Position numbers and translations under genes: made by a program
Notes under the pieces: generated by a model
What the model was told of the DNA's origin: nothing
The model's input: the letters and a program-made list of their open reading frames with translations, nothing else
Database searches by the model: none
IMG/VR virus record: IMGVR_UViG_3300030098_006058
Location: 25,109-89,108 of that record
Source: a virus
Direction: 5' to 3' (one strand)
Length of the DNA stretch: 64,000 nucleotides
Shown here: piece after piece, positions 1 to 64,000 of the stretch
How positions within the stretch are numbered: the stretch's first letter is position 1
Layout of the letters: each line of letters begins with the position of its first letter

Positions 1-1
1 T

Positions 2-3000
2 GATTTAGAATGGGATTTTGATACTGCAAGTCCAACTTTATATGCACCTGTTTATGATCCCATAAATGGAATGGGTATTAGATATTATGTATTAAATGCT
101 TCTAATGTTCCTTCTAGTAGTGGAGATGTAGCTAAGTCTTTCCAAAGTACTGGAACATGGGGAGATAGAACTATTTGGTCTTTATTTAGAGATCCATATG
201 ACGATAAAATTTATGTAGCAACTCCAAATAAAATTGGTAGTACAGGAGGATATAGTGCAAATTATAATGATACTTATGGTATAACACAGGTTTCTGCTAT
301 AACAAATTCAAGTAGTCCTGCTGGTACTGCAGAGTTTGTAGATTCAGTAGTAACTACAGGTACTAAATTAGTTAGAAAAGGTTTAGGTACAAGAGCAATA
401 AGAGATGAAGCATCTGCATCATCTGGTAAATATAATTTAACTCCATGTGATACATTTAAAGAATATGTATTAGATTCAGATGGATTTATTTGGAGTATAG
501 ACGGAGCACTTGATGCTACGAAAATTGCTGATGTAAGTAGTATTACAAATAGAAAAAATATAGCGGTTCAAAAGGAAACTGGATTTATATATTTATTAGC
601 GGGTACAGGAGCTACTCAAGCTATCTATAAAGTAGACCCTATTTCAGGATCTGTAGCTTCAGGAGTAGCAATTTCTGGAGCAGGTATTACAGGTTTTAAT
701 AGTATTTGTAGTAAAGATGGAGATGCTCTTAAATTATATGCAGTTATAGAAATAGCTGGTCCGCATTATAATTATGCAGAAATAGTAATTGCTACAGGAG
801 TAGCTACTAAAACTGCAGGTAATACATCTCATGTTGCAGTAGATACTGCATATATAGGTACTACATTATATATGGCATCTGGAGATGATCTATATAAAAA
901 TACAGGACCTGGTACATGGGCTACAGTAGGAGCTAATGGTCTAAGTACAAACTATGAAGGTTTAGCTACAGATGATACAACTTTATATGGTTATATAGCT
1001 GGAAAGAGATATACTATTAATACAACTAGTGGAGCAGCAACATTAGGAAAAAGTATAACAACAAATGGTGGAACAGCTACTTGGAATTATACAATTACAG
1101 GTGCTGGCCAAATTAATTATGCAGGAACTCTTAATCCTCTTATTACTTCTGATGGTACTATTCCTCCATTTGTAGGAGATATAATTAGAGTTGAAAACTT
1201 TGCAGGATGTTGGACTGTTAGTACAGCTTCTTCAGGAACTGCTCAAGTAGTTGGGAATGTTTTACAAAGTTATTCAGATTGTGATTCTTGTACTTTAGTT
1301 GATAGTAATTTAGAGTGTAAATTACTTGTTGATTGTTGTACAACAGGGGCCGGAATACCTCAAAAAGTAGTTGGAACTACAGATGATTCTACAATAGTAG
1401 TTGGTAATGTATATGAAATTACAGGTAATGCTACAACTTCAGATCAATTAAATAGATGTGTTAAAGCTGTTTCTCCTGATTCTGATTTATATGTTACTTT
1501 TTATAATGGAGAAGTAGGTAGTATAGATTTAACTACCGGTATTATTACACAGAATACAGGTCTTCCAAATACTATGGGTATTACTTTTGATAGTAATGGA
1601 AATGGTTTAACATTACAAGAAGATGGAAAAATTAGTTTAGTTAAACCTTCTGGTTTTGCTAATGCTATAGAAGTTAATGCTAGTGCAGTTTCCATGAATA
1701 AAGCTATTACTGTAGCGGATGATGGTACTATATATGCAGCAGGAGATGTTTCTGGTGTAACAAAATTACAAAGTATAACTTATGATAATAATGCTGATAC
1801 CATAACTTTTGGTTCTACATTAGTTAATGCTAGTGTTCTTCTTACAGGAGATATGGCTGTAGGTCCTGATACATTATTATATTGTACAGGAGATGCGGCT
1901 CCTTCTGGTGCATTAGATCCAAATGATCTATTTACTTTAGATACAACTTCAGCTACTAATACTACTATTGCAAGTTTAACTACTACATTAAGTTTAACAA
2001 CTCATCAAATAGTTAAAGGTATATCTTTTGTTAAAGATGTATGTAAAGTATTAGTTTGGGATTCTGCGTCTAATGGTTTAACATTATTTGATGTTAATCA
2101 TCTTAGTGGAGTTTTAATAAGTAGTTTATCTTTACAACATCCAGATGGTAGTTCTGCTTTTGAAATTCCTCCTACAAGTATAGCTTATAATAATCCTTGT
2201 AAATACCATACTGAAAGTTCATTTAAAGTAACTTCTTATGGAAATTGTTCTGATTGTGCTGCATCTGATACATCAAAAAAATGTAAATATAAATTAATTA
2301 ACTGTAAAAACGGTTTAGTTAAATATACTGAAGTAGATTTATCAGCAGATGTTGGTAAAATAATCTCTTTAAATGAAGTAGGATTATATAAATGTTATAC
2401 TGTAGAACATACATATTCTGATTCTGTTACAGCTGATGTAACTAAATTAGCAGGTTATACAGATTGTACTGATTGTGAAAATAGTGAAAATTCTATTTTT
2501 AGATTATTGAAATGTACTGATGAAACTTCAGATCCAAAATATACAACTGAAGATTTAACTCCAGGTATATCTGGATATGTTGGTAAAGTAGCTATTCTAG
2601 AAGGAGAATATTATGGAAGAATAGTAGATAGTTTAGGAACTTCTGCTCATTCATTATTAACTACTGCAGTAACTATTGTTAATCATACTTCAAAATGTAG
2701 TGATGCTAATTTCTATACTCGAATAACTGCATGCAATGATTCAACAAGAATTATTGATATTGACTATACCTTAAGTCCAAGTATTCATTCTTATATAGGT
2801 ACTTCTAAAGGTTTAGCTATAAATAATCTAGGAAATAAAGAAGATGAAGTTTGTTGGACAGCAGCTTCTTGGATTGAAGGTCCAACTCCTTATGTATATC
2901 AAAATATTACTGTAACTGCTTTTGCTGATGATTGTGATACTTGTGTTCAAACTGCATTAGCACCACCACCATCACAGATTGCTTTATCATCTTGTTGTAA

Positions 3001-6000
3001 TACACCATCTGGTGATTATGCTCCTGATTTTTATTTTGCAGTTACTGCTGGAGTTGATATAAATTTAGATGATGATGGATTAATTGTTGAAGCAGATATT
3101 ACAGATCCAACTACTGGTATACTTTATAATGGATGTTGGAATGTAGACGAATTACCTGGATTGATGGATCCTTCTTTTTTAACTGATTGGGATTATATTA
3201 ATGTATTAGCTTCTACTGTTGTAGGGGGAAGTCCAGGAACTAGTTGTCATGGATGTACATATTGGTGTACAGCTACAGCAGGATGTGAAGTATTAGCTTG
3301 TGTTTCATCTGCACAGGATTATTTTGTAGAGTGTGGAGGATTTAGTCAGGCCGAACAAGGTGCTGGTGTATTAGCATTTGATGAAGATCCTCTTAGAGAA
3401 TGTTTTAGATTATGTAATAATAAATTTAATGGTGTACACGGAATAAACTGGTATTGGGGTAATGGAGCAGGATTGAAGTGGGAATTATTAGGTACTCCTT
3501 ATGCTACATTTGATGGAAATAGTCAAATGGGTATGGGGATTATAGGAATGCCAGGTGATTATGGATATACTAGATTTGGAAGTGCTGTACACTGTGTAGC
3601 TGAAAATATCACTATAGGAACTAAAGATTATGTTAAGGGAGATATTTTATTTTATACCGACGGTCATCATGTGTTTAATTCTAATCATGTATTCATGGAC
3701 AATGGTACAAATTTGGCTGGAGGAGATATGGTGAGTCCAATTTCAGATATTAATTCTGCTTATGATAATTATAGAATGGCTACACAACAGGCTATTATTG
3801 TACCAGACCCTCAAGGAGGATTTATAGGTAATAGTACAAAGACTCATGCTTGGTATTATATATTTTACCAATCAACAGGAGATGGACCTTTTTATTCGGC
3901 AAAAGTATTAATGGATACTTTTAATGGATTAGGACTTGTAGCTCCTGATACTATTGACTATAAAATACATGATAATTCTACAGAAAGATTATGTGTAAGT
4001 ACTGGAAGAACTGATGATGCAGAAGAGGTTTATTGGGTAATAGAAGTACAACCATGGTATGATATTCCAAATCCAGATTTTGGAACACCATTAGCAGAAC
4101 CTAATGCAACTATACGTGTTCATAAAGTTAGTGCTATTGGATTTGAAGTAGATTATACAATATTTGAATTAGATCAAAATAATATTCAGGGGAAATTAGA
4201 TAATTTCCAACAAATGTCTGTATGTGCAAGAATAAAAATGTCACCAGATAATAAATGGATTGTTCTAACAGGTTGGCAAGGAGGAGCGAATTGGACTCAA
4301 TTATTAAGATTTGATGAAACTACTGGAGAGATAGGTCCTACTTATGGAGAAATCTGGACAGATGCTCCAAATTTAGGGTGTGTTCCTGTTACTACAGGTT
4401 GTAATACTAATATTGCGACTAGTTTTATTCCAACAATGACTGCTGTTGAATTTGATGCAGGAAGTAATTATTTATATATGATAAGGAGCGGATCAATCTA
4501 TCCGCCAGAAGTTCCATCGGGAAGTTGTGAAGGTCAAAATACAATGCAACCTGCTTTATTAAGAAGATCTCTTGATGGTGTAACTGGAGAAATAGGAGAA
4601 ATAGAAATAGTAGAAAATAATATACAGTTTTTACCAGGAATCAATAATATTCCTGCTATGGATACTGAAGGACAAGGAGAGGGTTGTGCAAATCATGCAG
4701 CTATTCCAGTAGATATGGTTATAGGACCTGATTGGAATTTATATTATGGTATGTTTAAAGGTAAATTAACTGGAAGTCAGAATACAGGTTTAAGTTCTTG
4801 GAAACAAGGAAGTTTTATAGGACAGGATTTTAATGATGGCGAATTTAGTACATATGATAAATATATAGGTAGAGTTGTTAATCCTCATAATGACTATCCA
4901 ATAGTTCTAAGTCCTAATGAAGATCAGTGGGATCAAACTTATGTAAGTTTGGAAAATCGAAGAATGGCAACAGGATTCCCAGTATACTTAAAGAAAAAAT
5001 GTGCTCTACCTAGTGAAGATGATACTGTGTATGATGTGGGTGTAGCAGCTACATATGAAGCATGTGATGAAAGTACTGATTGTGGAATAGTTATACCTCC
5101 TATACCTGCATATCAATTAACTGAGTGTGGATGTTCAGGAGCAGATGGTATTGGTTGTGGGGGAGCTATTACAGATCCGTGCTATACTTGTGATAAGGAT
5201 TATGATGGCATTCAACAAACTACTGGATTAGAAGCGCCTACTTCTAATATTGTAGCTAATCCTACTGTTGGAAATGCTAAATGGAGTACTTTAGAAACTG
5301 GTACTAATTCTAGACATTGGACAGTCATTAGAGAAGCAGTAGAATTATTAGCTACTGGAGTTGATCAAACTGTAACACTGAGTTATAGTTATTGTAAAGG
5401 TGGAACTAGTTTTCATGGAGGACAGGTTTTACAAACTTTTGAACAAGGTCCTGCAACATCTAGAACAACTGGAATAAGCAATTATACTGGTGTTGCATTT
5501 GATTATGTATATGCAATAACTGAAATACAATTTAAAGCAGAAATTGCCTATTGCTTTCAAATAATGAAGGAATTATTTGAATCAGTATTTAACAAATCTT
5601 GTGGATATGGTGCTAATTTATGTTTAAATTTTGTACCTGCAAATGCACCAGGTTTAGCTCCTGGATCTGCTGCTTTAGGAAATGAAGTTTGGGATGGGGT
5701 TACTGGAACTGGAATTGTGAATGAAGATGAACTATTAAATAATCCAGTAGGAAGCCCTCAAGGAACTCCATTCGATGATTCTGCAGGAACTTCAGGAATA
5801 TCAAATATCGGTGATATTAGAATAGGTATGTCAGCTAATTCACCTTCGCCCGCAGGTGCACTAGGTCGTGGAGGATCTCCTTCTCCTAATTCTGTACCTG
5901 GGTTATCAAGAGATACTGGTTGTTATTTCGGTAACTGTAATACACAAAATCCAGCACGTATGTATTCATTGATATGGTTAGAGGGTAATACTGAGTGGAG

Positions 6001-9000
6001 AATGAGAACTCAGCCTTATGATGAAACTATAGGAAATCTTATAAATAATTCTGGTGAGTCTAAAAATTATGAAATAGTAAGAATTATGGCCCATGAAATA
6101 TTTCATGCTTTAGGAATGGGACATTGTTGGAGAACTTTTAGGACTCAAGGAGTTGTAGATGGATTTAATTGTGCCAATGTAATAAATAGTCCTTGTACAT
6201 CTCCTGGTATACAAGGTAATGGTGCATGTGCAGGTTGGTGGGCATATTATTGCGGGGTATTAGAAACTAATTCTATAATGGCAGCAACAGTAGGTTCAGA
6301 TATGGAATGGAATGATTTCTTTGGAACACCTTCCTGTAATCTAGCAGGAGGAGATAGTGGATTGATAGATCGAACTTCTGTATGTGCTCTTTATGGTTAT
6401 ACTTATGGAAATAGTCCATATAGTGAAGCAGGAACAACTTATAATCAAATAACAAATTCTGTTATAGCCCAAGCTCAAGGAGCATCTACTACGGGATTAG
6501 CAGATGAAGATAATGATGTATGGCAATGTCCTGCATGTGAAGGTGGATTATTTTATACAACTGCTGCAGAGTTTGAACCATTTGTTGGTGGAACAATTTT
6601 ATGGAATCCTGGTGATGGATTAGGAGAAAGATGTTTTGAAGTAAGCGCTATAGATGGTATACCTGAAGGTGAAACAGATACAACTATAACAGGATATGAG
6701 GGTCCTTATGAGGACTGTGATGAATGTCTGTTAACTCAGTTGTCTCCACCTTGTTGGCAATTATCTTTATGTATGCAATGTGAAGCAAATGTAGATGGTT
6801 CGACTCCAATGAATATAATTACAACAACTGATATGAGTTCATATTGTGTCATTGGAGGAATACCAGGTGATGATGTGAATACTCCTGTAGTTGTATTAGA
6901 AGAATATCCAAATGCATGTTGGACAGTTGAATGTGCACTTTCGATAGACTTAGATGAGGCTCTATGTCAAACTGCTGCTCCAGTAACTGTAGAATCTTCA
7001 CATGCAGATTGTCAAATTTGCTGCGATGGTGTAGGGGGACAATGTTTTAGTCTTCATAGTTGTACCACTGGAGAAACATTTATAACTTTTACTAATTTAT
7101 TTATATATATAGGTCAGGTAGTTACTTTAACTCAATATGTTCCTGGAATGACACCGGGAGATTGTTTTACAGTAAGTTTATGCGGTCCTTGTGGTCCTGA
7201 TTGTTTAGGTCTTGGAGCAGTTACAGTTAATGAAACATGGAATGATTGTAAATCATGTGTGACAGAGGGACAGCAAATATATGATTTATTTGATTGTGCA
7301 ACATGTTTTGAAGAGGATTATTGGTCTTATCCAAATCCAATTCCAGCAGGATGTAATTATGTATTAGGTGTTGCTGAAACTGTAGCTATTAGTATTTTAA
7401 ATGGTATGGGTGGATCTGCTTATTTTACTGGAGATCCTGCAGTAGAAGATTCTGAAGGAAACCCATTCTGCATGAAAGTATTTCCAAGTGAGATGAATTG
7501 GTCTCCTTATGCGGTTGATGTTACTCAATCTTGTATATGTAATCCTGATGAACCTACTCCAGTTATAGGCTGTATGGATTCAACAGCATTAAATTATAAT
7601 CCAAATGCGAATACTCCATGTGATGGAACAAATGGAAATCCTGTTATTATACCATGTCAAGAAGATCAAACTATACAAACTAATCCATTAGGATGTTGTT
7701 GTATATATATAGATGATACAGAATATGAAGGATGTTGTGATCAAACAGCTGTAAATTATTGTCCAGGATGTAGTAATTGTTGTCCTGATAATAGCTGTTG
7801 TCAATATAATCCACCTCCCCCTTTAATTTCAGTACAATATGAAGAAGATTGTATAAACTGTTTAAGTTGGGATGAAATAGATGATGTATTCCAGAAAGCT
7901 GCTAAGATGTGTGATGTATGTTGGCCTCCACCAGGAATAACATATAAAGAATATTATTGTAATGAACCATTACCTGTGGTTCCTGATCCATTAGATCCTC
8001 CAATAATTGGATGTCTGGATCCTGTTGCATGGAATTATAATCCTGATGCAGAATTACCTTGTGACGGTTGTTGCGAATATGTAGATGGTTGTACAGATCA
8101 ATCTGCATGTAATTATGATCCTGAAGCAACAGAGACTAATTTAGATGCTTGTATATATCCAAATGAATGTGGAAGTTGTATAGGTGATTTAAGCTGTTTA
8201 GAACCTGGATGTATGGACCCAACAGCTTGTAACTATGATCCAAATGCACAAGAAGATTGTGTAACTTGCTGTGAATATTCTACATGTGTAGGATGTTGTG
8301 ATGAAAACGATCCTAATTATTGTCCAACGTGTACAGTTTGTAATTCTAATTATTGTGTAGCTGGAATATTTGATTGTTTATCTAATAGAGATATTTATGT
8401 ATTTTATGATATGACTTCTATGGGATATGTTGGAGCCGGAACTACACAAGATGATAGACTATTATTTGTAAATGGTATAAAGGATACTATGGATGAAGTA
8501 TATATGTGGTTAGTAAATGGAGGATATCTAGGAAATGTTTATCATTTACCAGTTCAACATGTGTCATGTGCTGTAAATGGGACTGGGATTTGTGGTGGTA
8601 CGGCTCAAGATTATAGTACTTGGATACCAACTGCAACTGCATCAGCAAACTTTGAAAGATATTTAAGATGGTTTACATATCCAGCTCATGGAAATAAAGG
8701 AGCTAATAGTGGAGATTTACCAGATTCAGATAGAGTATCTTTTGTTACTTTATCTAAATGTAATCCAGGTGCACCAAATGCGGGACAACCAACAGATTAT
8801 TGTTTTAATAATATAACATATAATACAGGTGTAGGAGGAACAACTGCTCCAATAATAAAACAGATTTCTGCTAAATATACTTGGGATGGAATAAGTGATT
8901 TTGAAAGCGGTCTTCCTCAACCTCAATTAGATCCAAATGGACATGGGGCTGCGGATGGTCCAGGTTGTGAAGGGCTGTATGATCCATATCATGAATTTGC

Positions 9001-9841
9001 TCCAGAAAAACCAGTTGATAATAGCCCAATTTGTATAGCATTTATAGATGAAAGTGGTCAACAAGGTGCAGCTGGAACTCCAGTTAGTAATACTGATGAT
9101 ACTATTAATATAGGCCAATATACATCACAAGAACTTATTTCTAGTGCACTAGCTGGTCAAGGAGATGGATGTCTGGTTACTGATTTAAATTATACTTTAG
9201 GGGCCGGAGCTGCTAATACTTTTCCATATACTGGAGATCATGGAATAGGTTTAGGGTGTCATTCAGATACTGCTTCCGATGCATCAGGATATTTAAATCC
9301 TGCTAATAATGTAACTCAAGAATACAAATGGGATTTCATGGATTTTGATAAATTCTGGTCATTAGGATATGATGATACTACATTTACTTTTAATACAGTA
9401 GGTAATGAAAATGGATACGCTCAAAATAATGCTAACTTCTTAATTATACCAGCAGCTGCACAATGGCAAGGTATGACAGATAGTAACCAACTTATTTTAA
9501 TACATCATTTAAATCAAGCTATTGGTAGAGGAGTTCCAACTCTATCAGGTCATATTGAAGTAGCAAACTTTGTAGAGTGGCCAGTATATGTAGGTACAAG
9601 TAATAATACTAGACATAGTGCTAGATACATGACAGACCCTCTTATGGTTAATAAATATGCAGGTGGACAGCAGGGATTTGCAATACAATCTGAACCAAAT
9701 AATATGTTAGGTAATTATAAATTTAATTATTCATTACCTAATGAAGTTACATCTCTTGGACAGGTAGGATCAGATGCAATGTTATTCCTTCTATTAGAAG
9801 GGCTATGTGCAAACTATATGGAGATGGGTGCAGTACAATAA
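2..9841 (+). CDS. Giant Cys-rich modular virion/tail-associated protein (beta-propeller-like segments, metzincin protease, GCxD repeats, vWA-like C-terminus); 5'-truncated
   Basis: The frame is open from position 2 (DLEWDFDTASPTLYAPVYDPINGM...), so the start probably lies upstream of the window. HEIFHALGMGH at 6092-6124 with Met-turn SIM at 6272-6280. Six GCxDxxxxNY repeats at 7568-8330. Many YxDCxxC units. Sits in the late structural block. Confidence 0.75.
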   Translation, partial: DLEWDFDTASPTLYAPVYDPINGMGIRYYVLNASNVPSSSGDVAKSFQSTGTWGDRTIWSLFRDPYDDKIYVATPNKIGSTGGYSANYNDTYGITQVSAITNSSSPAGTAEFVDSVVTTGTKLVRKGLGTRAIRDEASASSGKYNLTPCDTFKEYVLDSDGFIWSIDGALDATKIADVSSITNRKNIAVQKETGFIYLLAGTGATQAIYKVDPISGSVASGVAISGAGITGFNSICSKDGDALKLYAVIEIAGPHYNYAEIVIATGVATKTAGNTSHVAVDTAYIGTTLYMASGDDLYKNTGPGTWATVGANGLSTNYEGLATDDTTLYGYIAGKRYTINTTSGAATLGKSITTNGGTATWNYTITGAGQINYAGTLNPLITSDGTIPPFVGDIIRVENFAGCWTVSTASSGTAQVVGNVLQSYSDCDSCTLVDSNLECKLLVDCCTTGAGIPQKVVGTTDDSTIVVGNVYEITGNATTSDQLNRCVKAVSPDSDLYVTFYNGEVGSIDLTTGIITQNTGLPNTMGITFDSNGNGLTLQEDGKISLVKPSGFANAIEVNASAVSMNKAITVADDGTIYAAGDVSGVTKLQSITYDNNADTITFGSTLVNASVLLTGDMAVGPDTLLYCTGDAAPSGALDPNDLFTLDTTSATNTTIASLTTTLSLTTHQIVKGISFVKDVCKVLVWDSASNGLTLFDVNHLSGVLISSLSLQHPDGSSAFEIPPTSIAYNNPCKYHTESSFKVTSYGNCSDCAASDTSKKCKYKLINCKNGLVKYTEVDLSADVGKIISLNEVGLYKCYTVEHTYSDSVTADVTKLAGYTDCTDCENSENSIFRLLKCTDETSDPKYTTEDLTPGISGYVGKVAILEGEYYGRIVDSLGTSAHSLLTTAVTIVNHTSKCSDANFYTRITACNDSTRIIDIDYTLSPSIHSYIGTSKGLAINNLGNKEDEVCWTAASWIEGPTPYVYQNITVTAFADDCDTCVQTALAPPPSQIALSSCCNTPSGDYAPDFYFAVTAGVDINLDDDGLIVEADITDPTTGILYNGCWNVDELPGLMDPSFLTDWDYINVLASTVVGGSPGTSCHGCTYWCTATAGCEVLACVSSAQDYFVECGGFSQAEQGAGVLAFDEDPLRECFRLCNNKFNGVHGINWYWGNGAGLKWELLGTPYATFDGNSQMGMGIIGMPGDYGYTRFGSAVHCVAENITIGTKDYVKGDILFYTDGHHVFNSNHVFMDNGTNLAGGDMVSPISDINSAYDNYRMATQQAIIVPDPQGGFIGNSTKTHAWYYIFYQSTGDGPFYSAKVLMDTFNGLGLVAPDTIDYKIHDNSTERLCVSTGRTDDAEEVYWVIEVQPWYDIPNPDFGTPLAEPNATIRVHKVSAIGFEVDYTIFELDQNNIQGKLDNFQQMSVCARIKMSPDNKWIVLTGWQGGANWTQLLRFDETTGEIGPTYGEIWTDAPNLGCVPVTTGCNTNIATSFIPTMTAVEFDAGSNYLYMIRSGSIYPPEVPSGSCEGQNTMQPALLRRSLDGVTGEIGEIEIVENNIQFLPGINNIPAMDTEGQGEGCANHAAIPVDMVIGPDWNLYYGMFKGKLTGSQNTGLSSWKQGSFIGQDFNDGEFSTYDKYIGRVVNPHNDYPIVLSPNEDQWDQTYVSLENRRMATGFPVYLKKKCALPSEDDTVYDVGVAATYEACDESTDCGIVIPPIPAYQLTECGCSGADGIGCGGAITDPCYTCDKDYDGIQQTTGLEAPTSNIVANPTVGNAKWSTLETGTNSRHWTVIREAVELLATGVDQTVTLSYSYCKGGTSFHGGQVLQTFEQGPATSRTTGISNYTGVAFDYVYAITEIQFKAEIAYCFQIMKELFESVFNKSCGYGANLCLNFVPANAPGLAPGSAALGNEVWDGVTGTGIVNEDELLNNPVGSPQGTPFDDSAGTSGISNIGDIRIGMSANSPSPAGALGRGGSPSPNSVPGLSRDTGCYFGNCNTQNPARMYSLIWLEGNTEWRMRTQPYDETIGNLINNSGESKNYEIVRIMAHEIFHALGMGHCWRTFRTQGVVDGFNCANVINSPCTSPGIQGNGACAGWWAYYCGVLETNSIMAATVGSDMEWNDFFGTPSCNLAGGDSGLIDRTSVCALYGYTYGNSPYSEAGTTYNQITNSVIAQAQGASTTGLADEDNDVWQCPACEGGLFYTTAAEFEPFVGGTILWNPGDGLGERCFEVSAIDGIPEGETDTTITGYEGPYEDCDECLLTQLSPPCWQLSLCMQCEANVDGSTPMNIITTTDMSSYCVIGGIPGDDVNTPVVVLEEYPNACWTVECALSIDLDEALCQTAAPVTVESSHADCQICCDGVGGQCFSLHSCTTGETFITFTNLFIYIGQVVTLTQYVPGMTPGDCFTVSLCGPCGPDCLGLGAVTVNETWNDCKSCVTEGQQIYDLFDCATCFEEDYWSYPNPIPAGCNYVLGVAETVAISILNGMGGSAYFTGDPAVEDSEGNPFCMKVFPSEMNWSPYAVDVTQSCICNPDEPTPVIGCMDSTALNYNPNANTPCDGTNGNPVIIPCQEDQTIQTNPLGCCCIYIDDTEYEGCCDQTAVNYCPGCSNCCPDNSCCQYNPPPPLISVQYEEDCINCLSWDEIDDVFQKAAKMCDVCWPPPGITYKEYYCNEPLPVVPDPLDPPIIGCLDPVAWNYNPDAELPCDGCCEYVDGCTDQSACNYDPEATETNLDACIYPNECGSCIGDLSCLEPGCMDPTACNYDPNAQEDCVTCCEYSTCVGCCDENDPNYCPTCTVCNSNYCVAGIFDCLSNRDIYVFYDMTSMGYVGAGTTQDDRLLFVNGIKDTMDEVYMWLVNGGYLGNVYHLPVQHVSCAVNGTGICGGTAQDYSTWIPTATASANFERYLRWFTYPAHGNKGANSGDLPDSDRVSFVTLSKCNPGAPNAGQPTDYCFNNITYNTGVGGTTAPIIKQISAKYTWDGISDFESGLPQPQLDPNGHGAADGPGCEGLYDPYHEFAPEKPVDNSPICIAFIDESGQQGAAGTPVSNTDDTINIGQYTSQELISSALAGQGDGCLVTDLNYTLGAGAANTFPYTGDHGIGLGCHSDTASDASGYLNPANNVTQEYKWDFMDFDKFWSLGYDDTTFTFNTVGNENGYAQNNANFLIIPAAAQWQGMTDSNQLILIHHLNQAIGRGVPTLSGHIEVANFVEWPVYVGTSNNTRHSARYMTDPLMVNKYAGGQQGFAIQSEPNNMLGNYKFNYSLPNEVTSLGQVGSDAMLFLLLEGLCANYMEMGAVQ

Positions 9842-9858
9842 TAAAATATAGGTAATAA

Positions 9859-9890
9859 TTTGAAATTATAAATATTTATCTATATATTTG
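9859..9890 (+). promoter_or_regulatory. Bacteroidota primary-sigma promoter (-33 TTTG / -7 TAnnTTTG)
   Basis: TTTG (9859-9862), 20 nt, then TATATTTG (9883-9890), intergenic upstream of ORF 9930. Confidence 0.7.
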
Positions 9891-9929
9891 GAAAATTAAT
9901 AGAGTAATAATTTAATAAAACATAATTTA

Positions 9930-10295
9930 ATGGCGACTTTAACACATCAATTAATAATATCTAGTACTACTACAAGCTCTGATGCTTTAAGTATTAGTAC
10001 TTCAGATGTACTTACTGTTACTGAACCGTCTATAAATATTGCAAGAAAATCAATAGCTACTGGAGCTGCTCAAACAATTTTACCTGCTATTTCAGCTAAG
10101 TTTACATATATCTATTTAAAAGCTATATCAGGAACTGCTGCTTCAGATTGGGTACAAGTTAAAATTAACGGTCAGGTTATGGCTAAATTAAGAATTGGAG
10201 AATCTATGTGGTTACCAATTTATAATAATTATGCGGTAGAAGGAGAAGCTTACGGAAATGCAGTAATTGTAGAATACGGACAATGGTCAGTATAA
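9930..10295 (+). CDS. Small beta-rich structural protein (putative tail/decoration)
   Basis: 121-aa Thr/Ser/Ala-rich ORF in the structural block with A-rich initiation context. Confidence 0.5.
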   Translation: MATLTHQLIISSTTTSSDALSISTSDVLTVTEPSINIARKSIATGAAQTILPAISAKFTYIYLKAISGTAASDWVQVKINGQVMAKLRIGESMWLPIYNNYAVEGEAYGNAVIVEYGQWSV

Positions 10296-10325
10296 TAGAA
10301 TGTTTAATAATAAAATAGAATAATA

Positions 10326-10628
10326 ATGGCAAGTAATAAACCGGTAAAACTTATTTCTGCAAAAAAAGCTCTTGGAGCTGAAATGACGGGGAAATATGCT
10401 ACAGTTAGTTCTGTAGATAGAATTATAAAAAATTTGCAGTTCTTCTATATTATTGGTACTACAGCTGATACAACAACTGATGGTACTGATTTAGAAGTAG
10501 GAGATATAGTTATTCAGATAGAAGATGCAGCAGCTACCTCTCATTATATGACAGTGGTAACTGCAGGAACTTTACCTGAAGCTTTTGTAGCAAATGATTT
10601 ATATATAGTATTACGACCTGGTGCGTAA
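10326..10628 (+). CDS. Hypothetical structural protein
   Basis: 100-aa ORF, co-oriented and tightly spaced. Confidence 0.5.
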   Translation: MASNKPVKLISAKKALGAEMTGKYATVSSVDRIIKNLQFFYIIGTTADTTTDGTDLEVGDIVIQIEDAAATSHYMTVVTAGTLPEAFVANDLYIVLRPGA

Positions 10629-10662
10629 TTTAATTTAATTTAATAATTTTAAAATTTTTAAT

Positions 10663-11070
10663 ATGGCTAAGAAAGAAACTAGCGCAATGAAAAAAACAGA
10701 ATTGACTAATCGTGACTTATTAGCGGTCAGTCAGGGAATCGCTTACATAAATAGTAAAGAAACTAAAGTATGGCATGCTTTATCAAAGAATATGGATAGT
10801 ATTTCTGCTATCGTAACAGAGGTAAATACACGTCATAAAGCAATAACTGAAGAGTTAGCAAAAAAAGATGATAAAGGAATAGCTATTAGAAATCCTCAAG
10901 GTCAAATTGATTTTGGAGATAATCTAGATACAGCTAATAAAAGATGGGAAGATATCATGAATGAGAAAGTTACAGTAGAACTTTTACCAATTCCTTTAGA
11001 AGATCTAAAAGATTATGGCTTAGATGCGACTATGGTTAGACCCCTGATTGGTACGTTATTAGTTGAATAA
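10663..11070 (+). CDS. Helical phage protein, DUF1617-like (possible tail-fibre chaperone)
   Basis: Pattern LTNxDL...ALSKN...KKDDKG...IMNEKVTVEL recalls DUF1617-type proteins near tail-fibre genes; recognised from memory only. Confidence 0.4.
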   Translation: MAKKETSAMKKTELTNRDLLAVSQGIAYINSKETKVWHALSKNMDSISAIVTEVNTRHKAITEELAKKDDKGIAIRNPQGQIDFGDNLDTANKRWEDIMNEKVTVELLPIPLEDLKDYGLDATMVRPLIGTLLVE

Positions 11071-11079
11071 ACTAAATTA

Positions 11080-11295
11080 ATGGCAAGACGTATTTCAAAT
11101 TCAGAACTACATGAGGATATACTCGAAATTAAACAGGATGTGAGTGATCTTAAAAAAAGATTACTCGATCCTGATTTCGGTATCGTTTCTCGTGTAAATA
11201 GAAATACTTCTTTTCGTAGTAGTGCAGGTAAAGTCCTGTGGTCAATTTGGGTAGCAATAGTGGGAATTCTGGCTAAATTGATGTTTTGGAATTAA
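11080..11295 (+). CDS. Putative holin-like membrane protein
   Basis: 71 aa with N-terminal coiled coil and one C-terminal TM helix (VLWSIWVAIVGILAKLMFW). Confidence 0.45.
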   Translation: MARRISNSELHEDILEIKQDVSDLKKRLLDPDFGIVSRVNRNTSFRSSAGKVLWSIWVAIVGILAKLMFWN

Positions 11296-11305
11296 ATTTT
11301 AATGT

Positions 11306-11905
11306 ATGAAGATAGATCCGAAATGGTTAATAATAATAGGTTTAGTTATTTTTATATTACTGTCTAGGGCATGTAACAATAACTTTATACTAGGACCAAA
11401 GGTAATAGATGAAGTAACAACCGTACATACAGATACGTTGAGAGTTACACATATAGACACTCTACAATTTGTAGATACTATTCAAAGAATAGTAACTGTA
11501 AAAATAGAAGAACCTGTTAAAGTAATCATTGAAGATGATGTTTGGGATGAACTTAATATAAATGAATATAATAATTCATTTAATGATAGTTTAATAGATG
11601 GAACTATTTATACTAGGGTAGATGGAACAATGTTAGATCAAGAATTTAATTATATTCCTAAATTTCCTCAGTATATTATTCAAGTAGATACAGTTATGGT
11701 AAATACCTTGACGAATACTACAACAACAGTTCAATCTAGATTTAATTTAAATATAGGAGCAGAAGTAGGAGGTAATCCTGAAATGTTTAACTTCTCTCCT
11801 TTAATAGGCTTTACAAGTCGAAATGGGTTTTCATATTCCTACAGATATGGAATAATGGATAAAACACATAATGTAGGAATAATGTATAATTTTAAAATAA
11901 AATAA
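11306..11905 (+). CDS. Putative spanin-like envelope protein
   Basis: N-terminal hydrophobic segment ending LLSRAC (lipobox-like), DT-rich extended middle, beta-strand C-terminus (VGIMYNFKIK); follows the holin-like gene. Confidence 0.45.
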   Translation: MKIDPKWLIIIGLVIFILLSRACNNNFILGPKVIDEVTTVHTDTLRVTHIDTLQFVDTIQRIVTVKIEEPVKVIIEDDVWDELNINEYNNSFNDSLIDGTIYTRVDGTMLDQEFNYIPKFPQYIIQVDTVMVNTLTNTTTTVQSRFNLNIGAEVGGNPEMFNFSPLIGFTSRNGFSYSYRYGIMDKTHNVGIMYNFKIK

Positions 11906-11907
11906 TA

Positions 11908-12591
11908 ATGGGTCTTTTAGAAAAATGGAAAAATAGATTTGCTCCCGGTGGAGGAGATCGTATTGTAAGAACCAAAACAACCTATGGACAAAATTTAGAT
12001 CGTTCAGTAGATATGAATGGATTAATTACTGATATTGAAGATAATTTTGGTTCAGCTGCAAATGTAAGTTCAAATGAAACTAATATTGCTACTAATACAG
12101 CGAGTATTACTACTATTAATTCTTTGAATCCAAATAGTGCAAAAATAAATGTTACAGCAATAGGAGCAAAATCAGCTATGAATGCTCAGAATCTACATTT
12201 GATTGGAAATGTTATAACAATAGTACCTAGTCCAGGTGCGGGTAAAGCTATAGTACCTATAGCTTTAACTATAACATGTAAAGGAGGTTTGATAACAGAA
12301 AGTTCTAATAAAAGTTTAGTTTTTGGTTATGATTTTGTATTAACAGGCGGTCAAATGGGATTTTCAAGAGTTATGGGAACTGTGGCGAGTGGTAGATTTC
12401 AAACTTTAATGACTTCTCCATCTGCAGCGTCAGGAAATTGGATTCCTAAAACAGATGCAACCGATTCTCCAGAAGATAAACCACTTATCATGTGGGCAAG
12501 TGGAGCTCTTAATGGTAATTGGACTATAGAAGGTGGACTAGTATTTTGGTATGAGGCTACTTGTACTGATGCGGGTGTTTGGTCTGTTTAG
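11908..12591 (+). CDS. Putative tail fibre/spike-related protein
   Basis: Trimeric coiled-coil-like NETNIATNTASITTIN heptads followed by a beta-rich head. Confidence 0.45.
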   Translation: MGLLEKWKNRFAPGGGDRIVRTKTTYGQNLDRSVDMNGLITDIEDNFGSAANVSSNETNIATNTASITTINSLNPNSAKINVTAIGAKSAMNAQNLHLIGNVITIVPSPGAGKAIVPIALTITCKGGLITESSNKSLVFGYDFVLTGGQMGFSRVMGTVASGRFQTLMTSPSAASGNWIPKTDATDSPEDKPLIMWASGALNGNWTIEGGLVFWYEATCTDAGVWSV

Positions 12592-12612
12592 TATTAACTT
12601 TATAAAATAAGT

Positions 12613-13746
12613 ATGGTATTACAATATACAATACAGGGACAACTGGTAGGTCGGTACCAAGATGTTTCCGAAGCTTCAAATAAAACCGATATAGATAATG
12701 GAAGTATACATAAAGTACTTCGAAGAGAAAGAACCACAGCGGGTGGTTTTATATGGAAGTTAGAAGATGAAGTGAGTGAGAACATTAGTTCGAATGAACT
12801 TAAAGATGCGATAAATGCGCAGGGATTAAGTGAAGATGAAGTTAAGTCAGTTAAGATCTGGCAAACTATGAGCGGTGAGACTAGATATTCTATAGTAACT
12901 AAAGAAGGTAGTCAAGCAGCTCAGAAATTTAAAGATGAGTTCTTTGAAAAATTGAAAACAATATCTCCCGCTCCAAAAGCGAGGAAATATACTGCATTGG
13001 ATACAAATCCAATAGTATATGAGATTTCTTTACCTGATATACATTATGGTAAAGAAACTGATGAAGATGTAAAAACAGCAGAAGATCATTTTATGGATTC
13101 TGTTAAAGAATTACATGGGAGAGCATCAGGATTAAGTATTGAAAGGTTTCTATTACCAATAGGAAATGACGGTATGAATTCTGAAGGAATGAGAAAGACT
13201 ACAACTAAAGGAACACCTCAAAATGATTCTATAGATTGGCAAAAATCTTTCATAGGGTATACTAAATTAATAATTAATGCGGCTAATTATTTAGCTGAGT
13301 ATGCTCCGGTAGATATTGTTATAGTACAAGGAAATCATGATTTTGAACGTATGTTTTATGCAGGTGAAGTTTTATCTGCATGGTTTAAAAATGATCATGA
13401 TGTAACAGTAGATAATGGATTAGATAGTAGAAAGTACTATGAGTATGGAGTAAATATGATTATGTTTACCCATGGCGATAAAGAAAAAGCAGCTGAGATG
13501 CCACTTATAATGGCAACTGAGCAGCCTGTAATGTTCTCAAGAACTAAATTTAGAGAGGTTCATTGTGGACATTTACATAAAGAAATGGTGAATGAATATA
13601 GAGGAATTAAAGTAAGATTTATTCCTTCTATTTGCGCGAATGATTCATGGCACAAATTAATGGGCTATCAATCTTTAAGATGCGCGCAAGCATATATATG
13701 GAATAAGGAAAAGGGGTGTGAAGGTTATTTACAAGTAAATATATAA
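12613..13746 (+). CDS. NUMOD1 DNA-binding domain fused to a calcineurin-like metallophosphoesterase
   Basis: N-terminal VLQY..G..V..Y....EAS...I...SI...TAGGFIWK (NUMOD1). Phosphoesterase motifs DIHYG, GND, GNHD, THGD, GHLH. Confidence 0.8.
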   Translation: MVLQYTIQGQLVGRYQDVSEASNKTDIDNGSIHKVLRRERTTAGGFIWKLEDEVSENISSNELKDAINAQGLSEDEVKSVKIWQTMSGETRYSIVTKEGSQAAQKFKDEFFEKLKTISPAPKARKYTALDTNPIVYEISLPDIHYGKETDEDVKTAEDHFMDSVKELHGRASGLSIERFLLPIGNDGMNSEGMRKTTTKGTPQNDSIDWQKSFIGYTKLIINAANYLAEYAPVDIVIVQGNHDFERMFYAGEVLSAWFKNDHDVTVDNGLDSRKYYEYGVNMIMFTHGDKEKAAEMPLIMATEQPVMFSRTKFREVHCGHLHKEMVNEYRGIKVRFIPSICANDSWHKLMGYQSLRCAQAYIWNKEKGCEGYLQVNI

Positions 13747-13749
13747 TTA

Positions 13750-14487
13750 ATGGCAGTAACTTTAAATAAATTAGTTTATGATATAAAGAATATAGGATAC
13801 GGGGGTGTATCATCTGACGACGCCAAGATTAGTGATAAGCAGATAGCTTATTGGGTAATGATTGAGCGGTCTATGTTACTTTCTCAAGTTATGGGAAAGA
13901 AGCTCCGAGTTCCTGCTTCTTGTATCGAAACTCTTGAAAGTGTTTATTTAGAAGTTGTTGATGCTGCTGAAGCTTGTGAAGTTGATTTAGGGGTTCATGT
14001 ACTTAAATCCGTAAAGCCTATACCCAGAACAGTTCAGAGGAATCACTTGGATAGTATTTTGGCTGTTGAGTCTTTAGATGGTGAAAGAGCTTTTTCTGAA
14101 ACTACTACGTTTCGAAGAAAGTGGAATAAGTATAATAAGTATACCAGTTCTAAAAATCGTTGGTATATAAAAGATAGTCATCTTTATGTAAGTTGTGATT
14201 TATTGATTGAAGCAGTGAAAGTCACCGGTGTATTTGAAGACGCTGAAGAAGTTTGGTTACATAATAGATGCGATGAAGATTATGCTGCATCTGGAGAAGC
14301 CCCCACTGGCAAGTCCTGTGAATATGATTGGGACACCCCATTTCCGATTTCTATGTCTGTAGCAGACCAGGTTACAGATCTTGTATTGAAAAAAAGATTA
14401 CAAGCAACATTAGCATTACCTAATGATGAAACCAATAACGCTAAAGGAGATGGAGAACAAAATGTGCAAGCAGCAGCTCAAAAATAG
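13750..14487 (+). CDS. crAss-like tail ring/neck protein
   Basis: TLNKLVYDI...SDD...QIAYWV N-terminus and GVFED motif; position directly before IHF-like, tubular and stabilisation genes. Confidence 0.6.
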   Translation: MAVTLNKLVYDIKNIGYGGVSSDDAKISDKQIAYWVMIERSMLLSQVMGKKLRVPASCIETLESVYLEVVDAAEACEVDLGVHVLKSVKPIPRTVQRNHLDSILAVESLDGERAFSETTTFRRKWNKYNKYTSSKNRWYIKDSHLYVSCDLLIEAVKVTGVFEDAEEVWLHNRCDEDYAASGEAPTGKSCEYDWDTPFPISMSVADQVTDLVLKKRLQATLALPNDETNNAKGDGEQNVQAAAQK

Positions 14488-14902
14488 CTGCACTTTAACT
14501 CAGGCTTATAAATCATATGATGATTATTATAAGGTTGGTTATAAAACATATAGAAATATATGTGAAGATTTTAATAAGAAAATTATGGATGATATTCTAT
14601 TAAAGTCAAAAGAATTTAAGATGCCATTTAGATTAGGCTCTTTAAGGATAAAAAAGAAAAAAATGAATTTCTCTAATAAGCTGAGAAACAAATTAAAAAT
14701 TGATTGGAAAGCTACGAGAGAAAATAATAAGGTTATATATCATCTCAATGATCATACAAATGGTTATAATTATAGATGGTATTGGGAAAAAAGAAATGCT
14801 ATAATTAAAAATAAAAGTATATATAGCTTTCAAGCTACTCGTACAAATAAAAGACGATTAGCTACATTATTAAAGAATAATGAAATAGACTATTTTGAAT
14901 GA
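14423..14902 (+). CDS. IHF/HU-like DNA-binding protein (crAss conserved); true start may be the ATG near 14462
   Basis: Very basic; FKMPFRLGSLRIKK...IDWKAT...FQATRTNKRRLA HU/IHF-like pattern; synteny. Confidence 0.65.
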   Translation: MMKPITLKEMENKMCKQQLKNSCTLTQAYKSYDDYYKVGYKTYRNICEDFNKKIMDDILLKSKEFKMPFRLGSLRIKKKKMNFSNKLRNKLKIDWKATRENNKVIYHLNDHTNGYNYRWYWEKRNAIIKNKSIYSFQATRTNKRRLATLLKNNEIDYFE

Positions 14903-15654
14903 TTTATAAATATGTATCAGTATATGAAATAATAGAAGGAGTATATAGAGATTCAGGTATTAAAGAAGAACTTGATATTTGGGACGTAATTGAATGGGCC
15001 GGAGAAGCTTTAGAGTTAATTGGTGCTGGGATGACCTATGTAGAATTAATTGGAGAGATTTGTGTCCATGAACATCGAGCACAATTACCATGTAATTTTC
15101 ACAGCTTAGAACAAATTTCATATAAAGGTATACCTTTACCATTATGCAGTGGTACATTTGGTGCTATTTCAACTACACCTACAAATACAACAACAAATTA
15201 TATTGATGGGGAAGAAGTTAATGAAAATAACTTTCCTATGACAGATACGATGACTGGGAGTCGTGGAAATTGTTATTATATAAATGATAATTTTGTAGTT
15301 ACATCTTTTGAAGAGGGTTGTATTTTAATGACTTTTAAAGGTATAAATGTTGATAAGGAAGGGTATCCTATGATGCCAGATCATATCAGTTATAAGAAAG
15401 CTGTTAAATCATATATACAAACAATGATAGATCGTATGTGGTGGAGAAAAGGGTCATTACCGGAAGCTGTTTATAGAGATAGTCAAAGAGATTGGGAATG
15501 GTATGTTAAACAAGCACGTGGTGCGGTAGCTATGCCAAATCTTGATGCTATGGAGAATATTAAGAATCAATGGGTTAAATTGAAACCTAACATGAATTCT
15601 CATCAAACTTTCTTTACTGATTTAGCAAGTCCAGAACGAAGGAAACTTAAATAA
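14899..15654 (+). CDS. Tail tubular (ring) protein, P22 gp4-like
   Basis: DVIEWAGEAL, DKEGYPMMPD, WEWYVKQAR; lies between IHF-like and stabilisation genes as in crAss phages. Confidence 0.7.
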   Translation: MIYKYVSVYEIIEGVYRDSGIKEELDIWDVIEWAGEALELIGAGMTYVELIGEICVHEHRAQLPCNFHSLEQISYKGIPLPLCSGTFGAISTTPTNTTTNYIDGEEVNENNFPMTDTMTGSRGNCYYINDNFVVTSFEEGCILMTFKGINVDKEGYPMMPDHISYKKAVKSYIQTMIDRMWWRKGSLPEAVYRDSQRDWEWYVKQARGAVAMPNLDAMENIKNQWVKLKPNMNSHQTFFTDLASPERRKLK

Positions 15655-18600
15655 TGGCAAAAAAAGATTCAAATATTATAGTTAATACCTTTACTAAAGG
15701 TATAAATAAAGATGCAGCTAAATATATTTTACCTCCTGATACTTATTATGATGCGCAAAATGTAAGAATAACCGCTCATGAAGGTAGAGAAGGAATGTCC
15801 TTAGTTAATGTTGAAGGTAATGACTTTTTAATTAAGATTCCATGTTCTACAGTTGCATGGAAAATTAAAATGTTCGAGCAGATTTATTATGATGAAACTT
15901 TTTGGCCTAATCAAGTTTGGGGACCTCTTACATTTAATATTACATATAATGGTCAGACTTATTCACATATTTTACCAGGTGGTACAGGTGGTAATATAGT
16001 TGCTCAACTTTATGAGGAAGTAAGATTTTCAAATCAATGGTTATATCCTGATGGTTCTACAAATACATTCCCCTCTGAAATAAATATTAATTATGATAAT
16101 AGTAATTATGAATTAACATTTTGGTCAAATGTTATAACTAATCAAGTTTTAAACATCGCATTAGTAGATAATGTTGGAAATCCTGTAGGTTGGACACAGC
16201 AAACAGCATTAGGTAATAGTTGGTGTGACTTAGAAGTAATTGGTTATACTACTATTAGAGATGATATTTATATTTTTACAACTTCTGATGAATCAGAAGA
16301 AGGAGGAAATGGACAAGTATGGAGATTACAATATGATCATTCTAGTAATGTTGCAGCATTAACTTGTATGATTAATAGAGATGATATAAAATTTACTAAA
16401 CGTCATCCTATTCAAGCTATTGGTAGATATGAAAATAGAAAGACGCAAACTATATATTGGACAGATAATTTTAATCCACCAAGAAAATTAAATGTAGCAG
16501 ATGATTTAGTTTCTATGGTAGTTCCTACTAGATTTTTAGATTTAGCACCACGTACTTCATTTCAAATACCTGTTTTAGTTAATATTGCTACTGGAGGATC
16601 ACTACCTGCAGGAAATTATCAAGCAGCATATAGATATAAAAGTGCTGAAGGAGCAGTCACAGAATGGTCACCTTTAAGTAATCCAGTTAGTATTTATGGT
16701 GATTCAGAAACAGATCCTTTTTGTGATATTGAGGGAGATTTAATACAAGATGATGCAAATACAGATCCAGGAAATGAAGGTAATGGAGAAATTACTAATA
16801 AAAAATTAGTTTGGGATCTTCAAAATCTAGATGTTGATTATGATATTATTGAATTTGCAGCTATATATAGAACTATATATAGAGATGAAAGTGATAATGT
16901 TGATTATTCTAAAGCCTATATTTTCCTAGAACAAGAGAATAATAATTCAACAATTCAATTTGAACATACAGGATCTGAACAGAAAATATTAACTACTATT
17001 TCTCAAATAAGAGAAGGGATTGGAGCTACTTTTGAGAGAGTAAAAACTATTTCAAGTAAAGATAATAAATTATTTCTAGGAAATATTGTTAATACAAGTT
17101 TTTTAGTAGACTACGATGCTAGAGCTTATAGATTTATTAATGATGGTGGTTTAAATCCAACAGCTTTATTAAACTCACAAACAGATCTTCCTGTTATTAT
17201 TAATGGAAATACTCCATTTGCTCCTGGACCTGGTCAAACTGCTATTGATGCAGTAGTAGAAAATCATGATTGTATATGTCCTTATAATGATGAAAATCCA
17301 GATACAAATCCAGATTGGTATACAAATGACCAATATAAATACCAATCAAATGGTACTATTCTAGGTGGTACAGGTCCTAATGTTAGTTATAGATTTATAA
17401 CAGAAACAATGGTAGGTGATCGAGCAGTTCCTCAAGCGGGTCAAGTAGGGAATGGTGATGTAATGGGATTCAATGGTTGGGGATATAACTTTGGATTTTG
17501 GAATTTTGATTTCGGATGTGGACGTTATAGACCTTGGCCTTTTGATGGATCGTGCTTAGTAGGTGAACCACCTGTAACTAATAATAATATAGTTAACTTA
17601 TTTGGAGGAGTAGGTGTTCAAAATTATCCTATGAATGGTACTATAGATAATTTTAAAAGTTCTTATAAGCATAGTTTATATCAAGGTTATGCTAGAGGAG
17701 AAGTATATAGATTTGGTATAGTTTTTTATAATAATAAAGGACAATCAAGTTTTGTTAATTGGATTGGTGATATAAAATTTCCATTTGAATATGATCGAGA
17801 TCTAAATGTGTGGCCAGATTGGAGAGGTGCTCAATTTTCTATTTTTTATTGGAATGCTGATGCTGGAACTCCTGATCTGTTAGCTGGACAACCTTTTAAC
17901 TATTCTGGAAATATGGAAACTCGGAGTTTAGGTATTGAATTTACAGTTAATCTTGGAGGCTTAGATATAGCTGGTCAGGGTATTACAGGTTATTCTATAG
18001 TTAGAGTAAATAGGGATATGGAAAGAGATGCATCTAGATTAGGACAAGCTTTAGCTGGCCAGGTGTGTAGAGCAAAAGTGAGAGGAAATGTAGGTGGATG
18101 TGCTCAAAATAATGAAATTCATGCATTTCCTACTCAACGAGATAATTTAATTCCTATACCTTGTTCACAAAATTGGCAAGGAAATAGTGGGTGTTGGGAA
18201 AATTCTTTAATGTCGATAGATACTGGTCAAGATGATAATAACGTTAATATTAGTGGATTAGGACCACCAAATCCAAATAGTGCAAGACCTTTATTTCCGT
18301 GGGGACATTCGTATCATGCTGGAGTTAGAATATATTTTACTGAACAACAAACTATGTTGTTATATGGCCCAATAAATTGGGTTAATAGTAGTACAAGTGA
18401 ACAGTTTAATACTGATAAAAAAACTATATTTCAAAAAGGAGATTATGTAAAAATATCTTCTGTTTTACAACCATTACCAAATGAGGATTATGGAAATTTA
18501 CCTGTTACTTTTTTTGAAAACCAGTTAGGAAGTCAATGTAATACGAATGCACCTACAGGTATGTGGTATAAATATTACTATCCTGTAAGTATTGGAGCAG

Positions 18601-21140
18601 GTACAGGGTGGAATCCAACTATGACTTATTGGGGAGGAACGCCTATAGGAGTTTTTTCTCAAAATCCTGCCAATCTTAAAATAGAGCTTGAATATTCAGC
18701 ATGGGTAGGAGATGGTCAAACATTATCTCAAAATTCAGATAGTTCTATGAAGGGACATTTTTGTAATGTAACTAATTTTAGCCATCTTATGCATACTAAT
18801 TGTCAGTGTGAAAGTTGTGGACCTGGTATCAATACAGCATATAATTATAATACTAGTATGAATCTCTGTTCATCAGGATCTGTAGGATTAAGACCTAGAT
18901 CTATTGGTAGTGAGTGTACTTTTGTTACTACAAAAAATAGAATACCTTGGCCAGATATGGGTATGGGACAAGGTACTTGGAATCAACCTGGTGGTTTATC
19001 AGATGTAGGAGCAACTAATCCTGAAGAATTTTCCGCAGGAACATATACAAGATGTATAGTAAATTATGAGAGATATTCTACTCCTTATGGAGGACCTACT
19101 TTTTCAGATCGTACTCGATCTGTATATCAACTATGTAATCATTATAGACCTATAACAGTTGCTAGTAATAATCAAATAAATGAAGTTTATGGTGGAGATG
19201 TAATTGTTACATTATTCGATTATACTCAATATGATAAAAATTGGGGACAGGCTCCACCATGGTTAGCACGTGCAGGTGTAATAGCTGCAGGTTTACAAGG
19301 TGAAGAAGAAGATGGTGGTGGTAATTGTAATTCTGCTTGTACAATGACTGAAGATGAATTATCGGATTCTGAATGGGGAATAGTAGTAGGCTGTGTAGCT
19401 CCTTTAGAAATACATACTGCTAATCCTGAAATGAGACATGGATACCATTTTGCTTCTAAGGGAGGGTCAGCACCATCTGTATATCCTGATAATGGTACTA
19501 GTCTACATGATGAATATAGATATATGTCAGGGTATAATGCTCCTAATGATATTAGAAAATTTATTCCTGTTCCTTTTAATGTTAATCTAAACGAAGAGTT
19601 TGATACTAGAATCTATTATTCTAATACAAAAGTGAATGGCGAAACAGCTGATTCTTGGGGAACCTTTAAAGTAGGAAATTTTAAAGATGTAGAAGGAATA
19701 TACGGTCCTTTAAATAATTTATTAGTTTTTGGAAATAGAATGATGTTTTGGCAAGATAAAGGTTTTGGAATTTTAAATGTAAATCCAAATGCTATTGTTC
19801 AAGCAGCTGATGGTTTAGAATTACAATTAGGAACTGTATCTAGTGGCACTGGTGCATTTATTCAATCTTATGAATATGCATCAACAAAATTTGGCGCTAA
19901 ACAACAATGGGCTATAACTAAAAGTGATTATAATGTATTCTTTTTTGATATATTAAAAAAGAAATTCTTTGCTTATGGTGGTGATGGTAATAAACCATTA
20001 TCAGATGTTACAGGTATGGCTACTTGGTTTGAAGACGCTTTACAAGGAGATATACTAAAGAAAGATAATCCTATCATGGGTGAGGGTATTACAGCAACTT
20101 ATGATAATAGACATAGTGAAGCTATCTTTACTTTTCATGATAGAGGATTACCTAATACATTTGAGGTACAATATCTTAATGGAGAATTAGTAGGAAGCCA
20201 TTCTGATTTAATGGTTGGAGCACTAAGACCTTTAGATAATTGTAATGATTGTTTAAATTTTGAATGTGGTTTTCATAGTTTCATGAATCCTTTAGTTATT
20301 GAACAGTTAGAATATAATGGACAAACATATGGCCCAATATTTATAGTAGTAAAAATAGGGTGTCCTGGAAATCCTGCAGTTGATCCTTATGAGATAGGTG
20401 ATCTTATGTTTTTTAGTAATGATCTAGAATTTTTAAATCTTAGCGGAGGAGAAGTTTTTGAAATGTTATGTAATAGCGCTTCGAAAAGTTTTACATTATC
20501 TTATAATGAATTTATAAAAGGTTTTACTTCTTTTTACGACTTTCATCCTTCTATATATATTAATGATGGAAAAAGAATTATAAGTCCTAATTGTCAAAAT
20601 TCATGTTATACAGGAGATGATTCTTTTTATAGGGATAAATTATATATGCATGATATAGGTAATTATGGACAATTTTATGAATATATAGTACCATCTTCAA
20701 TAGCAGTAGTAACAAATGTAGCATCAGTTTCAACTAAAGTATTTGATAATATTTCTTTTCATATGGAATCATTACAAGTAGAAAATGAACCTTTAAATGA
20801 AGATTATGATGTTCAAAACGATGTATTTGATAAAGTTAGATTTATGACAGATTATCAAACATCAGGATGGGTAAACTTAATTCCAGGAAATAATATAAAG
20901 AAAAAAGAACGAGAATGGCAAGCACCTGTTTTTCGTAATGTAATGTCAGATACTCCTGCTAATAATGATCTTTATGATGTATCTAATTATGATTTAGATA
21001 GACAATTTAAAGATAGATTAAGAGATAAGTATTTAATGACAGAATTAGTATATAATAATTTTAATAGTTTAGGTCAGCCTAAAAACATTAAAATAATAAT
21101 GGATTACTTTAGAGCTTACTTTAGAGGATCTTTTAGGTAA
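15654..21140 (+). CDS. Tail stabilisation/muzzle protein (P22 gp10-like) with large insertions
   Basis: NTFTKGINKD start, IYWTDNFNPPRKLN, GEVYRFGIVF, FTSFYDFHP, KVFDNI, RLRDKY; 1828 aa. Confidence 0.8.
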   Translation: MAKKDSNIIVNTFTKGINKDAAKYILPPDTYYDAQNVRITAHEGREGMSLVNVEGNDFLIKIPCSTVAWKIKMFEQIYYDETFWPNQVWGPLTFNITYNGQTYSHILPGGTGGNIVAQLYEEVRFSNQWLYPDGSTNTFPSEININYDNSNYELTFWSNVITNQVLNIALVDNVGNPVGWTQQTALGNSWCDLEVIGYTTIRDDIYIFTTSDESEEGGNGQVWRLQYDHSSNVAALTCMINRDDIKFTKRHPIQAIGRYENRKTQTIYWTDNFNPPRKLNVADDLVSMVVPTRFLDLAPRTSFQIPVLVNIATGGSLPAGNYQAAYRYKSAEGAVTEWSPLSNPVSIYGDSETDPFCDIEGDLIQDDANTDPGNEGNGEITNKKLVWDLQNLDVDYDIIEFAAIYRTIYRDESDNVDYSKAYIFLEQENNNSTIQFEHTGSEQKILTTISQIREGIGATFERVKTISSKDNKLFLGNIVNTSFLVDYDARAYRFINDGGLNPTALLNSQTDLPVIINGNTPFAPGPGQTAIDAVVENHDCICPYNDENPDTNPDWYTNDQYKYQSNGTILGGTGPNVSYRFITETMVGDRAVPQAGQVGNGDVMGFNGWGYNFGFWNFDFGCGRYRPWPFDGSCLVGEPPVTNNNIVNLFGGVGVQNYPMNGTIDNFKSSYKHSLYQGYARGEVYRFGIVFYNNKGQSSFVNWIGDIKFPFEYDRDLNVWPDWRGAQFSIFYWNADAGTPDLLAGQPFNYSGNMETRSLGIEFTVNLGGLDIAGQGITGYSIVRVNRDMERDASRLGQALAGQVCRAKVRGNVGGCAQNNEIHAFPTQRDNLIPIPCSQNWQGNSGCWENSLMSIDTGQDDNNVNISGLGPPNPNSARPLFPWGHSYHAGVRIYFTEQQTMLLYGPINWVNSSTSEQFNTDKKTIFQKGDYVKISSVLQPLPNEDYGNLPVTFFENQLGSQCNTNAPTGMWYKYYYPVSIGAGTGWNPTMTYWGGTPIGVFSQNPANLKIELEYSAWVGDGQTLSQNSDSSMKGHFCNVTNFSHLMHTNCQCESCGPGINTAYNYNTSMNLCSSGSVGLRPRSIGSECTFVTTKNRIPWPDMGMGQGTWNQPGGLSDVGATNPEEFSAGTYTRCIVNYERYSTPYGGPTFSDRTRSVYQLCNHYRPITVASNNQINEVYGGDVIVTLFDYTQYDKNWGQAPPWLARAGVIAAGLQGEEEDGGGNCNSACTMTEDELSDSEWGIVVGCVAPLEIHTANPEMRHGYHFASKGGSAPSVYPDNGTSLHDEYRYMSGYNAPNDIRKFIPVPFNVNLNEEFDTRIYYSNTKVNGETADSWGTFKVGNFKDVEGIYGPLNNLLVFGNRMMFWQDKGFGILNVNPNAIVQAADGLELQLGTVSSGTGAFIQSYEYASTKFGAKQQWAITKSDYNVFFFDILKKKFFAYGGDGNKPLSDVTGMATWFEDALQGDILKKDNPIMGEGITATYDNRHSEAIFTFHDRGLPNTFEVQYLNGELVGSHSDLMVGALRPLDNCNDCLNFECGFHSFMNPLVIEQLEYNGQTYGPIFIVVKIGCPGNPAVDPYEIGDLMFFSNDLEFLNLSGGEVFEMLCNSASKSFTLSYNEFIKGFTSFYDFHPSIYINDGKRIISPNCQNSCYTGDDSFYRDKLYMHDIGNYGQFYEYIVPSSIAVVTNVASVSTKVFDNISFHMESLQVENEPLNEDYDVQNDVFDKVRFMTDYQTSGWVNLIPGNNIKKKEREWQAPVFRNVMSDTPANNDLYDVSNYDLDRQFKDRLRDKYLMTELVYNNFNSLGQPKNIKIIMDYFRAYFRGSFR

Positions 21141-21143
21141 AAA

Positions 21144-21174
21144 TTTGGAAAATCAATAAAAATTATTATTTTTG
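21144..21174 (+). promoter_or_regulatory. Bacteroidota primary-sigma promoter upstream of cargo/RNAP operon
   Basis: TTTG (21144-21147), 19 nt, then TATTTTTG (21167-21174), in the intergenic gap. Confidence 0.7.
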
Positions 21175-21195
21175 TAAATTGGTAAAGTATAGTTA

Positions 21196-23778
21196 ATGGC
21201 GAATAAAAAGAAAAAAAGTTTTTCATATGAATATGGTGGTAATTCTCTAGGAATGCCTAAATGGTCTCCTATGATGAAAGCAGAATATGGTTATGGTTCT
21301 AGTGGAGCAAATCAAGGTTTAGATTTGGTAACAAATAATATAGATAAATTTTTACCTCCTACAAATCCTCTTTCTATAGGATTAAAAGTACTTAATACTG
21401 GAATAGATATATTCAATGTACATAGAACAAACCAAAAAATAAAACAAGAAAAAAAGACATTAAATGAGAAAAGAGAATTAACTAATCTGTTAATGGATCC
21501 AGATTCTAATAAAGACTCATTAAATATGACTCAGGCTATAGCAGCTAATCAAAGTGATATTGCAAGGATAGAGAATCTAGAAGAACAAAATATGATGACA
21601 GATGCTATTTTACCAAATGCTAGGAATCTAGTTAATGCTGGATTAGGTACTGCAGGAGTTGATTATACAGCTGAAGGTTTTGATGAAAAAGAATTTGTAC
21701 AAGGTTTATTTGGTAATGCTGCTTATGGAGGATCTCAACAACCTACTGAAAACTATGAAGCAGAAGGAGGAGAAGTTATTCAACATGAACCTGGAAATCA
21801 GCCTGGAACAACAGGTAATATGAAAACTGTGGGTAATAATCCAACTTTATCTAAATTAGAAGGTAAGTCTCATAATCGAGGAGGAGAAGCTGTAAGTTCT
21901 GACGGAGATCAATATGTATATTCTAATAAATTAAAATCAGATGAATGGGGAATAACCTTTGCAGCAGCCGCAGAAAAAATAGCTAATAAAATAGAAAAAT
22001 TTGAAGAAGCAGCAAGTGATGGGGATAAGATAACAAAAGATACTGCTGCAGCTATGATTCAAGAATGGAATGGTAGGTTGCTTAAATTAAAAGAAGAACA
22101 AGAACGGAAGAGAGAAGAAAAATTTATGGAAATGTTACAGTCAGGTGCATCGATGGAAGAACTTTCACAGAATTTTCCTGATATACTTGAAAAGTTTATG
22201 CAAGAGAACTTAGATCCTCAACAACAATCTGGAGCTCCTCAGCCAGCTATGGATCAAGGTTTAGGAGAAGCAGAAGCTATGCTTCCACCTGAAATGAGAT
22301 ATGGTGGTAAAATGTATGAACATGGTGGACCACATGATGATGATCCATGGTTACCTAGAACAGATGTAGGTACAGATGCAACACAAGGACGTTTAACTGA
22401 AATGACTTTTTCAGGTTATGGTCAACCTTTAAATATATATTCAAATGATCCTAAAATGAGTGAATATCTTCAAGGATTATCAGGTACAGGAGATCAATTA
22501 GGCGCTAAATGGTGGGGAGGTCTTCCGCCAGATCTTAAAGCAAAAGCTCAAGACTTAGGTATTACTGGTTTAGGAAGCTTTGGTGATGATGTTAATCTTA
22601 TAACACAATTTGAACAAGCTGCTAATGAATTAGGATATGAGATGCCTATAGAAGAATTAGGTCAAGGTAAAGTTGGAGAATATATTCTAGGGGTTTCTGA
22701 TTGGTCCCCAACAACAACACCTTCTCTAGAAACAAAGGGATTTGAAGGATTTCCATCTAAAGAATTTACATTAAACCCTGATGATTTTAAAGTAGAGGAA
22801 GAAGAAGGTGGAAGAGAGAAATGGACAGCTCAACCTACTACAGATCCTTTATTTGGACCATTTCCTCCACAAAAAAGGCGTAATCCTATTGATTTTAGCT
22901 TTCTCAACACTAGGCGAAATATTGATTTAGGAGAAGGTAATGAAGATATATTTAATACAGGTACAGGAGAAGACAATGACCCTGAAACTGAAACTGAAAC
23001 TCCAAATAGAAAAAGTAGGATAAATATGCCGAATTTAAGGAACATTCTGAAAATGAAATTTACAAATCAGAAGAAAGAAGAAAATGCTGAGGATCCTACA
23101 AACACTAAAGAAAAAAGAGGATTTGATTGGACAGCTTTACAAAATATGAAATTATCACCGTGGTATAATTTATCAAAATCTAAAGAACCACTAACTCCTA
23201 GCCAGATGCGTCTTAATCCTTTCTATCATGAATTAACTACTAGAGAAGATAGAGATATAAATATACAACCGATATTAAATCGTAATTTAGATATGATGTA
23301 TACAAATCTAGATCTATCAAAAGACTTTACTGGCGGTTCAAGTAGTAGTATTATGTCTGCTTTTAATATGGCAGATCAAACAAGACAGCAAGGAGATAGT
23401 TCAGCTTGGGGTCAAAAATTATCAGGTGAAGCTCAAATAGAAGCTCAAAATGATGCAATGAAGATGGGGCTGGGAGAAGGCTTTGCAGCAGAACAAAGAA
23501 GAATAGATGAATTAATAGGTATGAAACAGGGTAAAAGACAAGAGTTTGAAAAAACTTTCTTTGAACAAATAGATGCAATGGGAGACTTAAATAGACAGGA
23601 AAGGAATATGAGGGCTCAAGATGAGATGCTAAGTAAAGTATTACAAAAAATTTACGGTATAAATTTAGCTGACTTTAAATCTAAATTTGGAGGATCTCCT
23701 CCTGAATATGATGTTAATCAGATAGATTGGAATGATCCAGAAATAATATCTCTTATAAAAAGTTTATTAAAAAATTAA
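21196..23778 (+). CDS. Virion cargo/ejection protein 1
   Basis: 860 aa, low complexity and coiled coil; EAEGGE...GKSHNRGG motif and repeated YGG motifs; first of three giant genes after the muzzle gene. Confidence 0.6.
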   Translation: MANKKKKSFSYEYGGNSLGMPKWSPMMKAEYGYGSSGANQGLDLVTNNIDKFLPPTNPLSIGLKVLNTGIDIFNVHRTNQKIKQEKKTLNEKRELTNLLMDPDSNKDSLNMTQAIAANQSDIARIENLEEQNMMTDAILPNARNLVNAGLGTAGVDYTAEGFDEKEFVQGLFGNAAYGGSQQPTENYEAEGGEVIQHEPGNQPGTTGNMKTVGNNPTLSKLEGKSHNRGGEAVSSDGDQYVYSNKLKSDEWGITFAAAAEKIANKIEKFEEAASDGDKITKDTAAAMIQEWNGRLLKLKEEQERKREEKFMEMLQSGASMEELSQNFPDILEKFMQENLDPQQQSGAPQPAMDQGLGEAEAMLPPEMRYGGKMYEHGGPHDDDPWLPRTDVGTDATQGRLTEMTFSGYGQPLNIYSNDPKMSEYLQGLSGTGDQLGAKWWGGLPPDLKAKAQDLGITGLGSFGDDVNLITQFEQAANELGYEMPIEELGQGKVGEYILGVSDWSPTTTPSLETKGFEGFPSKEFTLNPDDFKVEEEEGGREKWTAQPTTDPLFGPFPPQKRRNPIDFSFLNTRRNIDLGEGNEDIFNTGTGEDNDPETETETPNRKSRINMPNLRNILKMKFTNQKKEENAEDPTNTKEKRGFDWTALQNMKLSPWYNLSKSKEPLTPSQMRLNPFYHELTTREDRDINIQPILNRNLDMMYTNLDLSKDFTGGSSSSIMSAFNMADQTRQQGDSSAWGQKLSGEAQIEAQNDAMKMGLGEGFAAEQRRIDELIGMKQGKRQEFEKTFFEQIDAMGDLNRQERNMRAQDEMLSKVLQKIYGINLADFKSKFGGSPPEYDVNQIDWNDPEIISLIKSLLKN

Positions 23779-23781
23779 AAA

Positions 23782-26700
23782 ATGGCAATAAATCAACACA
23801 TGCAACCTGCACAAACTTCTTTGATGCAGACTTATGTACCTCTTCCTTTTAAAGAGTTAGCTATGGTCGGTGCGCATAATAAAGAAAAAAGTGATGAAGG
23901 TGAATTATTATATAATACATTAGATCAAAGTTTATTAAAAGTTAAAGCAAGAGGACATGCACATCAGCAGATATTATCCGATTATTCTAAAAATTTTGAT
24001 ACTCAATTAAGTAATATATATGATAAGCATGGTGGAGATTATATGAAAATGATACCAGATTTAAAGGTATTAAAAAATACATTAGCAAAAGATGTAACTC
24101 AAGGAAATCTTGCTACTATTATATCACAAGCTGAACAAGCTGGTTTACATGATGAAGGTCTAGTAGAATTAAAAGGAAAAGAGGGAGGAAAATATTATGA
24201 TGAAGATTTATATTGGCAAATTCCAGGGTCTGCAGGACGTGATTGGGTAGATGCTCAAATGTGGGGTCTGGTGGAAAATCCAAACCAAGAAGGAGTATGG
24301 GATTTTGATTTCCCTACAGGTTCTGAAAATCCTTATGTTACAGGAGAAGCTAAATTACCAACAGCTTATAGTTATAGCGGTCATCATCATGCAGCTCAAG
24401 AACATGATGAAACTAAAAAGGTATTTGATCCTATTAAAACAGAAGTACAGCAATTTGTTCAAGATGGGATGACTGTAGAAACACAAAGTAAAACTATAAA
24501 TAGAATTTATAAAGCAGCTATGAATGATTATGGTTCTTTATCTTCTAATTATAGATCTGAAATTGAATATTTAAACGGTTTAAATGAAGGAGCAGATCCG
24601 TCTCATCCAGTAGAGAAAGCTACAGAATTCTTAGATGTATATTATGAAGTTACAGGCTTTATGGATAATGGAGATCCAATATTTGGAGATTTATCGGGCC
24701 AAGATTTATTAGATAGACAACAACAATATAAAGATTATATAGAAGCGTTAACATTAGAAGATGGAACAACTCCATCAGATGTGGCTAGAAAATTAGCTAA
24801 TATCAATACAGTAGCACAATTAGGTGAAAAGTATGTATTAGGATCTACTAAAATAAAATCTGTTAGTGATTCTACAAAAGGTTTTAGTGTTAAAAGACCT
24901 GATAAAACTGTTGTCCAAATTTCTATGGATGGTTATGTTGAAAAGAATGCAATGCCTGTTATAACCGAGAAAGAGGGAGGAGCAACTTATGAACCTATTC
25001 ATGATGCATCTAACCCAGCTCTAGCTTTTAAAAATTATACAAGAGATTTATTTATTGAATACGAAAATATGTTTAAAATGTATTCACAGTATATGGAAAA
25101 TGAGGGATCAATGTCAGCAGAGATGAAGCAAGAAAAATTACAGCAATTACAAGATCTAGAATATCAAATAAGGGCTTATAAAAATGTTGAACATGATCTT
25201 TTACATGATACTGCATATGATATGGGCGTATTCGCTCGAATGGATTATGGTCCTGAAGGAGAATTTAAATTTCCTAATAGAATATGGGCTAAAAGAACGG
25301 AAGTAGGAAAAGAGCATTGGCAAGCATATGGTTATACAAATCTTTTCTTTGGTAAAGATGGAAAACCCGTTAGTTTGGATGAATTTATGAAGATACATGA
25401 TTATAAAAATGAAATGCAGGTTTATCTAGATATGGAAGAACATTTAGCAAAACAACTTGAAAATTATAAACCTAGTTTTTATTCTCAAAATATTCATGAT
25501 AAACAAAAGATGTCGGGAAGTGATCATATGCCAGTATCTATTATAGGTATGATGGTACATCCAGACTTCTATATTAACAATACAGATGTATTTGGTGATG
25601 ATAGATCTTTATGGAAGAATGCTGAAGATAGAATTAAAGAACAAAAATTATTTCAAGGTAGAGATATTAGAAAACGAATTGTAGATAGCTCAGGAGATGC
25701 AGATTTCGATGAACAAGTAGCAAAAGCTTTATTACCTATATTTGGTAATACAGGTTTACAATCTGTATTTAGAACTCCTGATGGTAAACAAGTATCCATA
25801 TCTGATTATTTTACCGAAGAATGGGGAGCTACACAATGGGGTGAATATTTAGAGGATATATCAGATAAAAATAAAGCTCAAAGTTTTTCAATTCAAGCAA
25901 CTCCTTCACATACTGTAAATAATAGTTCTCTGTATCCTGGAGGGTTTAAAGGTATGCTTAGTATTCCGACTGGTGGAAAACATAGGGGAGCTGATAGTGA
26001 AGATTCAACATTAAATCTTTTCTTTGATATGCCTGCTGAATATACAGAAAGAAAACTAACTATGTATCCTGATGGTACTTTATATAAAGATTATGGTTCA
26101 GATGGAGCTGCAGAATATTTAAGAGTTAATATGGAATATGCTGTACAATTAGATTTAGATGCAGCTTCTGATATTCCAGGAGATAGAATTCCTACTAAAA
26201 AACGAGGAATTCCAGGTGGGGCTATGTTTGAAACAGGAGAATATGATCCAAATGATACATACCCATTAGGTCATTGGTATTTTGAAACAAATCCAATAAC
26301 TGGTCAACCTCTTGTTAGTACTGATGGTACACAAATGGATCAATTTTTATTTAGACCTACAGAGGGTATGTTACTAGATGTAACATCTGATGGTACTCAT
26401 GTATACGCTACAGGAAATGAAGTATTTAATGCAGATACTCAATTACAAGAAGTATTCAATGTTTTTGCTCTAAATGATCCTAATAGTAAATGGGCATTTG
26501 ATATGATATTTGGAGGTAATGTATTAAATAATTCAGCAGATCAGCTAAAAGAACAATTTTCATATGAAGGAGGTATACCAGCAAAAGAAGATATTACGCA
26601 TATTATAGAAGATAAATCAGGTCAAAGAGTAGAATTTGAATTAGAGGAGGGTCAAACATTATATCCATCTCGTTATAAAAATAGCGAGGGTAATAATGTA

Positions 26701-28059
26701 AATTTAGTTGAGAATCCAGCGATAAACGAAGTTCGAAATGGCCAAGTTTGGCCTAATGCAGGCTATGAAGATTATGAGGGGGAAAATGCATTAGATGAAC
26801 CTCTTAAATTACCACTTTCTCATTTTCTACAGTCTACAAATCAGGAATTAAGAACAGTAGGTAGTGACTATTTAGATAATTTAGATTTAGATGTTTTATC
26901 TGGAGTAACAGTTACACTATCAAATGGTCAAACTGTAGATATAGCACAAGCACTTTCTGACGGTCGAATGACTATGGAATTTACTACTGGAGATGATCTT
27001 GAATTAGTTCAAAATAATTCTAATAGAGATTATAAAGAACAAGAAAAAATTTATAATGATGCAAAGAAAAAATGGGAAGATGGAGGAAAAGTTGGTAATA
27101 TAGGAGCAGAAAAACCAAATAGTTCATTCCATACACTAGGACAAGCTATTGATATTGCAGGGGGTGAGGGTATATATGATATTATACTTGTTGATCGTAC
27201 TGGATATGTTCCTGCTATTGCTCAAGATGATGTTCCTTGGCAGACAATGCCATCTAATAAAAGACACTTTTATGGAAAGAATTTTAGACCAGGAGTATGG
27301 ATAGGTCAAATAAAGCAACCAGAAAACTATGGATTTGTTGGTGACTATGTTGATGTTTTTGGAGATACATGGAATGTTCAAAAAGATGATGCACAAGAAT
27401 TTGCTAAACATGAAAAGAACAAAACAGGAGCTCTATATGCTTGGCCAGGTTATGCAGGTACACCGAAATCGATTAAGGATGATAGAAGACTGGGGATAGG
27501 ATATATTGATTATTGGGCTGAGGGATGGTATTCTCAAGAATATCTAGAAGATCTTAAAGCGCTCCATGGTGAAAAGGATTATGACTATCAAGTCTTCCCA
27601 ACAGGACTTGGAAAAACAAATCCAAATGATCCTTTTATACCTATAGGTACTAATGAAGCAGGTGGTTACATTTGGGGGGATGGTTTTTTTGGTGAGAATG
27701 ATTGGTTTGATTATAGAGGTGAGGGATATACCGCTGCGAGTCCTGGTTGGAATTCTGTACGTTTAGGTGATATTACAATTAATGGTACAAAACCTTTTAA
27801 AAATACTCAGAAAGAATTAACTAAATTAGTATTTGATGCATTGTGGGAAACAAAAAATAATGGAGATAATTCTGCAATATTACAAAAAATAGGGAAACCC
27901 GTTACAGATAAAACAATGAGTGAAAATCCATTAGAGAAACTATATTTTAAATACAGTGATTTAGATTTTGGTCAGATGCCAGGAGAATGGTGGCACTGGT
28001 CAGTTGGAGAAAATAGAGATTGGAATAGTACTATAAAATATCCAGATTGGGTCGAATAA
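23782..28059 (+). CDS. Virion cargo protein with C-terminal M15-family (VanY-like) peptidase motifs
   Basis: N-terminal TYVPLPF; SNRDYKEQEKIY, SFHTLGQAID (SxHxxGxAxD) and EWWH. Confidence 0.7.
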   Translation: MAINQHMQPAQTSLMQTYVPLPFKELAMVGAHNKEKSDEGELLYNTLDQSLLKVKARGHAHQQILSDYSKNFDTQLSNIYDKHGGDYMKMIPDLKVLKNTLAKDVTQGNLATIISQAEQAGLHDEGLVELKGKEGGKYYDEDLYWQIPGSAGRDWVDAQMWGLVENPNQEGVWDFDFPTGSENPYVTGEAKLPTAYSYSGHHHAAQEHDETKKVFDPIKTEVQQFVQDGMTVETQSKTINRIYKAAMNDYGSLSSNYRSEIEYLNGLNEGADPSHPVEKATEFLDVYYEVTGFMDNGDPIFGDLSGQDLLDRQQQYKDYIEALTLEDGTTPSDVARKLANINTVAQLGEKYVLGSTKIKSVSDSTKGFSVKRPDKTVVQISMDGYVEKNAMPVITEKEGGATYEPIHDASNPALAFKNYTRDLFIEYENMFKMYSQYMENEGSMSAEMKQEKLQQLQDLEYQIRAYKNVEHDLLHDTAYDMGVFARMDYGPEGEFKFPNRIWAKRTEVGKEHWQAYGYTNLFFGKDGKPVSLDEFMKIHDYKNEMQVYLDMEEHLAKQLENYKPSFYSQNIHDKQKMSGSDHMPVSIIGMMVHPDFYINNTDVFGDDRSLWKNAEDRIKEQKLFQGRDIRKRIVDSSGDADFDEQVAKALLPIFGNTGLQSVFRTPDGKQVSISDYFTEEWGATQWGEYLEDISDKNKAQSFSIQATPSHTVNNSSLYPGGFKGMLSIPTGGKHRGADSEDSTLNLFFDMPAEYTERKLTMYPDGTLYKDYGSDGAAEYLRVNMEYAVQLDLDAASDIPGDRIPTKKRGIPGGAMFETGEYDPNDTYPLGHWYFETNPITGQPLVSTDGTQMDQFLFRPTEGMLLDVTSDGTHVYATGNEVFNADTQLQEVFNVFALNDPNSKWAFDMIFGGNVLNNSADQLKEQFSYEGGIPAKEDITHIIEDKSGQRVEFELEEGQTLYPSRYKNSEGNNVNLVENPAINEVRNGQVWPNAGYEDYEGENALDEPLKLPLSHFLQSTNQELRTVGSDYLDNLDLDVLSGVTVTLSNGQTVDIAQALSDGRMTMEFTTGDDLELVQNNSNRDYKEQEKIYNDAKKKWEDGGKVGNIGAEKPNSSFHTLGQAIDIAGGEGIYDIILVDRTGYVPAIAQDDVPWQTMPSNKRHFYGKNFRPGVWIGQIKQPENYGFVGDYVDVFGDTWNVQKDDAQEFAKHEKNKTGALYAWPGYAGTPKSIKDDRRLGIGYIDYWAEGWYSQEYLEDLKALHGEKDYDYQVFPTGLGKTNPNDPFIPIGTNEAGGYIWGDGFFGENDWFDYRGEGYTAASPGWNSVRLGDITINGTKPFKNTQKELTKLVFDALWETKNNGDNSAILQKIGKPVTDKTMSENPLEKLYFKYSDLDFGQMPGEWWHWSVGENRDWNSTIKYPDWVE

Positions 28060-28068
28060 TTATTACAA

Positions 28069-31000
28069 ATGAGTGAGAAAACATCAGCATTAAAGGGTAT
28101 ATTTTCAAATACCTCTACAGAATTAGATCCGGGTACGAATTTACCTAAGAGCCCTACTAAAGGTCCTAACGACCCTCCTATTGCTCCTCCCAAAGGTGCT
28201 AAAAGGTATAATAGAGGAGGATCTAATTCTAATTTATGGGGAGATGGTGTAAATAGTGTATCTGATATATTTAAAATCCCTTCTGAAACAGGTAAGATGG
28301 GAACTCCCCCAACAATATTTCCAGGTCCTAGTTATTACGATTTACCGGATGTAGATTTTGATATATACGATAGAGGGACTACTCTTCAACGAAGAGCTAG
28401 TAGGCAAGGTGTAGGAGAACAAATACTAGGAGCTTTGAATCAAGCAGTATTTGGAGAAGTTTTAGGAGGAACTATTGAAGCTCTGGGAGCCTTAGCAGAT
28501 TTTGCATGGGGTGGAATAGGTGAAACGTATGGTAACTGGATGACTGAATTAGGATCTGATATAAGAAATTTTACAAAAGAGATTACTCCTATTTATCAAA
28601 TGTATCCAGGAATGGCTTGGAATCCGTCTGATTCTGGATGGTGGGCTCAAAATGCAGTATCTGTAGCATCTACACTATCATTACTTATTCCTGCTAGAGG
28701 AGTTCAAGTAGCGGGAGGAAAACTTATGATGGGAATTGCTAAGGGTACAAAGAAAATTAATAAGGCTAAAAAAGGAACTAAACTTCATAACTTCGCTAAA
28801 AAAATTGAAAATGCAGCGCACGGTACAAAATGGACTAGAGCTGCAGGTACGGCTGTATTAGGAGGTACTGCTAGTAGATTTATGGAAAATTATAGAGAAG
28901 CTGCAGAAACTGGAGTACATTCTCTTGAAAAAAATCTAAAATTTTTATCTGATCCGGAAAATCTAGAAGAGTTTTTAAATAGTGAAGAAGGTCAGATATT
29001 TTTAGAAGAAACAGGAATTACAAGAAATGATCCTAATATCGTAACTAAAGCTGCACAATATGCTTCCGGAAAAGCTGCATCGCATGCATTTAAAATAGAT
29101 TGGGCTAACTGGGCTTTTGATGTATTTCAATACGGTCTTATGTTTTCTCCTGGGTTATTTGGAAAGATAGGAACACGTACCGGAAAAGGTTCTTCTGCTG
29201 CAACGAAAGCTCAACAAGGATTTTTAAAGGCTCCAAAAAAAGTTAAATCACCTAGATTTGGAAGACTAGGTGCTGCATTTAATTGGACTGTTAAAAAAGG
29301 TAAACCTTTTGCTAAATGGGCTGCATGGTCTGCTACAGAGGGTGTAGAAGAGATGGTTAACTATATTGGTATGCAAGAAGGTATTCGAAGAGGTGATTTA
29401 ATATTAGGTAATACAGGATATACTAATAAAGAATATATAGAATCTGATGACTTTTTAGGACGTTTAGATCACTATATGGAACAAGGTGGATTTTGGACAT
29501 CCGCTATGTGGGGTGCGATAGGTGGAGGTATATTTACCGGGGTTGCAGGTATTAGAAATAGAAATTATCATAAAAAATTAGCAGAACAAAAAGTACAAGA
29601 AATTGGAGAAAGAACAGCGTTAATTACTGAATTAATGCAAGAAAGACAAAGATATGAAGCAATAGGAGATATTGACGGTATGAGAAAGATCGATCAACAA
29701 CTTGCTATTGAATTGGCGTTAAAAGCTGCAGCTGTAGGAAATGTAGACTTATTATTAGAAATGATTAATGACCCTATGATGGATGAAGCTTTAGAGTCAG
29801 GGGGAATGAAAAAAGAAGATATACAAGCTAAAAAGAAAGAAATAATAGAAACTGTTGAGCTAGTTGAGAAATTATATAATTCTAGAATGAATACCCTAAC
29901 AGGGGATAAATATAGTGATGCATTAGGAGCATCTATTGTTAGAATGGAAATGAATATTTCTATGTATCAAAATCTTATTGATGAGATAAATAAACGTATA
30001 GAAGCAGGAGAAACATCAGATGTTGTTTTACAAGATGGTTTTAAAATTGGGTCTAATACTAAAAATAGATATGATTTACAAAGAAAAATACAAGAAGTAA
30101 ATAAAGTACTTCAAATGTTTGAACAAATTAGGTCTGGTCTAGAAAAAGCAAATGCTGAAGCCGGAACTTCTGAAAAAGATAAACAACAAAATAGTTTAGC
30201 TTTAGAAGAAACTAATAAGCAGATAGAAAAATATAAACAACAATTATCAGAGCTTGAAAAGAAATCAACTCTTGCTAAAAAAGATTCTCAAGATAATTAT
30301 GATGCGGGAGTATATAAACAAGAAGAAGACTTTTTAAAGAAAGTCCAAGAGATGGATCAAAGAGGGCTAGCAGAAAAGAAAGCTTTATATACAAATTTAC
30401 GGGATTTAAGTTGGGAACAACTCAATAGATTATTATCAGGAGAAACAACATTAATAGATAAAGATAAAAAAGAAGTAGGAAAAGCAAGTGTTCCAAAAAC
30501 TGAACAAGAGGTTATAGAAGATTCTTTAGGGACAGGTACAGAACAGGCTAAACAATCAGCTCAAACAAGAGCAAAAATACAAGATTTAAGAAACTTTATA
30601 ATAAAAAATAAACCAAGTTTAAAAGCTCTTGATGATTTTATTGCACAATATCCTACTGATCAAGAGTTTCAAAGAGTAGCCGCATTAGCTAGAGAAGCTT
30701 ATGCGCAATATAAAAATGAACAAGATTTTCGTGATAAAAATGACAGCTTTAGATCTAAATTAAAGAAAGTTATTAAAAAGGAAACAGACGAAATAAAAGA
30801 TTATATTGATGAAGCTAATAAGAAATTTTTAGAAGAATTAGATAAACTTACTAAACCTAAAACATCTATGAAAGATGTACGTAAAGGTGTTGAAACAGAG
30901 ATTTGGTATAGAAATTGGATAGAAAATGGAGCTCTTAGAACTTATGGTATTAAAGAATCTCAGGATTATTTAATTAATGAATTATTTGATGAATTTACAC

Positions 31001-34000
31001 CGGTTATTTCTGTTGTTTGGAAAGGAAAAGTAGGTTCTTTATTTATAGACCCAGAAACTAATGAATATATTTTTAGACATGGAAGATCTGGAAAAGAAAC
31101 AATTATACCTGTAGAGCCAGAAACTGCTTCAAATAAATATAGGAACTCTAAAGGACAGTATACTAAAGGAGCTACTTTACGTCATTTAGATATGAGATTA
31201 TTAAAGAATTCATATCTAAATATGAGTATTATAGCAGATGGTAGAACTATTATGATTAATGGTGAATACTATAATATATTAGATTCTGATCCTTCATCAG
31301 CAATTAAATATAATAAAAAAACAGCTGAAGTTTTAGGAGTACATTTAACTAAATGGGATGGAACAAAAGTTTTCATTACTACTCCTGGCCTTAAATATGA
31401 GATAGCTAATATAATTGAAACTTTGGAAGCTGTTAAAAGAATTCAGTTTAAAAACTTAGTGCAAAATGATTTTATGATCATTGAACATGAGGGTACAGAA
31501 TATATAGTTCAATATGAAAATGCTGGAATGAAAGGTTTATTCCAGGATTACCAAGAATTAACAGTTAGATTAGAAGATGGTACTCCAGCTTCTTCCGATA
31601 TAAAGAAAGAAGTTTTAAAAATCGCTAATCAAAATCTTACAAAAGCAATAGAACAAGAAATTAATAATATTAAAGTTAAATATAATGAAGCTAGAACATC
31701 TAATAATGTTACTCCCGCCAAAAATACAGAAACAACTCTTGAGTCTACACCCGAACAAGAGGGCAAAATTTCTGAGGACCCAGGGAAGGTCAAACAAATT
31801 ACGCAATCCGAAATAAATTCAGAGAAAATAGAAGAATCTTCTGAAGGAAAAAAGGAAGAATTAAATACAAAAGAAGAAAAAGATTTAGCGAACGGTGCAC
31901 GTAATAGTATTGAACAAAATTCCTCTTCAATTACTGAAGAAGAAAATCAAAAGAATACAAAAGAAGAAGAGACACAGAATAAAGAACAAACGAAAAAAAA
32001 GCTAGAAGAGGTTATAGGCTTAGGCTCACAGCATGAATCAAATGAAAGTACTACACCTGAAGATGAGATGAATAAAGATCAAAATACTTTAGGATTAATT
32101 TCTTCTCCAACTGATACAGATCCAGATAATTTAGATGCACAATATCCATCAGGTTTTATTACAGAAATGGCCTGGATTAATATAGGAACAAAAGAAAATC
32201 CTTTAATTGTTAATTTACTTGATGGTAATGGTAATTTAATTGGAAATAGAATAGGTATTGGAACTGTTCCTTATATAGATAAGACTATAGAAGAAATGTC
32301 TAATCTTGAGAAGAGTTTATTAGAAGCAGGAAATGCTCGTATTGTAAAACTATATCATTGGAAACCTGTAGAATCAAATGTTGATGGTGTAATGACAGTT
32401 TTAACTGAAGGAAGTCGAGCTATTGTAGATGAATCTCAATTAAAAGAATTAACTAATGACGAAGGAAAGCCATTATTTAGAATATGGAAAACCAATACAG
32501 TAAAAGTAAGTGATTATATATCAACAGATGTATTAAATAGTCCTAAATTTGGGGTAGGGACTAAAATTATTTTAAGAGTTGAACCAAATGATCAATTCTT
32601 CTCATCAAATGAACCTAATAAAGTAACTATTACATTAAGATTAGCATCTAATCCATCTATTATTTTAACTAAAAGACAAGGAGTTTTTGAACAAGATGGA
32701 GAACTTTATGATCAAGTAAAGTCAATGTTAGAATCGGGAGATATTAAAGATATAGAAGCCGAAGTAACTGGAAAAACAAATGGATATGTTATCAATATTA
32801 AAAGGAATGGAAAATCAGTTGAATCTAGTTTAAATACTTTAGAAGGACAATTTCCTTTAATATTAGGTTATGCTCAAGGAGATGTTATGAGAATTGAAGG
32901 AGAAGAATATCAAGATATTATAGTTCCAGATAGTCCTTATTATGAGTCTGGTGCTACTTATTTAATTATACCTGCATCTAATGGAACATATATACCAGTC
33001 AGGTTAAATACACAAAAATTAACAGATTTTGCAGCTGAAAAAGTGTTAGAAATAATATTATCTGAGATTACAAATCCTGAACAAAAAAGAGCGCAAGTTA
33101 ATAAAATTGTTAATGTTTATTCTAAAGTTACTAGTGATAAGGTATTGGCTTTAGATAATTATGAATTTAAATTTAAATATGGTGATTTTAATATTGGTAT
33201 ACAATATAATATAGAAGGAAGCGGTAAAAACGCTAAAAACAATTTAAAAAATGCAATAGAAGGTAAACCTTTTCATTTCAAATTATATGATGAATTTGGT
33301 CTTCAAGTTAGTAAAGGAGAGTTTAAAGATGGAGATACTATAAAACAAAAAACATTAAGAGAATCTTCAGAATTAAATATAAATGAAAACGGTCCTATAA
33401 AAGAGGCTATTATAGAACATTTAAAAACTAAATATTATAATATTCAAAAAAATGAATTAAATAGTGACCAAAAATTTATATCTCCCCTAAAAGATGGTAA
33501 AGTATATAAAAATTACTTAGAGTATTTATCAGACCCAGAATTAAAAATAATAACTCATGATATTCCAAGCGGATCTCAAACAAAATTCTTTAATACAAAA
33601 GTATTTTTTAAACTTACATCTAAACCAATTAAAGCTACTTCTAAAAAGAAGAGTGCACCCTCTTTCCTTAGTTCAAGTGACAAAAAAGTTATTAATAGTG
33701 TAGAAACTGAAAATGAAAATATTTCTGAAATTCCTACTGAATATGATGAAGTAAAAGGAAAAGTAAAAAAATCAGGTCGAAGAAAATACACTGTTACAGA
33801 ACAAACAGATAATAGTCAAAGAAATCCTAATATTGAGACATTTGATCCAACAAAATTAGCAGGTATCCCGAAAGATAGTACTGTAGAAAGTTCAGATAAT
33901 TTATCTGATAACGAGAATAATATTATATCAGATAAATCTGAAGAAAGAAAAAATAATAAAAGTGATGATAATTTTGATGTTCAATTAAGACAAAGATATG

Positions 34001-37000
34001 AAACAGATCCTGCATCTGATATACTATCTGAAAAAGAAGTACAATGGTTTAAAGATAAATTTGGAGAAGAGGGATTAGAAATAGCCCAAAGAATTAAATA
34101 TATTATATTAAAAGATGGCCGAATGGCATATGGAAAATACCATAAAGGTATGGTTACATTAGCACAATTTGGTAAAGAAGGTACAGCTTATTGGGAAGCT
34201 ATGCGTCGTATAATGGATTTACATCTAACACCAGAAGAAAAAAATGATTTAACTCTTGCAGCTATTAATAGATGGAATGATACAGATCAAAAACAAGTTG
34301 AAATAAATATTGCTAGAGGTTTTATGGAATTCATGTTAACTGAAAATGACTCATCTCTTTCTGGTATTTTAAAAAGATTCTTTAGAAATCTTCTATATTA
34401 TATAAAAAATATGTTAGGTATGAAGCCTAGTATAGATCAAATGTTCAAAGATTTATCTAATAGAACTTATACAAAATATAATGTTAAAGAATTAAATGAA
34501 TTATCTCAAGTTCAAAATGTAGCTAAATTACGAGAAAAGAAAAATTATACAGAACTAGAGGTTGAAGATATAACCTCAAGTATAAACTTTATGTTATGGG
34601 AACATTTAAATAATAAATATGGAGATAATTGGGTAGATATTTTAAGTAAACCTGTAGAACTTGCAAAAGAATATGAAAAAATTAGAATAAGTTGGAGAAA
34701 TAAGTCAGAAGAAAGATTGAAAGATCCAAATTTAAGTGAGCTTAATCGAAGAATCCATTCTAATATATTAGATATAACTGATGAATCTGTATTTTATACC
34801 CAATTTGAAAAAGTAGGTAAAAATAGAATCAATTTAGAAAATGTTACTGATGTTGGATTTAGAGATTTAGCAGTAGAAGGGTTGATAGAATGGGGTTATA
34901 AATTTAAATTTAAAAAAGATTTTACTCTAGATTACGACTCTAAACCAGAAATAACAGAAGCAATTCCTAATGAAGAAGAAGTATCTACTGAAGATATTGG
35001 AATTGAAGATATAGAAAAATTAGAAAAGATATATGGTATGAATTTTTGGCATCAAGACCAAAGATCTACATTATCTAAAGAGGTTAAAATAGGATTAAGT
35101 TTTATTAAGAGCCGTGAGAGAAGTAATATAACAGGTAGTTATAAATTTATACCATTTGATGATATATATAATTATATTTCTGCTGCACTTTCTAATGTAC
35201 CTCAAAAATATATAGAATCTACATTAAGAGGTTTACAAAATAAAACAGTAAATGGTCAAAATGTAATGCCAAGCGTTATTAGAGTATTTGATCAAGCTTC
35301 CGACCAATGGAAAAGAAAATTCTTAACACATTTCAATAAACAAAATATTTTATTTAAAACATTAGTTATTGAAGGAGGTAAAACTAAAACTGTATTTACT
35401 AATAGAAATGGTATCCACCAACAAATTATGAATGAATGGATAGCAGCACGAGGTTTAACTAATATCTTTACAGAAAGAGTAGGAAAACCCGACGAAATAA
35501 ATATAGAAGAAGTTGAAAAAATATGGAGTAAAACAAAACCAGACATTTTCTATGATCAATTAATGCCTATTTACCAAAAATATATTAAATTATTAGGTAA
35601 TCAAGCTGAACAAACAAAAGGAAAAGAAGAATATTTAAAAGTAATGACTCTTATTCTTGAAAAAATTGGGATAACTATACCAAAAGATGTTCAAAATGGT
35701 ATTATAAATGATGAAAAAATGAATGTGAAAGATTTACATTCATATATGACGGGTACAAATTCTGTATCTTATATGTTCACTAATAAACTTTTAAAAGGAC
35801 TTAGTCCATATATAGCAGAGAATCTAGAAGGGATGGCTCTTGGTAGACTTGCAGAGCTAGTTGCACAGTATAGAGTTGATAAATATTTATCTTCATTTAT
35901 TGGAGGAAACAGAAAACCTATATTTTCTATTAATCTTAATACATTTGGTTCAGATAGAGTTAATTTATTAACAGATCCTAGAACGTCGAAGCAGACAATA
36001 GATGAATATTTAAGTGATTCTTTTTATAATCCTCTTCCAGATAATAACAATTATATGCATCTTATTTTAAGATTGTTACAAATCCCTGAAGTAAGAGATA
36101 AATTTGTATTAAGTACTTTTGATGTTATACAAGAAAGAGGAGAATTTCAAGCAGGTAAAACATACGACGAATTAACAGAAGCAGTTTCTTGGAAAACAAG
36201 ATATGCTATGTTTTATAATAATGGATTACCATTTGCAGAAATTAATACAGGTACTAAAAGTGATAAAACAAATTTTCAATTTGTATTAGTTCCTAAAATA
36301 AACTATATGAATAGACGTCTTGGATTATGGACATCTCCTCATCAAGAAAATGCAAAAACATTTGTAGATACAGCTATAGATTTATTATATCCTTTAGCAT
36401 TAGCAGAATACAATAATATAATAAGAACAGAAAATGAATTATTTGGTCCTACTCCAATAAGTCCACGGGAAGAAATAAAAAATGTACATTATAAAGATGT
36501 TCCAGGAGATAGAAAAGGAAATGGATTAAGATTCTCTATGTTGGATATATTAAATGATTCTCAATATGAAATATTTACTCCAGAAGGTAGATTAAGAAGA
36601 CCTAGTAATGGGCTGACGCATGAAGATATGAATAGAATGCAAGCTTTAATAAAAACAGGTATTAAAAATTTCGTATTAAGAGAAGTGAATAAAACTTTAG
36701 ATTCAATGTCTAAATCAGGGGTCGTTAATAAAGTTAAAGAAGGCCATTATACAAATAATGGTTTACCTAGTGAAACATTAGCAGGAAGAGTAGGTACTGA
36801 AAATAATATATATGACTCCTTAGTTGGGTTTGCTATAAACGATTTAGTATATAAAAATTATCTCTCTACAATATTTGGTCCACCGGCCTTTTATTATAAA
36901 AATATTGTAGATAAAATGAAAAGAGGTTACCAAGATGTAACTCCAGGTTATAATGTAATAGTTGGTAAAAATGGTATGAAATCAAAGTTTAACCATGTAA

Positions 37001-40000
37001 CATTACGGGATATTTATAAACAACGACCTGAAAATGTTGCAAGGATAAAGAAAATATTAACAGATGCAGGAGTTTCTAATAAGGTAGCAGATAGAATTTC
37101 ACAAGCATATGCAAGTGTAATTAAAACTGATGGTCAAGGATATGTAACATTAGAATTTTACAAACAGATTTTAGAATCTACAGGACAATGGAGCCCTCAA
37201 CATCAAGAGTATTATGAAAAATATTGGGTTACAGGTAAAAAAATGCCAGCAGAAGCTAGAGATTTATTATTAGATCCTCTTAAAACATTCTATTTTGGAC
37301 CAAGAGTACATACTAATTCATTAGGAAATACAAGATTACGATGGGAACAATTAAAACATTCGGTTGTACCATTATTAAGAGAATGGACTGAAACTACAAA
37401 ACAAGAAGGAGAATTTACTTTAAATAATCTTAGACAAAGAATGGAAGGTGTAGGACAATATAAAGGTTTTACTCCAATAGATATGGTTGATTTTGAATCA
37501 GGTGTAAAAGTAGGTGCTAACGGTCTTACAGAATTTAATAGACCAGAAACATGGGTAGTTGAACAATTTGAAACTAAAAATTTAAGATTACCACAACTTA
37601 TTAAAACTAAAGTTAAAGATCCATTAGATGGAACTCAATGGGCTAAATTAATTTTAGAGAATTTATCTGTAGATAATAATTATACAATATTTGAAAAATC
37701 TTTTAATGGAGAAGAATTAAGAAAATTATATAACGATATATATGCTGAGAAAATTAAAAGATCTTCAGAGAAACTTATGAAACGAATAGGTTGGAATTCA
37801 TTTAAACAGAAATGGGAAAATAGAGACGAACTTATAAATACGCCAGAATTTGCACAAGCTCAATTAGAGTTTTTGAAAAAAGTAAGAGCTATTATAGAAG
37901 ATGGATTGACACAAAGAAATATGTCAGGTGTATATTTTGATGCTTTAGATTTAAGGGAAGTAAATGATATGATTACTAAATTTGATTTTGCTGTTCCTTT
38001 AGCATTCCCGACGTTTGCTAAAACATTTGAAAATTTACTTAATTCAGTTGTTAAAAATAATGTATTAAAACAAAGAGTACATGGTATGTCTGCTGTACAA
38101 GTAGCTGAATTTGGATCAGGAGTAGGTCAATTTACTGATGAATTACAAATTAAAAGATCTCCAAGTGGTGGTATATATGCAGAAGCGAGATTGTCTTATG
38201 ATATAGCTCTTAAATTAGGTTACCAGGGTAAAGTAGGTGAAATAAAAAATATAGATAAAAATATCTTAGAAGTATTAGGATATCGTATTCCAACTCAAGG
38301 TAAAAATTCTATGATATCTTTAAAAGTAATTGAAATATTACCAAGTACTATGGGAAGTATTATTCAGGTTCCTTCAGAATTAACTACAATGATGGGACAA
38401 GATTTTGATATTGATAAATTATATCTTATGTTCCCAGAACGTACTAAAACAGGGACAAAAATTGAAGCGTTCTCATACGACACATATTTATCTAAAGGAA
38501 GAAGTTTTGATGGTATCGGAGAGCAGAGTTTAAATAATGCTTTATTTGATATTAGAAAGGCTATACTAGAATCTAAACATACTGCTAGAGAAATTTTAGA
38601 TCCCCTTGATACAACTACTTATGAAGAAAAAATACGTGAATATGAACGTTTAGGAATAATACAGAAATTACAGAACTTGGCTGCAAATGCAACATCGACA
38701 GATGTATTCTTTGAAATGATTAATAAGGATGCTAATATGCTTATTGGTTTATTTTCATTACATGCTACAGGACATGCAATGGCCCAAGAAATGGGATTAG
38801 AATTAGATGATTTTTATTCTATTAATATAAATATTAATGGAAATGAATCATTAACTGATTTATCTCGTATTTTTGATTATTATGGTGGATTTATATCTAC
38901 TAATATTTCTGAAGATCAAAATGAATCATTAGATAACGGTACTAAACAACAAATAGGTAGGGTAGGAATTAATGTTTATAATCACGGTGTAAAAGCGCTT
39001 TTAACTAGAGCTGGGATCCCAGGAGGGATTGCTATTGATTTTATAAATCAAAAAATAATTAGAGAATATTTAGAGCTAAGACAGACTCAACCGGAAACAG
39101 TAAGTGAATTAGAATTAGCTGAACAATTAGCAGCTAAATATAAAGTTGCACAAGAATTCCAAGAAGCGAGAAAAGGTGCTAGATTTTTTACACCTACTCC
39201 AAAAAGCTTAACAGAAGGTCTTTCATTGGATTTAAAAGATAGAGAAAATGCTATTCAACAAATACAATTATTATCAGACTTTTTAAAATACCAAAAAGTA
39301 GGTAAAGATTTATCTAAATTTAATAAAATGGTATCTCCGGAGACTCTTAAAAATACAAGTAGAATGAGTTTCTTCGAAGAGTGGAAAAGAATAGAGGAAT
39401 ATTTAAACAGTGAAGATTCTTCATTAAGATGGACAAAAGGAAAAACAGCTAGATTAGAAGCATATGAAAAGTATGGTGTTGATGCAGCGTTAGATTTAGT
39501 AGGACATTTCTTACCTTATAATACTGAAGCATTTTTAGCATTAAAAGATAAAATTAGTGAAGTATTGGCTATTAGAGATGGTATATTAAAACCAGATCAA
39601 ATAGATGTAATAAATAGTTTAGCTTTATATTGGTTATTTACTCAAAGAACAGAAGATAATCCATTACATAGAGCTTTATATGCTACAAATGAAGAGAATG
39701 CTATAACAGGAGAATATAATTCATCTTTAATATCAAAAAGATTATTTAGTAAAAAAGAAAGTTTAGCTTCTGAGTTATTAAAATTAAAGAAAGACTATCC
39801 AGAATTAAGAAATGATATTTTATTTGGGCTGTTATTCCCACATCGTGATAATGCTATAAAGTCTTTACAATTAATAGCTTTTAATAATAGTTCTAAACTT
39901 AGTCCTATTGTAAGATCTAGAATTTCAAATCGATGGAATGAGATATTAAATTTAGGAAAAAAATGGCAAGGTCAAAAATTAGAAGAATTAAGTCCTCTAG

Positions 40001-43000
40001 ATAGGCTTCAAGCAAATAAAGATCTTAGATTACAAAAATTTGGATTACAATTAGCAGCTTATTCTATAATAACATCAGGATTTATGATGGGCCCTAATTC
40101 TTTTATTGATTTATTACCTATTTCTTATCTTGAAGGTGCAGGATTTACTAGCTTTTTTAGAAAACAAATAAGAGGATTACAAGATCCTGGATTCTTTGGT
40201 GACCATGCTATAGATCAAATTATACGTAATATATTTAAAGATAAAGGATTAGTCCATTCGGTAAAATGGAGCAGTTTGCAAAAACCCTCTCTTAAAGGAT
40301 TATTAAGCTTTAATAAAAATACTTATTTTGTACGATTTGATTCTAATAAAGGATTAAAACAACATGAAGATCCTAGCACTGCGGCTAAATATATAAAATC
40401 ATACCATAGAGATACTACAGGAAAAGGAAGAGGAAAATGGAGATTATTTAGAATGGTAGGAAATCCACAACAAAATGGTGCTTATTATGAAGAAATATCA
40501 CCTTTAGGAGAAAGATGGAAATTTGTAGAATTATTTGAAGGAGGTTTAAAAGAAAAAAGTGTACATCCAGAGAATACAACTAGATTTAATATTACCCAAG
40601 AAAATGATATACGTGATAATACTACAGAAGGTGGAAATCCTAACAATGTATCTAATTTTGGAGAAAGTATGGGTTTATTTAGAATAGCCCCAATGTTTAA
40701 ACAATCTATTATAAAAGATTTAGATAATCGATTAATAGAATGGGTTCAAAAACATTATGGATTTAGTATTCAGGAATATAATAATCTTAAGAAAAGATTA
40801 GGAATTGATGCAGTGGGTATGGCAGATCTTTTAAATAGAACTTTATATTTATCAAGCTCAAGAGACCGTTTAACTGTACCAGAAGAAGTAGGACATGTTT
40901 TTATAGCATCATTACCTGAAAATATACAAAGAGAAATAGCAAGTTTAGCAGGCCAAACTAAATTACATCAAGAAGTTGCTAAAGAATATGCTAATGTATA
41001 CCAAACACCATTACAATTCCAATTAGAAACTGCTGGTAAGTTATTAGGTATGTATATTACACAGCAAGAAACAGGAGAAACTCTTAAAATAGAAGAAGCG
41101 GAAACTCCTGGTTTACTTGGAGCATTAAAACGTGCCTGGAACTGGCTTTGGAATAATATATTTAAATTATTTAATAAAGACATAGCTAGAACTGAATTAG
41201 AAAAGAATTTAGACGAATTATTTGGTCCTATGGCATCTAAAATTTATATGGGAATGAATCCTACAGAAATAAATAAAGATGCATCGGCTGAAAATTTAAA
41301 AACATTTGCAGAATTAGGAATAAATAAATTCTATAATCTAAATAAAGCAGCAGATAATATGAAAAGTAAAATTATAAATGCTGTAAATAATGTACAAACT
41401 TTTGTAGATGAAACGGGTAGAAAAGTAGATCAAAGATTAAGTAATGATAGTGTATCTGATTTAATTAACAGAGAAAAAGAAAGATTAGAAAGAACATTAG
41501 GGTGGAAAAAATCTGATTTCTTAAAAGAGCTTTTAAAAGAGAGTGAGGGAATCCAATTACCAGAAGTGAACGGAAAATTCTATACTATGGATGGTATAAA
41601 ATTACATAGAGTTTCTGATGTTATTCAATTATACCAACAACCGTTCGAAGAAGCTAAATTTGCTTCTTTAATAGCAGCAAAAAATAAAAGAGAAGGGAAT
41701 GAATTTAATACTAAAGATAGAGTATTAAAATTGTGGGAATTTCTTAGAAAAGATGTAGGAACAGGTATTCATACAGCTTTAGAAGCTATCATTAATAATA
41801 AAGATCCTAGGGAAGCTTTAACAGAATTAAATTTAAATCCTATCTCTAAAGCCGCTATTTTAAATAATTTACAAGAACTAAAAGATTGGGTAAATAAAAG
41901 AAAAGCAGCTGGAAGTAAACTACATGCAGAAGTAAAAATAGGAGACAAAATTGATTTAATAGGTGGTACAATAGATGTTTTAGAACAAACAAGTAATGGT
42001 AGAATTATTTTACATGATTGGAAAACAAAAATGTTAGGTAAATTTGTTACATTAAATCAAAAGTTACCAGCATTTAAAGAAGGTCCATTAAGTGGATTAC
42101 CTAATACTAAATTAAATCAATATAGATTACAACTTTCGCTATACAAACATATTATAGAACAAAAGGGATTAAAAGTAGATGACATACAAGTCCATGGTAT
42201 AGAAGTAGATACACAATGGAGTGAAAATGGAATTTTCTTTAATAATATTAAGTTTTTATCTGATAGACAAACAGCAAAGTCTACATTAAAGAATATAAAA
42301 CCTGTAAAATCTTACATAATTACTAATATTATGCGGGATATTAATCCTAGAAGTACTGCTAATATTAAAAAAGAGATAGATAATATATCTAAAGTAGCTG
42401 ATATATTAGCAGAAGCTAGAAATAATATTTTAACAAAAATAGCAGCACATAAGAAAACAGGAGATAAAACATATAGAGCTAGTTTAGAATCTTTATTAAC
42501 TAAATTAGATGAATTGAGTGAACGACAAGGGATAGCAGAATTTATGAAACAAGCTGTAAGAGATATTAATTTAGCGCATAAAAGATTATTAGAATTACAA
42601 GAAAAATCAGCTATTAATGCAAAAGATTTAATTGCAATAAGGAATTTTGTTGGAACTTATGATATTTTAGATAGAATGTTATTGATGTTACCAACATTAG
42701 TAGAAACAGATCAAATAAAAGAAATAGAAAACTTTATTGCACCAGCTATTGCAAAAAGACAAATGATTGATAGCTTATTCCTAGAATTAGGAATACCATT
42801 AGTGGCTAGTTTAATTATGGAAAAAACTACTAATCCAGACATGACTCTAGAAAAAGTAACTAAGCAATTAACCGAAGCTAGCCGTGATATAGGGTATTTA
42901 GAAAGATGGTTAGATGCATTAGGAGATTCAAATGATACTATATTAGCTAATGTAGATAAAATAATTAAAGATAAAAGAGGAGAAGTACAAAGATTTGAAT

Positions 43001-45204
43001 TAGATCTGATATATGGAAGTGATACTCAAACTGGATTGTATGATATGCTTAAAGAATTAGAAGATTATCAAAAATCACAAGGAAAAAATGTTAATCATTT
43101 TAGAGAATTGTATGATTTCATGTTAGAAAGAGATTCTAAAGGAGAACTAACAGGAGGTATCGTACAAAAAACTACAAAAGAATGGAGAGATAAAGTAAAA
43201 GTTCTTATTGAAAATGCTCAGAAGCAAGGTAGAAAACCTACAAAAAGAGAATGGGCAGAATTTTATAATAATAATCCTATTGAAATAAATCCACAATATA
43301 CTTCATTAATGAATCTTAGTGAAAATGATACTAGAAGAAATTTTTATAAATATTGGGTTGATACATATCAAAGTGCACAAAAACAATTACCAGCACATAT
43401 GAGAAAAGCTTGGGGTGGATTTATGTTACCTTCTATAAGAGCAACACATCAAGAGCAATTATTAGAGAAAAAAGGAGGTGTACATAAAAAAGGATTAGCA
43501 GCTGTAAAAGAAGTATTTACTGAACATATGGCAATACATGAAGATGATGTACATTATGGACAACTATTAAATGAAAAAGGAGAACCTTTAGATTTTGTAC
43601 CTATTCATTATAATAGATTAATTGGTACTGAAGAAGATCAATTACATCCTGAAGATGTTACCTATGATTTAGCATCTCAATTAAGAATGTATACTACAAT
43701 GGCTACTAACTTTGCTAAAATGCAAGAAGTATTACCTGAATTAGAAATTATTAAACAGGCTATTAAAACAAGAAGAGTCGTTAAAAATTGGAGTGGAAAA
43801 CCGGTTATAGATCCTGTAACACAGCAACCAGTAACAACGCCAGGTATACAGTCTCATGCTTATAATAGATTAATTGATTACTTTGATATGGTAATTTATG
43901 GAAAGAGAAAAGCTAAAGGAAATGTTAGAGAGATAGCAGGTAAAAAAATCACTTCTGATAAACTATCTGACTCATTCTTAGGATATAATGCATTAAGAGT
44001 ACTTGCACTTAATAAATGGGCGGGTATGGCTAATATAGGAATGGGTACTCTTATGAATTGGATCGAAGGGTTTTCTGCACAATTTGTAACAATAGAAGAT
44101 TTAACAAAAGCAACTGCTACTTATTATGGGGATAGTAAAGGAATAATTGATGATATCCTCCAACGAAGACCGTCGTCTAAAACAGGATTACTAAATGAAG
44201 AATATAATGTTTTACAAAATTTTGATGAATTTGGTAAAAGAATAGATCATAGAAATATTGGTCTTAGAAGTTTACATTTAGGCGCTTCTTTCTTTATGAT
44301 GTCTGCTGGTGAGCATATGATACAATCAAAATTAGCTCAAGCTTTTATGCATAATAAGAAGTTTAAAATTTCAGGTGGTAAAGAAATAAGTTTATATGAT
44401 GCTTATACAGTAAAAAATGGAAGATTAGTATTGAATAAAGAGGTAGCAGAACAATGGAGTGATGAAGATAGAGTTAGATTTTCTGAAAAAATTCAAGCTG
44501 TTTATCAACGTATGCATGGTATATATAATACAGCAGATAAAGCAGCTCTTCAAAAATATGCTATAGGTAGATGGGTTATACAATTCCGTAAATGGATGCG
44601 CCCAGGATGGGTAAGAAGATTTGGAGGTATAGAAAAAATGTTTTATGATAAAGAATCAGAATTTAAAAATCCTGAGTGGAATGAGAGATTTGATTCTTAT
44701 TGGGAAGGAAATTATGTAACTACATTTAAATTTTTAAAACAATTAGCTTCTGAAGCTGTCAAAGGTAAATTCCAAGCTAAACTTAATTGGAAAGATCTTT
44801 CACCGTGGCAAAAAGCTAATTTAAAAAGAGCTTTTGGAGAAGTTAATGCTTTCTCTATTTTAATGTTAGCTAGCTATTTATTAATTCCAGAAGGAGATGA
44901 CAAAGATGATGCTCCATGGAATACAATTTATGTATTAAAACGTGTACAACAAGAGTTAGGATTCTATATGTGGATTCCAAATACTATTGATATTTTAAAA
45001 GCTCCCGCTGCTAGTATAACTACTATAGAAGTATTCTTTAAATTCTTAGAACAATTAGCTGATCCTACTGAACAGTATGAAAGAAAGACAGGAAAATATG
45101 AAAAAGGAGATTATAAAATTGAGAAAAGATTTAAAGACTTATTACCGTTTAAAGAATTGTGGACCAGGGCTGAGGATAAACTTAAATGGTTTGATTTAAA
45201 ATAA
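28069..45204 (+). CDS. Giant virion RNA polymerase polyprotein (crAss-type double-psi beta-barrel RNAP) with PD-(D/E)XK domain
   Basis: MGQDFDIDKLY (DFDIDK at 38401-38418), YRIPTQGKNSM, TDGQGY; nuclease motifs HAEVK...GTIDV...DWKT...YRLQLSLY at about 41760-42150. Confidence 0.9.
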   Translation: MSEKTSALKGIFSNTSTELDPGTNLPKSPTKGPNDPPIAPPKGAKRYNRGGSNSNLWGDGVNSVSDIFKIPSETGKMGTPPTIFPGPSYYDLPDVDFDIYDRGTTLQRRASRQGVGEQILGALNQAVFGEVLGGTIEALGALADFAWGGIGETYGNWMTELGSDIRNFTKEITPIYQMYPGMAWNPSDSGWWAQNAVSVASTLSLLIPARGVQVAGGKLMMGIAKGTKKINKAKKGTKLHNFAKKIENAAHGTKWTRAAGTAVLGGTASRFMENYREAAETGVHSLEKNLKFLSDPENLEEFLNSEEGQIFLEETGITRNDPNIVTKAAQYASGKAASHAFKIDWANWAFDVFQYGLMFSPGLFGKIGTRTGKGSSAATKAQQGFLKAPKKVKSPRFGRLGAAFNWTVKKGKPFAKWAAWSATEGVEEMVNYIGMQEGIRRGDLILGNTGYTNKEYIESDDFLGRLDHYMEQGGFWTSAMWGAIGGGIFTGVAGIRNRNYHKKLAEQKVQEIGERTALITELMQERQRYEAIGDIDGMRKIDQQLAIELALKAAAVGNVDLLLEMINDPMMDEALESGGMKKEDIQAKKKEIIETVELVEKLYNSRMNTLTGDKYSDALGASIVRMEMNISMYQNLIDEINKRIEAGETSDVVLQDGFKIGSNTKNRYDLQRKIQEVNKVLQMFEQIRSGLEKANAEAGTSEKDKQQNSLALEETNKQIEKYKQQLSELEKKSTLAKKDSQDNYDAGVYKQEEDFLKKVQEMDQRGLAEKKALYTNLRDLSWEQLNRLLSGETTLIDKDKKEVGKASVPKTEQEVIEDSLGTGTEQAKQSAQTRAKIQDLRNFIIKNKPSLKALDDFIAQYPTDQEFQRVAALAREAYAQYKNEQDFRDKNDSFRSKLKKVIKKETDEIKDYIDEANKKFLEELDKLTKPKTSMKDVRKGVETEIWYRNWIENGALRTYGIKESQDYLINELFDEFTPVISVVWKGKVGSLFIDPETNEYIFRHGRSGKETIIPVEPETASNKYRNSKGQYTKGATLRHLDMRLLKNSYLNMSIIADGRTIMINGEYYNILDSDPSSAIKYNKKTAEVLGVHLTKWDGTKVFITTPGLKYEIANIIETLEAVKRIQFKNLVQNDFMIIEHEGTEYIVQYENAGMKGLFQDYQELTVRLEDGTPASSDIKKEVLKIANQNLTKAIEQEINNIKVKYNEARTSNNVTPAKNTETTLESTPEQEGKISEDPGKVKQITQSEINSEKIEESSEGKKEELNTKEEKDLANGARNSIEQNSSSITEEENQKNTKEEETQNKEQTKKKLEEVIGLGSQHESNESTTPEDEMNKDQNTLGLISSPTDTDPDNLDAQYPSGFITEMAWINIGTKENPLIVNLLDGNGNLIGNRIGIGTVPYIDKTIEEMSNLEKSLLEAGNARIVKLYHWKPVESNVDGVMTVLTEGSRAIVDESQLKELTNDEGKPLFRIWKTNTVKVSDYISTDVLNSPKFGVGTKIILRVEPNDQFFSSNEPNKVTITLRLASNPSIILTKRQGVFEQDGELYDQVKSMLESGDIKDIEAEVTGKTNGYVINIKRNGKSVESSLNTLEGQFPLILGYAQGDVMRIEGEEYQDIIVPDSPYYESGATYLIIPASNGTYIPVRLNTQKLTDFAAEKVLEIILSEITNPEQKRAQVNKIVNVYSKVTSDKVLALDNYEFKFKYGDFNIGIQYNIEGSGKNAKNNLKNAIEGKPFHFKLYDEFGLQVSKGEFKDGDTIKQKTLRESSELNINENGPIKEAIIEHLKTKYYNIQKNELNSDQKFISPLKDGKVYKNYLEYLSDPELKIITHDIPSGSQTKFFNTKVFFKLTSKPIKATSKKKSAPSFLSSSDKKVINSVETENENISEIPTEYDEVKGKVKKSGRRKYTVTEQTDNSQRNPNIETFDPTKLAGIPKDSTVESSDNLSDNENNIISDKSEERKNNKSDDNFDVQLRQRYETDPASDILSEKEVQWFKDKFGEEGLEIAQRIKYIILKDGRMAYGKYHKGMVTLAQFGKEGTAYWEAMRRIMDLHLTPEEKNDLTLAAINRWNDTDQKQVEINIARGFMEFMLTENDSSLSGILKRFFRNLLYYIKNMLGMKPSIDQMFKDLSNRTYTKYNVKELNELSQVQNVAKLREKKNYTELEVEDITSSINFMLWEHLNNKYGDNWVDILSKPVELAKEYEKIRISWRNKSEERLKDPNLSELNRRIHSNILDITDESVFYTQFEKVGKNRINLENVTDVGFRDLAVEGLIEWGYKFKFKKDFTLDYDSKPEITEAIPNEEEVSTEDIGIEDIEKLEKIYGMNFWHQDQRSTLSKEVKIGLSFIKSRERSNITGSYKFIPFDDIYNYISAALSNVPQKYIESTLRGLQNKTVNGQNVMPSVIRVFDQASDQWKRKFLTHFNKQNILFKTLVIEGGKTKTVFTNRNGIHQQIMNEWIAARGLTNIFTERVGKPDEINIEEVEKIWSKTKPDIFYDQLMPIYQKYIKLLGNQAEQTKGKEEYLKVMTLILEKIGITIPKDVQNGIINDEKMNVKDLHSYMTGTNSVSYMFTNKLLKGLSPYIAENLEGMALGRLAELVAQYRVDKYLSSFIGGNRKPIFSINLNTFGSDRVNLLTDPRTSKQTIDEYLSDSFYNPLPDNNNYMHLILRLLQIPEVRDKFVLSTFDVIQERGEFQAGKTYDELTEAVSWKTRYAMFYNNGLPFAEINTGTKSDKTNFQFVLVPKINYMNRRLGLWTSPHQENAKTFVDTAIDLLYPLALAEYNNIIRTENELFGPTPISPREEIKNVHYKDVPGDRKGNGLRFSMLDILNDSQYEIFTPEGRLRRPSNGLTHEDMNRMQALIKTGIKNFVLREVNKTLDSMSKSGVVNKVKEGHYTNNGLPSETLAGRVGTENNIYDSLVGFAINDLVYKNYLSTIFGPPAFYYKNIVDKMKRGYQDVTPGYNVIVGKNGMKSKFNHVTLRDIYKQRPENVARIKKILTDAGVSNKVADRISQAYASVIKTDGQGYVTLEFYKQILESTGQWSPQHQEYYEKYWVTGKKMPAEARDLLLDPLKTFYFGPRVHTNSLGNTRLRWEQLKHSVVPLLREWTETTKQEGEFTLNNLRQRMEGVGQYKGFTPIDMVDFESGVKVGANGLTEFNRPETWVVEQFETKNLRLPQLIKTKVKDPLDGTQWAKLILENLSVDNNYTIFEKSFNGEELRKLYNDIYAEKIKRSSEKLMKRIGWNSFKQKWENRDELINTPEFAQAQLEFLKKVRAIIEDGLTQRNMSGVYFDALDLREVNDMITKFDFAVPLAFPTFAKTFENLLNSVVKNNVLKQRVHGMSAVQVAEFGSGVGQFTDELQIKRSPSGGIYAEARLSYDIALKLGYQGKVGEIKNIDKNILEVLGYRIPTQGKNSMISLKVIEILPSTMGSIIQVPSELTTMMGQDFDIDKLYLMFPERTKTGTKIEAFSYDTYLSKGRSFDGIGEQSLNNALFDIRKAILESKHTAREILDPLDTTTYEEKIREYERLGIIQKLQNLAANATSTDVFFEMINKDANMLIGLFSLHATGHAMAQEMGLELDDFYSINININGNESLTDLSRIFDYYGGFISTNISEDQNESLDNGTKQQIGRVGINVYNHGVKALLTRAGIPGGIAIDFINQKIIREYLELRQTQPETVSELELAEQLAAKYKVAQEFQEARKGARFFTPTPKSLTEGLSLDLKDRENAIQQIQLLSDFLKYQKVGKDLSKFNKMVSPETLKNTSRMSFFEEWKRIEEYLNSEDSSLRWTKGKTARLEAYEKYGVDAALDLVGHFLPYNTEAFLALKDKISEVLAIRDGILKPDQIDVINSLALYWLFTQRTEDNPLHRALYATNEENAITGEYNSSLISKRLFSKKESLASELLKLKKDYPELRNDILFGLLFPHRDNAIKSLQLIAFNNSSKLSPIVRSRISNRWNEILNLGKKWQGQKLEELSPLDRLQANKDLRLQKFGLQLAAYSIITSGFMMGPNSFIDLLPISYLEGAGFTSFFRKQIRGLQDPGFFGDHAIDQIIRNIFKDKGLVHSVKWSSLQKPSLKGLLSFNKNTYFVRFDSNKGLKQHEDPSTAAKYIKSYHRDTTGKGRGKWRLFRMVGNPQQNGAYYEEISPLGERWKFVELFEGGLKEKSVHPENTTRFNITQENDIRDNTTEGGNPNNVSNFGESMGLFRIAPMFKQSIIKDLDNRLIEWVQKHYGFSIQEYNNLKKRLGIDAVGMADLLNRTLYLSSSRDRLTVPEEVGHVFIASLPENIQREIASLAGQTKLHQEVAKEYANVYQTPLQFQLETAGKLLGMYITQQETGETLKIEEAETPGLLGALKRAWNWLWNNIFKLFNKDIARTELEKNLDELFGPMASKIYMGMNPTEINKDASAENLKTFAELGINKFYNLNKAADNMKSKIINAVNNVQTFVDETGRKVDQRLSNDSVSDLINREKERLERTLGWKKSDFLKELLKESEGIQLPEVNGKFYTMDGIKLHRVSDVIQLYQQPFEEAKFASLIAAKNKREGNEFNTKDRVLKLWEFLRKDVGTGIHTALEAIINNKDPREALTELNLNPISKAAILNNLQELKDWVNKRKAAGSKLHAEVKIGDKIDLIGGTIDVLEQTSNGRIILHDWKTKMLGKFVTLNQKLPAFKEGPLSGLPNTKLNQYRLQLSLYKHIIEQKGLKVDDIQVHGIEVDTQWSENGIFFNNIKFLSDRQTAKSTLKNIKPVKSYIITNIMRDINPRSTANIKKEIDNISKVADILAEARNNILTKIAAHKKTGDKTYRASLESLLTKLDELSERQGIAEFMKQAVRDINLAHKRLLELQEKSAINAKDLIAIRNFVGTYDILDRMLLMLPTLVETDQIKEIENFIAPAIAKRQMIDSLFLELGIPLVASLIMEKTTNPDMTLEKVTKQLTEASRDIGYLERWLDALGDSNDTILANVDKIIKDKRGEVQRFELDLIYGSDTQTGLYDMLKELEDYQKSQGKNVNHFRELYDFMLERDSKGELTGGIVQKTTKEWRDKVKVLIENAQKQGRKPTKREWAEFYNNNPIEINPQYTSLMNLSENDTRRNFYKYWVDTYQSAQKQLPAHMRKAWGGFMLPSIRATHQEQLLEKKGGVHKKGLAAVKEVFTEHMAIHEDDVHYGQLLNEKGEPLDFVPIHYNRLIGTEEDQLHPEDVTYDLASQLRMYTTMATNFAKMQEVLPELEIIKQAIKTRRVVKNWSGKPVIDPVTQQPVTTPGIQSHAYNRLIDYFDMVIYGKRKAKGNVREIAGKKITSDKLSDSFLGYNALRVLALNKWAGMANIGMGTLMNWIEGFSAQFVTIEDLTKATATYYGDSKGIIDDILQRRPSSKTGLLNEEYNVLQNFDEFGKRIDHRNIGLRSLHLGASFFMMSAGEHMIQSKLAQAFMHNKKFKISGGKEISLYDAYTVKNGRLVLNKEVAEQWSDEDRVRFSEKIQAVYQRMHGIYNTADKAALQKYAIGRWVIQFRKWMRPGWVRRFGGIEKMFYDKESEFKNPEWNERFDSYWEGNYVTTFKFLKQLASEAVKGKFQAKLNWKDLSPWQKANLKRAFGEVNAFSILMLASYLLIPEGDDKDDAPWNTIYVLKRVQQELGFYMWIPNTIDILKAPAASITTIEVFFKFLEQLADPTEQYERKTGKYEKGDYKIEKRFKDLLPFKELWTRAEDKLKWFDLK
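31685..31816 (+). CDS. Candidate overprinted 43-aa basic peptide in the +1 frame of the RNAP gene
   Basis: MKLEHLIMLLPPKIQKQLLSLHPNKRAKFLRTQGRSNKLRNPK*; A-rich context TAAAGTTAAATATAATG; cluster of C/G-ending codons in the host frame. Confidence 0.4.
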   Translation: MKLEHLIMLLPPKIQKQLLSLHPNKRAKFLRTQGRSNKLRNPK

Positions 45205-45545
45205 TGGAAAAATTTGATCCCTATAATGATGAAGAATTAGATGGGTTTTCAGATGAAGAAAAAGAAGTAATAAGAAGATCATCTATGATTAATACTTATA
45301 GACTCATTGTTAATAATTACGACTTTAGTATTTTTCCTGATACCATGTTTTGGTTACTCACAAATTATAAAGATAAAAATGTTCTAGATATTTTATTAGA
45401 ATATTTCGAATCTACCGAAGAATATGAAATGTGTGCAGATATCTATAAAATACAAAAATCTTTGGACAGAGTAATTGCCAACCGTGCGAAAAAAAGAGAA
45501 GGCTTGATTAAATACTTAATAGAGCCAAATAAAGATGAACAGTAG
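45204..45545 (+). CDS. Hypothetical protein
   Basis: 113 aa, coupled (TAATG) to the RNAP gene; LEYFESTEEYEMCADI helical hairpin. Confidence 0.6.
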   Translation: MEKFDPYNDEELDGFSDEEKEVIRRSSMINTYRLIVNNYDFSIFPDTMFWLLTNYKDKNVLDILLEYFESTEEYEMCADIYKIQKSLDRVIANRAKKREGLIKYLIEPNKDEQ

Positions 45546-45548
45546 ACA

Positions 45549-46139
45549 TCACCGGTATTCTATACCAGCAATATCTACTATGTTCATCAATTTCTTGAAT
45601 TCGTTTTTATCAAAAATCTCATCATCCTTATTAATAATAGGCCAAACTTCATCATCTGCCGATAATTGAATACCGATTTTATCTTCCCAGTACTCTCTTA
45701 AAGTGCTATCCTTATCCAGGATTAGGGGCATTGGGCTATTTTTAGTCCGATGTCTCATAATACGAATTTTAGCGGGATCAGAAAATTTAGAATATTTACC
45801 CGTTATAAAGTGATTATAATCTCTTTCAAAAGAAGGGGAAATTGTAAATACGAACATAATATAACCATCTACAGCATCATAAGATACTTTAAAATATTTA
45901 TCATTTTCTAATTTTTTTTCCAATTCTCTAAAAGAATTATTATACATCCATTTAAATAACACAAAAACATCGGGGGAACTAAAATCCCAATCATTCATAC
46001 TAGTATCACCAAGATACGCATTTACAATATAGGGTTTTAATTCCATCTTTGAATAACCAATTAATGGCATCAAAAATTCCAATGTCTTCGTGGGGGTAAT
46101 ATTATCCTTTATTTTCTTCAATTCTAGAGATAAACTCAT
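45549..46139 (-). CDS. Hypothetical phage protein
   Basis: 196-aa ORF ending the replication operon; GKYSKFS motif. Confidence 0.6.
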   Translation of the reverse strand: MSLSLELKKIKDNITPTKTLEFLMPLIGYSKMELKPYIVNAYLGDTSMNDWDFSSPDVFVLFKWMYNNSFRELEKKLENDKYFKVSYDAVDGYIMFVFTISPSFERDYNHFITGKYSKFSDPAKIRIMRHRTKNSPMPLILDKDSTLREYWEDKIGIQLSADDEVWPIINKDDEIFDKNEFKKLMNIVDIAGIEYR

Positions 46140-47109
46140 CTGATAACTTTAAATTAACAACTCCATCATTTTTATAATACTCCATTGGGAAATCCCATTG
46201 GTTATTGTCTACATGCCATTTATATCTATTAACTAATTCATCAAATTGATCTAAACCAATAGATAAATCTGCTAGATCTGGCTTATAGACAACACACTCA
46301 TGTAGGCCAGTGGTCTGCACCACTACAATATAAGAAAGAATATCGTATTCTTTAGTATCAATTCCAAGTTTTTTCAAATAGCTATGTACTGCTAGTCTGT
46401 AAATAGCCATTTGTCTATAATAATTATAAGAGAAATAACTTCTCTCAAAATTATATACAGATTTGGAACTTGTTTTCAAGTCTACGATATAAACTTTCTT
46501 ATTTTCTACATCAAGTATTAAATTGTCAATAATAGATTTTACATCAATTTCTTTATATATCCAAGAAATTTCAAATTCAGGCTTTCTATCCCCCTCACCA
46601 GGGAATATTAAACTGTTTGCTTTCTCATGTTTTAAAATACTACTATGGCAAGCCATTACAGTATTCATATCATCTTGAGATAATACAGTTTTACCTAAAT
46701 TTTCTTTTAGAAATTTGTAATAAGCTTGATTCTCGTCAGAATTAAACTTTTTTAACACGGTTTCTAAGGCCGTTTTAAAACCAGCTTTATCATAACATAA
46801 CTCATGTAATGTTTGATAACCATCTAATTTCATTTCTTTTGGCATATGTTCATTAATCATAGTATCTTCCGCTTCTACATATGATTCAATGAATACACCC
46901 ATCATTCCTCCTACAGGATTAGAATGAGATACTACATATCGATTATTAAATTCGGTAAATTCGAACATATAACAATGTATAGCAGATCCTAAATCAAATG
47001 CTTTACTATCTTTATCTAATTCTCTCCTTTTGTATTTTAAAAAATACTGAGGACTTACACTAAGAGCACTTAACGAAGAGTGACTAATGTGATTTAATAT
47101 ATCATTCAT
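46102..47109 (-). CDS. PD-(D/E)XK exonuclease (RecE/ExoVIII, DUF3799-like)
   Basis: ISHSSL, GSAIH, PE...KSIID...VDLKTS, YYRQMAIY. Confidence 0.85.
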   Translation of the reverse strand: MNDILNHISHSSLSALSVSPQYFLKYKRRELDKDSKAFDLGSAIHCYMFEFTEFNNRYVVSHSNPVGGMMGVFIESYVEAEDTMINEHMPKEMKLDGYQTLHELCYDKAGFKTALETVLKKFNSDENQAYYKFLKENLGKTVLSQDDMNTVMACHSSILKHEKANSLIFPGEGDRKPEFEISWIYKEIDVKSIIDNLILDVENKKVYIVDLKTSSKSVYNFERSYFSYNYYRQMAIYRLAVHSYLKKLGIDTKEYDILSYIVVVQTTGLHECVVYKPDLADLSIGLDQFDELVNRYKWHVDNNQWDFPMEYYKNDGVVNLKLSDEFISRIEENKG

Positions 47110-47587
47110 CTTTTTTATATTTACTTAGTTCGAAAACTAATTTTCTATCCTCAAAGTCCTCTACAGGTACAAATTCAATTTCACCAGAATTAGGAATAAT
47201 TTCACAATTATCATCATCAATCATACCCATTTCTACTAAGGTATCTTGAAAACATTTAATCCATATCCATAAATTGTCTACATCCCATTTTGGAACGTAA
47301 CCATCTTTAGGCTTCCTCCAACTTAAGTTCCCTTTATACATTCTTACATCACCATGATTTATAGCTGTATAAACATATAATTTAACTTTCATAGGCAATA
47401 AATCGTCTAATTCAAGTATATCTGGAATATATTGTTGAATATATGTATGCATTCGTCGAACTACTAAAGCTCGTAAATGATAATTCATACCAGTAAATAA
47501 TTTTTGACCGTTTATTTTAACATATTTCTTTTTAGTTTTTGCTATATGTGTAATAAACTTAGGAATAGTTATTAATACTTTATCCAT
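47102..47587 (-). CDS. RusA-like Holliday junction resolvase
   Basis: DVDN...KCFQDTL...IDDDN catalytic Asp pattern. Confidence 0.75.
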   Translation of the reverse strand: MDKVLITIPKFITHIAKTKKKYVKINGQKLFTGMNYHLRALVVRRMHTYIQQYIPDILELDDLLPMKVKLYVYTAINHGDVRMYKGNLSWRKPKDGYVPKWDVDNLWIWIKCFQDTLVEMGMIDDDNCEIIPNSGEIEFVPVEDFEDRKLVFELSKYKKDE

Positions 47588-47602
47588 GTTTCTTAATTGC
47601 TT

Positions 47603-47631
47603 TGGGAAATAGGGAGCCCGTTAGGACCCCC
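47603..47631 (-). terminator. GC-rich hairpin after rIIB (putative terminator or stabiliser)
   Basis: Minus strand GGGGGTCC-TAAC-GGGCTCCC followed by TATTT; weak U-tract. Confidence 0.4.
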
Positions 47632-47643
47632 TCCCTGATTAAC

Positions 47644-48660
47644 TTAATTACTTGCAGCTATTTCAACAGCTAAACGATCATTTTGAGCTAATTCAGCTTC
47701 AAGATCATTTATTTGTTTTCTTTTAGCTTCCTCATATGCTTTTAAATCTTCTGTCATCGATTTAGCATTGAATTCACTATAATCAGATTCTAGATATACA
47801 TTCTCGTTCTCACCATTACTAATAGCAATAGGAAAATATTCACAGCATCTCATTTTAGTGTTATTGTAATCTGATGGCACTGCCACCACATTACGAGGAC
47901 TTACTAATACTTCAAGTATCACACCGTCACCATACCCAAAGTCATGAACATATTCCATAGATCCCACGTGTAATCCATGAGAACATGTTTGACCCGGATC
48001 AGGGTCACACTCTTCTCTTGGCATTATAATAGGCTGACCTACTTTAATTACCATTCCATGAGCGCCACTATGATAAGGTGCAAAAGTTAATGATTGAGTA
48101 TATTTCTGCTCTTGTTCGCCAGTGTCTTCATTGTATTCGAACTGAACAATTTCTTCCCCAGTCTTTTTATCATACTTTGACTTAACTTTACAGGCTTTAT
48201 ACGCAAGAAAATACCCTTTGTCTGTTATCGGATGGCCATTATGCTCTAGAAAGCTATATAATTGCTTTCTAACAGCTTTATCCGGATTTAATAACAGATG
48301 CTTCCAGAAATTAATTAAACCTTCTAAAGGAATTCCATCCTCCATCCACTTCATTAATTTCTTTGCTAAAAAGTTTGGTATAGGATCAGTAGTACCTTTA
48401 AGATACATTTTCCTACCACCATCAAATTCAAATCTCCCATCAGTTTGATTTTGAATTCGGTGTCCAGGAGTTAGCAATTCCTGAACCTTGCCAATAATGG
48501 CAGCTCGTTCATTATTATCTCTAGATTTATTATAATTTTCAGCTAATTTAATAACTTTATCAGCTTCAGAGAAGCTTCTAGAAATACTTTTTGGTAGTCC
48601 ATCGATAATGACTTGAACGGTGTCTTTTTCGACTTTACAGACTAAATAACTATTTTTCAT
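47644..48660 (-). CDS. rIIB: rIIB-like protein
   Basis: LYSFLEH..PITDKGYFLAYK, MPREECDPDP..TCSHGLHVG, PRNVVAVPSDYNNTKMRCCEY. Confidence 0.85.
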   Translation of the reverse strand: MKNSYLVCKVEKDTVQVIIDGLPKSISRSFSEADKVIKLAENYNKSRDNNERAAIIGKVQELLTPGHRIQNQTDGRFEFDGGRKMYLKGTTDPIPNFLAKKLMKWMEDGIPLEGLINFWKHLLLNPDKAVRKQLYSFLEHNGHPITDKGYFLAYKACKVKSKYDKKTGEEIVQFEYNEDTGEQEQKYTQSLTFAPYHSGAHGMVIKVGQPIIMPREECDPDPGQTCSHGLHVGSMEYVHDFGYGDGVILEVLVSPRNVVAVPSDYNNTKMRCCEYFPIAISNGENENVYLESDYSEFNAKSMTEDLKAYEEAKRKQINDLEAELAQNDRLAVEIAASN

Positions 48661-51121
48661 TTTTAATTAATTTTTTATTCAATTTTTTAAATTTTAAGGT
48701 TTCTTTATTCTTAGATTTTAGATAAGCTCTTAATGTTAAAAATAACTCTTTATCACGAAGTCGTTTTTCATCATTACTAGTTTCAACTTGTCTTAAATTT
48801 TGAATAATATCTAATCCTTTGGCATATTCTTCTAACTCTTTTAAAGTTTCTAAAGCTTTATGATCTACACAATCATATTCCTTACACATCTCTAATAAAA
48901 CCTCTCTTTCTTTCCAATTTAAAGATTGAAAATGATTATAATAATTAATATGCAATTTATGCAATTTTTTCCATTTATAAAAGAGTTTTTCATTAAGAGG
49001 TTTAAAGATTTGGAACATATTAATAGCTTCAACTCTATCTTTTATTAAATGAGCAGTATACCATCTTTTTACAATATCATGTTTCATTTTAAATAATTCT
49101 TCAATGTTAATATATTCACTTAATTCATCTTTAATACTATTAGCAACTTTAAGTATAACAACTCCATCATGATCTCTCCCATACTTTCTTTCATCTTCTT
49201 CAGGTTTATAAAAGAATCCACTTACTATATAATTCCTAGAATACATATTATAGGCTTTATCTCCTTGTCTACAAATAGAACCAACAGCTTTAAGTAAAAC
49301 ATCATGTTTAGAATTACCATAAATAATAATACCACCTTTATCTTTATATTCACCTAACTTTTCACCATCGGTTTCTATATTACCAAATTTATTATTATCA
49401 TTATGATCTTGATAAAATCTTCTACAAAATAACTTACCTAATCTTTTTCTTCTAGCTTGATCAGTTTCAAAATTACCTATAGCTTCTAATTCAGCTTCAT
49501 TAGTTACTTTAACATCATCATAACTATTAAATTTATGTTTACAACCATCCATTAGTTTACACATAATATTAAAATCAGATAAAATAGTAGCAGGAGTTCT
49601 AACTTCTAATCTAGCGCCCCACAAATCATAATCTTTTTCAGAAGCAATAACTTTATCGTCACATCTATTCTTTCTTAATTGAATATATTTCAGTTTTCCT
49701 TCTAATACAGTATCAAGAATATAAATATCTTTAGATTTTCTAAATGTCTTAGTAGGTTTCTCAGAACCATCTTCCCTTTTTTCATAAACTTGATCTTGAT
49801 AATAAATAGGATAATCTAAAAAATCTTCCCATTTAGTTTCAACTTTAGAAACTCTAAATCCTCCAGAATACTTACTATTATGTTCTTTAGAAACAGTATT
49901 AATAGTAAAACCCATAAATAATTTATTTATAGCTTTATCTTGTAAAGGATTCAGACTTAAATCTCCTACCATATCCATTTTAAGATCATCTCGCTTTAAG
50001 TTAGCAATATGAGCTCTTACCGCAAATACAGTTTTATATTCATGATTATAATAAGAATGTCTTTTATTTATAGCATGAGCCATTTCAATCCAATGTATAA
50101 AATCTGTTGCATTATTTAATTCTTTATTACAATCATCTATACATTGGTTTCTAACCTTCTTATATTTAGCTTTAATTGCTTCTTTAGTTCTATCAGTATA
50201 TCGAATAGATTCCCTTGATGGAACCAAATCAATTTCACCAATAGCAAACTTAAGAGCAGCTGGAGCACGATCTTCATCTATTCCATCTAATTGATTAAAA
50301 TCTAAAGGATATCTTACTCTACCTACCATACAATGTACTTCTCTATCAATATGATCAAAATCAGTTAATTTTAAAGCTATAGCTAAATCATCATCTTCAT
50401 ATTCACATTGAATAGCTTGCATTTTAGCACCTAATCCTTCTTCAATATTTATATATTCTAAGTTATCAAAATATAATAATTGCTGTTCTATAGACTTTTT
50501 AAACGTTCTAAGATCTTTATCCTCTTTTATAGGTATAATTACTTCAGTAGAGTTTAAATCCTCTGTAGGGCTTGATTTTATCATATCCATATGAAATGCA
50601 TCATTACCTTTATATAACATATAAGAATATTTAACACCATTATGATTAGCTATAATATAAAATGTATTAGTATATGCAAATGGAGATTTAGCTCCAATAC
50701 CAAATCCACCTATTTGTAAATTGTTATCTCTTTTAGTTGAATTACCAAACATAGTGTAGATAGTTTCTACTCTTTGTTGGCTTAATCCAATACCAAAATC
50801 TCTAAATATCATTGCATTACCAATACCTAATAATATATTCTCTTCTTGAAATTCTATTTGAGGACACTTTTTATCATCATGCCAATATTTAGATTCATCT
50901 TCATGAGTACTAGGAATAGTTCCCATTCTCTTAAGACGCTTCTCTCTATGTGCATCATAACAATTAGATGTTACTTCTCTTACTATAGAACCTATAGGAT
51001 CAGAATATAAATTAATTAAAGAATCGATGATAATTCCCATAGAATCTTCACCGATCTTAAATTTATTGGTTTTCATTTCACCAATAATTTTTTCTACGCT
51101 TTTTTCTCTTTTAATTTCCAT
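48650..51121 (-). CDS. rIIA: rIIA-like protein (GHKL/Hsp90-like ATPase N-domain)
   Basis: LYSDPIGSIVREVTSNCYDA, RDFGIG, STK, GGFGIGAKSPFAY; adjacent to rIIB. Confidence 0.85.
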   Translation of the reverse strand: MEIKREKSVEKIIGEMKTNKFKIGEDSMGIIIDSLINLYSDPIGSIVREVTSNCYDAHREKRLKRMGTIPSTHEDESKYWHDDKKCPQIEFQEENILLGIGNAMIFRDFGIGLSQQRVETIYTMFGNSTKRDNNLQIGGFGIGAKSPFAYTNTFYIIANHNGVKYSYMLYKGNDAFHMDMIKSSPTEDLNSTEVIIPIKEDKDLRTFKKSIEQQLLYFDNLEYINIEEGLGAKMQAIQCEYEDDDLAIALKLTDFDHIDREVHCMVGRVRYPLDFNQLDGIDEDRAPAALKFAIGEIDLVPSRESIRYTDRTKEAIKAKYKKVRNQCIDDCNKELNNATDFIHWIEMAHAINKRHSYYNHEYKTVFAVRAHIANLKRDDLKMDMVGDLSLNPLQDKAINKLFMGFTINTVSKEHNSKYSGGFRVSKVETKWEDFLDYPIYYQDQVYEKREDGSEKPTKTFRKSKDIYILDTVLEGKLKYIQLRKNRCDDKVIASEKDYDLWGARLEVRTPATILSDFNIMCKLMDGCKHKFNSYDDVKVTNEAELEAIGNFETDQARRKRLGKLFCRRFYQDHNDNNKFGNIETDGEKLGEYKDKGGIIIYGNSKHDVLLKAVGSICRQGDKAYNMYSRNYIVSGFFYKPEEDERKYGRDHDGVVILKVANSIKDELSEYINIEELFKMKHDIVKRWYTAHLIKDRVEAINMFQIFKPLNEKLFYKWKKLHKLHINYYNHFQSLNWKEREVLLEMCKEYDCVDHKALETLKELEEYAKGLDIIQNLRQVETSNDEKRLRDKELFLTLRAYLKSKNKETLKFKKLNKKLIKNEK

Positions 51122-52128
51122 GCGCTTATTAATTTATTTATTAAACATTTAGTTTCTTCACTTGTATGAGATTTTCTATAATCAGCTATATCTTTAAATC
51201 CATTTGACCGTGTTTTAAAACTTTGAAGAAAAATAGGTTTAAATCCATATCTTTTTCTTAGTTTATTAGCACCTTTAACACCAGTTAAATCAAAATCATT
51301 TAATATATATATATCATTGAATCTCTCATATAATTCGTGAGTAACAGTATCTTTAATATTTGTAATTTCATTTTGTAAAGCGACACTAGTAAATCCTAAT
51401 GTTCTTAATACCATCACATCTTTTAATGCTTTAGTAATAATTAACATGTCAGATTTTCTTGGGAGTTGATCCCAACCTTGGAATATAGTTCTATTGGTAT
51501 TGCTCATCCATTTATATCCTGTTAAAGATAATGGACGATATATTTTCCATGTATATTCATTATCCTTATAAAATAAATACCCATAAATAGGATTATTATT
51601 TACATAAGTAGCGACTGTTCTGTCACCTACAAATACACATTTACAAGAAAATACATTATATACTTTAAGTAAATTCTTGTCAATACCATATTGACCCCAA
51701 TAATTCTCATCTACAAAAGTAAATGCTTGTGTCTTAACATTAATTGCTCTTTTTGGAACAAAATTTAATTGTTTAATATCAGTTCTGTAGCCTGTATACT
51801 CTCGACTTTTATAACCATATTGGCTATACATTAATTCTAAGTTAAAATCAGAATTTATTTGAATTAGTGCATCAAAGAAATGTATATTAAATTTCTTTTG
51901 TATAAAACTAAAACAATCTCCTGACTCACCAGTACCAAAATCTTTATATCTTATAGTTCCTTTTTTATCTGTAAATAATGAAAAGCTAGGCTTATCATCT
52001 TGACGAAAAGGACTATTCATTACAATTCCTGATTTAAAATCACGACCTAAATAATAACTAAAGATTTGATACTCACTTATTTTTTTTAATACAGCCTTTT
52101 TGGATAATTGAATATTAATTTTATACAT
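51094..52128 (-). CDS. DNA primase (degenerate CHC2-like domain plus TOPRIM)
   Basis: SPFRQDDKPSFS...KDFGTGESGD; ITKALKDVM, NDFDLTG, KDIAD. Confidence 0.85.
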   Translation of the reverse strand: MYKINIQLSKKAVLKKISEYQIFSYYLGRDFKSGIVMNSPFRQDDKPSFSLFTDKKGTIRYKDFGTGESGDCFSFIQKKFNIHFFDALIQINSDFNLELMYSQYGYKSREYTGYRTDIKQLNFVPKRAINVKTQAFTFVDENYWGQYGIDKNLLKVYNVFSCKCVFVGDRTVATYVNNNPIYGYLFYKDNEYTWKIYRPLSLTGYKWMSNTNRTIFQGWDQLPRKSDMLIITKALKDVMVLRTLGFTSVALQNEITNIKDTVTHELYERFNDIYILNDFDLTGVKGANKLRKRYGFKPIFLQSFKTRSNGFKDIADYRKSHTSEETKCLINKLISAWKLKEKKA

Positions 52129-52159
52129 TTTTATAATATTTAATTACCTACAAGAAAAA

Positions 52160-52263
52160 GAGGGGGTTCAGTACGTAACCATGTGAACCGCGTCCTTTAT
52201 CGCTAAGAGTGGAAACTTTAAAAACCAATTTAAAAACTCTATCACCGCGAGGACACCCCCTCC
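52160..52263 (-). ncRNA. Structured intergenic element between SSB and primase
   Basis: GAGGGGGT/ACCCCCTC closing stem; inner GTCCT/AGGAC, AGAGT/ACTCT, GGTTCA/TGAACC; followed by TTTTCTT. Confidence 0.5.
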
Positions 52264-52282
52264 TAATCTCTAATCACATTAC

Positions 52283-52846
52283 CTAAAACGGTAAACCAGA
52301 TTCAGCAGGCGTTTCATTTGTAACAGTATTACTTGCTAATGTAGCTGGGTTATCAGCTTCATCTTTTTCCATTTTATCAAAACTAGTTATATTTAACTTA
52401 GTTGGATCAGTATCCATTGTTTCAACAAATGGTACATACTTTGGAATAGAAACATAATTATTATAACTGTAAACAGTTTTAACTCTTAATTTCTTTCCTA
52501 AATATGTATTACCAAGTAAAGTAATTACAGTTTTTGCAAAATTATCAAAAGAATCTGCATTAATAACTATCTTCTCTTCATCCATGAATTTAGTCATAAT
52601 ATGCTTTACTCTTTTCATTTGAGATTGCAATTTCTTTTCCCAACCTTCGTTGGCTGTATCTATTGGCCATTCAAAATGATTTAACTTAGATCCCTCACTT
52701 GAAGTAAATTCAAATTTAAGAAATGCATTACCATTACTAGCCGTGTCAATACTAACACCCGTCATTTCAACATCTTCACTTATACCAAGCGGAAATACTG
52801 AGGTTGACGTACCCTCTGACTTTAAAGTCTGATTAATTTGATACAT
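52283..52846 (-). CDS. Putative single-stranded DNA-binding protein
   Basis: OB-fold-like N-terminus (SNGNAFLKFEF), acidic tail ending ESGLPF; follows Sak4-like ATPase. Confidence 0.65.
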   Translation of the reverse strand: MYQINQTLKSEGTSTSVFPLGISEDVEMTGVSIDTASNGNAFLKFEFTSSEGSKLNHFEWPIDTANEGWEKKLQSQMKRVKHIMTKFMDEEKIVINADSFDNFAKTVITLLGNTYLGKKLRVKTVYSYNNYVSIPKYVPFVETMDTDPTKLNITSFDKMEKDEADNPATLASNTVTNETPAESGLPF

Positions 52847-52867
52847 AAATTTAATTTTAATCGATTA

Positions 52868-53539
52868 TTACTCATTATAGTACTTTTCCATTACTGTTTT
52901 AATTGATAGTAAACAGTTTGGAATTAAATAGTCATCAAACATACCTTCAGGAGATTTCGCAGTTGAAACTCCATCAGATTGTGTTTGAAACATATATTCG
53001 TTACTTCCTTTACCATCTGATTTAACATCGGTAAATAAAACAACGCTCGACATAGACTCTAAAACAATTCTATCTAATTGTTTTCCAGCTGTCATTACTT
53101 TCTTGTATTGAGCACCCATATCATTGTATCCTTCTTCAGAATGCGCTAATACAAATACATCAATATTATCAGGTAATATTTGATTTATTATTGTAAATAT
53201 ATCATATATACCACCAGATAATTGTGTCCACTTTTCAAATCCTTTAATATGTCTCTCTCCCATTACTTTATCTGTCATCATACGATTAATAGTATCGATA
53301 ACAACAGTTTTAATATGAGGAGCTTTTTCAGGAATAGCTTTCAAAATATTACATATTTCTACTAAAGAAGATACTTTAGAATAATTCTTATTTTCTTTAG
53401 AATAATTCTTTTTCCATCCTTTAAAAGGTAATGCTTTTTGATCACTATTTATATAAAAAGTGGATTTTGGATCCAGATTTCTACTTGCTGTGGATTTACC
53501 AGATCCAGATTTACCACAAACAATTACTAAATTTGCCAT
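52868..53539 (-). CDS. AAA_24/Sak4-like ATPase (ssDNA annealing)
   Basis: Walker A GKSGSGKST, Walker B VVIDT, LAH, TAKSPEGMF. Confidence 0.85.
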   Translation of the reverse strand: MANLVIVCGKSGSGKSTASRNLDPKSTFYINSDQKALPFKGWKKNYSKENKNYSKVSSLVEICNILKAIPEKAPHIKTVVIDTINRMMTDKVMGERHIKGFEKWTQLSGGIYDIFTIINQILPDNIDVFVLAHSEEGYNDMGAQYKKVMTAGKQLDRIVLESMSSVVLFTDVKSDGKGSNEYMFQTQSDGVSTAKSPEGMFDDYLIPNCLLSIKTVMEKYYNE

Positions 53540-53540
53540 A

Positions 53541-53918
53541 TTATTTCTCTTTTAATATATAAAAACCTAATTTTAAATAATTCATTGCATCTGCAAATCT
53601 ACCATCAATACTTTCTGCTTGAGGAATTTTAGGATCCTTAGCATAAGACATAATAGCTGCTACATGTTTATAAAAATAAACACTCCAAGCTTGCATAGGA
53701 GTTGTTCCGCTTAACTCTGCAGCTTTTCTAAAATTTGCTAACACATCGCCATTAGCTTGAGTATACCCAGGTCTTTTGGCATCTTCAATAGTTCTCGCTA
53801 ATAACTCTAATTCTTGTACACATTTTTCATAACTATCACCATTAAGATAAGTTATTTCAGTTGTGTCATCTGTACTTTGACTACTAAACTCATAGTCTTC
53901 ATTAAACAGTTTTGTCAT
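53541..53918 (-). CDS. Small all-alpha protein, nucleotide-modification-associated (Nmad1/DUF1599)-like
   Basis: K...Y....D.LANF....KH...ESI..RF.DA.NY pattern. Confidence 0.5.
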   Translation of the reverse strand: MTKLFNEDYEFSSQSTDDTTEITYLNGDSYEKCVQELELLARTIEDAKRPGYTQANGDVLANFRKAAELSGTTPMQAWSVYFYKHVAAIMSYAKDPKIPQAESIDGRFADAMNYLKLGFYILKEK

Positions 53919-54906
53919 CTTCTTCTGAATTTAAATTATAAATATTATCTGTAGCATAATCTACAACACGATTATACATTAATTCATTTTTCATTTTAGC
54001 AATACATGGTTTACCTTCTCTTACTTTAAGAAAATGCCAAAATAAAGCACCTCCAGTAGGCCATGCTTTAGGTCCATAAGTTTCTAATCCTAATTGCTCA
54101 GGATTCATTGAAACCATTACTAAATCTGAAAACATATAAACAGAATCTCCACCAAATAAATCTTTCTTTTTGGGAAATTGTTGTGATGGTTCAGTAGCTC
54201 TATCAGCTTGTTCTATTTCTCTATTTAATTGAGATAAGAAAACAAATGCTATTTTATATTTTTTCTTTAATGCATTTGCCATAACCATTAGTTCTACTAA
54301 AACAATTCTTTCCATTTCACCTGCTCTACCTCTAACAAGAATAGTATGATCTAACATAACAACCACACCTCTTTCTTGATTTTCTTCAGTTGTAGCAAAG
54401 TGTTCTATAGTATTTCTAATTAATTCAACATTACCTGGCATTTCTACATACCAAATAGGATATTGAGTTAACTCTTTGCTCGTAGCTAAAACTTTATAAT
54501 AAGCAGCATCAGATAAATTATAACCTTCAATACCACTATGTAGTTTTCTTGTTGTTGTATTTAATGCACTAGAAAATTTACGACTCACTAATTGACGAGC
54601 TAACATCTCGAAATTAAATGATAATACCGCAAAATTTTCATCTGGATTTAATTTAAACAATTCTGTTTCTAATTGATTGATAATAGCAGTTTTACCACTA
54701 CCTGACATACCCGCTATAGTATGTATAGTGTTCCACTCTATTCCATCCATACTCACATGGTTATATTTAGACCATGGAGTTCTTAAGGATTTAATTAATC
54801 CTTTTCTTCTATTGTCAATATACTGAACAGCATCAAATGCTGCTTTCTTTATACTTGTATATTGAAGTCTCGGTTTATTAACTGTGTTTTTAGGTACCGT
54901 TGTCAT
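53902..54906 (-). CDS. dnaB: DnaB-like replicative helicase
   Basis: AGMSGSGKT, FNFEM, LDH, LSQLNR, KVREG. Confidence 0.85.
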   Translation of the reverse strand: MTTVPKNTVNKPRLQYTSIKKAAFDAVQYIDNRRKGLIKSLRTPWSKYNHVSMDGIEWNTIHTIAGMSGSGKTAIINQLETELFKLNPDENFAVLSFNFEMLARQLVSRKFSSALNTTTRKLHSGIEGYNLSDAAYYKVLATSKELTQYPIWYVEMPGNVELIRNTIEHFATTEENQERGVVVMLDHTILVRGRAGEMERIVLVELMVMANALKKKYKIAFVFLSQLNREIEQADRATEPSQQFPKKKDLFGGDSVYMFSDLVMVSMNPEQLGLETYGPKAWPTGGALFWHFLKVREGKPCIAKMKNELMYNRVVDYATDNIYNLNSEEDDKTV

Positions 54907-55490
54907 ATCAAATCTTCACCATATTTAGTATCGCTAGTAGATACGTTAGTACTTGCTTCGAGAAAACTAGCATAAGCATCCCAAGCATTTTTATTAATAT
55001 AAGTTTCTAAAGCATGCATGTACTGCATATTTCCTCCTCTTTTACGAGTTTCTAATTCTTTCTTCAAACATGCAATAACATGCGTATGCTTTAAAAAATT
55101 ACCTTTTATATATCTATCATATTTCTCTTTACAAACTTTAGCAGCTTTAGCAGAAAGACTTGTAGGTCTTAATACTCTGACTGATCTACCGTTATAAACT
55201 TTAATAGGATACATATCAAATAATTCAGTGAAATAAGATTCCTCGACACCTAATAATTTACGCACTTTACTTCTAGCTATAGTAATACAAGTAAAAGGAT
55301 TTTTAGGATCACAAGTTAATATATAACCTTGATCCACAAGTCCTTGTACTTCTTTTTGTGCAAAAGTATATAGTCTAACATAGTTAATAAACATGTCAGT
55401 TTTACCTTCAAATAATAATACTAACATAACATATTGAGACGCAGTTAGTTTGTTCTTGATCAATCCAAGAACATTCATTTCTATATTCAT
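54903..55490 (-). CDS. Putative replication initiator/helicase loader
   Basis: wHTH-like N-terminus and F.E....YP...YM..LETYIN..W C-terminus; immediately upstream of the helicase. Confidence 0.45.
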   Translation of the reverse strand: MNIEMNVLGLIKNKLTASQYVMLVLLFEGKTDMFINYVRLYTFAQKEVQGLVDQGYILTCDPKNPFTCITIARSKVRKLLGVEESYFTELFDMYPIKVYNGRSVRVLRPTSLSAKAAKVCKEKYDRYIKGNFLKHTHVIACLKKELETRKRGGNMQYMHALETYINKNAWDAYASFLEASTNVSTSDTKYGEDLI

Positions 55491-55512
55491 ATATCGGGAA
55501 ATTTATAGTTTA

Positions 55513-55544
55513 CAAATATAATTAATTTACATCTATTATACAAC
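55513..55544 (-). promoter_or_regulatory. Bacteroidota-type promoter for the replication operon
   Basis: Minus strand GTTG, 20 nt, then TATATTTG, upstream of ORF 55490. Confidence 0.55.
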
Positions 55545-56014
55545 TATAATTGTAAAACTTCTTCAAGTTTAAATCTAGTTGTAAGAGCTTCAGAAATAGT
55601 TACCATTTCAGATGACCATTCATAAACATCTCCAGCATATACCAAGCAATAAGCTGATAATACTAATTGATCATTTATAAATTGTTTACCTTTATCAGTA
55701 ACTCTCCAATGCCCATTATTATTTGGATCTACTTCAATTAATTTCCATTTCTCCAAATAACTATAATCCATTGCTGTGGCTCTTAAACCTAACAATGAAA
55801 ATACATTTTGAACATGAATGTATACACCATCCTTTGTTCTATTATGTATTATTGCCAATGCTTTACACATATTGGCATTCAACTTTCGTTTATAAGCCTT
55901 AACTAACTGTCCACAAGCGGGACAGCCAGTTCCAGACTTAAAGTTTTTACGAAGATGATCTTTGGCTTCAAGTATTGTCTTCATATTCTTTATAATTAAA
56001 AATTTCAGTTTCAT
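55544..56014 (-). CDS. Zn-ribbon/winged-HTH protein (start may be MKTILEAK)
   Basis: CPACGQ; L..W.LIE...GHWRVTDKG wing motif. Confidence 0.6.
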   Translation of the reverse strand: MKLKFLIIKNMKTILEAKDHLRKNFKSGTGCPACGQLVKAYKRKLNANMCKALAIIHNRTKDGVYIHVQNVFSLLGLRATAMDYSYLEKWKLIEVDPNNNGHWRVTDKGKQFINDQLVLSAYCLVYAGDVYEWSSEMVTISEALTTRFKLEEVLQL

Positions 56015-57185
56015 ATTCTTCCTGAGATGAGGCTACCCATTTCTCTTCTTGACTATTTTCAACATAGATACGAAAGATGACCGCCTGCTTATTTGCTTTC
56101 CATCTAACTGTTCTACCTATACGTTGAATCATGTCTTTAGTTTTACTGGTTCCACTAGCAATAATTGCCATGGAAATATCGGGTACATTCATACCTTCGT
56201 TCAAAGCCTTAGCTGTAGATATTCGTGTTATTGAATTCCCGCTTTTCAATAAATCTAAATTTTCATTTCGTTTCTTTTTAGGGATCTTACTATGAAAACT
56301 TAAACAATTATCTAACTCTTCTGTGACTTTGTCAGCAAAATCTATAGTTTGAGAAAATACGATAGCCTTTCTCTCAGAATAAATATTTGATATTTTTTTA
56401 ACTGCTTCTAATTTAGCTTTAGCATTATATAATATATTCTTTCTTTTTGTCATTGCAGCATTACACATAAAAGGATAAGATGCATTATTGTCATCTAATA
56501 CAAGCCCTTTACGTTGTAAATATACTTCATAAACATTTTTCTTCATACATGAAAACATATTCTTTAAATCTTTATTAAAATAAGGAAATAAAGAATTAAA
56601 TGTTTTATCTGCTTTATTATATTCTGCTAATTCTGTAGGTGTTAACTCAACTGGTACATTATAAATCTTAAATGGACTAATTAATCCAAGATCTTGTGCA
56701 TCAGTTGTTTTAATAGTATGTATAATAGGAGCTATTCCTGTTAATAATCTTAATTTTACTCTGTCTATATGAGCAGATAATCCTAATATCTTATTAAAAT
56801 AATTATTAGAAAAGAAATTAAAATATTCAGGAGACATATAATTATGTACTTCATCAGCTATTATTAAATCAAAACTATGACCTATCCATTTATATGCAGT
56901 TTGAATACAAACACATTTTACACATTGTTCAAAGACTTCACCTTCATCCCATTTGTAAAATTCATCTTTCCATGATCTATCTCTAATAGTTTCAGTAGGA
57001 GTTAATATTAATATCCTAGCTTCCATATTAGTTAATTTGGCCATATAAGCCGCAGCAAGCACTCCACATCGAGTTTTACCGATTCCGGTAGCATACTCTA
57101 GTGTCCCCCTGCCATGCCACGGCTTAGACCACCATTTATTTAAACCACTTCTCTGAATTTTATCTTTAGATTCAGATATTGTCAT
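55968..57185 (-). CDS. Superfamily 2 (DExH) helicase
   Basis: ATGIGKT, DEVH, LGLSA, LNEGMNVPD, IQRIGR. Confidence 0.9.
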   Translation of the reverse strand: MTISESKDKIQRSGLNKWWSKPWHGRGTLEYATGIGKTRCGVLAAAYMAKLTNMEARILILTPTETIRDRSWKDEFYKWDEGEVFEQCVKCVCIQTAYKWIGHSFDLIIADEVHNYMSPEYFNFFSNNYFNKILGLSAHIDRVKLRLLTGIAPIIHTIKTTDAQDLGLISPFKIYNVPVELTPTELAEYNKADKTFNSLFPYFNKDLKNMFSCMKKNVYEVYLQRKGLVLDDNNASYPFMCNAAMTKRKNILYNAKAKLEAVKKISNIYSERKAIVFSQTIDFADKVTEELDNCLSFHSKIPKKKRNENLDLLKSGNSITRISTAKALNEGMNVPDISMAIIASGTSKTKDMIQRIGRTVRWKANKQAVIFRIYVENSQEEKWVASSQEEYETEIFNYKEYEDNT

Positions 57186-57904
57186 ATAGCATATTCTTTA
57201 AAATGTTTATGTAATTTAGTATAATCCTCCATAGCATTACTAGGATGAGAAGACTTTAAAGCATCTGTAGCTGCACCATATAAAGCATATAATGTTCGTT
57301 CAGCAAATTTATTATCTAATGCATTATGAGGTGAATATTCACCATCATTCCAACTAGACTTTATTTTGTTCATCTGAACTCCATTAAGAATATCTTTATT
57401 TAAATATGCATCTCCTAATATTTTAGCTGCTTCTACATCAGTAATACCTACTTGTTCAAACATAATAAGATCATCTGTTGCTTGTTCAGCTGCTATATCA
57501 GCTCTTGCAATAACTGAAGGTATAATATCTTCAAGATCTTCCCATACATTTATTGTATGTTTTCTTATCTTAGTAATATCACCAACAAACATTAAATTAC
57601 TACATACAACTACTTGAGCACCAGAACATAAGCCTACTGCTACAGATTTATCATATGAATTTCTAAAACCTATAGATATATTATGATGTATCCCAGGTGC
57701 TTGAAAATTCATAACTCCAAACATTTGTCTACCTTCTCTAGCCATTTCAAAATTCCTACTAGTTAAACCCCAGTAAGAAGGTATATGCTTTTCAATACTT
57801 AATACAAGATCAGTATGTGAGACTGGCATATAAGAGTCTGTCATTGTTGGAAGAGGAATTGTACTTAATTCACTTACTTCCTTAGTTGAAAATCTTTTTT
57901 TCAT
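57182..57904 (-). CDS. DUF932-family protein
   Basis: YMPVSH, RNSYDKS, VCSNLM, H. Confidence 0.7.
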   Translation of the reverse strand: MKKRFSTKEVSELSTIPLPTMTDSYMPVSHTDLVLSIEKHIPSYWGLTSRNFEMAREGRQMFGVMNFQAPGIHHNISIGFRNSYDKSVAVGLCSGAQVVVCSNLMFVGDITKIRKHTINVWEDLEDIIPSVIARADIAAEQATDDLIMFEQVGITDVEAAKILGDAYLNKDILNGVQMNKIKSSWNDGEYSPHNALDNKFAERTLYALYGAATDALKSSHPSNAMEDYTKLHKHFKEYAI

Positions 57905-59778
57905 TATTTACTCCATTTTTTAGTTATTGTATAATCTACTGTCATATCAAACCCTTTGATAATCATTGCGCCAGCTTCTTTCATTAGCTTGCATTGTAAT
58001 TTAGCCCATTCTTCAGCAAAATCATCTCTTACTTCTACACCTATTTCATCATGTACTTGTGTTACCATATAACATGGTAAATTAAACTTTTTAATGTGTT
58101 CTCTAATAAGAACCATAGCTTGTTTAATCATATCTGCACCAGTACCTTGAATTGGTGTATTCTTAGATGCTCGTTCAATAGCACCCATAGTTTTAAAATC
58201 TTTTTGAGATGTATGTATACCTTTGAACCAATTAGGAAACCATCTAATCCTTCTAAAAGGTTTAAATGTTCTAATATGTCCATTTTCTACACCATATCTA
58301 CCAAGTTTATGTAAGAATGCTTTAATGTTAGGAAATGCACTAAAATATTTATTAATTAATTTAGCAGCTTCATCAACACTAATATTTAGTGTATCAGATA
58401 ATTTAAATTTACTCATACCATAAGCTAAACCAAAATTAATAGTTTTAATCATAGTTCTTAAAGCTATTTTATCACCGGTATGCCATTGTTCGCCAAATAC
58501 TAATTCAGCACAAACAGAATGTAAATCTTCATTATTTTTCCTACAACTAATCCAAACTGGATCTTGAGAACCATAAGCGATAATAGCTAACTCCTGCCCA
58601 CTATAATCAACAGATACAATACTATATCCATCTCTAGAATGAAAGCAATTCCGAAACTGATTCCTCGCTGGAATGTTCTGCATATTAGGCTTACGATCCT
58701 CTTTAGATCCACTAGAAACTCTTCCTGTGTTTAAAACTTGCCAGAAAGAAGTTCTAACCTTACCATCTTTCATCACATATTTAAGAAAAGATTTACCATA
58801 AGTACTCGATATTTTTTGCTTTTCTTTATATCGTAAATACTTGGTAATCAGAGGTTTATCTTTAAACTTAGATAGCTCAAACGCATTCACGTTATCTATT
58901 TTTTTACCTAGGTATGAAGAAATTACTCTTTTTACCTGAAGAGGAGATGACCACTTAACGTCTACTTTACGCAAATCTTCAACTGGAGTAAACATATCTA
59001 ACTGCACATAATCAGCTATAAAATCAGTCAACCTATTAACCACGATTTCATTATCTAATTCATCTTCTAAATCTGTTACTACTACTTCATTTTGTTTTGC
59101 GTTTTCTAACCAAGAACGCTCATCAAAACATAGACCATTATATTCTATGTCAGCAAATGCTAATACAGCTTTACATTCAAGTAAATGAATTCTCATGAGT
59201 CCTAATTTGTCTATTTGTGTTATTTGTTGTTCTCTAATGTTTAATAAGTATTTTACGTCGTCAGCGCCATATACAATTTGCTCAGTACTAAAAGGTTTCC
59301 CTTCTAATCCGATGAACTTATTGCGAATTTCTTTGTTAAGTGATCTCCCCAGATATCTTTGTGTTAAATGATTAAGACTATATCCATATTTATCTTTACC
59401 ACAATTTAATACACATTCAGCTAACATAGTATCATAAACATTTTCTACTTCAATATTATAATTTGATTTAATAAATTTATAATCAAATTTAACATTGTGA
59501 AATATCTTTAATACTTTTTTACTTTCTAATATATTTCTTAATGGTTCTATAGATATATCTCTTGTATCTATCACATATTGAACTTCTTCTGTTCCAATTT
59601 GAAACATTACTATTTTCTTTCGAGTGAAGTCCTTTCCCGAAGTTTCAGTATCAACTCCTAAAACAAGTTGATCTTTCAAATAATCTACACATTCCTCCAT
59701 TGTTGATAATTCAAAATGGGAGGTCTCTGTCCCTGTTATTTGGTTTTGATTTGTTATTAATTTTATCTTGCTCATCAT
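57904..59778 (-). CDS. polA: Family A DNA polymerase with 3'-5' exonuclease
   Basis: DTETSG, HNVKFD, YGADD; TGRVSS, PNMQNIP, DYSGQE, KTINFGLAYG, NTPIQGTGAD, VHDE. Confidence 0.95.
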   Translation of the reverse strand: MMSKIKLITNQNQITGTETSHFELSTMEECVDYLKDQLVLGVDTETSGKDFTRKKIVMFQIGTEEVQYVIDTRDISIEPLRNILESKKVLKIFHNVKFDYKFIKSNYNIEVENVYDTMLAECVLNCGKDKYGYSLNHLTQRYLGRSLNKEIRNKFIGLEGKPFSTEQIVYGADDVKYLLNIREQQITQIDKLGLMRIHLLECKAVLAFADIEYNGLCFDERSWLENAKQNEVVVTDLEDELDNEIVVNRLTDFIADYVQLDMFTPVEDLRKVDVKWSSPLQVKRVISSYLGKKIDNVNAFELSKFKDKPLITKYLRYKEKQKISSTYGKSFLKYVMKDGKVRTSFWQVLNTGRVSSGSKEDRKPNMQNIPARNQFRNCFHSRDGYSIVSVDYSGQELAIIAYGSQDPVWISCRKNNEDLHSVCAELVFGEQWHTGDKIALRTMIKTINFGLAYGMSKFKLSDTLNISVDEAAKLINKYFSAFPNIKAFLHKLGRYGVENGHIRTFKPFRRIRWFPNWFKGIHTSQKDFKTMGAIERASKNTPIQGTGADMIKQAMVLIREHIKKFNLPCYMVTQVHDEIGVEVRDDFAEEWAKLQCKLMKEAGAMIIKGFDMTVDYTITKKWSK

Positions 59779-59974
59779 TTCTAATTTTTAAATCTTCTGC
59801 GTATTTTTCAACGCATGCTAAACATATATTACTTCGTGTACTTATTATAATAGATCCCATACCAACTCGTATAGATTTATTACTCCACACTGCTAAGTGA
59901 AATTTATTTGGAGGTATCTTAGCCTTACACTCCCCGCATTTTCGCCTGCGTAAGGCTTGATCTAATACCCACAT
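59711..59974 (-). CDS. Small Zn-finger protein ending in DLPF
   Basis: CGEC...CLAC; C-terminal RDLPF; overlaps the polA start. Confidence 0.55.
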   Translation of the reverse strand: MWVLDQALRRRKCGECKAKIPPNKFHLAVWSNKSIRVGMGSIIISTRSNICLACVEKYAEDLKIRNDEQDKINNKSKPNNRDRDLPF

Positions 59975-59985
59975 ATTTATTTCGT

Positions 59986-60054
59986 TTAATTTGTAATTTT
60001 ACATAAGATTAAAAATCCTATGATATATAATAATATTAATCCTAATATCTCCAT
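59986..60054 (-). CDS. Candidate 22-aa single-TM peptide
   Basis: MEILGLILLYIIGFLILCKITN*, with an A-rich leader. Confidence 0.35.
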   Translation of the reverse strand: MEILGLILLYIIGFLILCKITN

Positions 60055-60108
60055 CTAAATTTTTTATTATTTAATACTAATCTGCTAATCTGGATTTATT
60101 ATGATTAA

Positions 60109-60233
60109 AATGTTTTAGGATAGCTAGGAGTCAAACCTAGAAATAGGGTTCTATTTCGGATAACTAGCACATCCTCTCAGCATATCTCGATAATATACTA
60201 AACATATCTCAGCCATGTCTATCCTAAAACATT
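60109..60233 (-). ncRNA. tRNA-like structured RNA (aberrant or pseudo-tRNA)
   Basis: 15-bp terminal stem AATGTTTTAGGATAG/CTATCCTAAAACATT; T-arm-like CTAGG-TTTGACT-CCTAG; TGGCTGAG D-like segment; extra hairpins. Confidence 0.5.
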
Positions 60234-60268
60234 AAGATAAATTGGTGCTAAGAATATACAGTATAAGA

Positions 60269-60454
60269 TTATTTTAATGGTCCATGTATTGATTTAATAT
60301 ATGTACCATTTCTACTATCCCATACTACCCTGCCATTTGAATGTAATTTTGTTCTGTCTTTTAATGATTTCATACGCTCTTTGTAGTCTTTTTTAGACTC
60401 ACCTGGTTGACGTTTACCTTTCATATTAATATTATAAAATGCTGATTCACTCAT
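60269..60454 (-). CDS. Small basic hypothetical protein
   Basis: 61 aa, KRQPGESKKDYKER; overlaps the upstream ORF stop. Confidence 0.55.
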   Translation of the reverse strand: MSESAFYNINMKGKRQPGESKKDYKERMKSLKDRTKLHSNGRVVWDSRNGTYIKSIHGPLK

Positions 60455-60699
60455 ATTGTTCCTATTATTAAACAGGTAATAGCAGCTTTTAAACTGGTTA
60501 ATCTATCATCCATAATATTAATATCTTCTTTACTTGCTGTTTCTTTAACACTCTCTCTTAATGCTTCTACTTCAACAAGTTTAGCATCTAATACCTCAAC
60601 AGCATAAGGTAAATGTGTTTTTCTTTTCCTTATATCAGGAGTTAAATTCATAAGATATTCATATTTCTTATGTATTTCTTCATTAATATTTATTTTCAT
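60451..60699 (-). CDS. Small helical hypothetical protein
   Basis: 82-aa ORF with A-rich leader. Confidence 0.55.
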   Translation of the reverse strand: MKININEEIHKKYEYLMNLTPDIRKRKTHLPYAVEVLDAKLVEVEALRESVKETASKEDINIMDDRLTSLKAAITCLIIGTI

Positions 60700-60818
60700 A
60701 ATTATTTAATTTTATTTTAACATTATATTAACATTAGATATGTATATTGTCTTCAATGAAAATAGACATATCTAAATTTATTTACATTATCATGATGATA
60801 ATAGTATTTGCTTTAAGC

Positions 60819-60960
60819 GTATAAGCCTAGTGATACTTTCAATAATAATGGGTTTAACACTCTAGCTCTTTAGCACTGTGTTACATCGTCCGGTGGACTA
60901 CTTTCCCGCGATAAGCTGGCCGGCCTATCTTTATTATCTAATAATATCACTGGCTCATAC
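60819..60960 (-). ncRNA. Multibranch structured RNA
   Basis: 16-bp closing stem GTATGAGCCAGTGATA/TATCACT(A)GGCTTATAC; inner GATAGG/CTTATC, GTCC/GGAC, TAACAC/GTGTTA. Confidence 0.55.
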
Positions 60961-61071
60961 ATAAACAATAGCAAGATCAGAACAGTCCATGGTTATTCTG
61001 CTAATGCGATCCATAATATAATCCCAACTTACATCCCTAATTAAAGAGAAATCTTCCGAAAATATATTAAT

Positions 61072-61250
61072 TAGTTCTATACAGAACTAGAGGACCCATT
61101 AGACCAGCCTAACAACGTGGTGTTATCGTAAATATCCATTCGGATAAATAGGATAATCAGCACTACATGGTGACGTGCTTTACAAGACCCTGTTAATATC
61201 CCTGCTGGGAGTGGTGTATGAGGATTTACTCTCATACCTAATGCAGCCTC
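61072..61250 (-). ncRNA. Nested multibranch structured RNA (about 160-180 nt)
   Basis: GAGG..CATTAG/CTAATG..CCTC, GTATGAG/CTCATAC, CCAGC/GCTGG, TAACAG/TTGTTA, TTGTAAA/TTTACGA, GCAC/GTGC, TATCC/GGATA, trailing TAGTTCT/AGAACTA. Confidence 0.55.
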
Positions 61251-61293
61251 ACGGTTCAACACTTGCTATTATTTATAATGATTTATACAAAAA

Positions 61294-61375
61294 AACTATG
61301 TGAACAGGAAATGGTATTTATTCACACAAAGTATAACAGGTAGTTAATAATTAAATACAACCTGCTCACATAGTT
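61294..61375 (-). ncRNA. Long stem element followed by U-tract
   Basis: AACTATGTGAGCAGG/CCTGTTCACATAGTT (15 bp, one G:U on minus strand), then a T-run. Confidence 0.5.
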
Positions 61376-61380
61376 ATAGG

Positions 61381-61481
61381 ATAGGGATATTATGACCGCA
61401 CAAAAAAGAAGCTGTAGCCAAACAATAAAAGCTAGAACTAAAAACACCGGTTGAGAGCATTACTGTATTCTCTATCCCTAT
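61381..61481 (-). ncRNA. Structured element closed by ATAGGGATA/TATCCCTAT
   Basis: 9-bp perfect closing stem; inner GAGA/TCTC, ACCG/CGGT, TAGC/GCTA. Confidence 0.4.
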
Positions 61482-61495
61482 TATAATTGCCAGCA

Positions 61496-61550
61496 GGGAG
61501 AATTTTGTGTTCAGAACGACCCGGTATGTTCTTATTAACTCATCTCCCCC
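61496..61550 (-). ncRNA. Extended bulged hairpin just 3' of the tmRNA-like RNA
   Basis: GGGAGA/TCTCCC, TGAGTT/AACACA, AGAAC/GTTCT. Confidence 0.45.
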
Positions 61551-61568
61551 TTTTAAACTCTGGACTTG

Positions 61569-61642
61569 TGGAGGTGGCCGGAATCGAACCGACGTTCTTA
61601 AGCAGTATTCATCATACTGCGAAAGCAAACCACTGCACCCCC
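61569..61642 (-). ncRNA. Minimal tmRNA-like (tRNA-like-domain-only) RNA with alanine identity
   Basis: GGGGGTG-CAGTGGTTTGCTTTC-GCAGTAT-GATGA-ATACTGC-TTAAGAAC-GTCGG-TTCGATT-CCGGC-CACCTCC-A: G3:U70, A73, canonical T-arm, no canonical D-stem or anticodon loop. Confidence 0.65.
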
Positions 61643-61838
61643 ATGTGGTAAAACGAATAATTGTTGTAGCACCTTCTATTATTAATTTAATTAACTTAAA
61701 CTGTCTTACCACTTGATTTTTTCATACCAATAATACCATTCTAATTCATTTTTCCGCTTCATAGATTGTATTTGTTGATAAATAGCAAAGTCTAGTGCTT
61801 TTCTTTTGCTATATAGTCTTATTATCCAATAAAGTATT

Positions 61839-62120
61839 TTAGATGTCTTCATACTTATTTAATGTACAAAACATGCCAATACCTCTTGCATATTCTCCTT
61901 TTATTACTTCAGTTAATTTAAATAGAGTTATACCTACTATTACTGAGAAATAAAGGATTATTAAGTCAAATATGACTATTTTTGCTATTCCTACATCCAT
62001 TACATAATAAGGTAATAGAAACATAAAGAATAGACTTGCTAATATGAATACTACTTTTAATAAGCATTCAACCCAAAATAACATTAGTTTTTTCATTTTT
62101 TTTCTTTTTAAATTAAACAT
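61839..62120 (-). CDS. Small two-TM membrane protein
   Basis: Two long hydrophobic segments. Confidence 0.5.
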   Translation of the reverse strand: MFNLKRKKMKKLMLFWVECLLKVVFILASLFFMFLLPYYVMDVGIAKIVIFDLIILYFSVIVGITLFKLTEVIKGEYARGIGMFCTLNKYEDI

Positions 62121-62144
62121 TTAACTTGATTCTTATTTTAAAAA

Positions 62145-62172
62145 TGAACAGTTTGTCTTCATGTTCAGGAAT
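62145..62172 (-). repeat. Intergenic mini-pseudoknot motif, copy 1
   Basis: ATTCCTGAACATGAAGACAAACTGTTCA. Confidence 0.6.
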
Positions 62173-62177
62173 AGATA

Positions 62178-62486
62178 TTAAAAATAAGGATTATATCCTT
62201 CATTCTCTAAATCTTCTAGATCAGGATGATAATCTGCTTTACTTTTTAACCATTCATACATTTCTTTCTTCAGTAAATCTACTGAATATGTACCGTAAAG
62301 TAATATCATCTCTAATTGTTCAAGATTTCTTTCACGGTCAGCATAAACAGCCATAAAGTCTAGATTATGTACCTTTCTAATCATTAACAATATGTTTTGT
62401 AAATGATTATCATCTAAATCTGTGATAAGAATATTCTTACCTTGTTGTGTCTTCCAGTATACTGGAAAGTTAAGTTCTTTTTGCAT
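62178..62486 (-). CDS. Hypothetical phage early protein
   Basis: WKTQQGKNILITDLDDNHLQNI, a pattern common in small phage proteins. Confidence 0.6.
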   Translation of the reverse strand: MQKELNFPVYWKTQQGKNILITDLDDNHLQNILLMIRKVHNLDFMAVYADRERNLEQLEMILLYGTYSVDLLKKEMYEWLKSKADYHPDLEDLENEGYNPYF

Positions 62487-62542
62487 ATTAATGTCTTTTA
62501 ATGTTCATAATTATTGATTTATACAGTTTACTCTGTTAAATT

Positions 62543-62570
62543 TGAACAGTTTAATATCATGTTCAGGATA
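62543..62570 (-). repeat. Intergenic mini-pseudoknot motif, copy 2
   Basis: TATCCTGAACATGATATTAAACTGTTCA. Confidence 0.6.
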
Positions 62571-62588
62571 CAATTAGTCAGCTATGAC

Positions 62589-63293
62589 TTACAATTTAGG
62601 TAGAGTATCTACAGGTTTAATTTCACCAGTTACTGTATTCACTACTTCTTTTGAACTAACAATCTTGTTTAAAGGATTGTATTCAATATCATCTTCAGTA
62701 GCTTCAGCAATCATATTGTGAGTCCAATCATCTACATTTTCAAACTCATCAGTTTCTGCATTATAAGTTGCAGCAGCTAATTCAGTTTTACTAAATATAT
62801 GAGATAACTCACCATTATTATTACCATAGATGAAATCACCATCTCTTCCTTTCTTTTTAGCAGATTTATCTAAGTTAGCTAAATCCCACTCATCTCCTTC
62901 AAATGTCTCATTGATTCTAATTCTCAAGAACAACTCTTGACCTAGATGATTAATTGATGGGTTTTCAACACCTAAGAACATAGGTTCTCCACCAATCTCC
63001 AAAGCATTTAGAGTTTCTTCAGTTAAATGTTTAGGAAACATATTCAGAAGTTCTGTTGCTTTGATGAGACTAAATACTCTTCTTGCACCTCTATTATTAA
63101 ATCTTGGGTCAGATGCATTTAAAATACCCAACATATTAGTCATTCTTTGACCAGTATTAACTCTTTCAGCTACTTCTAGTTGAAAGTTATCAATAGTTGG
63201 ATCATTAGAGTTGACCTTTCGTACAGTTAATGCTGCACACACACCTTCTTTAAGGTTCTTTATGAAATTATCAATTTGTTGTTGTAAATCCAT
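62589..63293 (-). CDS. Hypothetical acidic protein
   Basis: 234-aa ORF with phage-typical codon usage. Confidence 0.65.
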   Translation of the reverse strand: MDLQQQIDNFIKNLKEGVCAALTVRKVNSNDPTIDNFQLEVAERVNTGQRMTNMLGILNASDPRFNNRGARRVFSLIKATELLNMFPKHLTEETLNALEIGGEPMFLGVENPSINHLGQELFLRIRINETFEGDEWDLANLDKSAKKKGRDGDFIYGNNNGELSHIFSKTELAAATYNAETDEFENVDDWTHNMIAEATEDDIEYNPLNKIVSSKEVVNTVTGEIKPVDTLPKL

Positions 63294-63653
63294 GTCTTTA
63301 TATGATACTTATGTTTATTCTCCGCTTATCAATTTTCAGAGTCTAATGACAACTTTAGCTATATATATATTAATATATACTATTATTATCGTGGTTAAAA
63401 TAGGTTAAAAAATGGTATATGAGAGTATTAACTGTCTTTGAGTATACTTTTATTTTCATAATGATGCTACACTCTATAGTTGGAATTGTTTTAATGTGAT
63501 TAAAAGGAATATAATTCAAATATAAAAAAAGAATTAGTTAATACTCTATACCTACATTTAGTAAAGGTTCTTGATCTAGTGTTTTGTGAAGAAGACTATC
63601 AAATGCATATTCATATGAGGGTAATTTAATAGTCTTCAACTCCAACCAAGAGT

Positions 63654-63878
63654 TTATTTTTTAATATAATTATTTATTTTATTCATGTCAGCATAAATCA
63701 TAATCCTTTTATGTCCATCCCAAGTACAGCTTCTTTCTAATTTATCTGTTGTTGGATTGTATTGTTTAGGGTAATGTATTAGTCCCATAAATTGATGACC
63801 AAATAATGTTGGTTCTCCAAATATTTCATGAATCAGGTCCATTTCAGATTCTAATGCGTTTATCCATTGTTTATTCAT
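63654..63878 (-). CDS. Hypothetical protein
   Basis: 74-aa ORF with A-rich leader. Confidence 0.5.
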   Translation of the reverse strand: MNKQWINALESEMDLIHEIFGEPTLFGHQFMGLIHYPKQYNPTTDKLERSCTWDGHKRIMIYADMNKINNYIKK

Positions 63879-63918
63879 AGCTAGTTAATTTTAAATTTAT
63901 TACTGTTTCTAGGCTTAT

Positions 63919-63970
63919 AAAAAGAAAAGGAGAGGAGGATCCACCCCCAAGGTTTCATTATACCTCTCCC
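63919..63970 (-). terminator. Terminator-like stem with large loop
   Basis: GGAGAGG...CCTCTCC followed by TTTTCTTTT on the minus strand. Confidence 0.45.
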
Positions 63971-64000
63971 AATCTCTTCAATACCGTGAAAAAAATGTAA

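What the first reader, a model, noticed from the sequence alone, without database searches (positions are those of the whole stretch)
60109..61642. Cluster of about seven structured non-coding elements in the early region
Seen: in about 1.5 kb with only two short credible ORFs, the minus strand carries a series of self-contained folds: TLD-like RNA (61569-61642), bulged hairpin (61496-61550), stem 61381-61481, stem 61294-61375, multibranch 61072-61250, multibranch 60819-60960, hairpin 60734-60775 and tRNA-like 60109-60233. In two long stems the single mismatch is G:U on the minus strand but A:C on the plus strand, which favours selection on a minus-strand RNA. Inference: a polycistronic ncRNA locus, possibly processed at the tRNA-like units, supplying decoys against host translation, transcription or defence factors.
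Basis: partly seen in the sequence, partly recalled or inferred. Interest (0 to 1): 0.8.

Follow-up and report, generated by a model that had tools for sequence, protein, structure and literature searches.

The report
Non-coding RNA island, marine crAss-like phage
A gene-poor 1.5 kb stretch of an uncultured marine crAss-like phage encodes several real folded RNAs: a tag-less mini-tmRNA, a tRNA-like RNA and a roughly 450-base two-domain RNA that matches no catalogued family and whose function is unknown.

Summary
On the minus strand, 60109-61642 holds structured RNA genes, not proteins.

Well supported:
- A 74-nt tmRNA tRNA-like domain with G3:U70 (Rfam tmRNA 42.3 bits, E 5e-15, below the gathering score of 47).
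- A 15-bp-stemmed hairpin at 61294-61375.
- A tRNA-like cloverleaf at 60109-60233, with 13 of 28 pairs compensatory, found in 15 related loci.
- A roughly 450-nt two-domain RNA at 60809-61260, with 21 of 92 pairs compensatory.

Contigs from marine RNA libraries of three studies lie on 60878-61274.

Weak or unconfirmed: the bulged hairpin, stem 61381-61481 and hairpin 60734-60775.

"Polycistronic" and "decoy" remain inference. Published work supports decoy action (SmpB titration) only for the mini-tmRNA.

Closest known are the TLD-only tmRNA of mycobacteriophage DS6A and the abundant early non-coding RNAs of Cellulophaga phage phi14:2, to which I found no similarity.

This scan's earlier follow-ups reported mini-tmRNAs and this kind of large RNA before, on other phage DNA.

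New here: two near-identical phages differ mainly by swapped hairpins in the large RNA. Also, phi14:2's non-coding region holds an unannotated full tmRNA.

The parts
61569..61642 (-). TLD-only mini-tmRNA. It has a 7-bp acceptor stem with G3:U70, A73, a stem-less D region, a 7-bp hairpin with a 5-nt loop in place of the long tmRNA body, and a T arm. CAA rather than CCA follows.
   Evidence: Rfam tmRNA 42.3 bits, E 5.3e-15, gathering score 47, with only 25 nt where the model has 320. ARAGORN calls no tRNA or tmRNA. z -2.35. Present only here and in L002, where it is 100% identical.
61496..61550 (-). Bulged hairpin just after the TLD. Weakly supported.
   Evidence: z -0.77. Against L002, 8 of the 9 differences in 345 nt fall here, including G-C to A-U and U-A to C-G at paired positions.
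61381..61481 (-). Unconfirmed 'stem'. It contains an inner hairpin (about 61410-61439) followed by a U-run (about 61399-61409), which may be a terminator of the TLD unit.
   Evidence: z -1.42. Identical in L002. The U-run part aligns with L003 and L006. The terminator scan reported none; the terminator reading is mine, from the fold.
61294..61375 (-). Hairpin RNA with a 15-bp closing stem around a sequence-conserved interior of about 50 nt, followed by a U-run.
   Evidence: z -6.0. 22 consensus pairs, 3 compensatory, 2 G.U/A-U or C-G/U.G switches, 0 broken, in 4 distinct sequences. Found in L002, L003, L004, L006 and L007.
60980..61260 (-). Domain I of the large RNA. It is closed by 61251-61257 pairing with 60980-60986, and has further long-range helices 61166-61170/60987-60991 and 61093-61102/61001-61011.
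   Evidence: Helices 1, 3, 5 and 7 of alignment A5 carry 2, 4, 3 and 4 compensatory pairs. Contigs from RNA libraries cover 60878-61274, and those of two studies end at 61260. The ORF here is not conserved.
60809..60967 (-). Domain II of the large RNA. A long closing stem (about 27 bp with bulges) surrounds a conserved GC-rich hairpin and variable hairpins.
   Evidence: z -6.25. The closing stem is kept in 14 sequences of two clades, with changes on both sides in 6 sequences at each of three pairs. The variable part is replaced in L002.
60734..60775 (.). AT-rich palindromic hairpin between the large RNA and the 82-aa ORF. It could be an RNA hairpin or a DNA-level regulatory palindrome.
   Evidence: z -4.38. 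Matches in both orientations. Conserved in 6 sequences with no compensatory change, and one pair is U.U in 3 of 6.
60451..60699 (-). ORF of 82 aa, function unknown. It is the first gene after the large RNA.
   Evidence: An 82-aa ORF stands at this position in L002, L003, L004, L006 and L007; 82-aa ORFs also occur upstream of PolA in L010 and L013. No Pfam match above its cut-off and no PHROGs match.
60269..60454 (-). ORF of 61 aa, function unknown. Its start overlaps the stop of the 82-aa ORF by 4 nt.
   Evidence: No family match.
60109..60233 (-). tRNA-like RNA ('F'). It has a 14-15-bp acceptor-like closing stem, a 3-bp D-like arm with a GG-containing loop, a 5-bp arm with a 6-7-nt loop lacking U33, a 7-bp variable-arm-like hairpin and a T arm. 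An extra hairpin occurs only in the closest clade.
   Evidence: z -5.35. 13 of 28 pairs compensatory; 96.4% of cells paired against 84.3% in shuffles; 0 of 500 shuffles reach it. Model R2 finds it in 15 of 83 sources at 92-113 bits, and cross-hits a true tRNA-Arg and the TLD at about 21-23 bits. ARAGORN calls none.

Best explanation
This is an island of separate, stable, structured RNA genes on the minus strand of a marine crAss-like phage, just upstream of its replication genes. I count at least four.

(1) A tag-less mini-tmRNA, that is, the tRNA-like domain only. Inferred steps: trimming by RNase P and 3' nucleases, CCA addition, charging by AlaRS through G3:U70, binding of SmpB, and competition with host tmRNA. 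The effect would be less rescue-and-tagging of stalled ribosomes during infection.

(2) A hairpin RNA with a 15-bp stem.

(3) A two-domain RNA of about 450 nt, from an uncatalogued family of 260-450 nt shared by two phage clades. RNA-library contigs suggest it accumulates as a discrete RNA. It has a conserved core and peripheral hairpins that are exchanged between near-identical phages. I read it as a trans-acting scaffold RNA, the counterpart of the abundant early non-coding RNAs of phage phi14:2. Its partner is unknown.

(4) A tRNA-like RNA with a T-loop/D-loop elbow but no anticodon loop. It probably engages tRNA-recognising enzymes (RNase P/Z, modification enzymes), either to be cut out as a stable RNA or to punctuate the transcript ahead of the polymerase genes.

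Shown: the folds, the coding strand, the conservation, the absence of coding, and the presence in RNA libraries.
Inferred: every biochemical step and all targets.
For: Non-coding and minus strand: Rfam, ARAGORN and ORF data; 46 G.U against 1 A.C cell; weaker opposite-strand consensus folds.

Covariation:
- Large RNA: 21 of 92 pairs compensatory, 97.0% of cells paired against 90.7% in shuffles, 0 of 500 shuffles reach it. Slid controls give 32-42% paired and 0-2 compensatory pairs.
- The homologous RNA in the 65%-PolA clade: 17 of 47 pairs compensatory.
- Joint alignment of 14 sequences: 12 of 26.
- tRNA-like F: 13 of 28.
- Stem 61294-61375: 3 of 22.

Expression: six marine RNA runs from three studies hold 5-13% of the sampled words. 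In the four runs laid, all 7 contig pieces lie within 60878-61274, one of them 356 nt long at word depth 71.5 with a single differing letter. Contigs of two studies end at 61260 with no loose end.

TLD: G3:U70, A73 and the T arm aligned to Rfam tmRNA. A narrow pattern scan found at least 120 viral loci, 87 of which ARAGORN does not call tRNA (65 distinct sequences). DS6A 'TLD only', and inhibition of tmRNA by such a molecule, are stated in PMC4131195 (passages read).

phi14:2 precedent: two long intergenic regions are transcribed above most genes, early, and do not decline later (bioRxiv 10.1101/2020.03.07.982082, passages read).

Hairpin swapping: window against L002 shows 40 and 46 differences in two 100-nt bins inside the large RNA, against 0-6 in the other bins from 60100 to 63699.
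Against: - No RNA ends, strand or abundance were measured. The RNA-library data are assembled contigs, which can contain DNA and cannot show strand or level.
- The TLD, the bulged hairpin and stem 61381-61481 occur only here and in one near-identical contig, so they have no covariation support. Two of them fold no better than shuffles.
- The TLD scores below Rfam's gathering score and is followed by CAA, not CCA.
- No sequence or model similarity to the phi14:2 non-coding region was found, so that link is by analogy only.
- The link between the 80% and 65% clades for domain I rests on weak model scores (16.1 and 11.5 bits, E 0.48 and 3.7), plus synteny and the strongly conserved domain II stem.
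- In both clades the large RNA and F lie directly upstream of ORFs, which fits a cis-acting leader equally well.
- No partner protein was identified. The neighbouring ORFs have no family match.
Confidence: 0.55

Rival explanations
1. Cis-acting leaders and processing signals. The 450-nt RNA (with hairpin 60734-60775) would be a long structured 5' leader controlling or stabilising the mRNA for the 82-aa and 61-aa ORFs. F would be a tRNA-like 'punctuation' site where RNase P/Z or RNase III cuts the transcript ahead of the polymerase genes. The long stems would be RNase III sites, like those between phage T7 early mRNAs (recalled, not checked).
For: - The large RNA ends about 110 nt before the 82-aa ORF here. 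In the 65% clade it ends about 30 nt before the next ORF.
- F lies directly upstream of the 87-aa ORF and PolA here, and of a 617-aa ORF in the 65% clade.
- The closing stems of 14-27 bp are kept by compensatory change.
- All units share one strand with the flanking genes.
Against: - RNA-library contigs of two studies end at 61260, as if a discrete RNA starts there (a weak hint).
- The phi14:2 non-coding RNAs behave unlike the other early transcripts: they do not decline later.
- A 450-nt, 14-helix fold with swapped peripheral hairpins is more elaborate than known processing sites.
- No ligand-binding or leader family matched in Rfam.
Confidence: 0.25
2. Replication-priming RNA. The large structured RNA next to the polymerase genes would form a persistent RNA-DNA hybrid that primes DNA synthesis at a nearby origin, as RNA II does for ColE1 plasmids (recalled, not checked).
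For: The location is 1-1.5 kb upstream of PolA in both clades. AT-rich stretches (12-15% GC) flank it at 60650-60799. The phi14:2 RNAs are made early.
Against: There is no turn in cumulative GC skew at this place. I saw no origin-like repeats; the large RNA and F occur once each in the genome by nhmmer. Nothing tested bears directly on priming.
Confidence: 0.07
3. Decaying remnants. The TLD, F and the small hairpins would be leftovers of former tRNA or tmRNA genes with no present function, carried along in a recombination-prone region.
For: The TLD block is present in only 2 of the loci examined. Module content varies between relatives, with inserts in L003, L005 and L007. A related cultured phage has a full tmRNA, so the TLD could be a deletion product.
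Against: F and the large RNA keep their helices through many compensatory changes across clades whose PolA is only about 65% identical. The TLD keeps every alanine-identity and T-arm feature. TLD-only genes are common in viral contigs: 87 of 120 pattern hits.
Confidence: 0.06
4. DNA-level elements. The inverted repeats would act as cruciforms or protein-binding palindromes (origin, packaging or operator sites), not as RNA.
For: Hairpin 60734-60775 is a near-perfect palindrome, conserved in sequence without covariation.
Against: Pairs are kept through G.U on the minus strand, which would be A.C on the other strand: 46 against 1, 21 against 1, and 41 against 3 cells. Opposite-strand consensus folds are much weaker. 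Multi-helix junctions and long-range pairs make no sense for duplex DNA.
Confidence: 0.03

Closest known systems
Abundant early long non-coding RNAs of Cellulophaga crAss-like phage phi14:2 (g004-g005 and g005-g006 junctions; Drobysheva et al., bioRxiv 10.1101/2020.03.07.982082, passages read)
   Same: Both are marine crAss-like phages with a long ORF-free stretch among small genes of unknown function (phi14:2 2905-4601). Those RNAs are transcribed above most protein genes, and their function is unknown. Both regions carry a tmRNA-type gene: a full tmRNA at L209:4031-4500 by ARAGORN, Rfam 46.0 bits.
   Different: nhmmer profiles and model R1 found no similarity to phi14:2. phi14:2 has a full tmRNA with a tag reading frame, whereas this phage has only the tRNA-like domain. 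Gene order differs, and the PolA proteins of cultured crAss-like phages are only about 28-30% identical to this one. Supplements of that paper were not seen.
'TLD only' tmRNA of mycobacteriophage DS6A (Hudson, Lau & Williams 2014, PMC4131195, passages read; they cite Mao et al. 2009, which I did not read)
   Same: [quoted passage not shown] It has alanine identity, a T arm, no tag reading frame and no pseudoknots.
   Different: The host phylum and phage type differ, and no sequence comparison with DS6A was made here. Here the gene sits in a cluster with other structured RNAs. CAA rather than CCA follows.
GOLLD and ROOL large ornate RNAs (Kretsch et al., bioRxiv 10.1101/2024.12.08.627333, passages read)
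   Same: Large, multi-helix RNAs of unknown function, encoded by phages and prophages and often next to tRNA genes. One GOLLD came from a marine sample downstream of a tRNA-Met.
   Different: No Rfam match to either family, even at E up to 10. This RNA is smaller (260-450 nt, against GOLLD, many of whose members exceed 800 nt). Oligomer or cage formation was not tested.
Stable RNAs 'species 1 and 2' of the phage T4 tRNA gene cluster, and the RNase-P-processed antisense immunity RNAs of P4 (CI) and P1/P7 (c4). All are recalled from memory, not checked in any call.
   Same: Small stable phage RNAs with tRNA-like ends or folds, cut out of longer early transcripts. In P1/P7, loop sequence on a common scaffold sets specificity, which resembles the swapped hairpins seen here.
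   Different: No homology was tested. No complementary target was found in this genome.

Membership tests
tmRNA (Rfam RF00023) | Acceptor stem with a G3:U70 wobble and A73, plus a T arm with the GGUUCGAnUCC loop | tested here: met
   cmscan alignment; sequence read.
tmRNA (Rfam RF00023) | mRNA-like domain with a resume codon and a tag reading frame, plus pseudoknots | tested here: not met
   Only 25 nt lie where the model has 320. ARAGORN finds no tmRNA in the window.
tmRNA (Rfam RF00023) | Score at or above the curated gathering score (47 bits) | tested here: not met
   42.3 bits, E 5.3e-15. No hit in gathering mode.
TLD-only mini-tmRNA (DS6A type) | The tRNA-like domain alone, closed by a short helix in place of the tmRNA body, in a phage genome | tested here: met
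   87 of 120 viral pattern hits have the same build and are not called tRNA by ARAGORN. That retrieval pattern fixed the acceptor and T-loop letters, so it is not an independent test of those.
TLD-only mini-tmRNA (DS6A type) | Charged with alanine; binds SmpB; inhibits trans-translation | not testable with these tools
   Known only from the statement in PMC4131195 about a similar molecule.
Canonical tRNA | Cloverleaf with a 7-nt anticodon loop (U33) that tRNA finders recognise | tested here: not met
   ARAGORN finds 0 genes in the window. The TLD hairpin loop is 5 nt. The corresponding loop of F is 6-7 nt, varies in sequence and has G, A or no base at position 33. No tRNA model hit at E up to 10.
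tRNA-like structure (elbow mimic) for F | Acceptor-like stem stacked on a T arm with the canonical T loop, plus a GG-containing D-like loop | tested here: met
   Consensus fold with covariation in all five helices. Model R2 cross-hits a true tRNA-Arg (22.9 bits) and the TLD (20.6 bits). The tertiary elbow itself was not tested.
Any Rfam 15 family for the 450-nt RNA (GOLLD, ROOL, RNase P, 6S, group I/II introns, IMES and others) | Covariance-model match | tested here: not met
   0 matches at gathering score in the whole window. At E up to 10 over 59900-61900, only tmRNA-type hits and one chance hit appeared. 0 hits at E up to 0.1 in five related loci.
phi14:2 early non-coding RNAs | Sequence or structure homology to the phi14:2 intergenic RNAs | tested here: not met
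   nhmmer with five profiles: best E 0.099-3.3, none inside a matching unit. Model R1 with filters off: best 9.6 bits, E 8.1, on the opposite strand.
phi14:2 early non-coding RNAs | Abundant, early, persistent transcript of an ORF-free region of a crAss-like phage | tested here: inconclusive
   Contigs from RNA libraries of three studies lie on 60878-61274. Contigs cannot show timing, strand or level.
Intrinsic terminator (for 61294-61375 and the inner hairpin of 61381-61481) | GC-rich stem followed by a U-run | tested here: not met
   The scan found 0 terminator-like sites in 59700-62300. U-runs after both hairpins are visible in the sequence, but the stems are AU-rich or enclose large loops.

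The most novel reading that the evidence does not exclude
The roughly 450-nt RNA is a conserved scaffold carrying exchangeable 'specificity' hairpins. Two phages that are otherwise almost identical across this region differ by wholesale, structure-preserving replacement of two of its peripheral hairpins, and by compensatory changes in the hairpin next to the TLD. The window's version of one of these hairpin regions matches a more distant relative (L007).

This would mean the RNA recognises a variable partner, such as a host defence or translation factor or another nucleic acid, and is under diversifying selection, much as tail fibres are for receptors. Together with the series from full tmRNA (phi14:2) to TLD-only (here), it would mark an RNA-based early host-takeover toolkit in marine crAss-like phages.
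Probability: 0.15. Interest if true: 0.85.

Novelty: new variant of a known kind. Interest (0 to 1): 0.62.

Why it matters
crAss-like phages are among the most abundant phages, and the only cultured marine one makes early non-coding RNAs more abundantly than most of its mRNAs, with no known role.

This locus offers that open question concrete, comparable objects:
- a covariation-supported fold for a 260-450-nt RNA family that turns up in ocean RNA libraries;
- a tRNA-like RNA conserved in 15 loci;
- a mini-tmRNA that points to ribosome rescue as one target.

The hairpin swapping between near-identical phages suggests which parts of the large RNA carry specificity, and this can be tested by exchanging them.

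The finding that the phi14:2 non-coding region contains a full tmRNA gene links a published but unexplained transcript to a known pathway in a system that can be grown in the laboratory.

Tried and rejected
- blastn (distant mode) of 59900-61900 against 50,697 phage records: no match.
- Rfam at gathering score over the window: 0 hits. Over five relatives at E up to 0.1: 0 hits.
- Consensus promoter and terminator scan: 16 promoter-like sites against 16.9 expected, and 0 terminators. Uninformative.
- Fixed 120-nt sliding z-score scan: only F and 61294-61375 stand out. It is too sensitive to boundaries to judge the larger folds.
- Exact conserved 22-mer and 19-mer from the large RNA in viral contigs: only the contigs already known, plus one 428-kb contig that I did not follow up.
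- nhmmer of the profiles against 80 PolA loci: the large RNA of the closest clade is found only in L002-L007, and F only in the 80% and 65% clades. Nothing was found in the roughly 50% clade.
- Model R1 with default filters finds only the 65% clade.
- The MAFFT joint sub-alignment A8 misaligned the two clades and was not used.
- A motif shared upstream of the TLD and of the large RNA: one 4-mismatch copy among many similar AT-rich hits. It is a weak lead only.
- Search for antisense targets of the variable hairpins in the phage genome: the opposite-strand matches I saw (the output was cut) were at most 11 nt exact (E 0.5 or more) or 13-14 nt with one mismatch (E 3 or more), which is chance level. 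This gives no support for a cis target. Host genomes were not searched.
- Exact T-arm/acceptor 23-mer in genome contigs, to infer the host: 27 hits across many phyla. Uninformative.
- Pfam and PHROGs on 7-9 neighbouring ORFs: nothing useful.
- Comparison of the 234-aa ORF with phi14:2 g004: no similarity.
- RNA-library contigs gave no cover outside 60878-61274 in the four runs laid. By the tool's own caution this is not evidence that the neighbouring genes or the small RNAs are silent, and I do not use it as such.
- I considered a D-stem-less tRNA-Ala for the TLD (lead from e1-6042632). I rejected it because the hairpin has a 5-nt loop and no UGC anticodon.
- I considered the large RNA as the coding piece of a two-piece tmRNA. 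ARAGORN finds none, and the permuted-tmRNA model gives only 21.8 bits, E 0.069.


Full report
CONTEXT. The window is bases 25109-89108 of an 89,108-bp IMG/VR virus record that CheckV rates as complete. Genome GC is 31%. The family-A DNA polymerase just downstream of the finding (57904-59778, minus strand) is 28-30% identical to PolA of crAss-like phages (cr108_1, crAss001, IAS virus). A PolA search of viral contigs gave 264 relatives, of which 80 were kept as loci. They fall into four groups by PolA identity: one at 99% (L002), five at 78-80% (L003-L007), about a dozen full-length ones at 62-66% (among L008-L020), and the rest near 50%. All genes around the finding are on the minus strand. The genome is tightly packed. 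Stretches of 250 nt or more without an ORF of 70 aa exist only near the two ends of the record and at window 59975-60450 and 60700-61373. A spurious 112-aa GTG frame masks the TLD part.

CHECK OF THE EIGHT ELEMENTS. Fold energies against 200 dinucleotide shuffles are:
- TLD: z -2.35
- bulged hairpin: z -0.77
- stem 61381-61481: z -1.42
- stem 61294-61375: z -6.0
- 61072-61250: z -2.6
- 60819-60960: z -6.25
- 60734-60775: z -4.4
- tRNA-like 60109-60233: z -5.35

Four elements therefore fold far better than chance, and two do not. blastn shows which are shared. The TLD, the bulged hairpin and stem 61381-61481 occur only in L002. All the other elements occur in most or all of L003-L007, and the 3' half of the tRNA-like unit also occurs in the 65% clade.

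THE TWO 'MULTIBRANCH' UNITS ARE ONE RNA. I aligned window 60807-61261 with five relatives (A5) and folded the alignment. This gave 92 consensus pairs in 14 helices, 21 of them with compensatory change. The decisive helices are long-range:
- 61251-61257 pairs with 60980-60986.
- 61166-61170 pairs with 60987-60991.
- 61093-61102 pairs with 61001-61011.

These carry 2, 3 and 4 compensatory pairs. Overall, 97.0% of cells are paired, against 90.7 +/- 0.6% in 500 column shuffles, none of which reaches the observed value. Sliding the partners by 1-3 columns gives 32-42% paired and 0-2 compensatory pairs.

The 65% clade has a shorter homologue of 245-303 nt. It shares the domain II closing stem, the UGUAAAG...GUCAC segment and the GACU segment, and 17 of its 47 pairs are compensatory. 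A joint alignment of 14 sequences keeps 26 pairs, 12 of them compensatory. A covariance model of domain I built from the 65% clade, run with filters off, picks out the exact start of the RNA in L003 (16.1 bits, E 0.48) and L006 (11.5 bits, E 3.7). That is weak on its own but consistent with synteny. The short ORF inside domain I is broken in L002, L003 and L007.

STRAND. In the three consensus structures, G.U cells outnumber A.C cells by 46 to 1, 21 to 1 and 41 to 3. Because those structures were predicted on this strand, I also folded the reverse-complement alignments. They give -43.0 against -58.6, -13.0 against -24.2, -23.2 against -37.0 and -6.4 against -13.4 kcal/mol.

EXPRESSION. Six marine metatranscriptome runs from three studies hold 5-13% of the sampled words of 60000-61900. 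I laid four of them. All seven contig pieces fall within 60878-61274. One is a 356-nt contig at word depth 71.5 with a single differing letter. Contigs from two different studies stop at 61260 without a loose end. That position is the first base of the conserved block and would be the 5' end of the minus-strand RNA. These are contigs, so they show presence in RNA libraries but not strand, level or true ends.

THE TLD. Rfam's tmRNA model aligns the acceptor stem (G3:U70), the D-region and the T arm, with 25 nt where the model has 320 (42.3 bits, E 5.3e-15, gathering score 47). The middle is a 7-bp hairpin with a 5-nt loop, so it is neither a tRNA nor a full tmRNA. ARAGORN of them tRNAs (29 of these are tRNA-Ala). 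The other 87 (65 distinct sequences, 60-88 nt) have the TLD-only build, and 16 of the 87 are likewise followed by CAA. Hudson, Lau and Williams list mycobacteriophage DS6A as 'TLD only' and note that a similar molecule strongly inhibits tmRNA, perhaps by titrating SmpB (PMC4131195, passages read). Within the PolA loci, only L002 shares this gene.

THE tRNA-LIKE RNA 'F'. Nine, then twelve, sequences give the same five-helix fold:
- a closing stem that extends to 14-15 bp;
- a 3-bp D-like arm;
- a 5-bp arm with a 6-7-nt loop;
- a 7-bp variable-arm-like hairpin;
- a T arm.

13 of 28 (or 27) pairs are compensatory, and none of 500 shuffles reaches the observed values for cells paired, compensatory pairs or the covariation score. 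The loop in the anticodon position has no U33 and varies in length, so this RNA does not decode. Model R2 finds F in 15 of 83 sources at 92-113 bits. It also weakly hits a genuine tRNA-Arg and the TLD, which fits tRNA mimicry. A different small tRNA-like element lies upstream of PolA in one locus of the 50% clade (L076).

SMALL HAIRPINS.
- Stem 61294-61375 has a 15-bp stem with three compensatory pairs and two wobble switches, and a strongly conserved interior.
- The bulged hairpin has two compensatory pairs against L002, in a stretch otherwise identical but for one base.
- Stem 61381-61481 has no informative relative.
- Hairpin 60734-60775 is conserved without covariation, loses a pair in 3 of 6 sequences, and may act as DNA.

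HAIRPIN SWAPPING. Window against L002 shows 365 differences in 10,006 aligned columns, and they are strongly clustered. There are 136 in 59700-60099, 40 in 60800-60899, 46 in 61100-61199 and 7 in 61500-61599, against 0-6 per 100 nt elsewhere between 60100 and 63699. The two clusters inside the large RNA are peripheral hairpins replaced by different sequences of the same shape. The window's domain II is closer to L007 (93.7% identity) than to L002 (82.5%). That pattern points to exchange by recombination and possibly diversifying selection. I found no complementary target in the phage genome.

COMPARISON WITH WHAT IS KNOWN. Leads from earlier notes of this scan sent me to phi14:2. The preprint states that two long intergenic regions are transcribed more than most genes, early, and without a later decline, and that their function is undetermined. 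In NC_021806 the ORF-free stretch is 2905-4601. ARAGORN finds a full tmRNA at 4031-4500 with a tag reading frame, and Rfam gives it 46.0 bits. The record shows no RNA feature there, and the preprint's main text mentions tmRNA only once, in its methods. I found no similarity between my RNAs and phi14:2. GOLLD and ROOL are phage-borne, ornate and often beside tRNA genes, but they do not match.

MECHANISM AND ITS LIMITS. It is settled that this is a set of minus-strand structured RNA genes. What follows is inferred:
- The TLD acts on ribosome rescue.
- F and the long stems recruit tRNA-processing enzymes or RNase III.
- The large RNA is a trans-acting scaffold.

The main rival is that the large RNA and F are cis-acting leaders or processing sites for the downstream replication genes. 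Position favours that reading, and my data do not exclude it. That this is an 'early' region is assumed by analogy with phi14:2 and was not shown.

Noticed in passing
L209 (NC_021806, Cellulophaga phage phi14:2) 4031-4500: ARAGORN calls a full tmRNA with a tag reading frame, and Rfam tmRNA gives 46.0 bits (gathering score 47). It lies inside the g005-g006 intergenic region that was published as an abundant long non-coding RNA. The RefSeq record shows no RNA feature there, and the preprint's main text does not mention it.
   Followed up: partly
window 59700-60099: This is the strongest divergence hot-spot between the window and L002 (136 differences). The 87-aa ORF at 59711-59974, which overlaps the PolA start, has a weak PHROGs endonuclease hit (E 0.0059). 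It has no ATG ORF of 40 aa or more as counterpart in L002, while L003, L004, L006 and L007 carry a 76-aa ORF there. It may be a mobile or exchanged small gene.
   Followed up: no
L221 (Flavobacteriales MAG contig DQKQ01000076.1) 4176-4609: ARAGORN calls a permuted (two-piece) tmRNA whose acceptor piece has the same T arm and acceptor 3' strand as the window's TLD. A short ORF lies between the two pieces. One neighbouring ORF is 47% identical to a gene of this phage (genome 8610-8984).
   Followed up: partly
L003 about 1680-1760, L007 about 3830-4020, L005 about 4700-4920 (alignment A4, columns 170-345): Relatives carry extra inserted elements between the 15-bp-stem hairpin and the large RNA, including a hairpin shared by L007 and L005. 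The module content of the island varies between close relatives.
   Followed up: no
L076:3735-3813: A different small tRNA-like element (acceptor-like stem, long hairpin, canonical T arm) lies about 1.6 kb upstream of PolA in a phage of the 50% clade. Model R2 gives 22.1 bits; fold z is -1.9.
   Followed up: partly
genome 1-329 and 89014-89103 (outside or at the end of the window): One stretch of L002 matches both ends of the record, so the record ends in a direct repeat. The gene-poor region therefore continues from window 64000 into genome 1-3325. That part holds further ORF-free gaps (1-611, 1471-2000, 2948-3325) and a tRNA-Met at genome 2538-2610 on the plus strand.
   Followed up: no
window 61671-61688 and 61261-61278: A similar AT-rich motif ending in AGT/GGT followed by G lies just upstream of the large RNA's putative 5' end, and about 28 nt upstream of the TLD. 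A similar string precedes the tmRNA acceptor piece in L221. It could be a promoter or a coincidence in AT-rich DNA.
   Followed up: partly
window 49802-49816 and genome 1157-1170: There are exact same-strand repeats of variable-hairpin sequence. 15 nt of the domain I variable hairpin recur at 49802-49816 (E 0.004), and 14 nt of the domain II variable hairpin recur at genome 1157-1170 (E 0.017).
   Followed up: no
L207 (IMGVR_UViG_3300014208_000023, 428 kb) 11966-11984: An exact 19-nt match to the conserved GC-rich hairpin of domain II occurs in an unrelated 428-kb viral contig. Possibly chance.
   Followed up: no

Follow-up and report, generated by a model that had tools for sequence, protein, structure and literature searches.

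A 74-nt tmRNA-like gene consisting only of a tRNA-like domain (TLD) lies at 61569–61642 on the minus strand of the window, the term used here for the whole 64,000-nt stretch of DNA analysed, which makes up the final 64 kb of a viral record of 89,108 bp rated as complete. The phage genome has a G+C content of ~30%, and two of its ORFs are 5711 and 3279 aa long. The closest matches of its DNA polymerase are Crassvirales references, at 28–30% identity, and the phage is therefore considered a distant, crAss-like one. The RNA sequencing runs containing parts of the region are marine metatranscriptomes. Neither SmpB (PF01668) nor a tyrosine integrase (PF00589) was detected in the genome, in which the only tRNA gene is that for Met. 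PHROGs searches with nine flanking ORFs identified only the DNA polymerase and one weak match of unknown function, and zero matches were obtained by blastn of 701 nt around the element against cultured phages. The element heads a ~1.5-kb same-strand stretch of structured non-coding RNA. A sigma-70 scan detected six promoter-like sites against 3.4 expected and no terminator, a result that carries no information in the case of a crAss-like phage.

Read on the minus strand, the element extends from G1 at 61642 to the discriminator A73 at 61569. The 5′ strand of the acceptor stem (G1–G7, 61636–61642) pairs at 7/7 positions with 61570–61576, G3 pairing with U70, and is followed by a D-loop analogue of 10 unpaired nt (61626–61635), in which UGGUUUG is common to a sister copy in a related phage and to bacterial tmRNA 5′ ends. 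In place of the mRNA-like domain there is a P2-like arm (61597–61625), delimited from the fold and the sister comparison, composed of a 3-bp helix (CUU/AAG), a 2×2 internal loop UC/UU, a perfect 7-bp helix and the 5-nt loop GAUGA. A connector, AAC (61594–61596), leads into the T-arm (61577–61593), a 5-bp stem with one U-G pair and the loop UUCGAUU, after which the 3′ strand of the acceptor stem (61570–61576), A73 and the trailer CAA (61566–61568), instead of an encoded CCA, complete the sequence. As the tRNA-Met gene is likewise without CCA, the CAA trailer is normal for this phage and implies CCA addition by the host. This reading bears out what the first-pass annotation had proposed for the strand, namely the G3:U70 wobble with A73, a D region lacking a stem, a 7-bp hairpin without a U33 anticodon loop, and CAA rather than CCA after A73. 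The short connector it described before the T-arm is also present, but as AAC and not GAAC, because the parse adds the 3-bp outer helix to the arm. Thermodynamic folding agrees, as the RNAfold centroid (−27.8 kcal/mol) is exactly the parsed layout and the minimum free energy of −27.9 kcal/mol corresponds to z = −2.66, an equally good value being reached by 3/200 shuffles. The hairpin loop is not of the U33 type; opened to 7 nt, it has G at position 33.

Standard tools do not report the element: ARAGORN at default settings calls neither a tRNA nor a tmRNA in the window, and Rfam at gathering thresholds gives zero matches for it. In E-value mode the top Rfam family is tmRNA, RF00023, which aligns from its first position to its last but skips 320 in the centre, although the score of 33.8 bits, or 42.3 in a whole-genome search, is below the gathering score of 47. 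Other members of the clan, tRNA included, score lower than tmRNA on the element and are suppressed. Two bacterial genomes each contain one 76-nt sequence to which RF00023 gives 30.7 bits; the element scores only modestly above these, and the score alone is weak. A canonical tmRNA was rejected, the mRNA-like domain, resume codon and tag frame being absent and the score below gathering level. The lack of a nearby tag frame noted at first pass holds, with zero AA-stop frames on the minus strand of 59900–61720. A two-piece, permuted tmRNA (RF04321) was rejected at 21.8 bits against 47 and with no tag frame, and a downstream GGGGGAG considered as a permuted-tmRNA part is without the UGG D-analogue.

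Two outcomes that the first-pass annotation had set against its own proposal were also negative. The element is not a canonical tRNA, since it has no D-stem, no 7-nt anticodon loop with U33 and no default ARAGORN call; the call obtained when thresholds are relaxed to 80%, 'tRNA-His (atg)', is unspecific, being one of 51 made across a genome with one real tRNA gene. Nor is it an attP-type fragment of a host ssrA gene, since both tmRNA halves, the 5′ half included, are present and the genome has no PF00589 match.

The two ends of the element correspond closely to those of full-length bacterial tmRNAs. A scan for its last 27 bases, with two positions left open, in one genome per prokaryote species detected 30 loci, every one with A where the window has G; 22 are full-length tmRNAs with tags according to ARAGORN, for example ANTELAMAA. 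The 3′ end is identical to full-length bacterial tmRNAs at 26 of 27 bases, and at the 5′ end 15 of the first 16 bases are identical to the 10 tmRNAs whose ends were compared. Ten further tmRNAs, from the family of one such genome, have the same ends. Bacterial tmRNAs with the element's T-arm are distributed over several phyla (Acidobacteriota, Bacteriovoracia, one MAG labelled Flavobacteriaceae and others). Because both ends match full-length tmRNAs, the element amounts to a real tmRNA's first ~16 and last ~30 bases with a hairpin closing them. Compared with RF00023 tmRNA, it is nearly the same in its first 16 and last ~27 bases and has identical Ala identity elements, whereas ~290 nt are absent, namely the four pseudoknots, the P2 extension, the resume codon and the tag frame. 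The identification as a tmRNA tRNA-like domain made at first pass is upheld by these matches and by a covariance model, built with the element left out, that groups it with the corresponding RNA of mycobacteriophage DS6A.

'Mycobacterium phage DS6A (TLD only)' is listed among tmRNAs by Hudson, Lau & Williams 2014, in the part of PMC4131195 concerned. The relevant section of that paper, citing Mao 2009, describes the DS6A-type TLD-only RNA as strongly inhibiting E. coli tmRNA, chargeable or not, and the corresponding sections of PMC4131195 and PMC11915505 propose that inhibition perhaps occurs by titration of SmpB. The 2025 tmRNA database, in its section on such genes, repeats the DS6A case and adds CDS-less plastid genes (PMC11915505). 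A literature search found neither a paper on a broader phage class nor one on crAss-like carriers, DS6A being the only printed case found. The DS6A element, which is unannotated in the GenBank record, was located at 28478–28557 (+) of JN698994 (locus L213), between gp33 and gp34, and scores 58.4–58.9 bits with the models that give the window element 50.1–52.3. DS6A also encodes an RtcB-like RNA ligase (gp76). Because the DS6A TLD-only tmRNA was already published, the window element is not a new class but a new, divergent member in a crAss-like phage.

Both RNAs are phage-encoded, ~75–80 nt in length, and consist of an acceptor stem with G3:U70 and A73, a D-analogue, a T-arm and a short hairpin, with no tag frame. 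They differ in detail. In DS6A the D-analogue is 13–14 nt long with CGAC at its end, the 3′ connector is GCAC, and an inner hairpin is nested behind an A-rich stretch. The D-analogue of the window element has 10 nt and no GA, and its arm is bipartite, with the UC/UU internal loop and GAUGA loop. The lineages are unrelated, DS6A being a temperate actinophage whose element has 70% G+C and the window belonging to a marine crAss-like phage of ~30% G+C. Reduction to the tRNA-like domain is shared with the CDS-less organellar tmRNAs of jakobid mitochondria and the ~65-bp Mallomonadaceae plastid genes, as described in the section of PMC11915505 devoted to them; these are vertically inherited, use imported SmpB and presumably act in rescue. 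A further comparison is with a 71-nt D-stem-less tRNA-Ala(UGC) of marine phages, which has a similar length, a GGGG...CUCCA acceptor and a reduced D-region. These genes have a 7-nt CUUGCAA anticodon loop, lie in tRNA arrays and receive many ARAGORN tRNA-Ala calls, whereas the window element lacks both an anticodon loop and tRNA neighbours. Loose-pattern matches of this 71-nt type were observed in the large phage tRNA arrays of L022, L039, L046, L053, L081, L097, L108, L114 and others.

A loose TLD pattern (GGGG, UGG at 11–13, a 30–60-nt body, GGUUCGAnUCC and CUCCA) with a short body is present in at least 120 viral contigs. Among the matches listed, 96 were unique and 68 remained after removal of tRNA-like loci, those with fewer than 7/7 acceptor pairs and duplicates; 27 loci were removed as tRNA-like on the basis of ARAGORN tRNA calls or the same 67–71-nt types. 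Nine more with an unfitting middle part were left out by eye (L008, L028, L030, L035, L045, L062, L083, L100 and L120). The final set, among the matches listed, consists of 59 loci plus the window, and the alignment has 60 sequences, the window element and its sister copy being added to 58 unique ones. As GGGG, UGG, GGUUCGAnUCC and CUCCA are predetermined by the pattern and acceptor pairing by the filter, no evidence can be drawn from those columns; neither constrained P2, the inner hairpin or T-stem pairs 1–3.

In this 60-sequence alignment, 86.4% of cells pair in the four-helix structure against 63.1% in shuffles, and the covariation score of 0.555, against 0.142 in shuffles, was reached by 0/500 of them. 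Sliding the pair partners reduced pairing to 41–54%. Changes on both sides were observed in 7/7 P2 pairs and 3/5 T-stem pairs, and T-stem pairs 1–3 are 100% paired. The leave-out covariance model R2, from whose building the window and its sister were excluded, gives DS6A 58.9 bits, the window element 50.1 (E about 7e-8) and the sister copy in the related phage G001 39.2. The best ordinary phage tRNA scores 38.4 with R2, and other tRNA-level matches, which occur in tRNA-rich loci, ≤31.6. A second family model, R1, gives the window element 52.3 bits.

Lengths among the matches listed are 65–82 nt, the window element having 74. The GA of the 5′ nGAy motif at the P2 base, carried also by bacterial tmRNAs, is present in 43 of 58 members among the matches listed and absent in the window element, which does have the AC before the T-arm observed in 45 of those 58. 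Trailers after the discriminator in the 59 loci among the matches listed are CCA (23), CAA (10), CTA (9) and CGA (2); a CNA trailer thus occurs in 44 of the 59, C74 and A76 tending to be kept where CCA is not encoded. Neighbouring ORFs in these 59 loci are mostly on the element's strand (42/55 upstream, 38/51 downstream), and no phage-integrase family was detected at E up to 1e-5 in the 106 ORFs flanking the 59 members, again among the matches listed. In three G+C-rich viral contigs the mini-tmRNA occupies the short gap that separates the prohead protease gene (Peptidase_S78) from the major capsid gene (L003 4155–4233, L004 4915–4994 and L089 561–639), on the same strand as both and starting 7–8 nt past the protease stop. 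The tag-less mini-tmRNA is a common kind in uncultured phages. The P2-arm type of the window was found in only two lineages, the G000 (window) and G001 types, among the searches made. An IMG/VR search with a pattern for the subfamily arm gave 28 stretches, 26 of them new loci; none scored with R1, and all 26 were chance-like on reading.

Close relatives of the phage rarely carry the gene. R1 was applied to 80 loci around related polymerase genes of 48–99% identity, and the element was detected in one, a near-identical contig (52.3 bits), with nine other matches at ≤25.3 bits. Among 20 related records, 10 of them ≥90% complete, the only strong match is in G001 (45.3 bits). The Crassvirales search proposed at first pass recovered the DS6A control at 58.9 bits, but in four reference Crassvirales genomes gave nothing above tRNA level. 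In relatives with 78–80% polymerase identity, the non-coding sequence 61377–60107 is kept at 73–90% nucleotide identity and nothing matches the window from 61378 upward. With so few relatives carrying it, the gene is accessory and patchy. The near-identical contig, L001, has 44 differing positions in 1 kb and none in the element, an absence of little weight as the differences are clustered.

The sister copy in G001 (C1:7355–7430, equivalent to L203 1501–1576, minus strand) is 76 nt in length and lies ~20 kb from the G001 polymerase gene, on the opposite strand and in a locus different from that of the window. Comparison after cutting both copies into the same 15 segments indicates that 21 of 22 pairs are kept and one is broken, with zero single-sided changes. 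Nine pairs are changed on both sides, 3/3 in the outer arm helix, 3/7 in the inner helix, 2/5 in the T-stem and 1/7 in the acceptor stem, and UGGUUUG, the internal loop UC/UU and GAUG of the hairpin loop are unchanged. A metagenome scan detected one identical copy of each type and one G001-type variant, L297, which differs from G001 at 5 of 76 positions, all structure-compatible: in the acceptor stem A-U became G-C by a double change, in the T-stem A-U became G-U, and one change each lies at an already mismatched pair and in the connector. The nine compensatory changes, combined with these five, show selection on the fold. From the positions of the copies it is seen that, among close relatives, the gene changes its locus.

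The setting of the sister copies is unusual in that the G001 element lies in frame and stop-free at approximately residues 461–485 of a 760-aa ORF, the frame measuring 858 aa from stop to stop, or 855 aa as an ORF counted from a start codon. A Pfam SLT domain occupies residues 554–641 of the protein. The L297 element (~1108–1183, minus strand) is likewise in frame, in a 393-aa ORF homologous to the G001 protein before, across and after the element, and the 403 nt upstream of it are only 67% identical to G001. Since the DNA is only about 32% G+C, the stop-free frame over the sister element is not chance. In the sister copies in the SLT-domain gene, L296 included, the substitutions fit the RNA fold and the open frame together. 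The 760-aa protein has no match in G000, and in five related records only its SLT part was matched, in two of the five.

Other structured RNAs were observed around the element. Expression was investigated in five marine metatranscriptome runs from two studies, each containing ~1/10 of the words of 60000–62200, four of which were mapped. Logan contigs from these four cover only 60878–61260 and two short, low-identity pieces near 62077–62116; the TLD is outside this coverage and contigs cannot show small RNAs, so they say nothing on its transcription. Word depth over 60878–61260 (−) reaches 71.5, and three contigs end at 61257–61260. The segment overlaps two 'multibranch' RNAs described at first pass, is ~78% conserved in relatives and matches no Rfam family; it probably corresponds to a stable RNA ~335–380 nt long that is abundant. 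A second, larger tRNA-like element at 60109–60233 (−), just upstream of the polymerase gene, is kept in relatives of 62–80% polymerase identity (L127 5460–5562, L128 5468–5571, L129, L131, L132, L137 and L139) and is matched weakly (19–25 bits) by the mini-tmRNA model, which recognises its arm, T-arm and UGG..UCGA motif; G3:U70 is absent. A bulged hairpin at 61496–61550 (−), 20 nt downstream of the mini-tmRNA, has the same helices in L001, 8/8 differences falling at 61533–61539 and 61507–61509, which are read as loops.

The anatomy of the element suggests that the mini-tmRNA acts as a decoy for SmpB, AlaRS and EF-Tu that blocks host trans-translation, a reading to which we assign a probability of roughly 0.55. 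The RNA would be transcribed together with minus-strand early genes and excised in the manner of a tRNA, the 5′ end being generated by RNase P and the 3′ end by trimming, with CCA supplied by the host CCA-adding enzyme. AlaRS would charge it with alanine through G3:U70 and A73, and SmpB and EF-Tu would bind the charged RNA. Competition with host tmRNA for SmpB and stalled ribosomes would follow, and ssrA tagging and tag-directed proteolysis may be switched off during infection. Since the RNA has no message, the resume codon, tag frame and pseudoknots being absent, it would support no tagging itself. SmpB recognition is less certain than for DS6A because the GA of nGAy is absent. The idea is one already published for the DS6A-type molecule and is what we infer for the window's RNA; the inhibition, as described in the pertinent parts of PMC4131195 and PMC11915505, was observed in E. 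coli with a molecule other than that of the window. Against the decoy stands the dispensability of the gene, given its rarity in relatives.

The placement of sister copies inside an ORF and of other members in the protease-capsid gap hints at a cis role in the mRNA, and because of these settings a cis-acting tRNA-like processing signal is kept as the main rival, although we consider it unlikely. RNase P and 3′ enzymes would cut at the element, splitting or stabilising the transcript, with the small RNA a by-product; it is similarly unlikely, but conceivable, that at the in-ORF copies such a cut would make the upstream message non-stop. The position at the head of a ~1.5-kb structured non-coding RNA, the in-frame G001-type copies within a conserved SLT-domain gene, the protease-capsid placements of L003, L004 and L089 and the predominantly same-strand neighbours (42/55 up, 38/51 down, among the matches listed) are all consistent with this. 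A plain processing signal, however, has no need of G3:U70, A73 or a tmRNA-type D-analogue, and G000 and G001 have UGGUUUG and the P2 layout in common (GGGG and CUCCA being pattern-fixed). CCA is encoded in 23 of 59 members among the matches listed, and the DS6A-type RNA works in trans according to the section of PMC4131195 that treats it.

Tag-less ribosome rescue, in which the charged RNA and SmpB would take over the nascent chain on stalled ribosomes for untagged release of phage proteins made from cut or truncated mRNAs, is somewhat harder to accept. It would require the same anatomy as a decoy, and in the passage of PMC11915505 on CDS-less organellar tmRNAs those of jakobid mitochondria and some plastids are presumed to assist where mRNAs are incomplete. 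Without a resume or stop codon, however, the peptidyl-RNA would have no built-in termination route, no short frame is conserved, stop triplets falling in different frames in the G000 and G001 copies, and the published test, as reported in that part of PMC4131195, demonstrated inhibition and not rescue.

More doubtful again is a dual use confined to the G000/G001 subfamily, which may go beyond a plain SmpB decoy and could be a movable cassette: removal of the RNA from the mRNA by RNase P would divide the gene into a non-stop upstream message and a downstream one, and the released RNA would block tagging of the non-stop product. It is raised because the loops are constant amid changing helices and the sister copies are in frame within a conserved SLT-domain gene of virion or lysis type, 5/5 substitutions fitting both constraints. 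If true, the cassette would be a self-contained way of deliberately making a truncated protein.

That the RNA is instead a decoy or sponge for another binder of tRNA or tmRNA shapes, be it a defence nuclease, RNase R or a phage protein binding GAUG and UC/UU, we regard as improbable. The P2-arm loops, (near-)identical between G000 and G001 while the surrounding helices changed, suggest sequence-specific recognition, and the loop-bearing part of P2 has no counterpart in the main family. The arm is nevertheless restricted to two lineages, and no conserved partner gene lies beside the element, the G000 and G001 loci being different.

A decaying remnant or recombination site without RNA function, such as an attP-like host ssrA copy, would account for the patchiness among close relatives but is very improbable in view of the presence of both tmRNA halves and not the 3′ end alone, the absence of integrase from the genome and from the 106 family-flanking ORFs among the matches listed, and the nine compensatory changes against G001 with five structure-compatible ones in L297. 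An aberrant D-arm-less tRNA decoding with AUG in the hairpin loop as anticodon, as the 80%-threshold 'tRNA-His (atg)' call and the 71-nt D-stem-less tRNA-Ala genes of marine phages might suggest, is scarcely credible when the same relaxed run yields 51 'genes' in a one-tRNA genome, the 7-bp stem closes the loop to 5 nt with G rather than U at 33 if opened to 7, and a tRNA with Ala identity but a His anticodon would cause miscoding.

Trans-translation, a drug target, operates in nearly all bacteria. Genes of this kind are missed by standard tools, ARAGORN and the curated Rfam thresholds being blank here and the DS6A site unannotated. The class is now extended to a marine crAss-like phage, in which a short divergent variant with conserved loops could map the needs of SmpB or another partner. 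A phage RNA that switches off trans-translation, which the decoy reading predicts, would be a compact natural inhibitor of the process.
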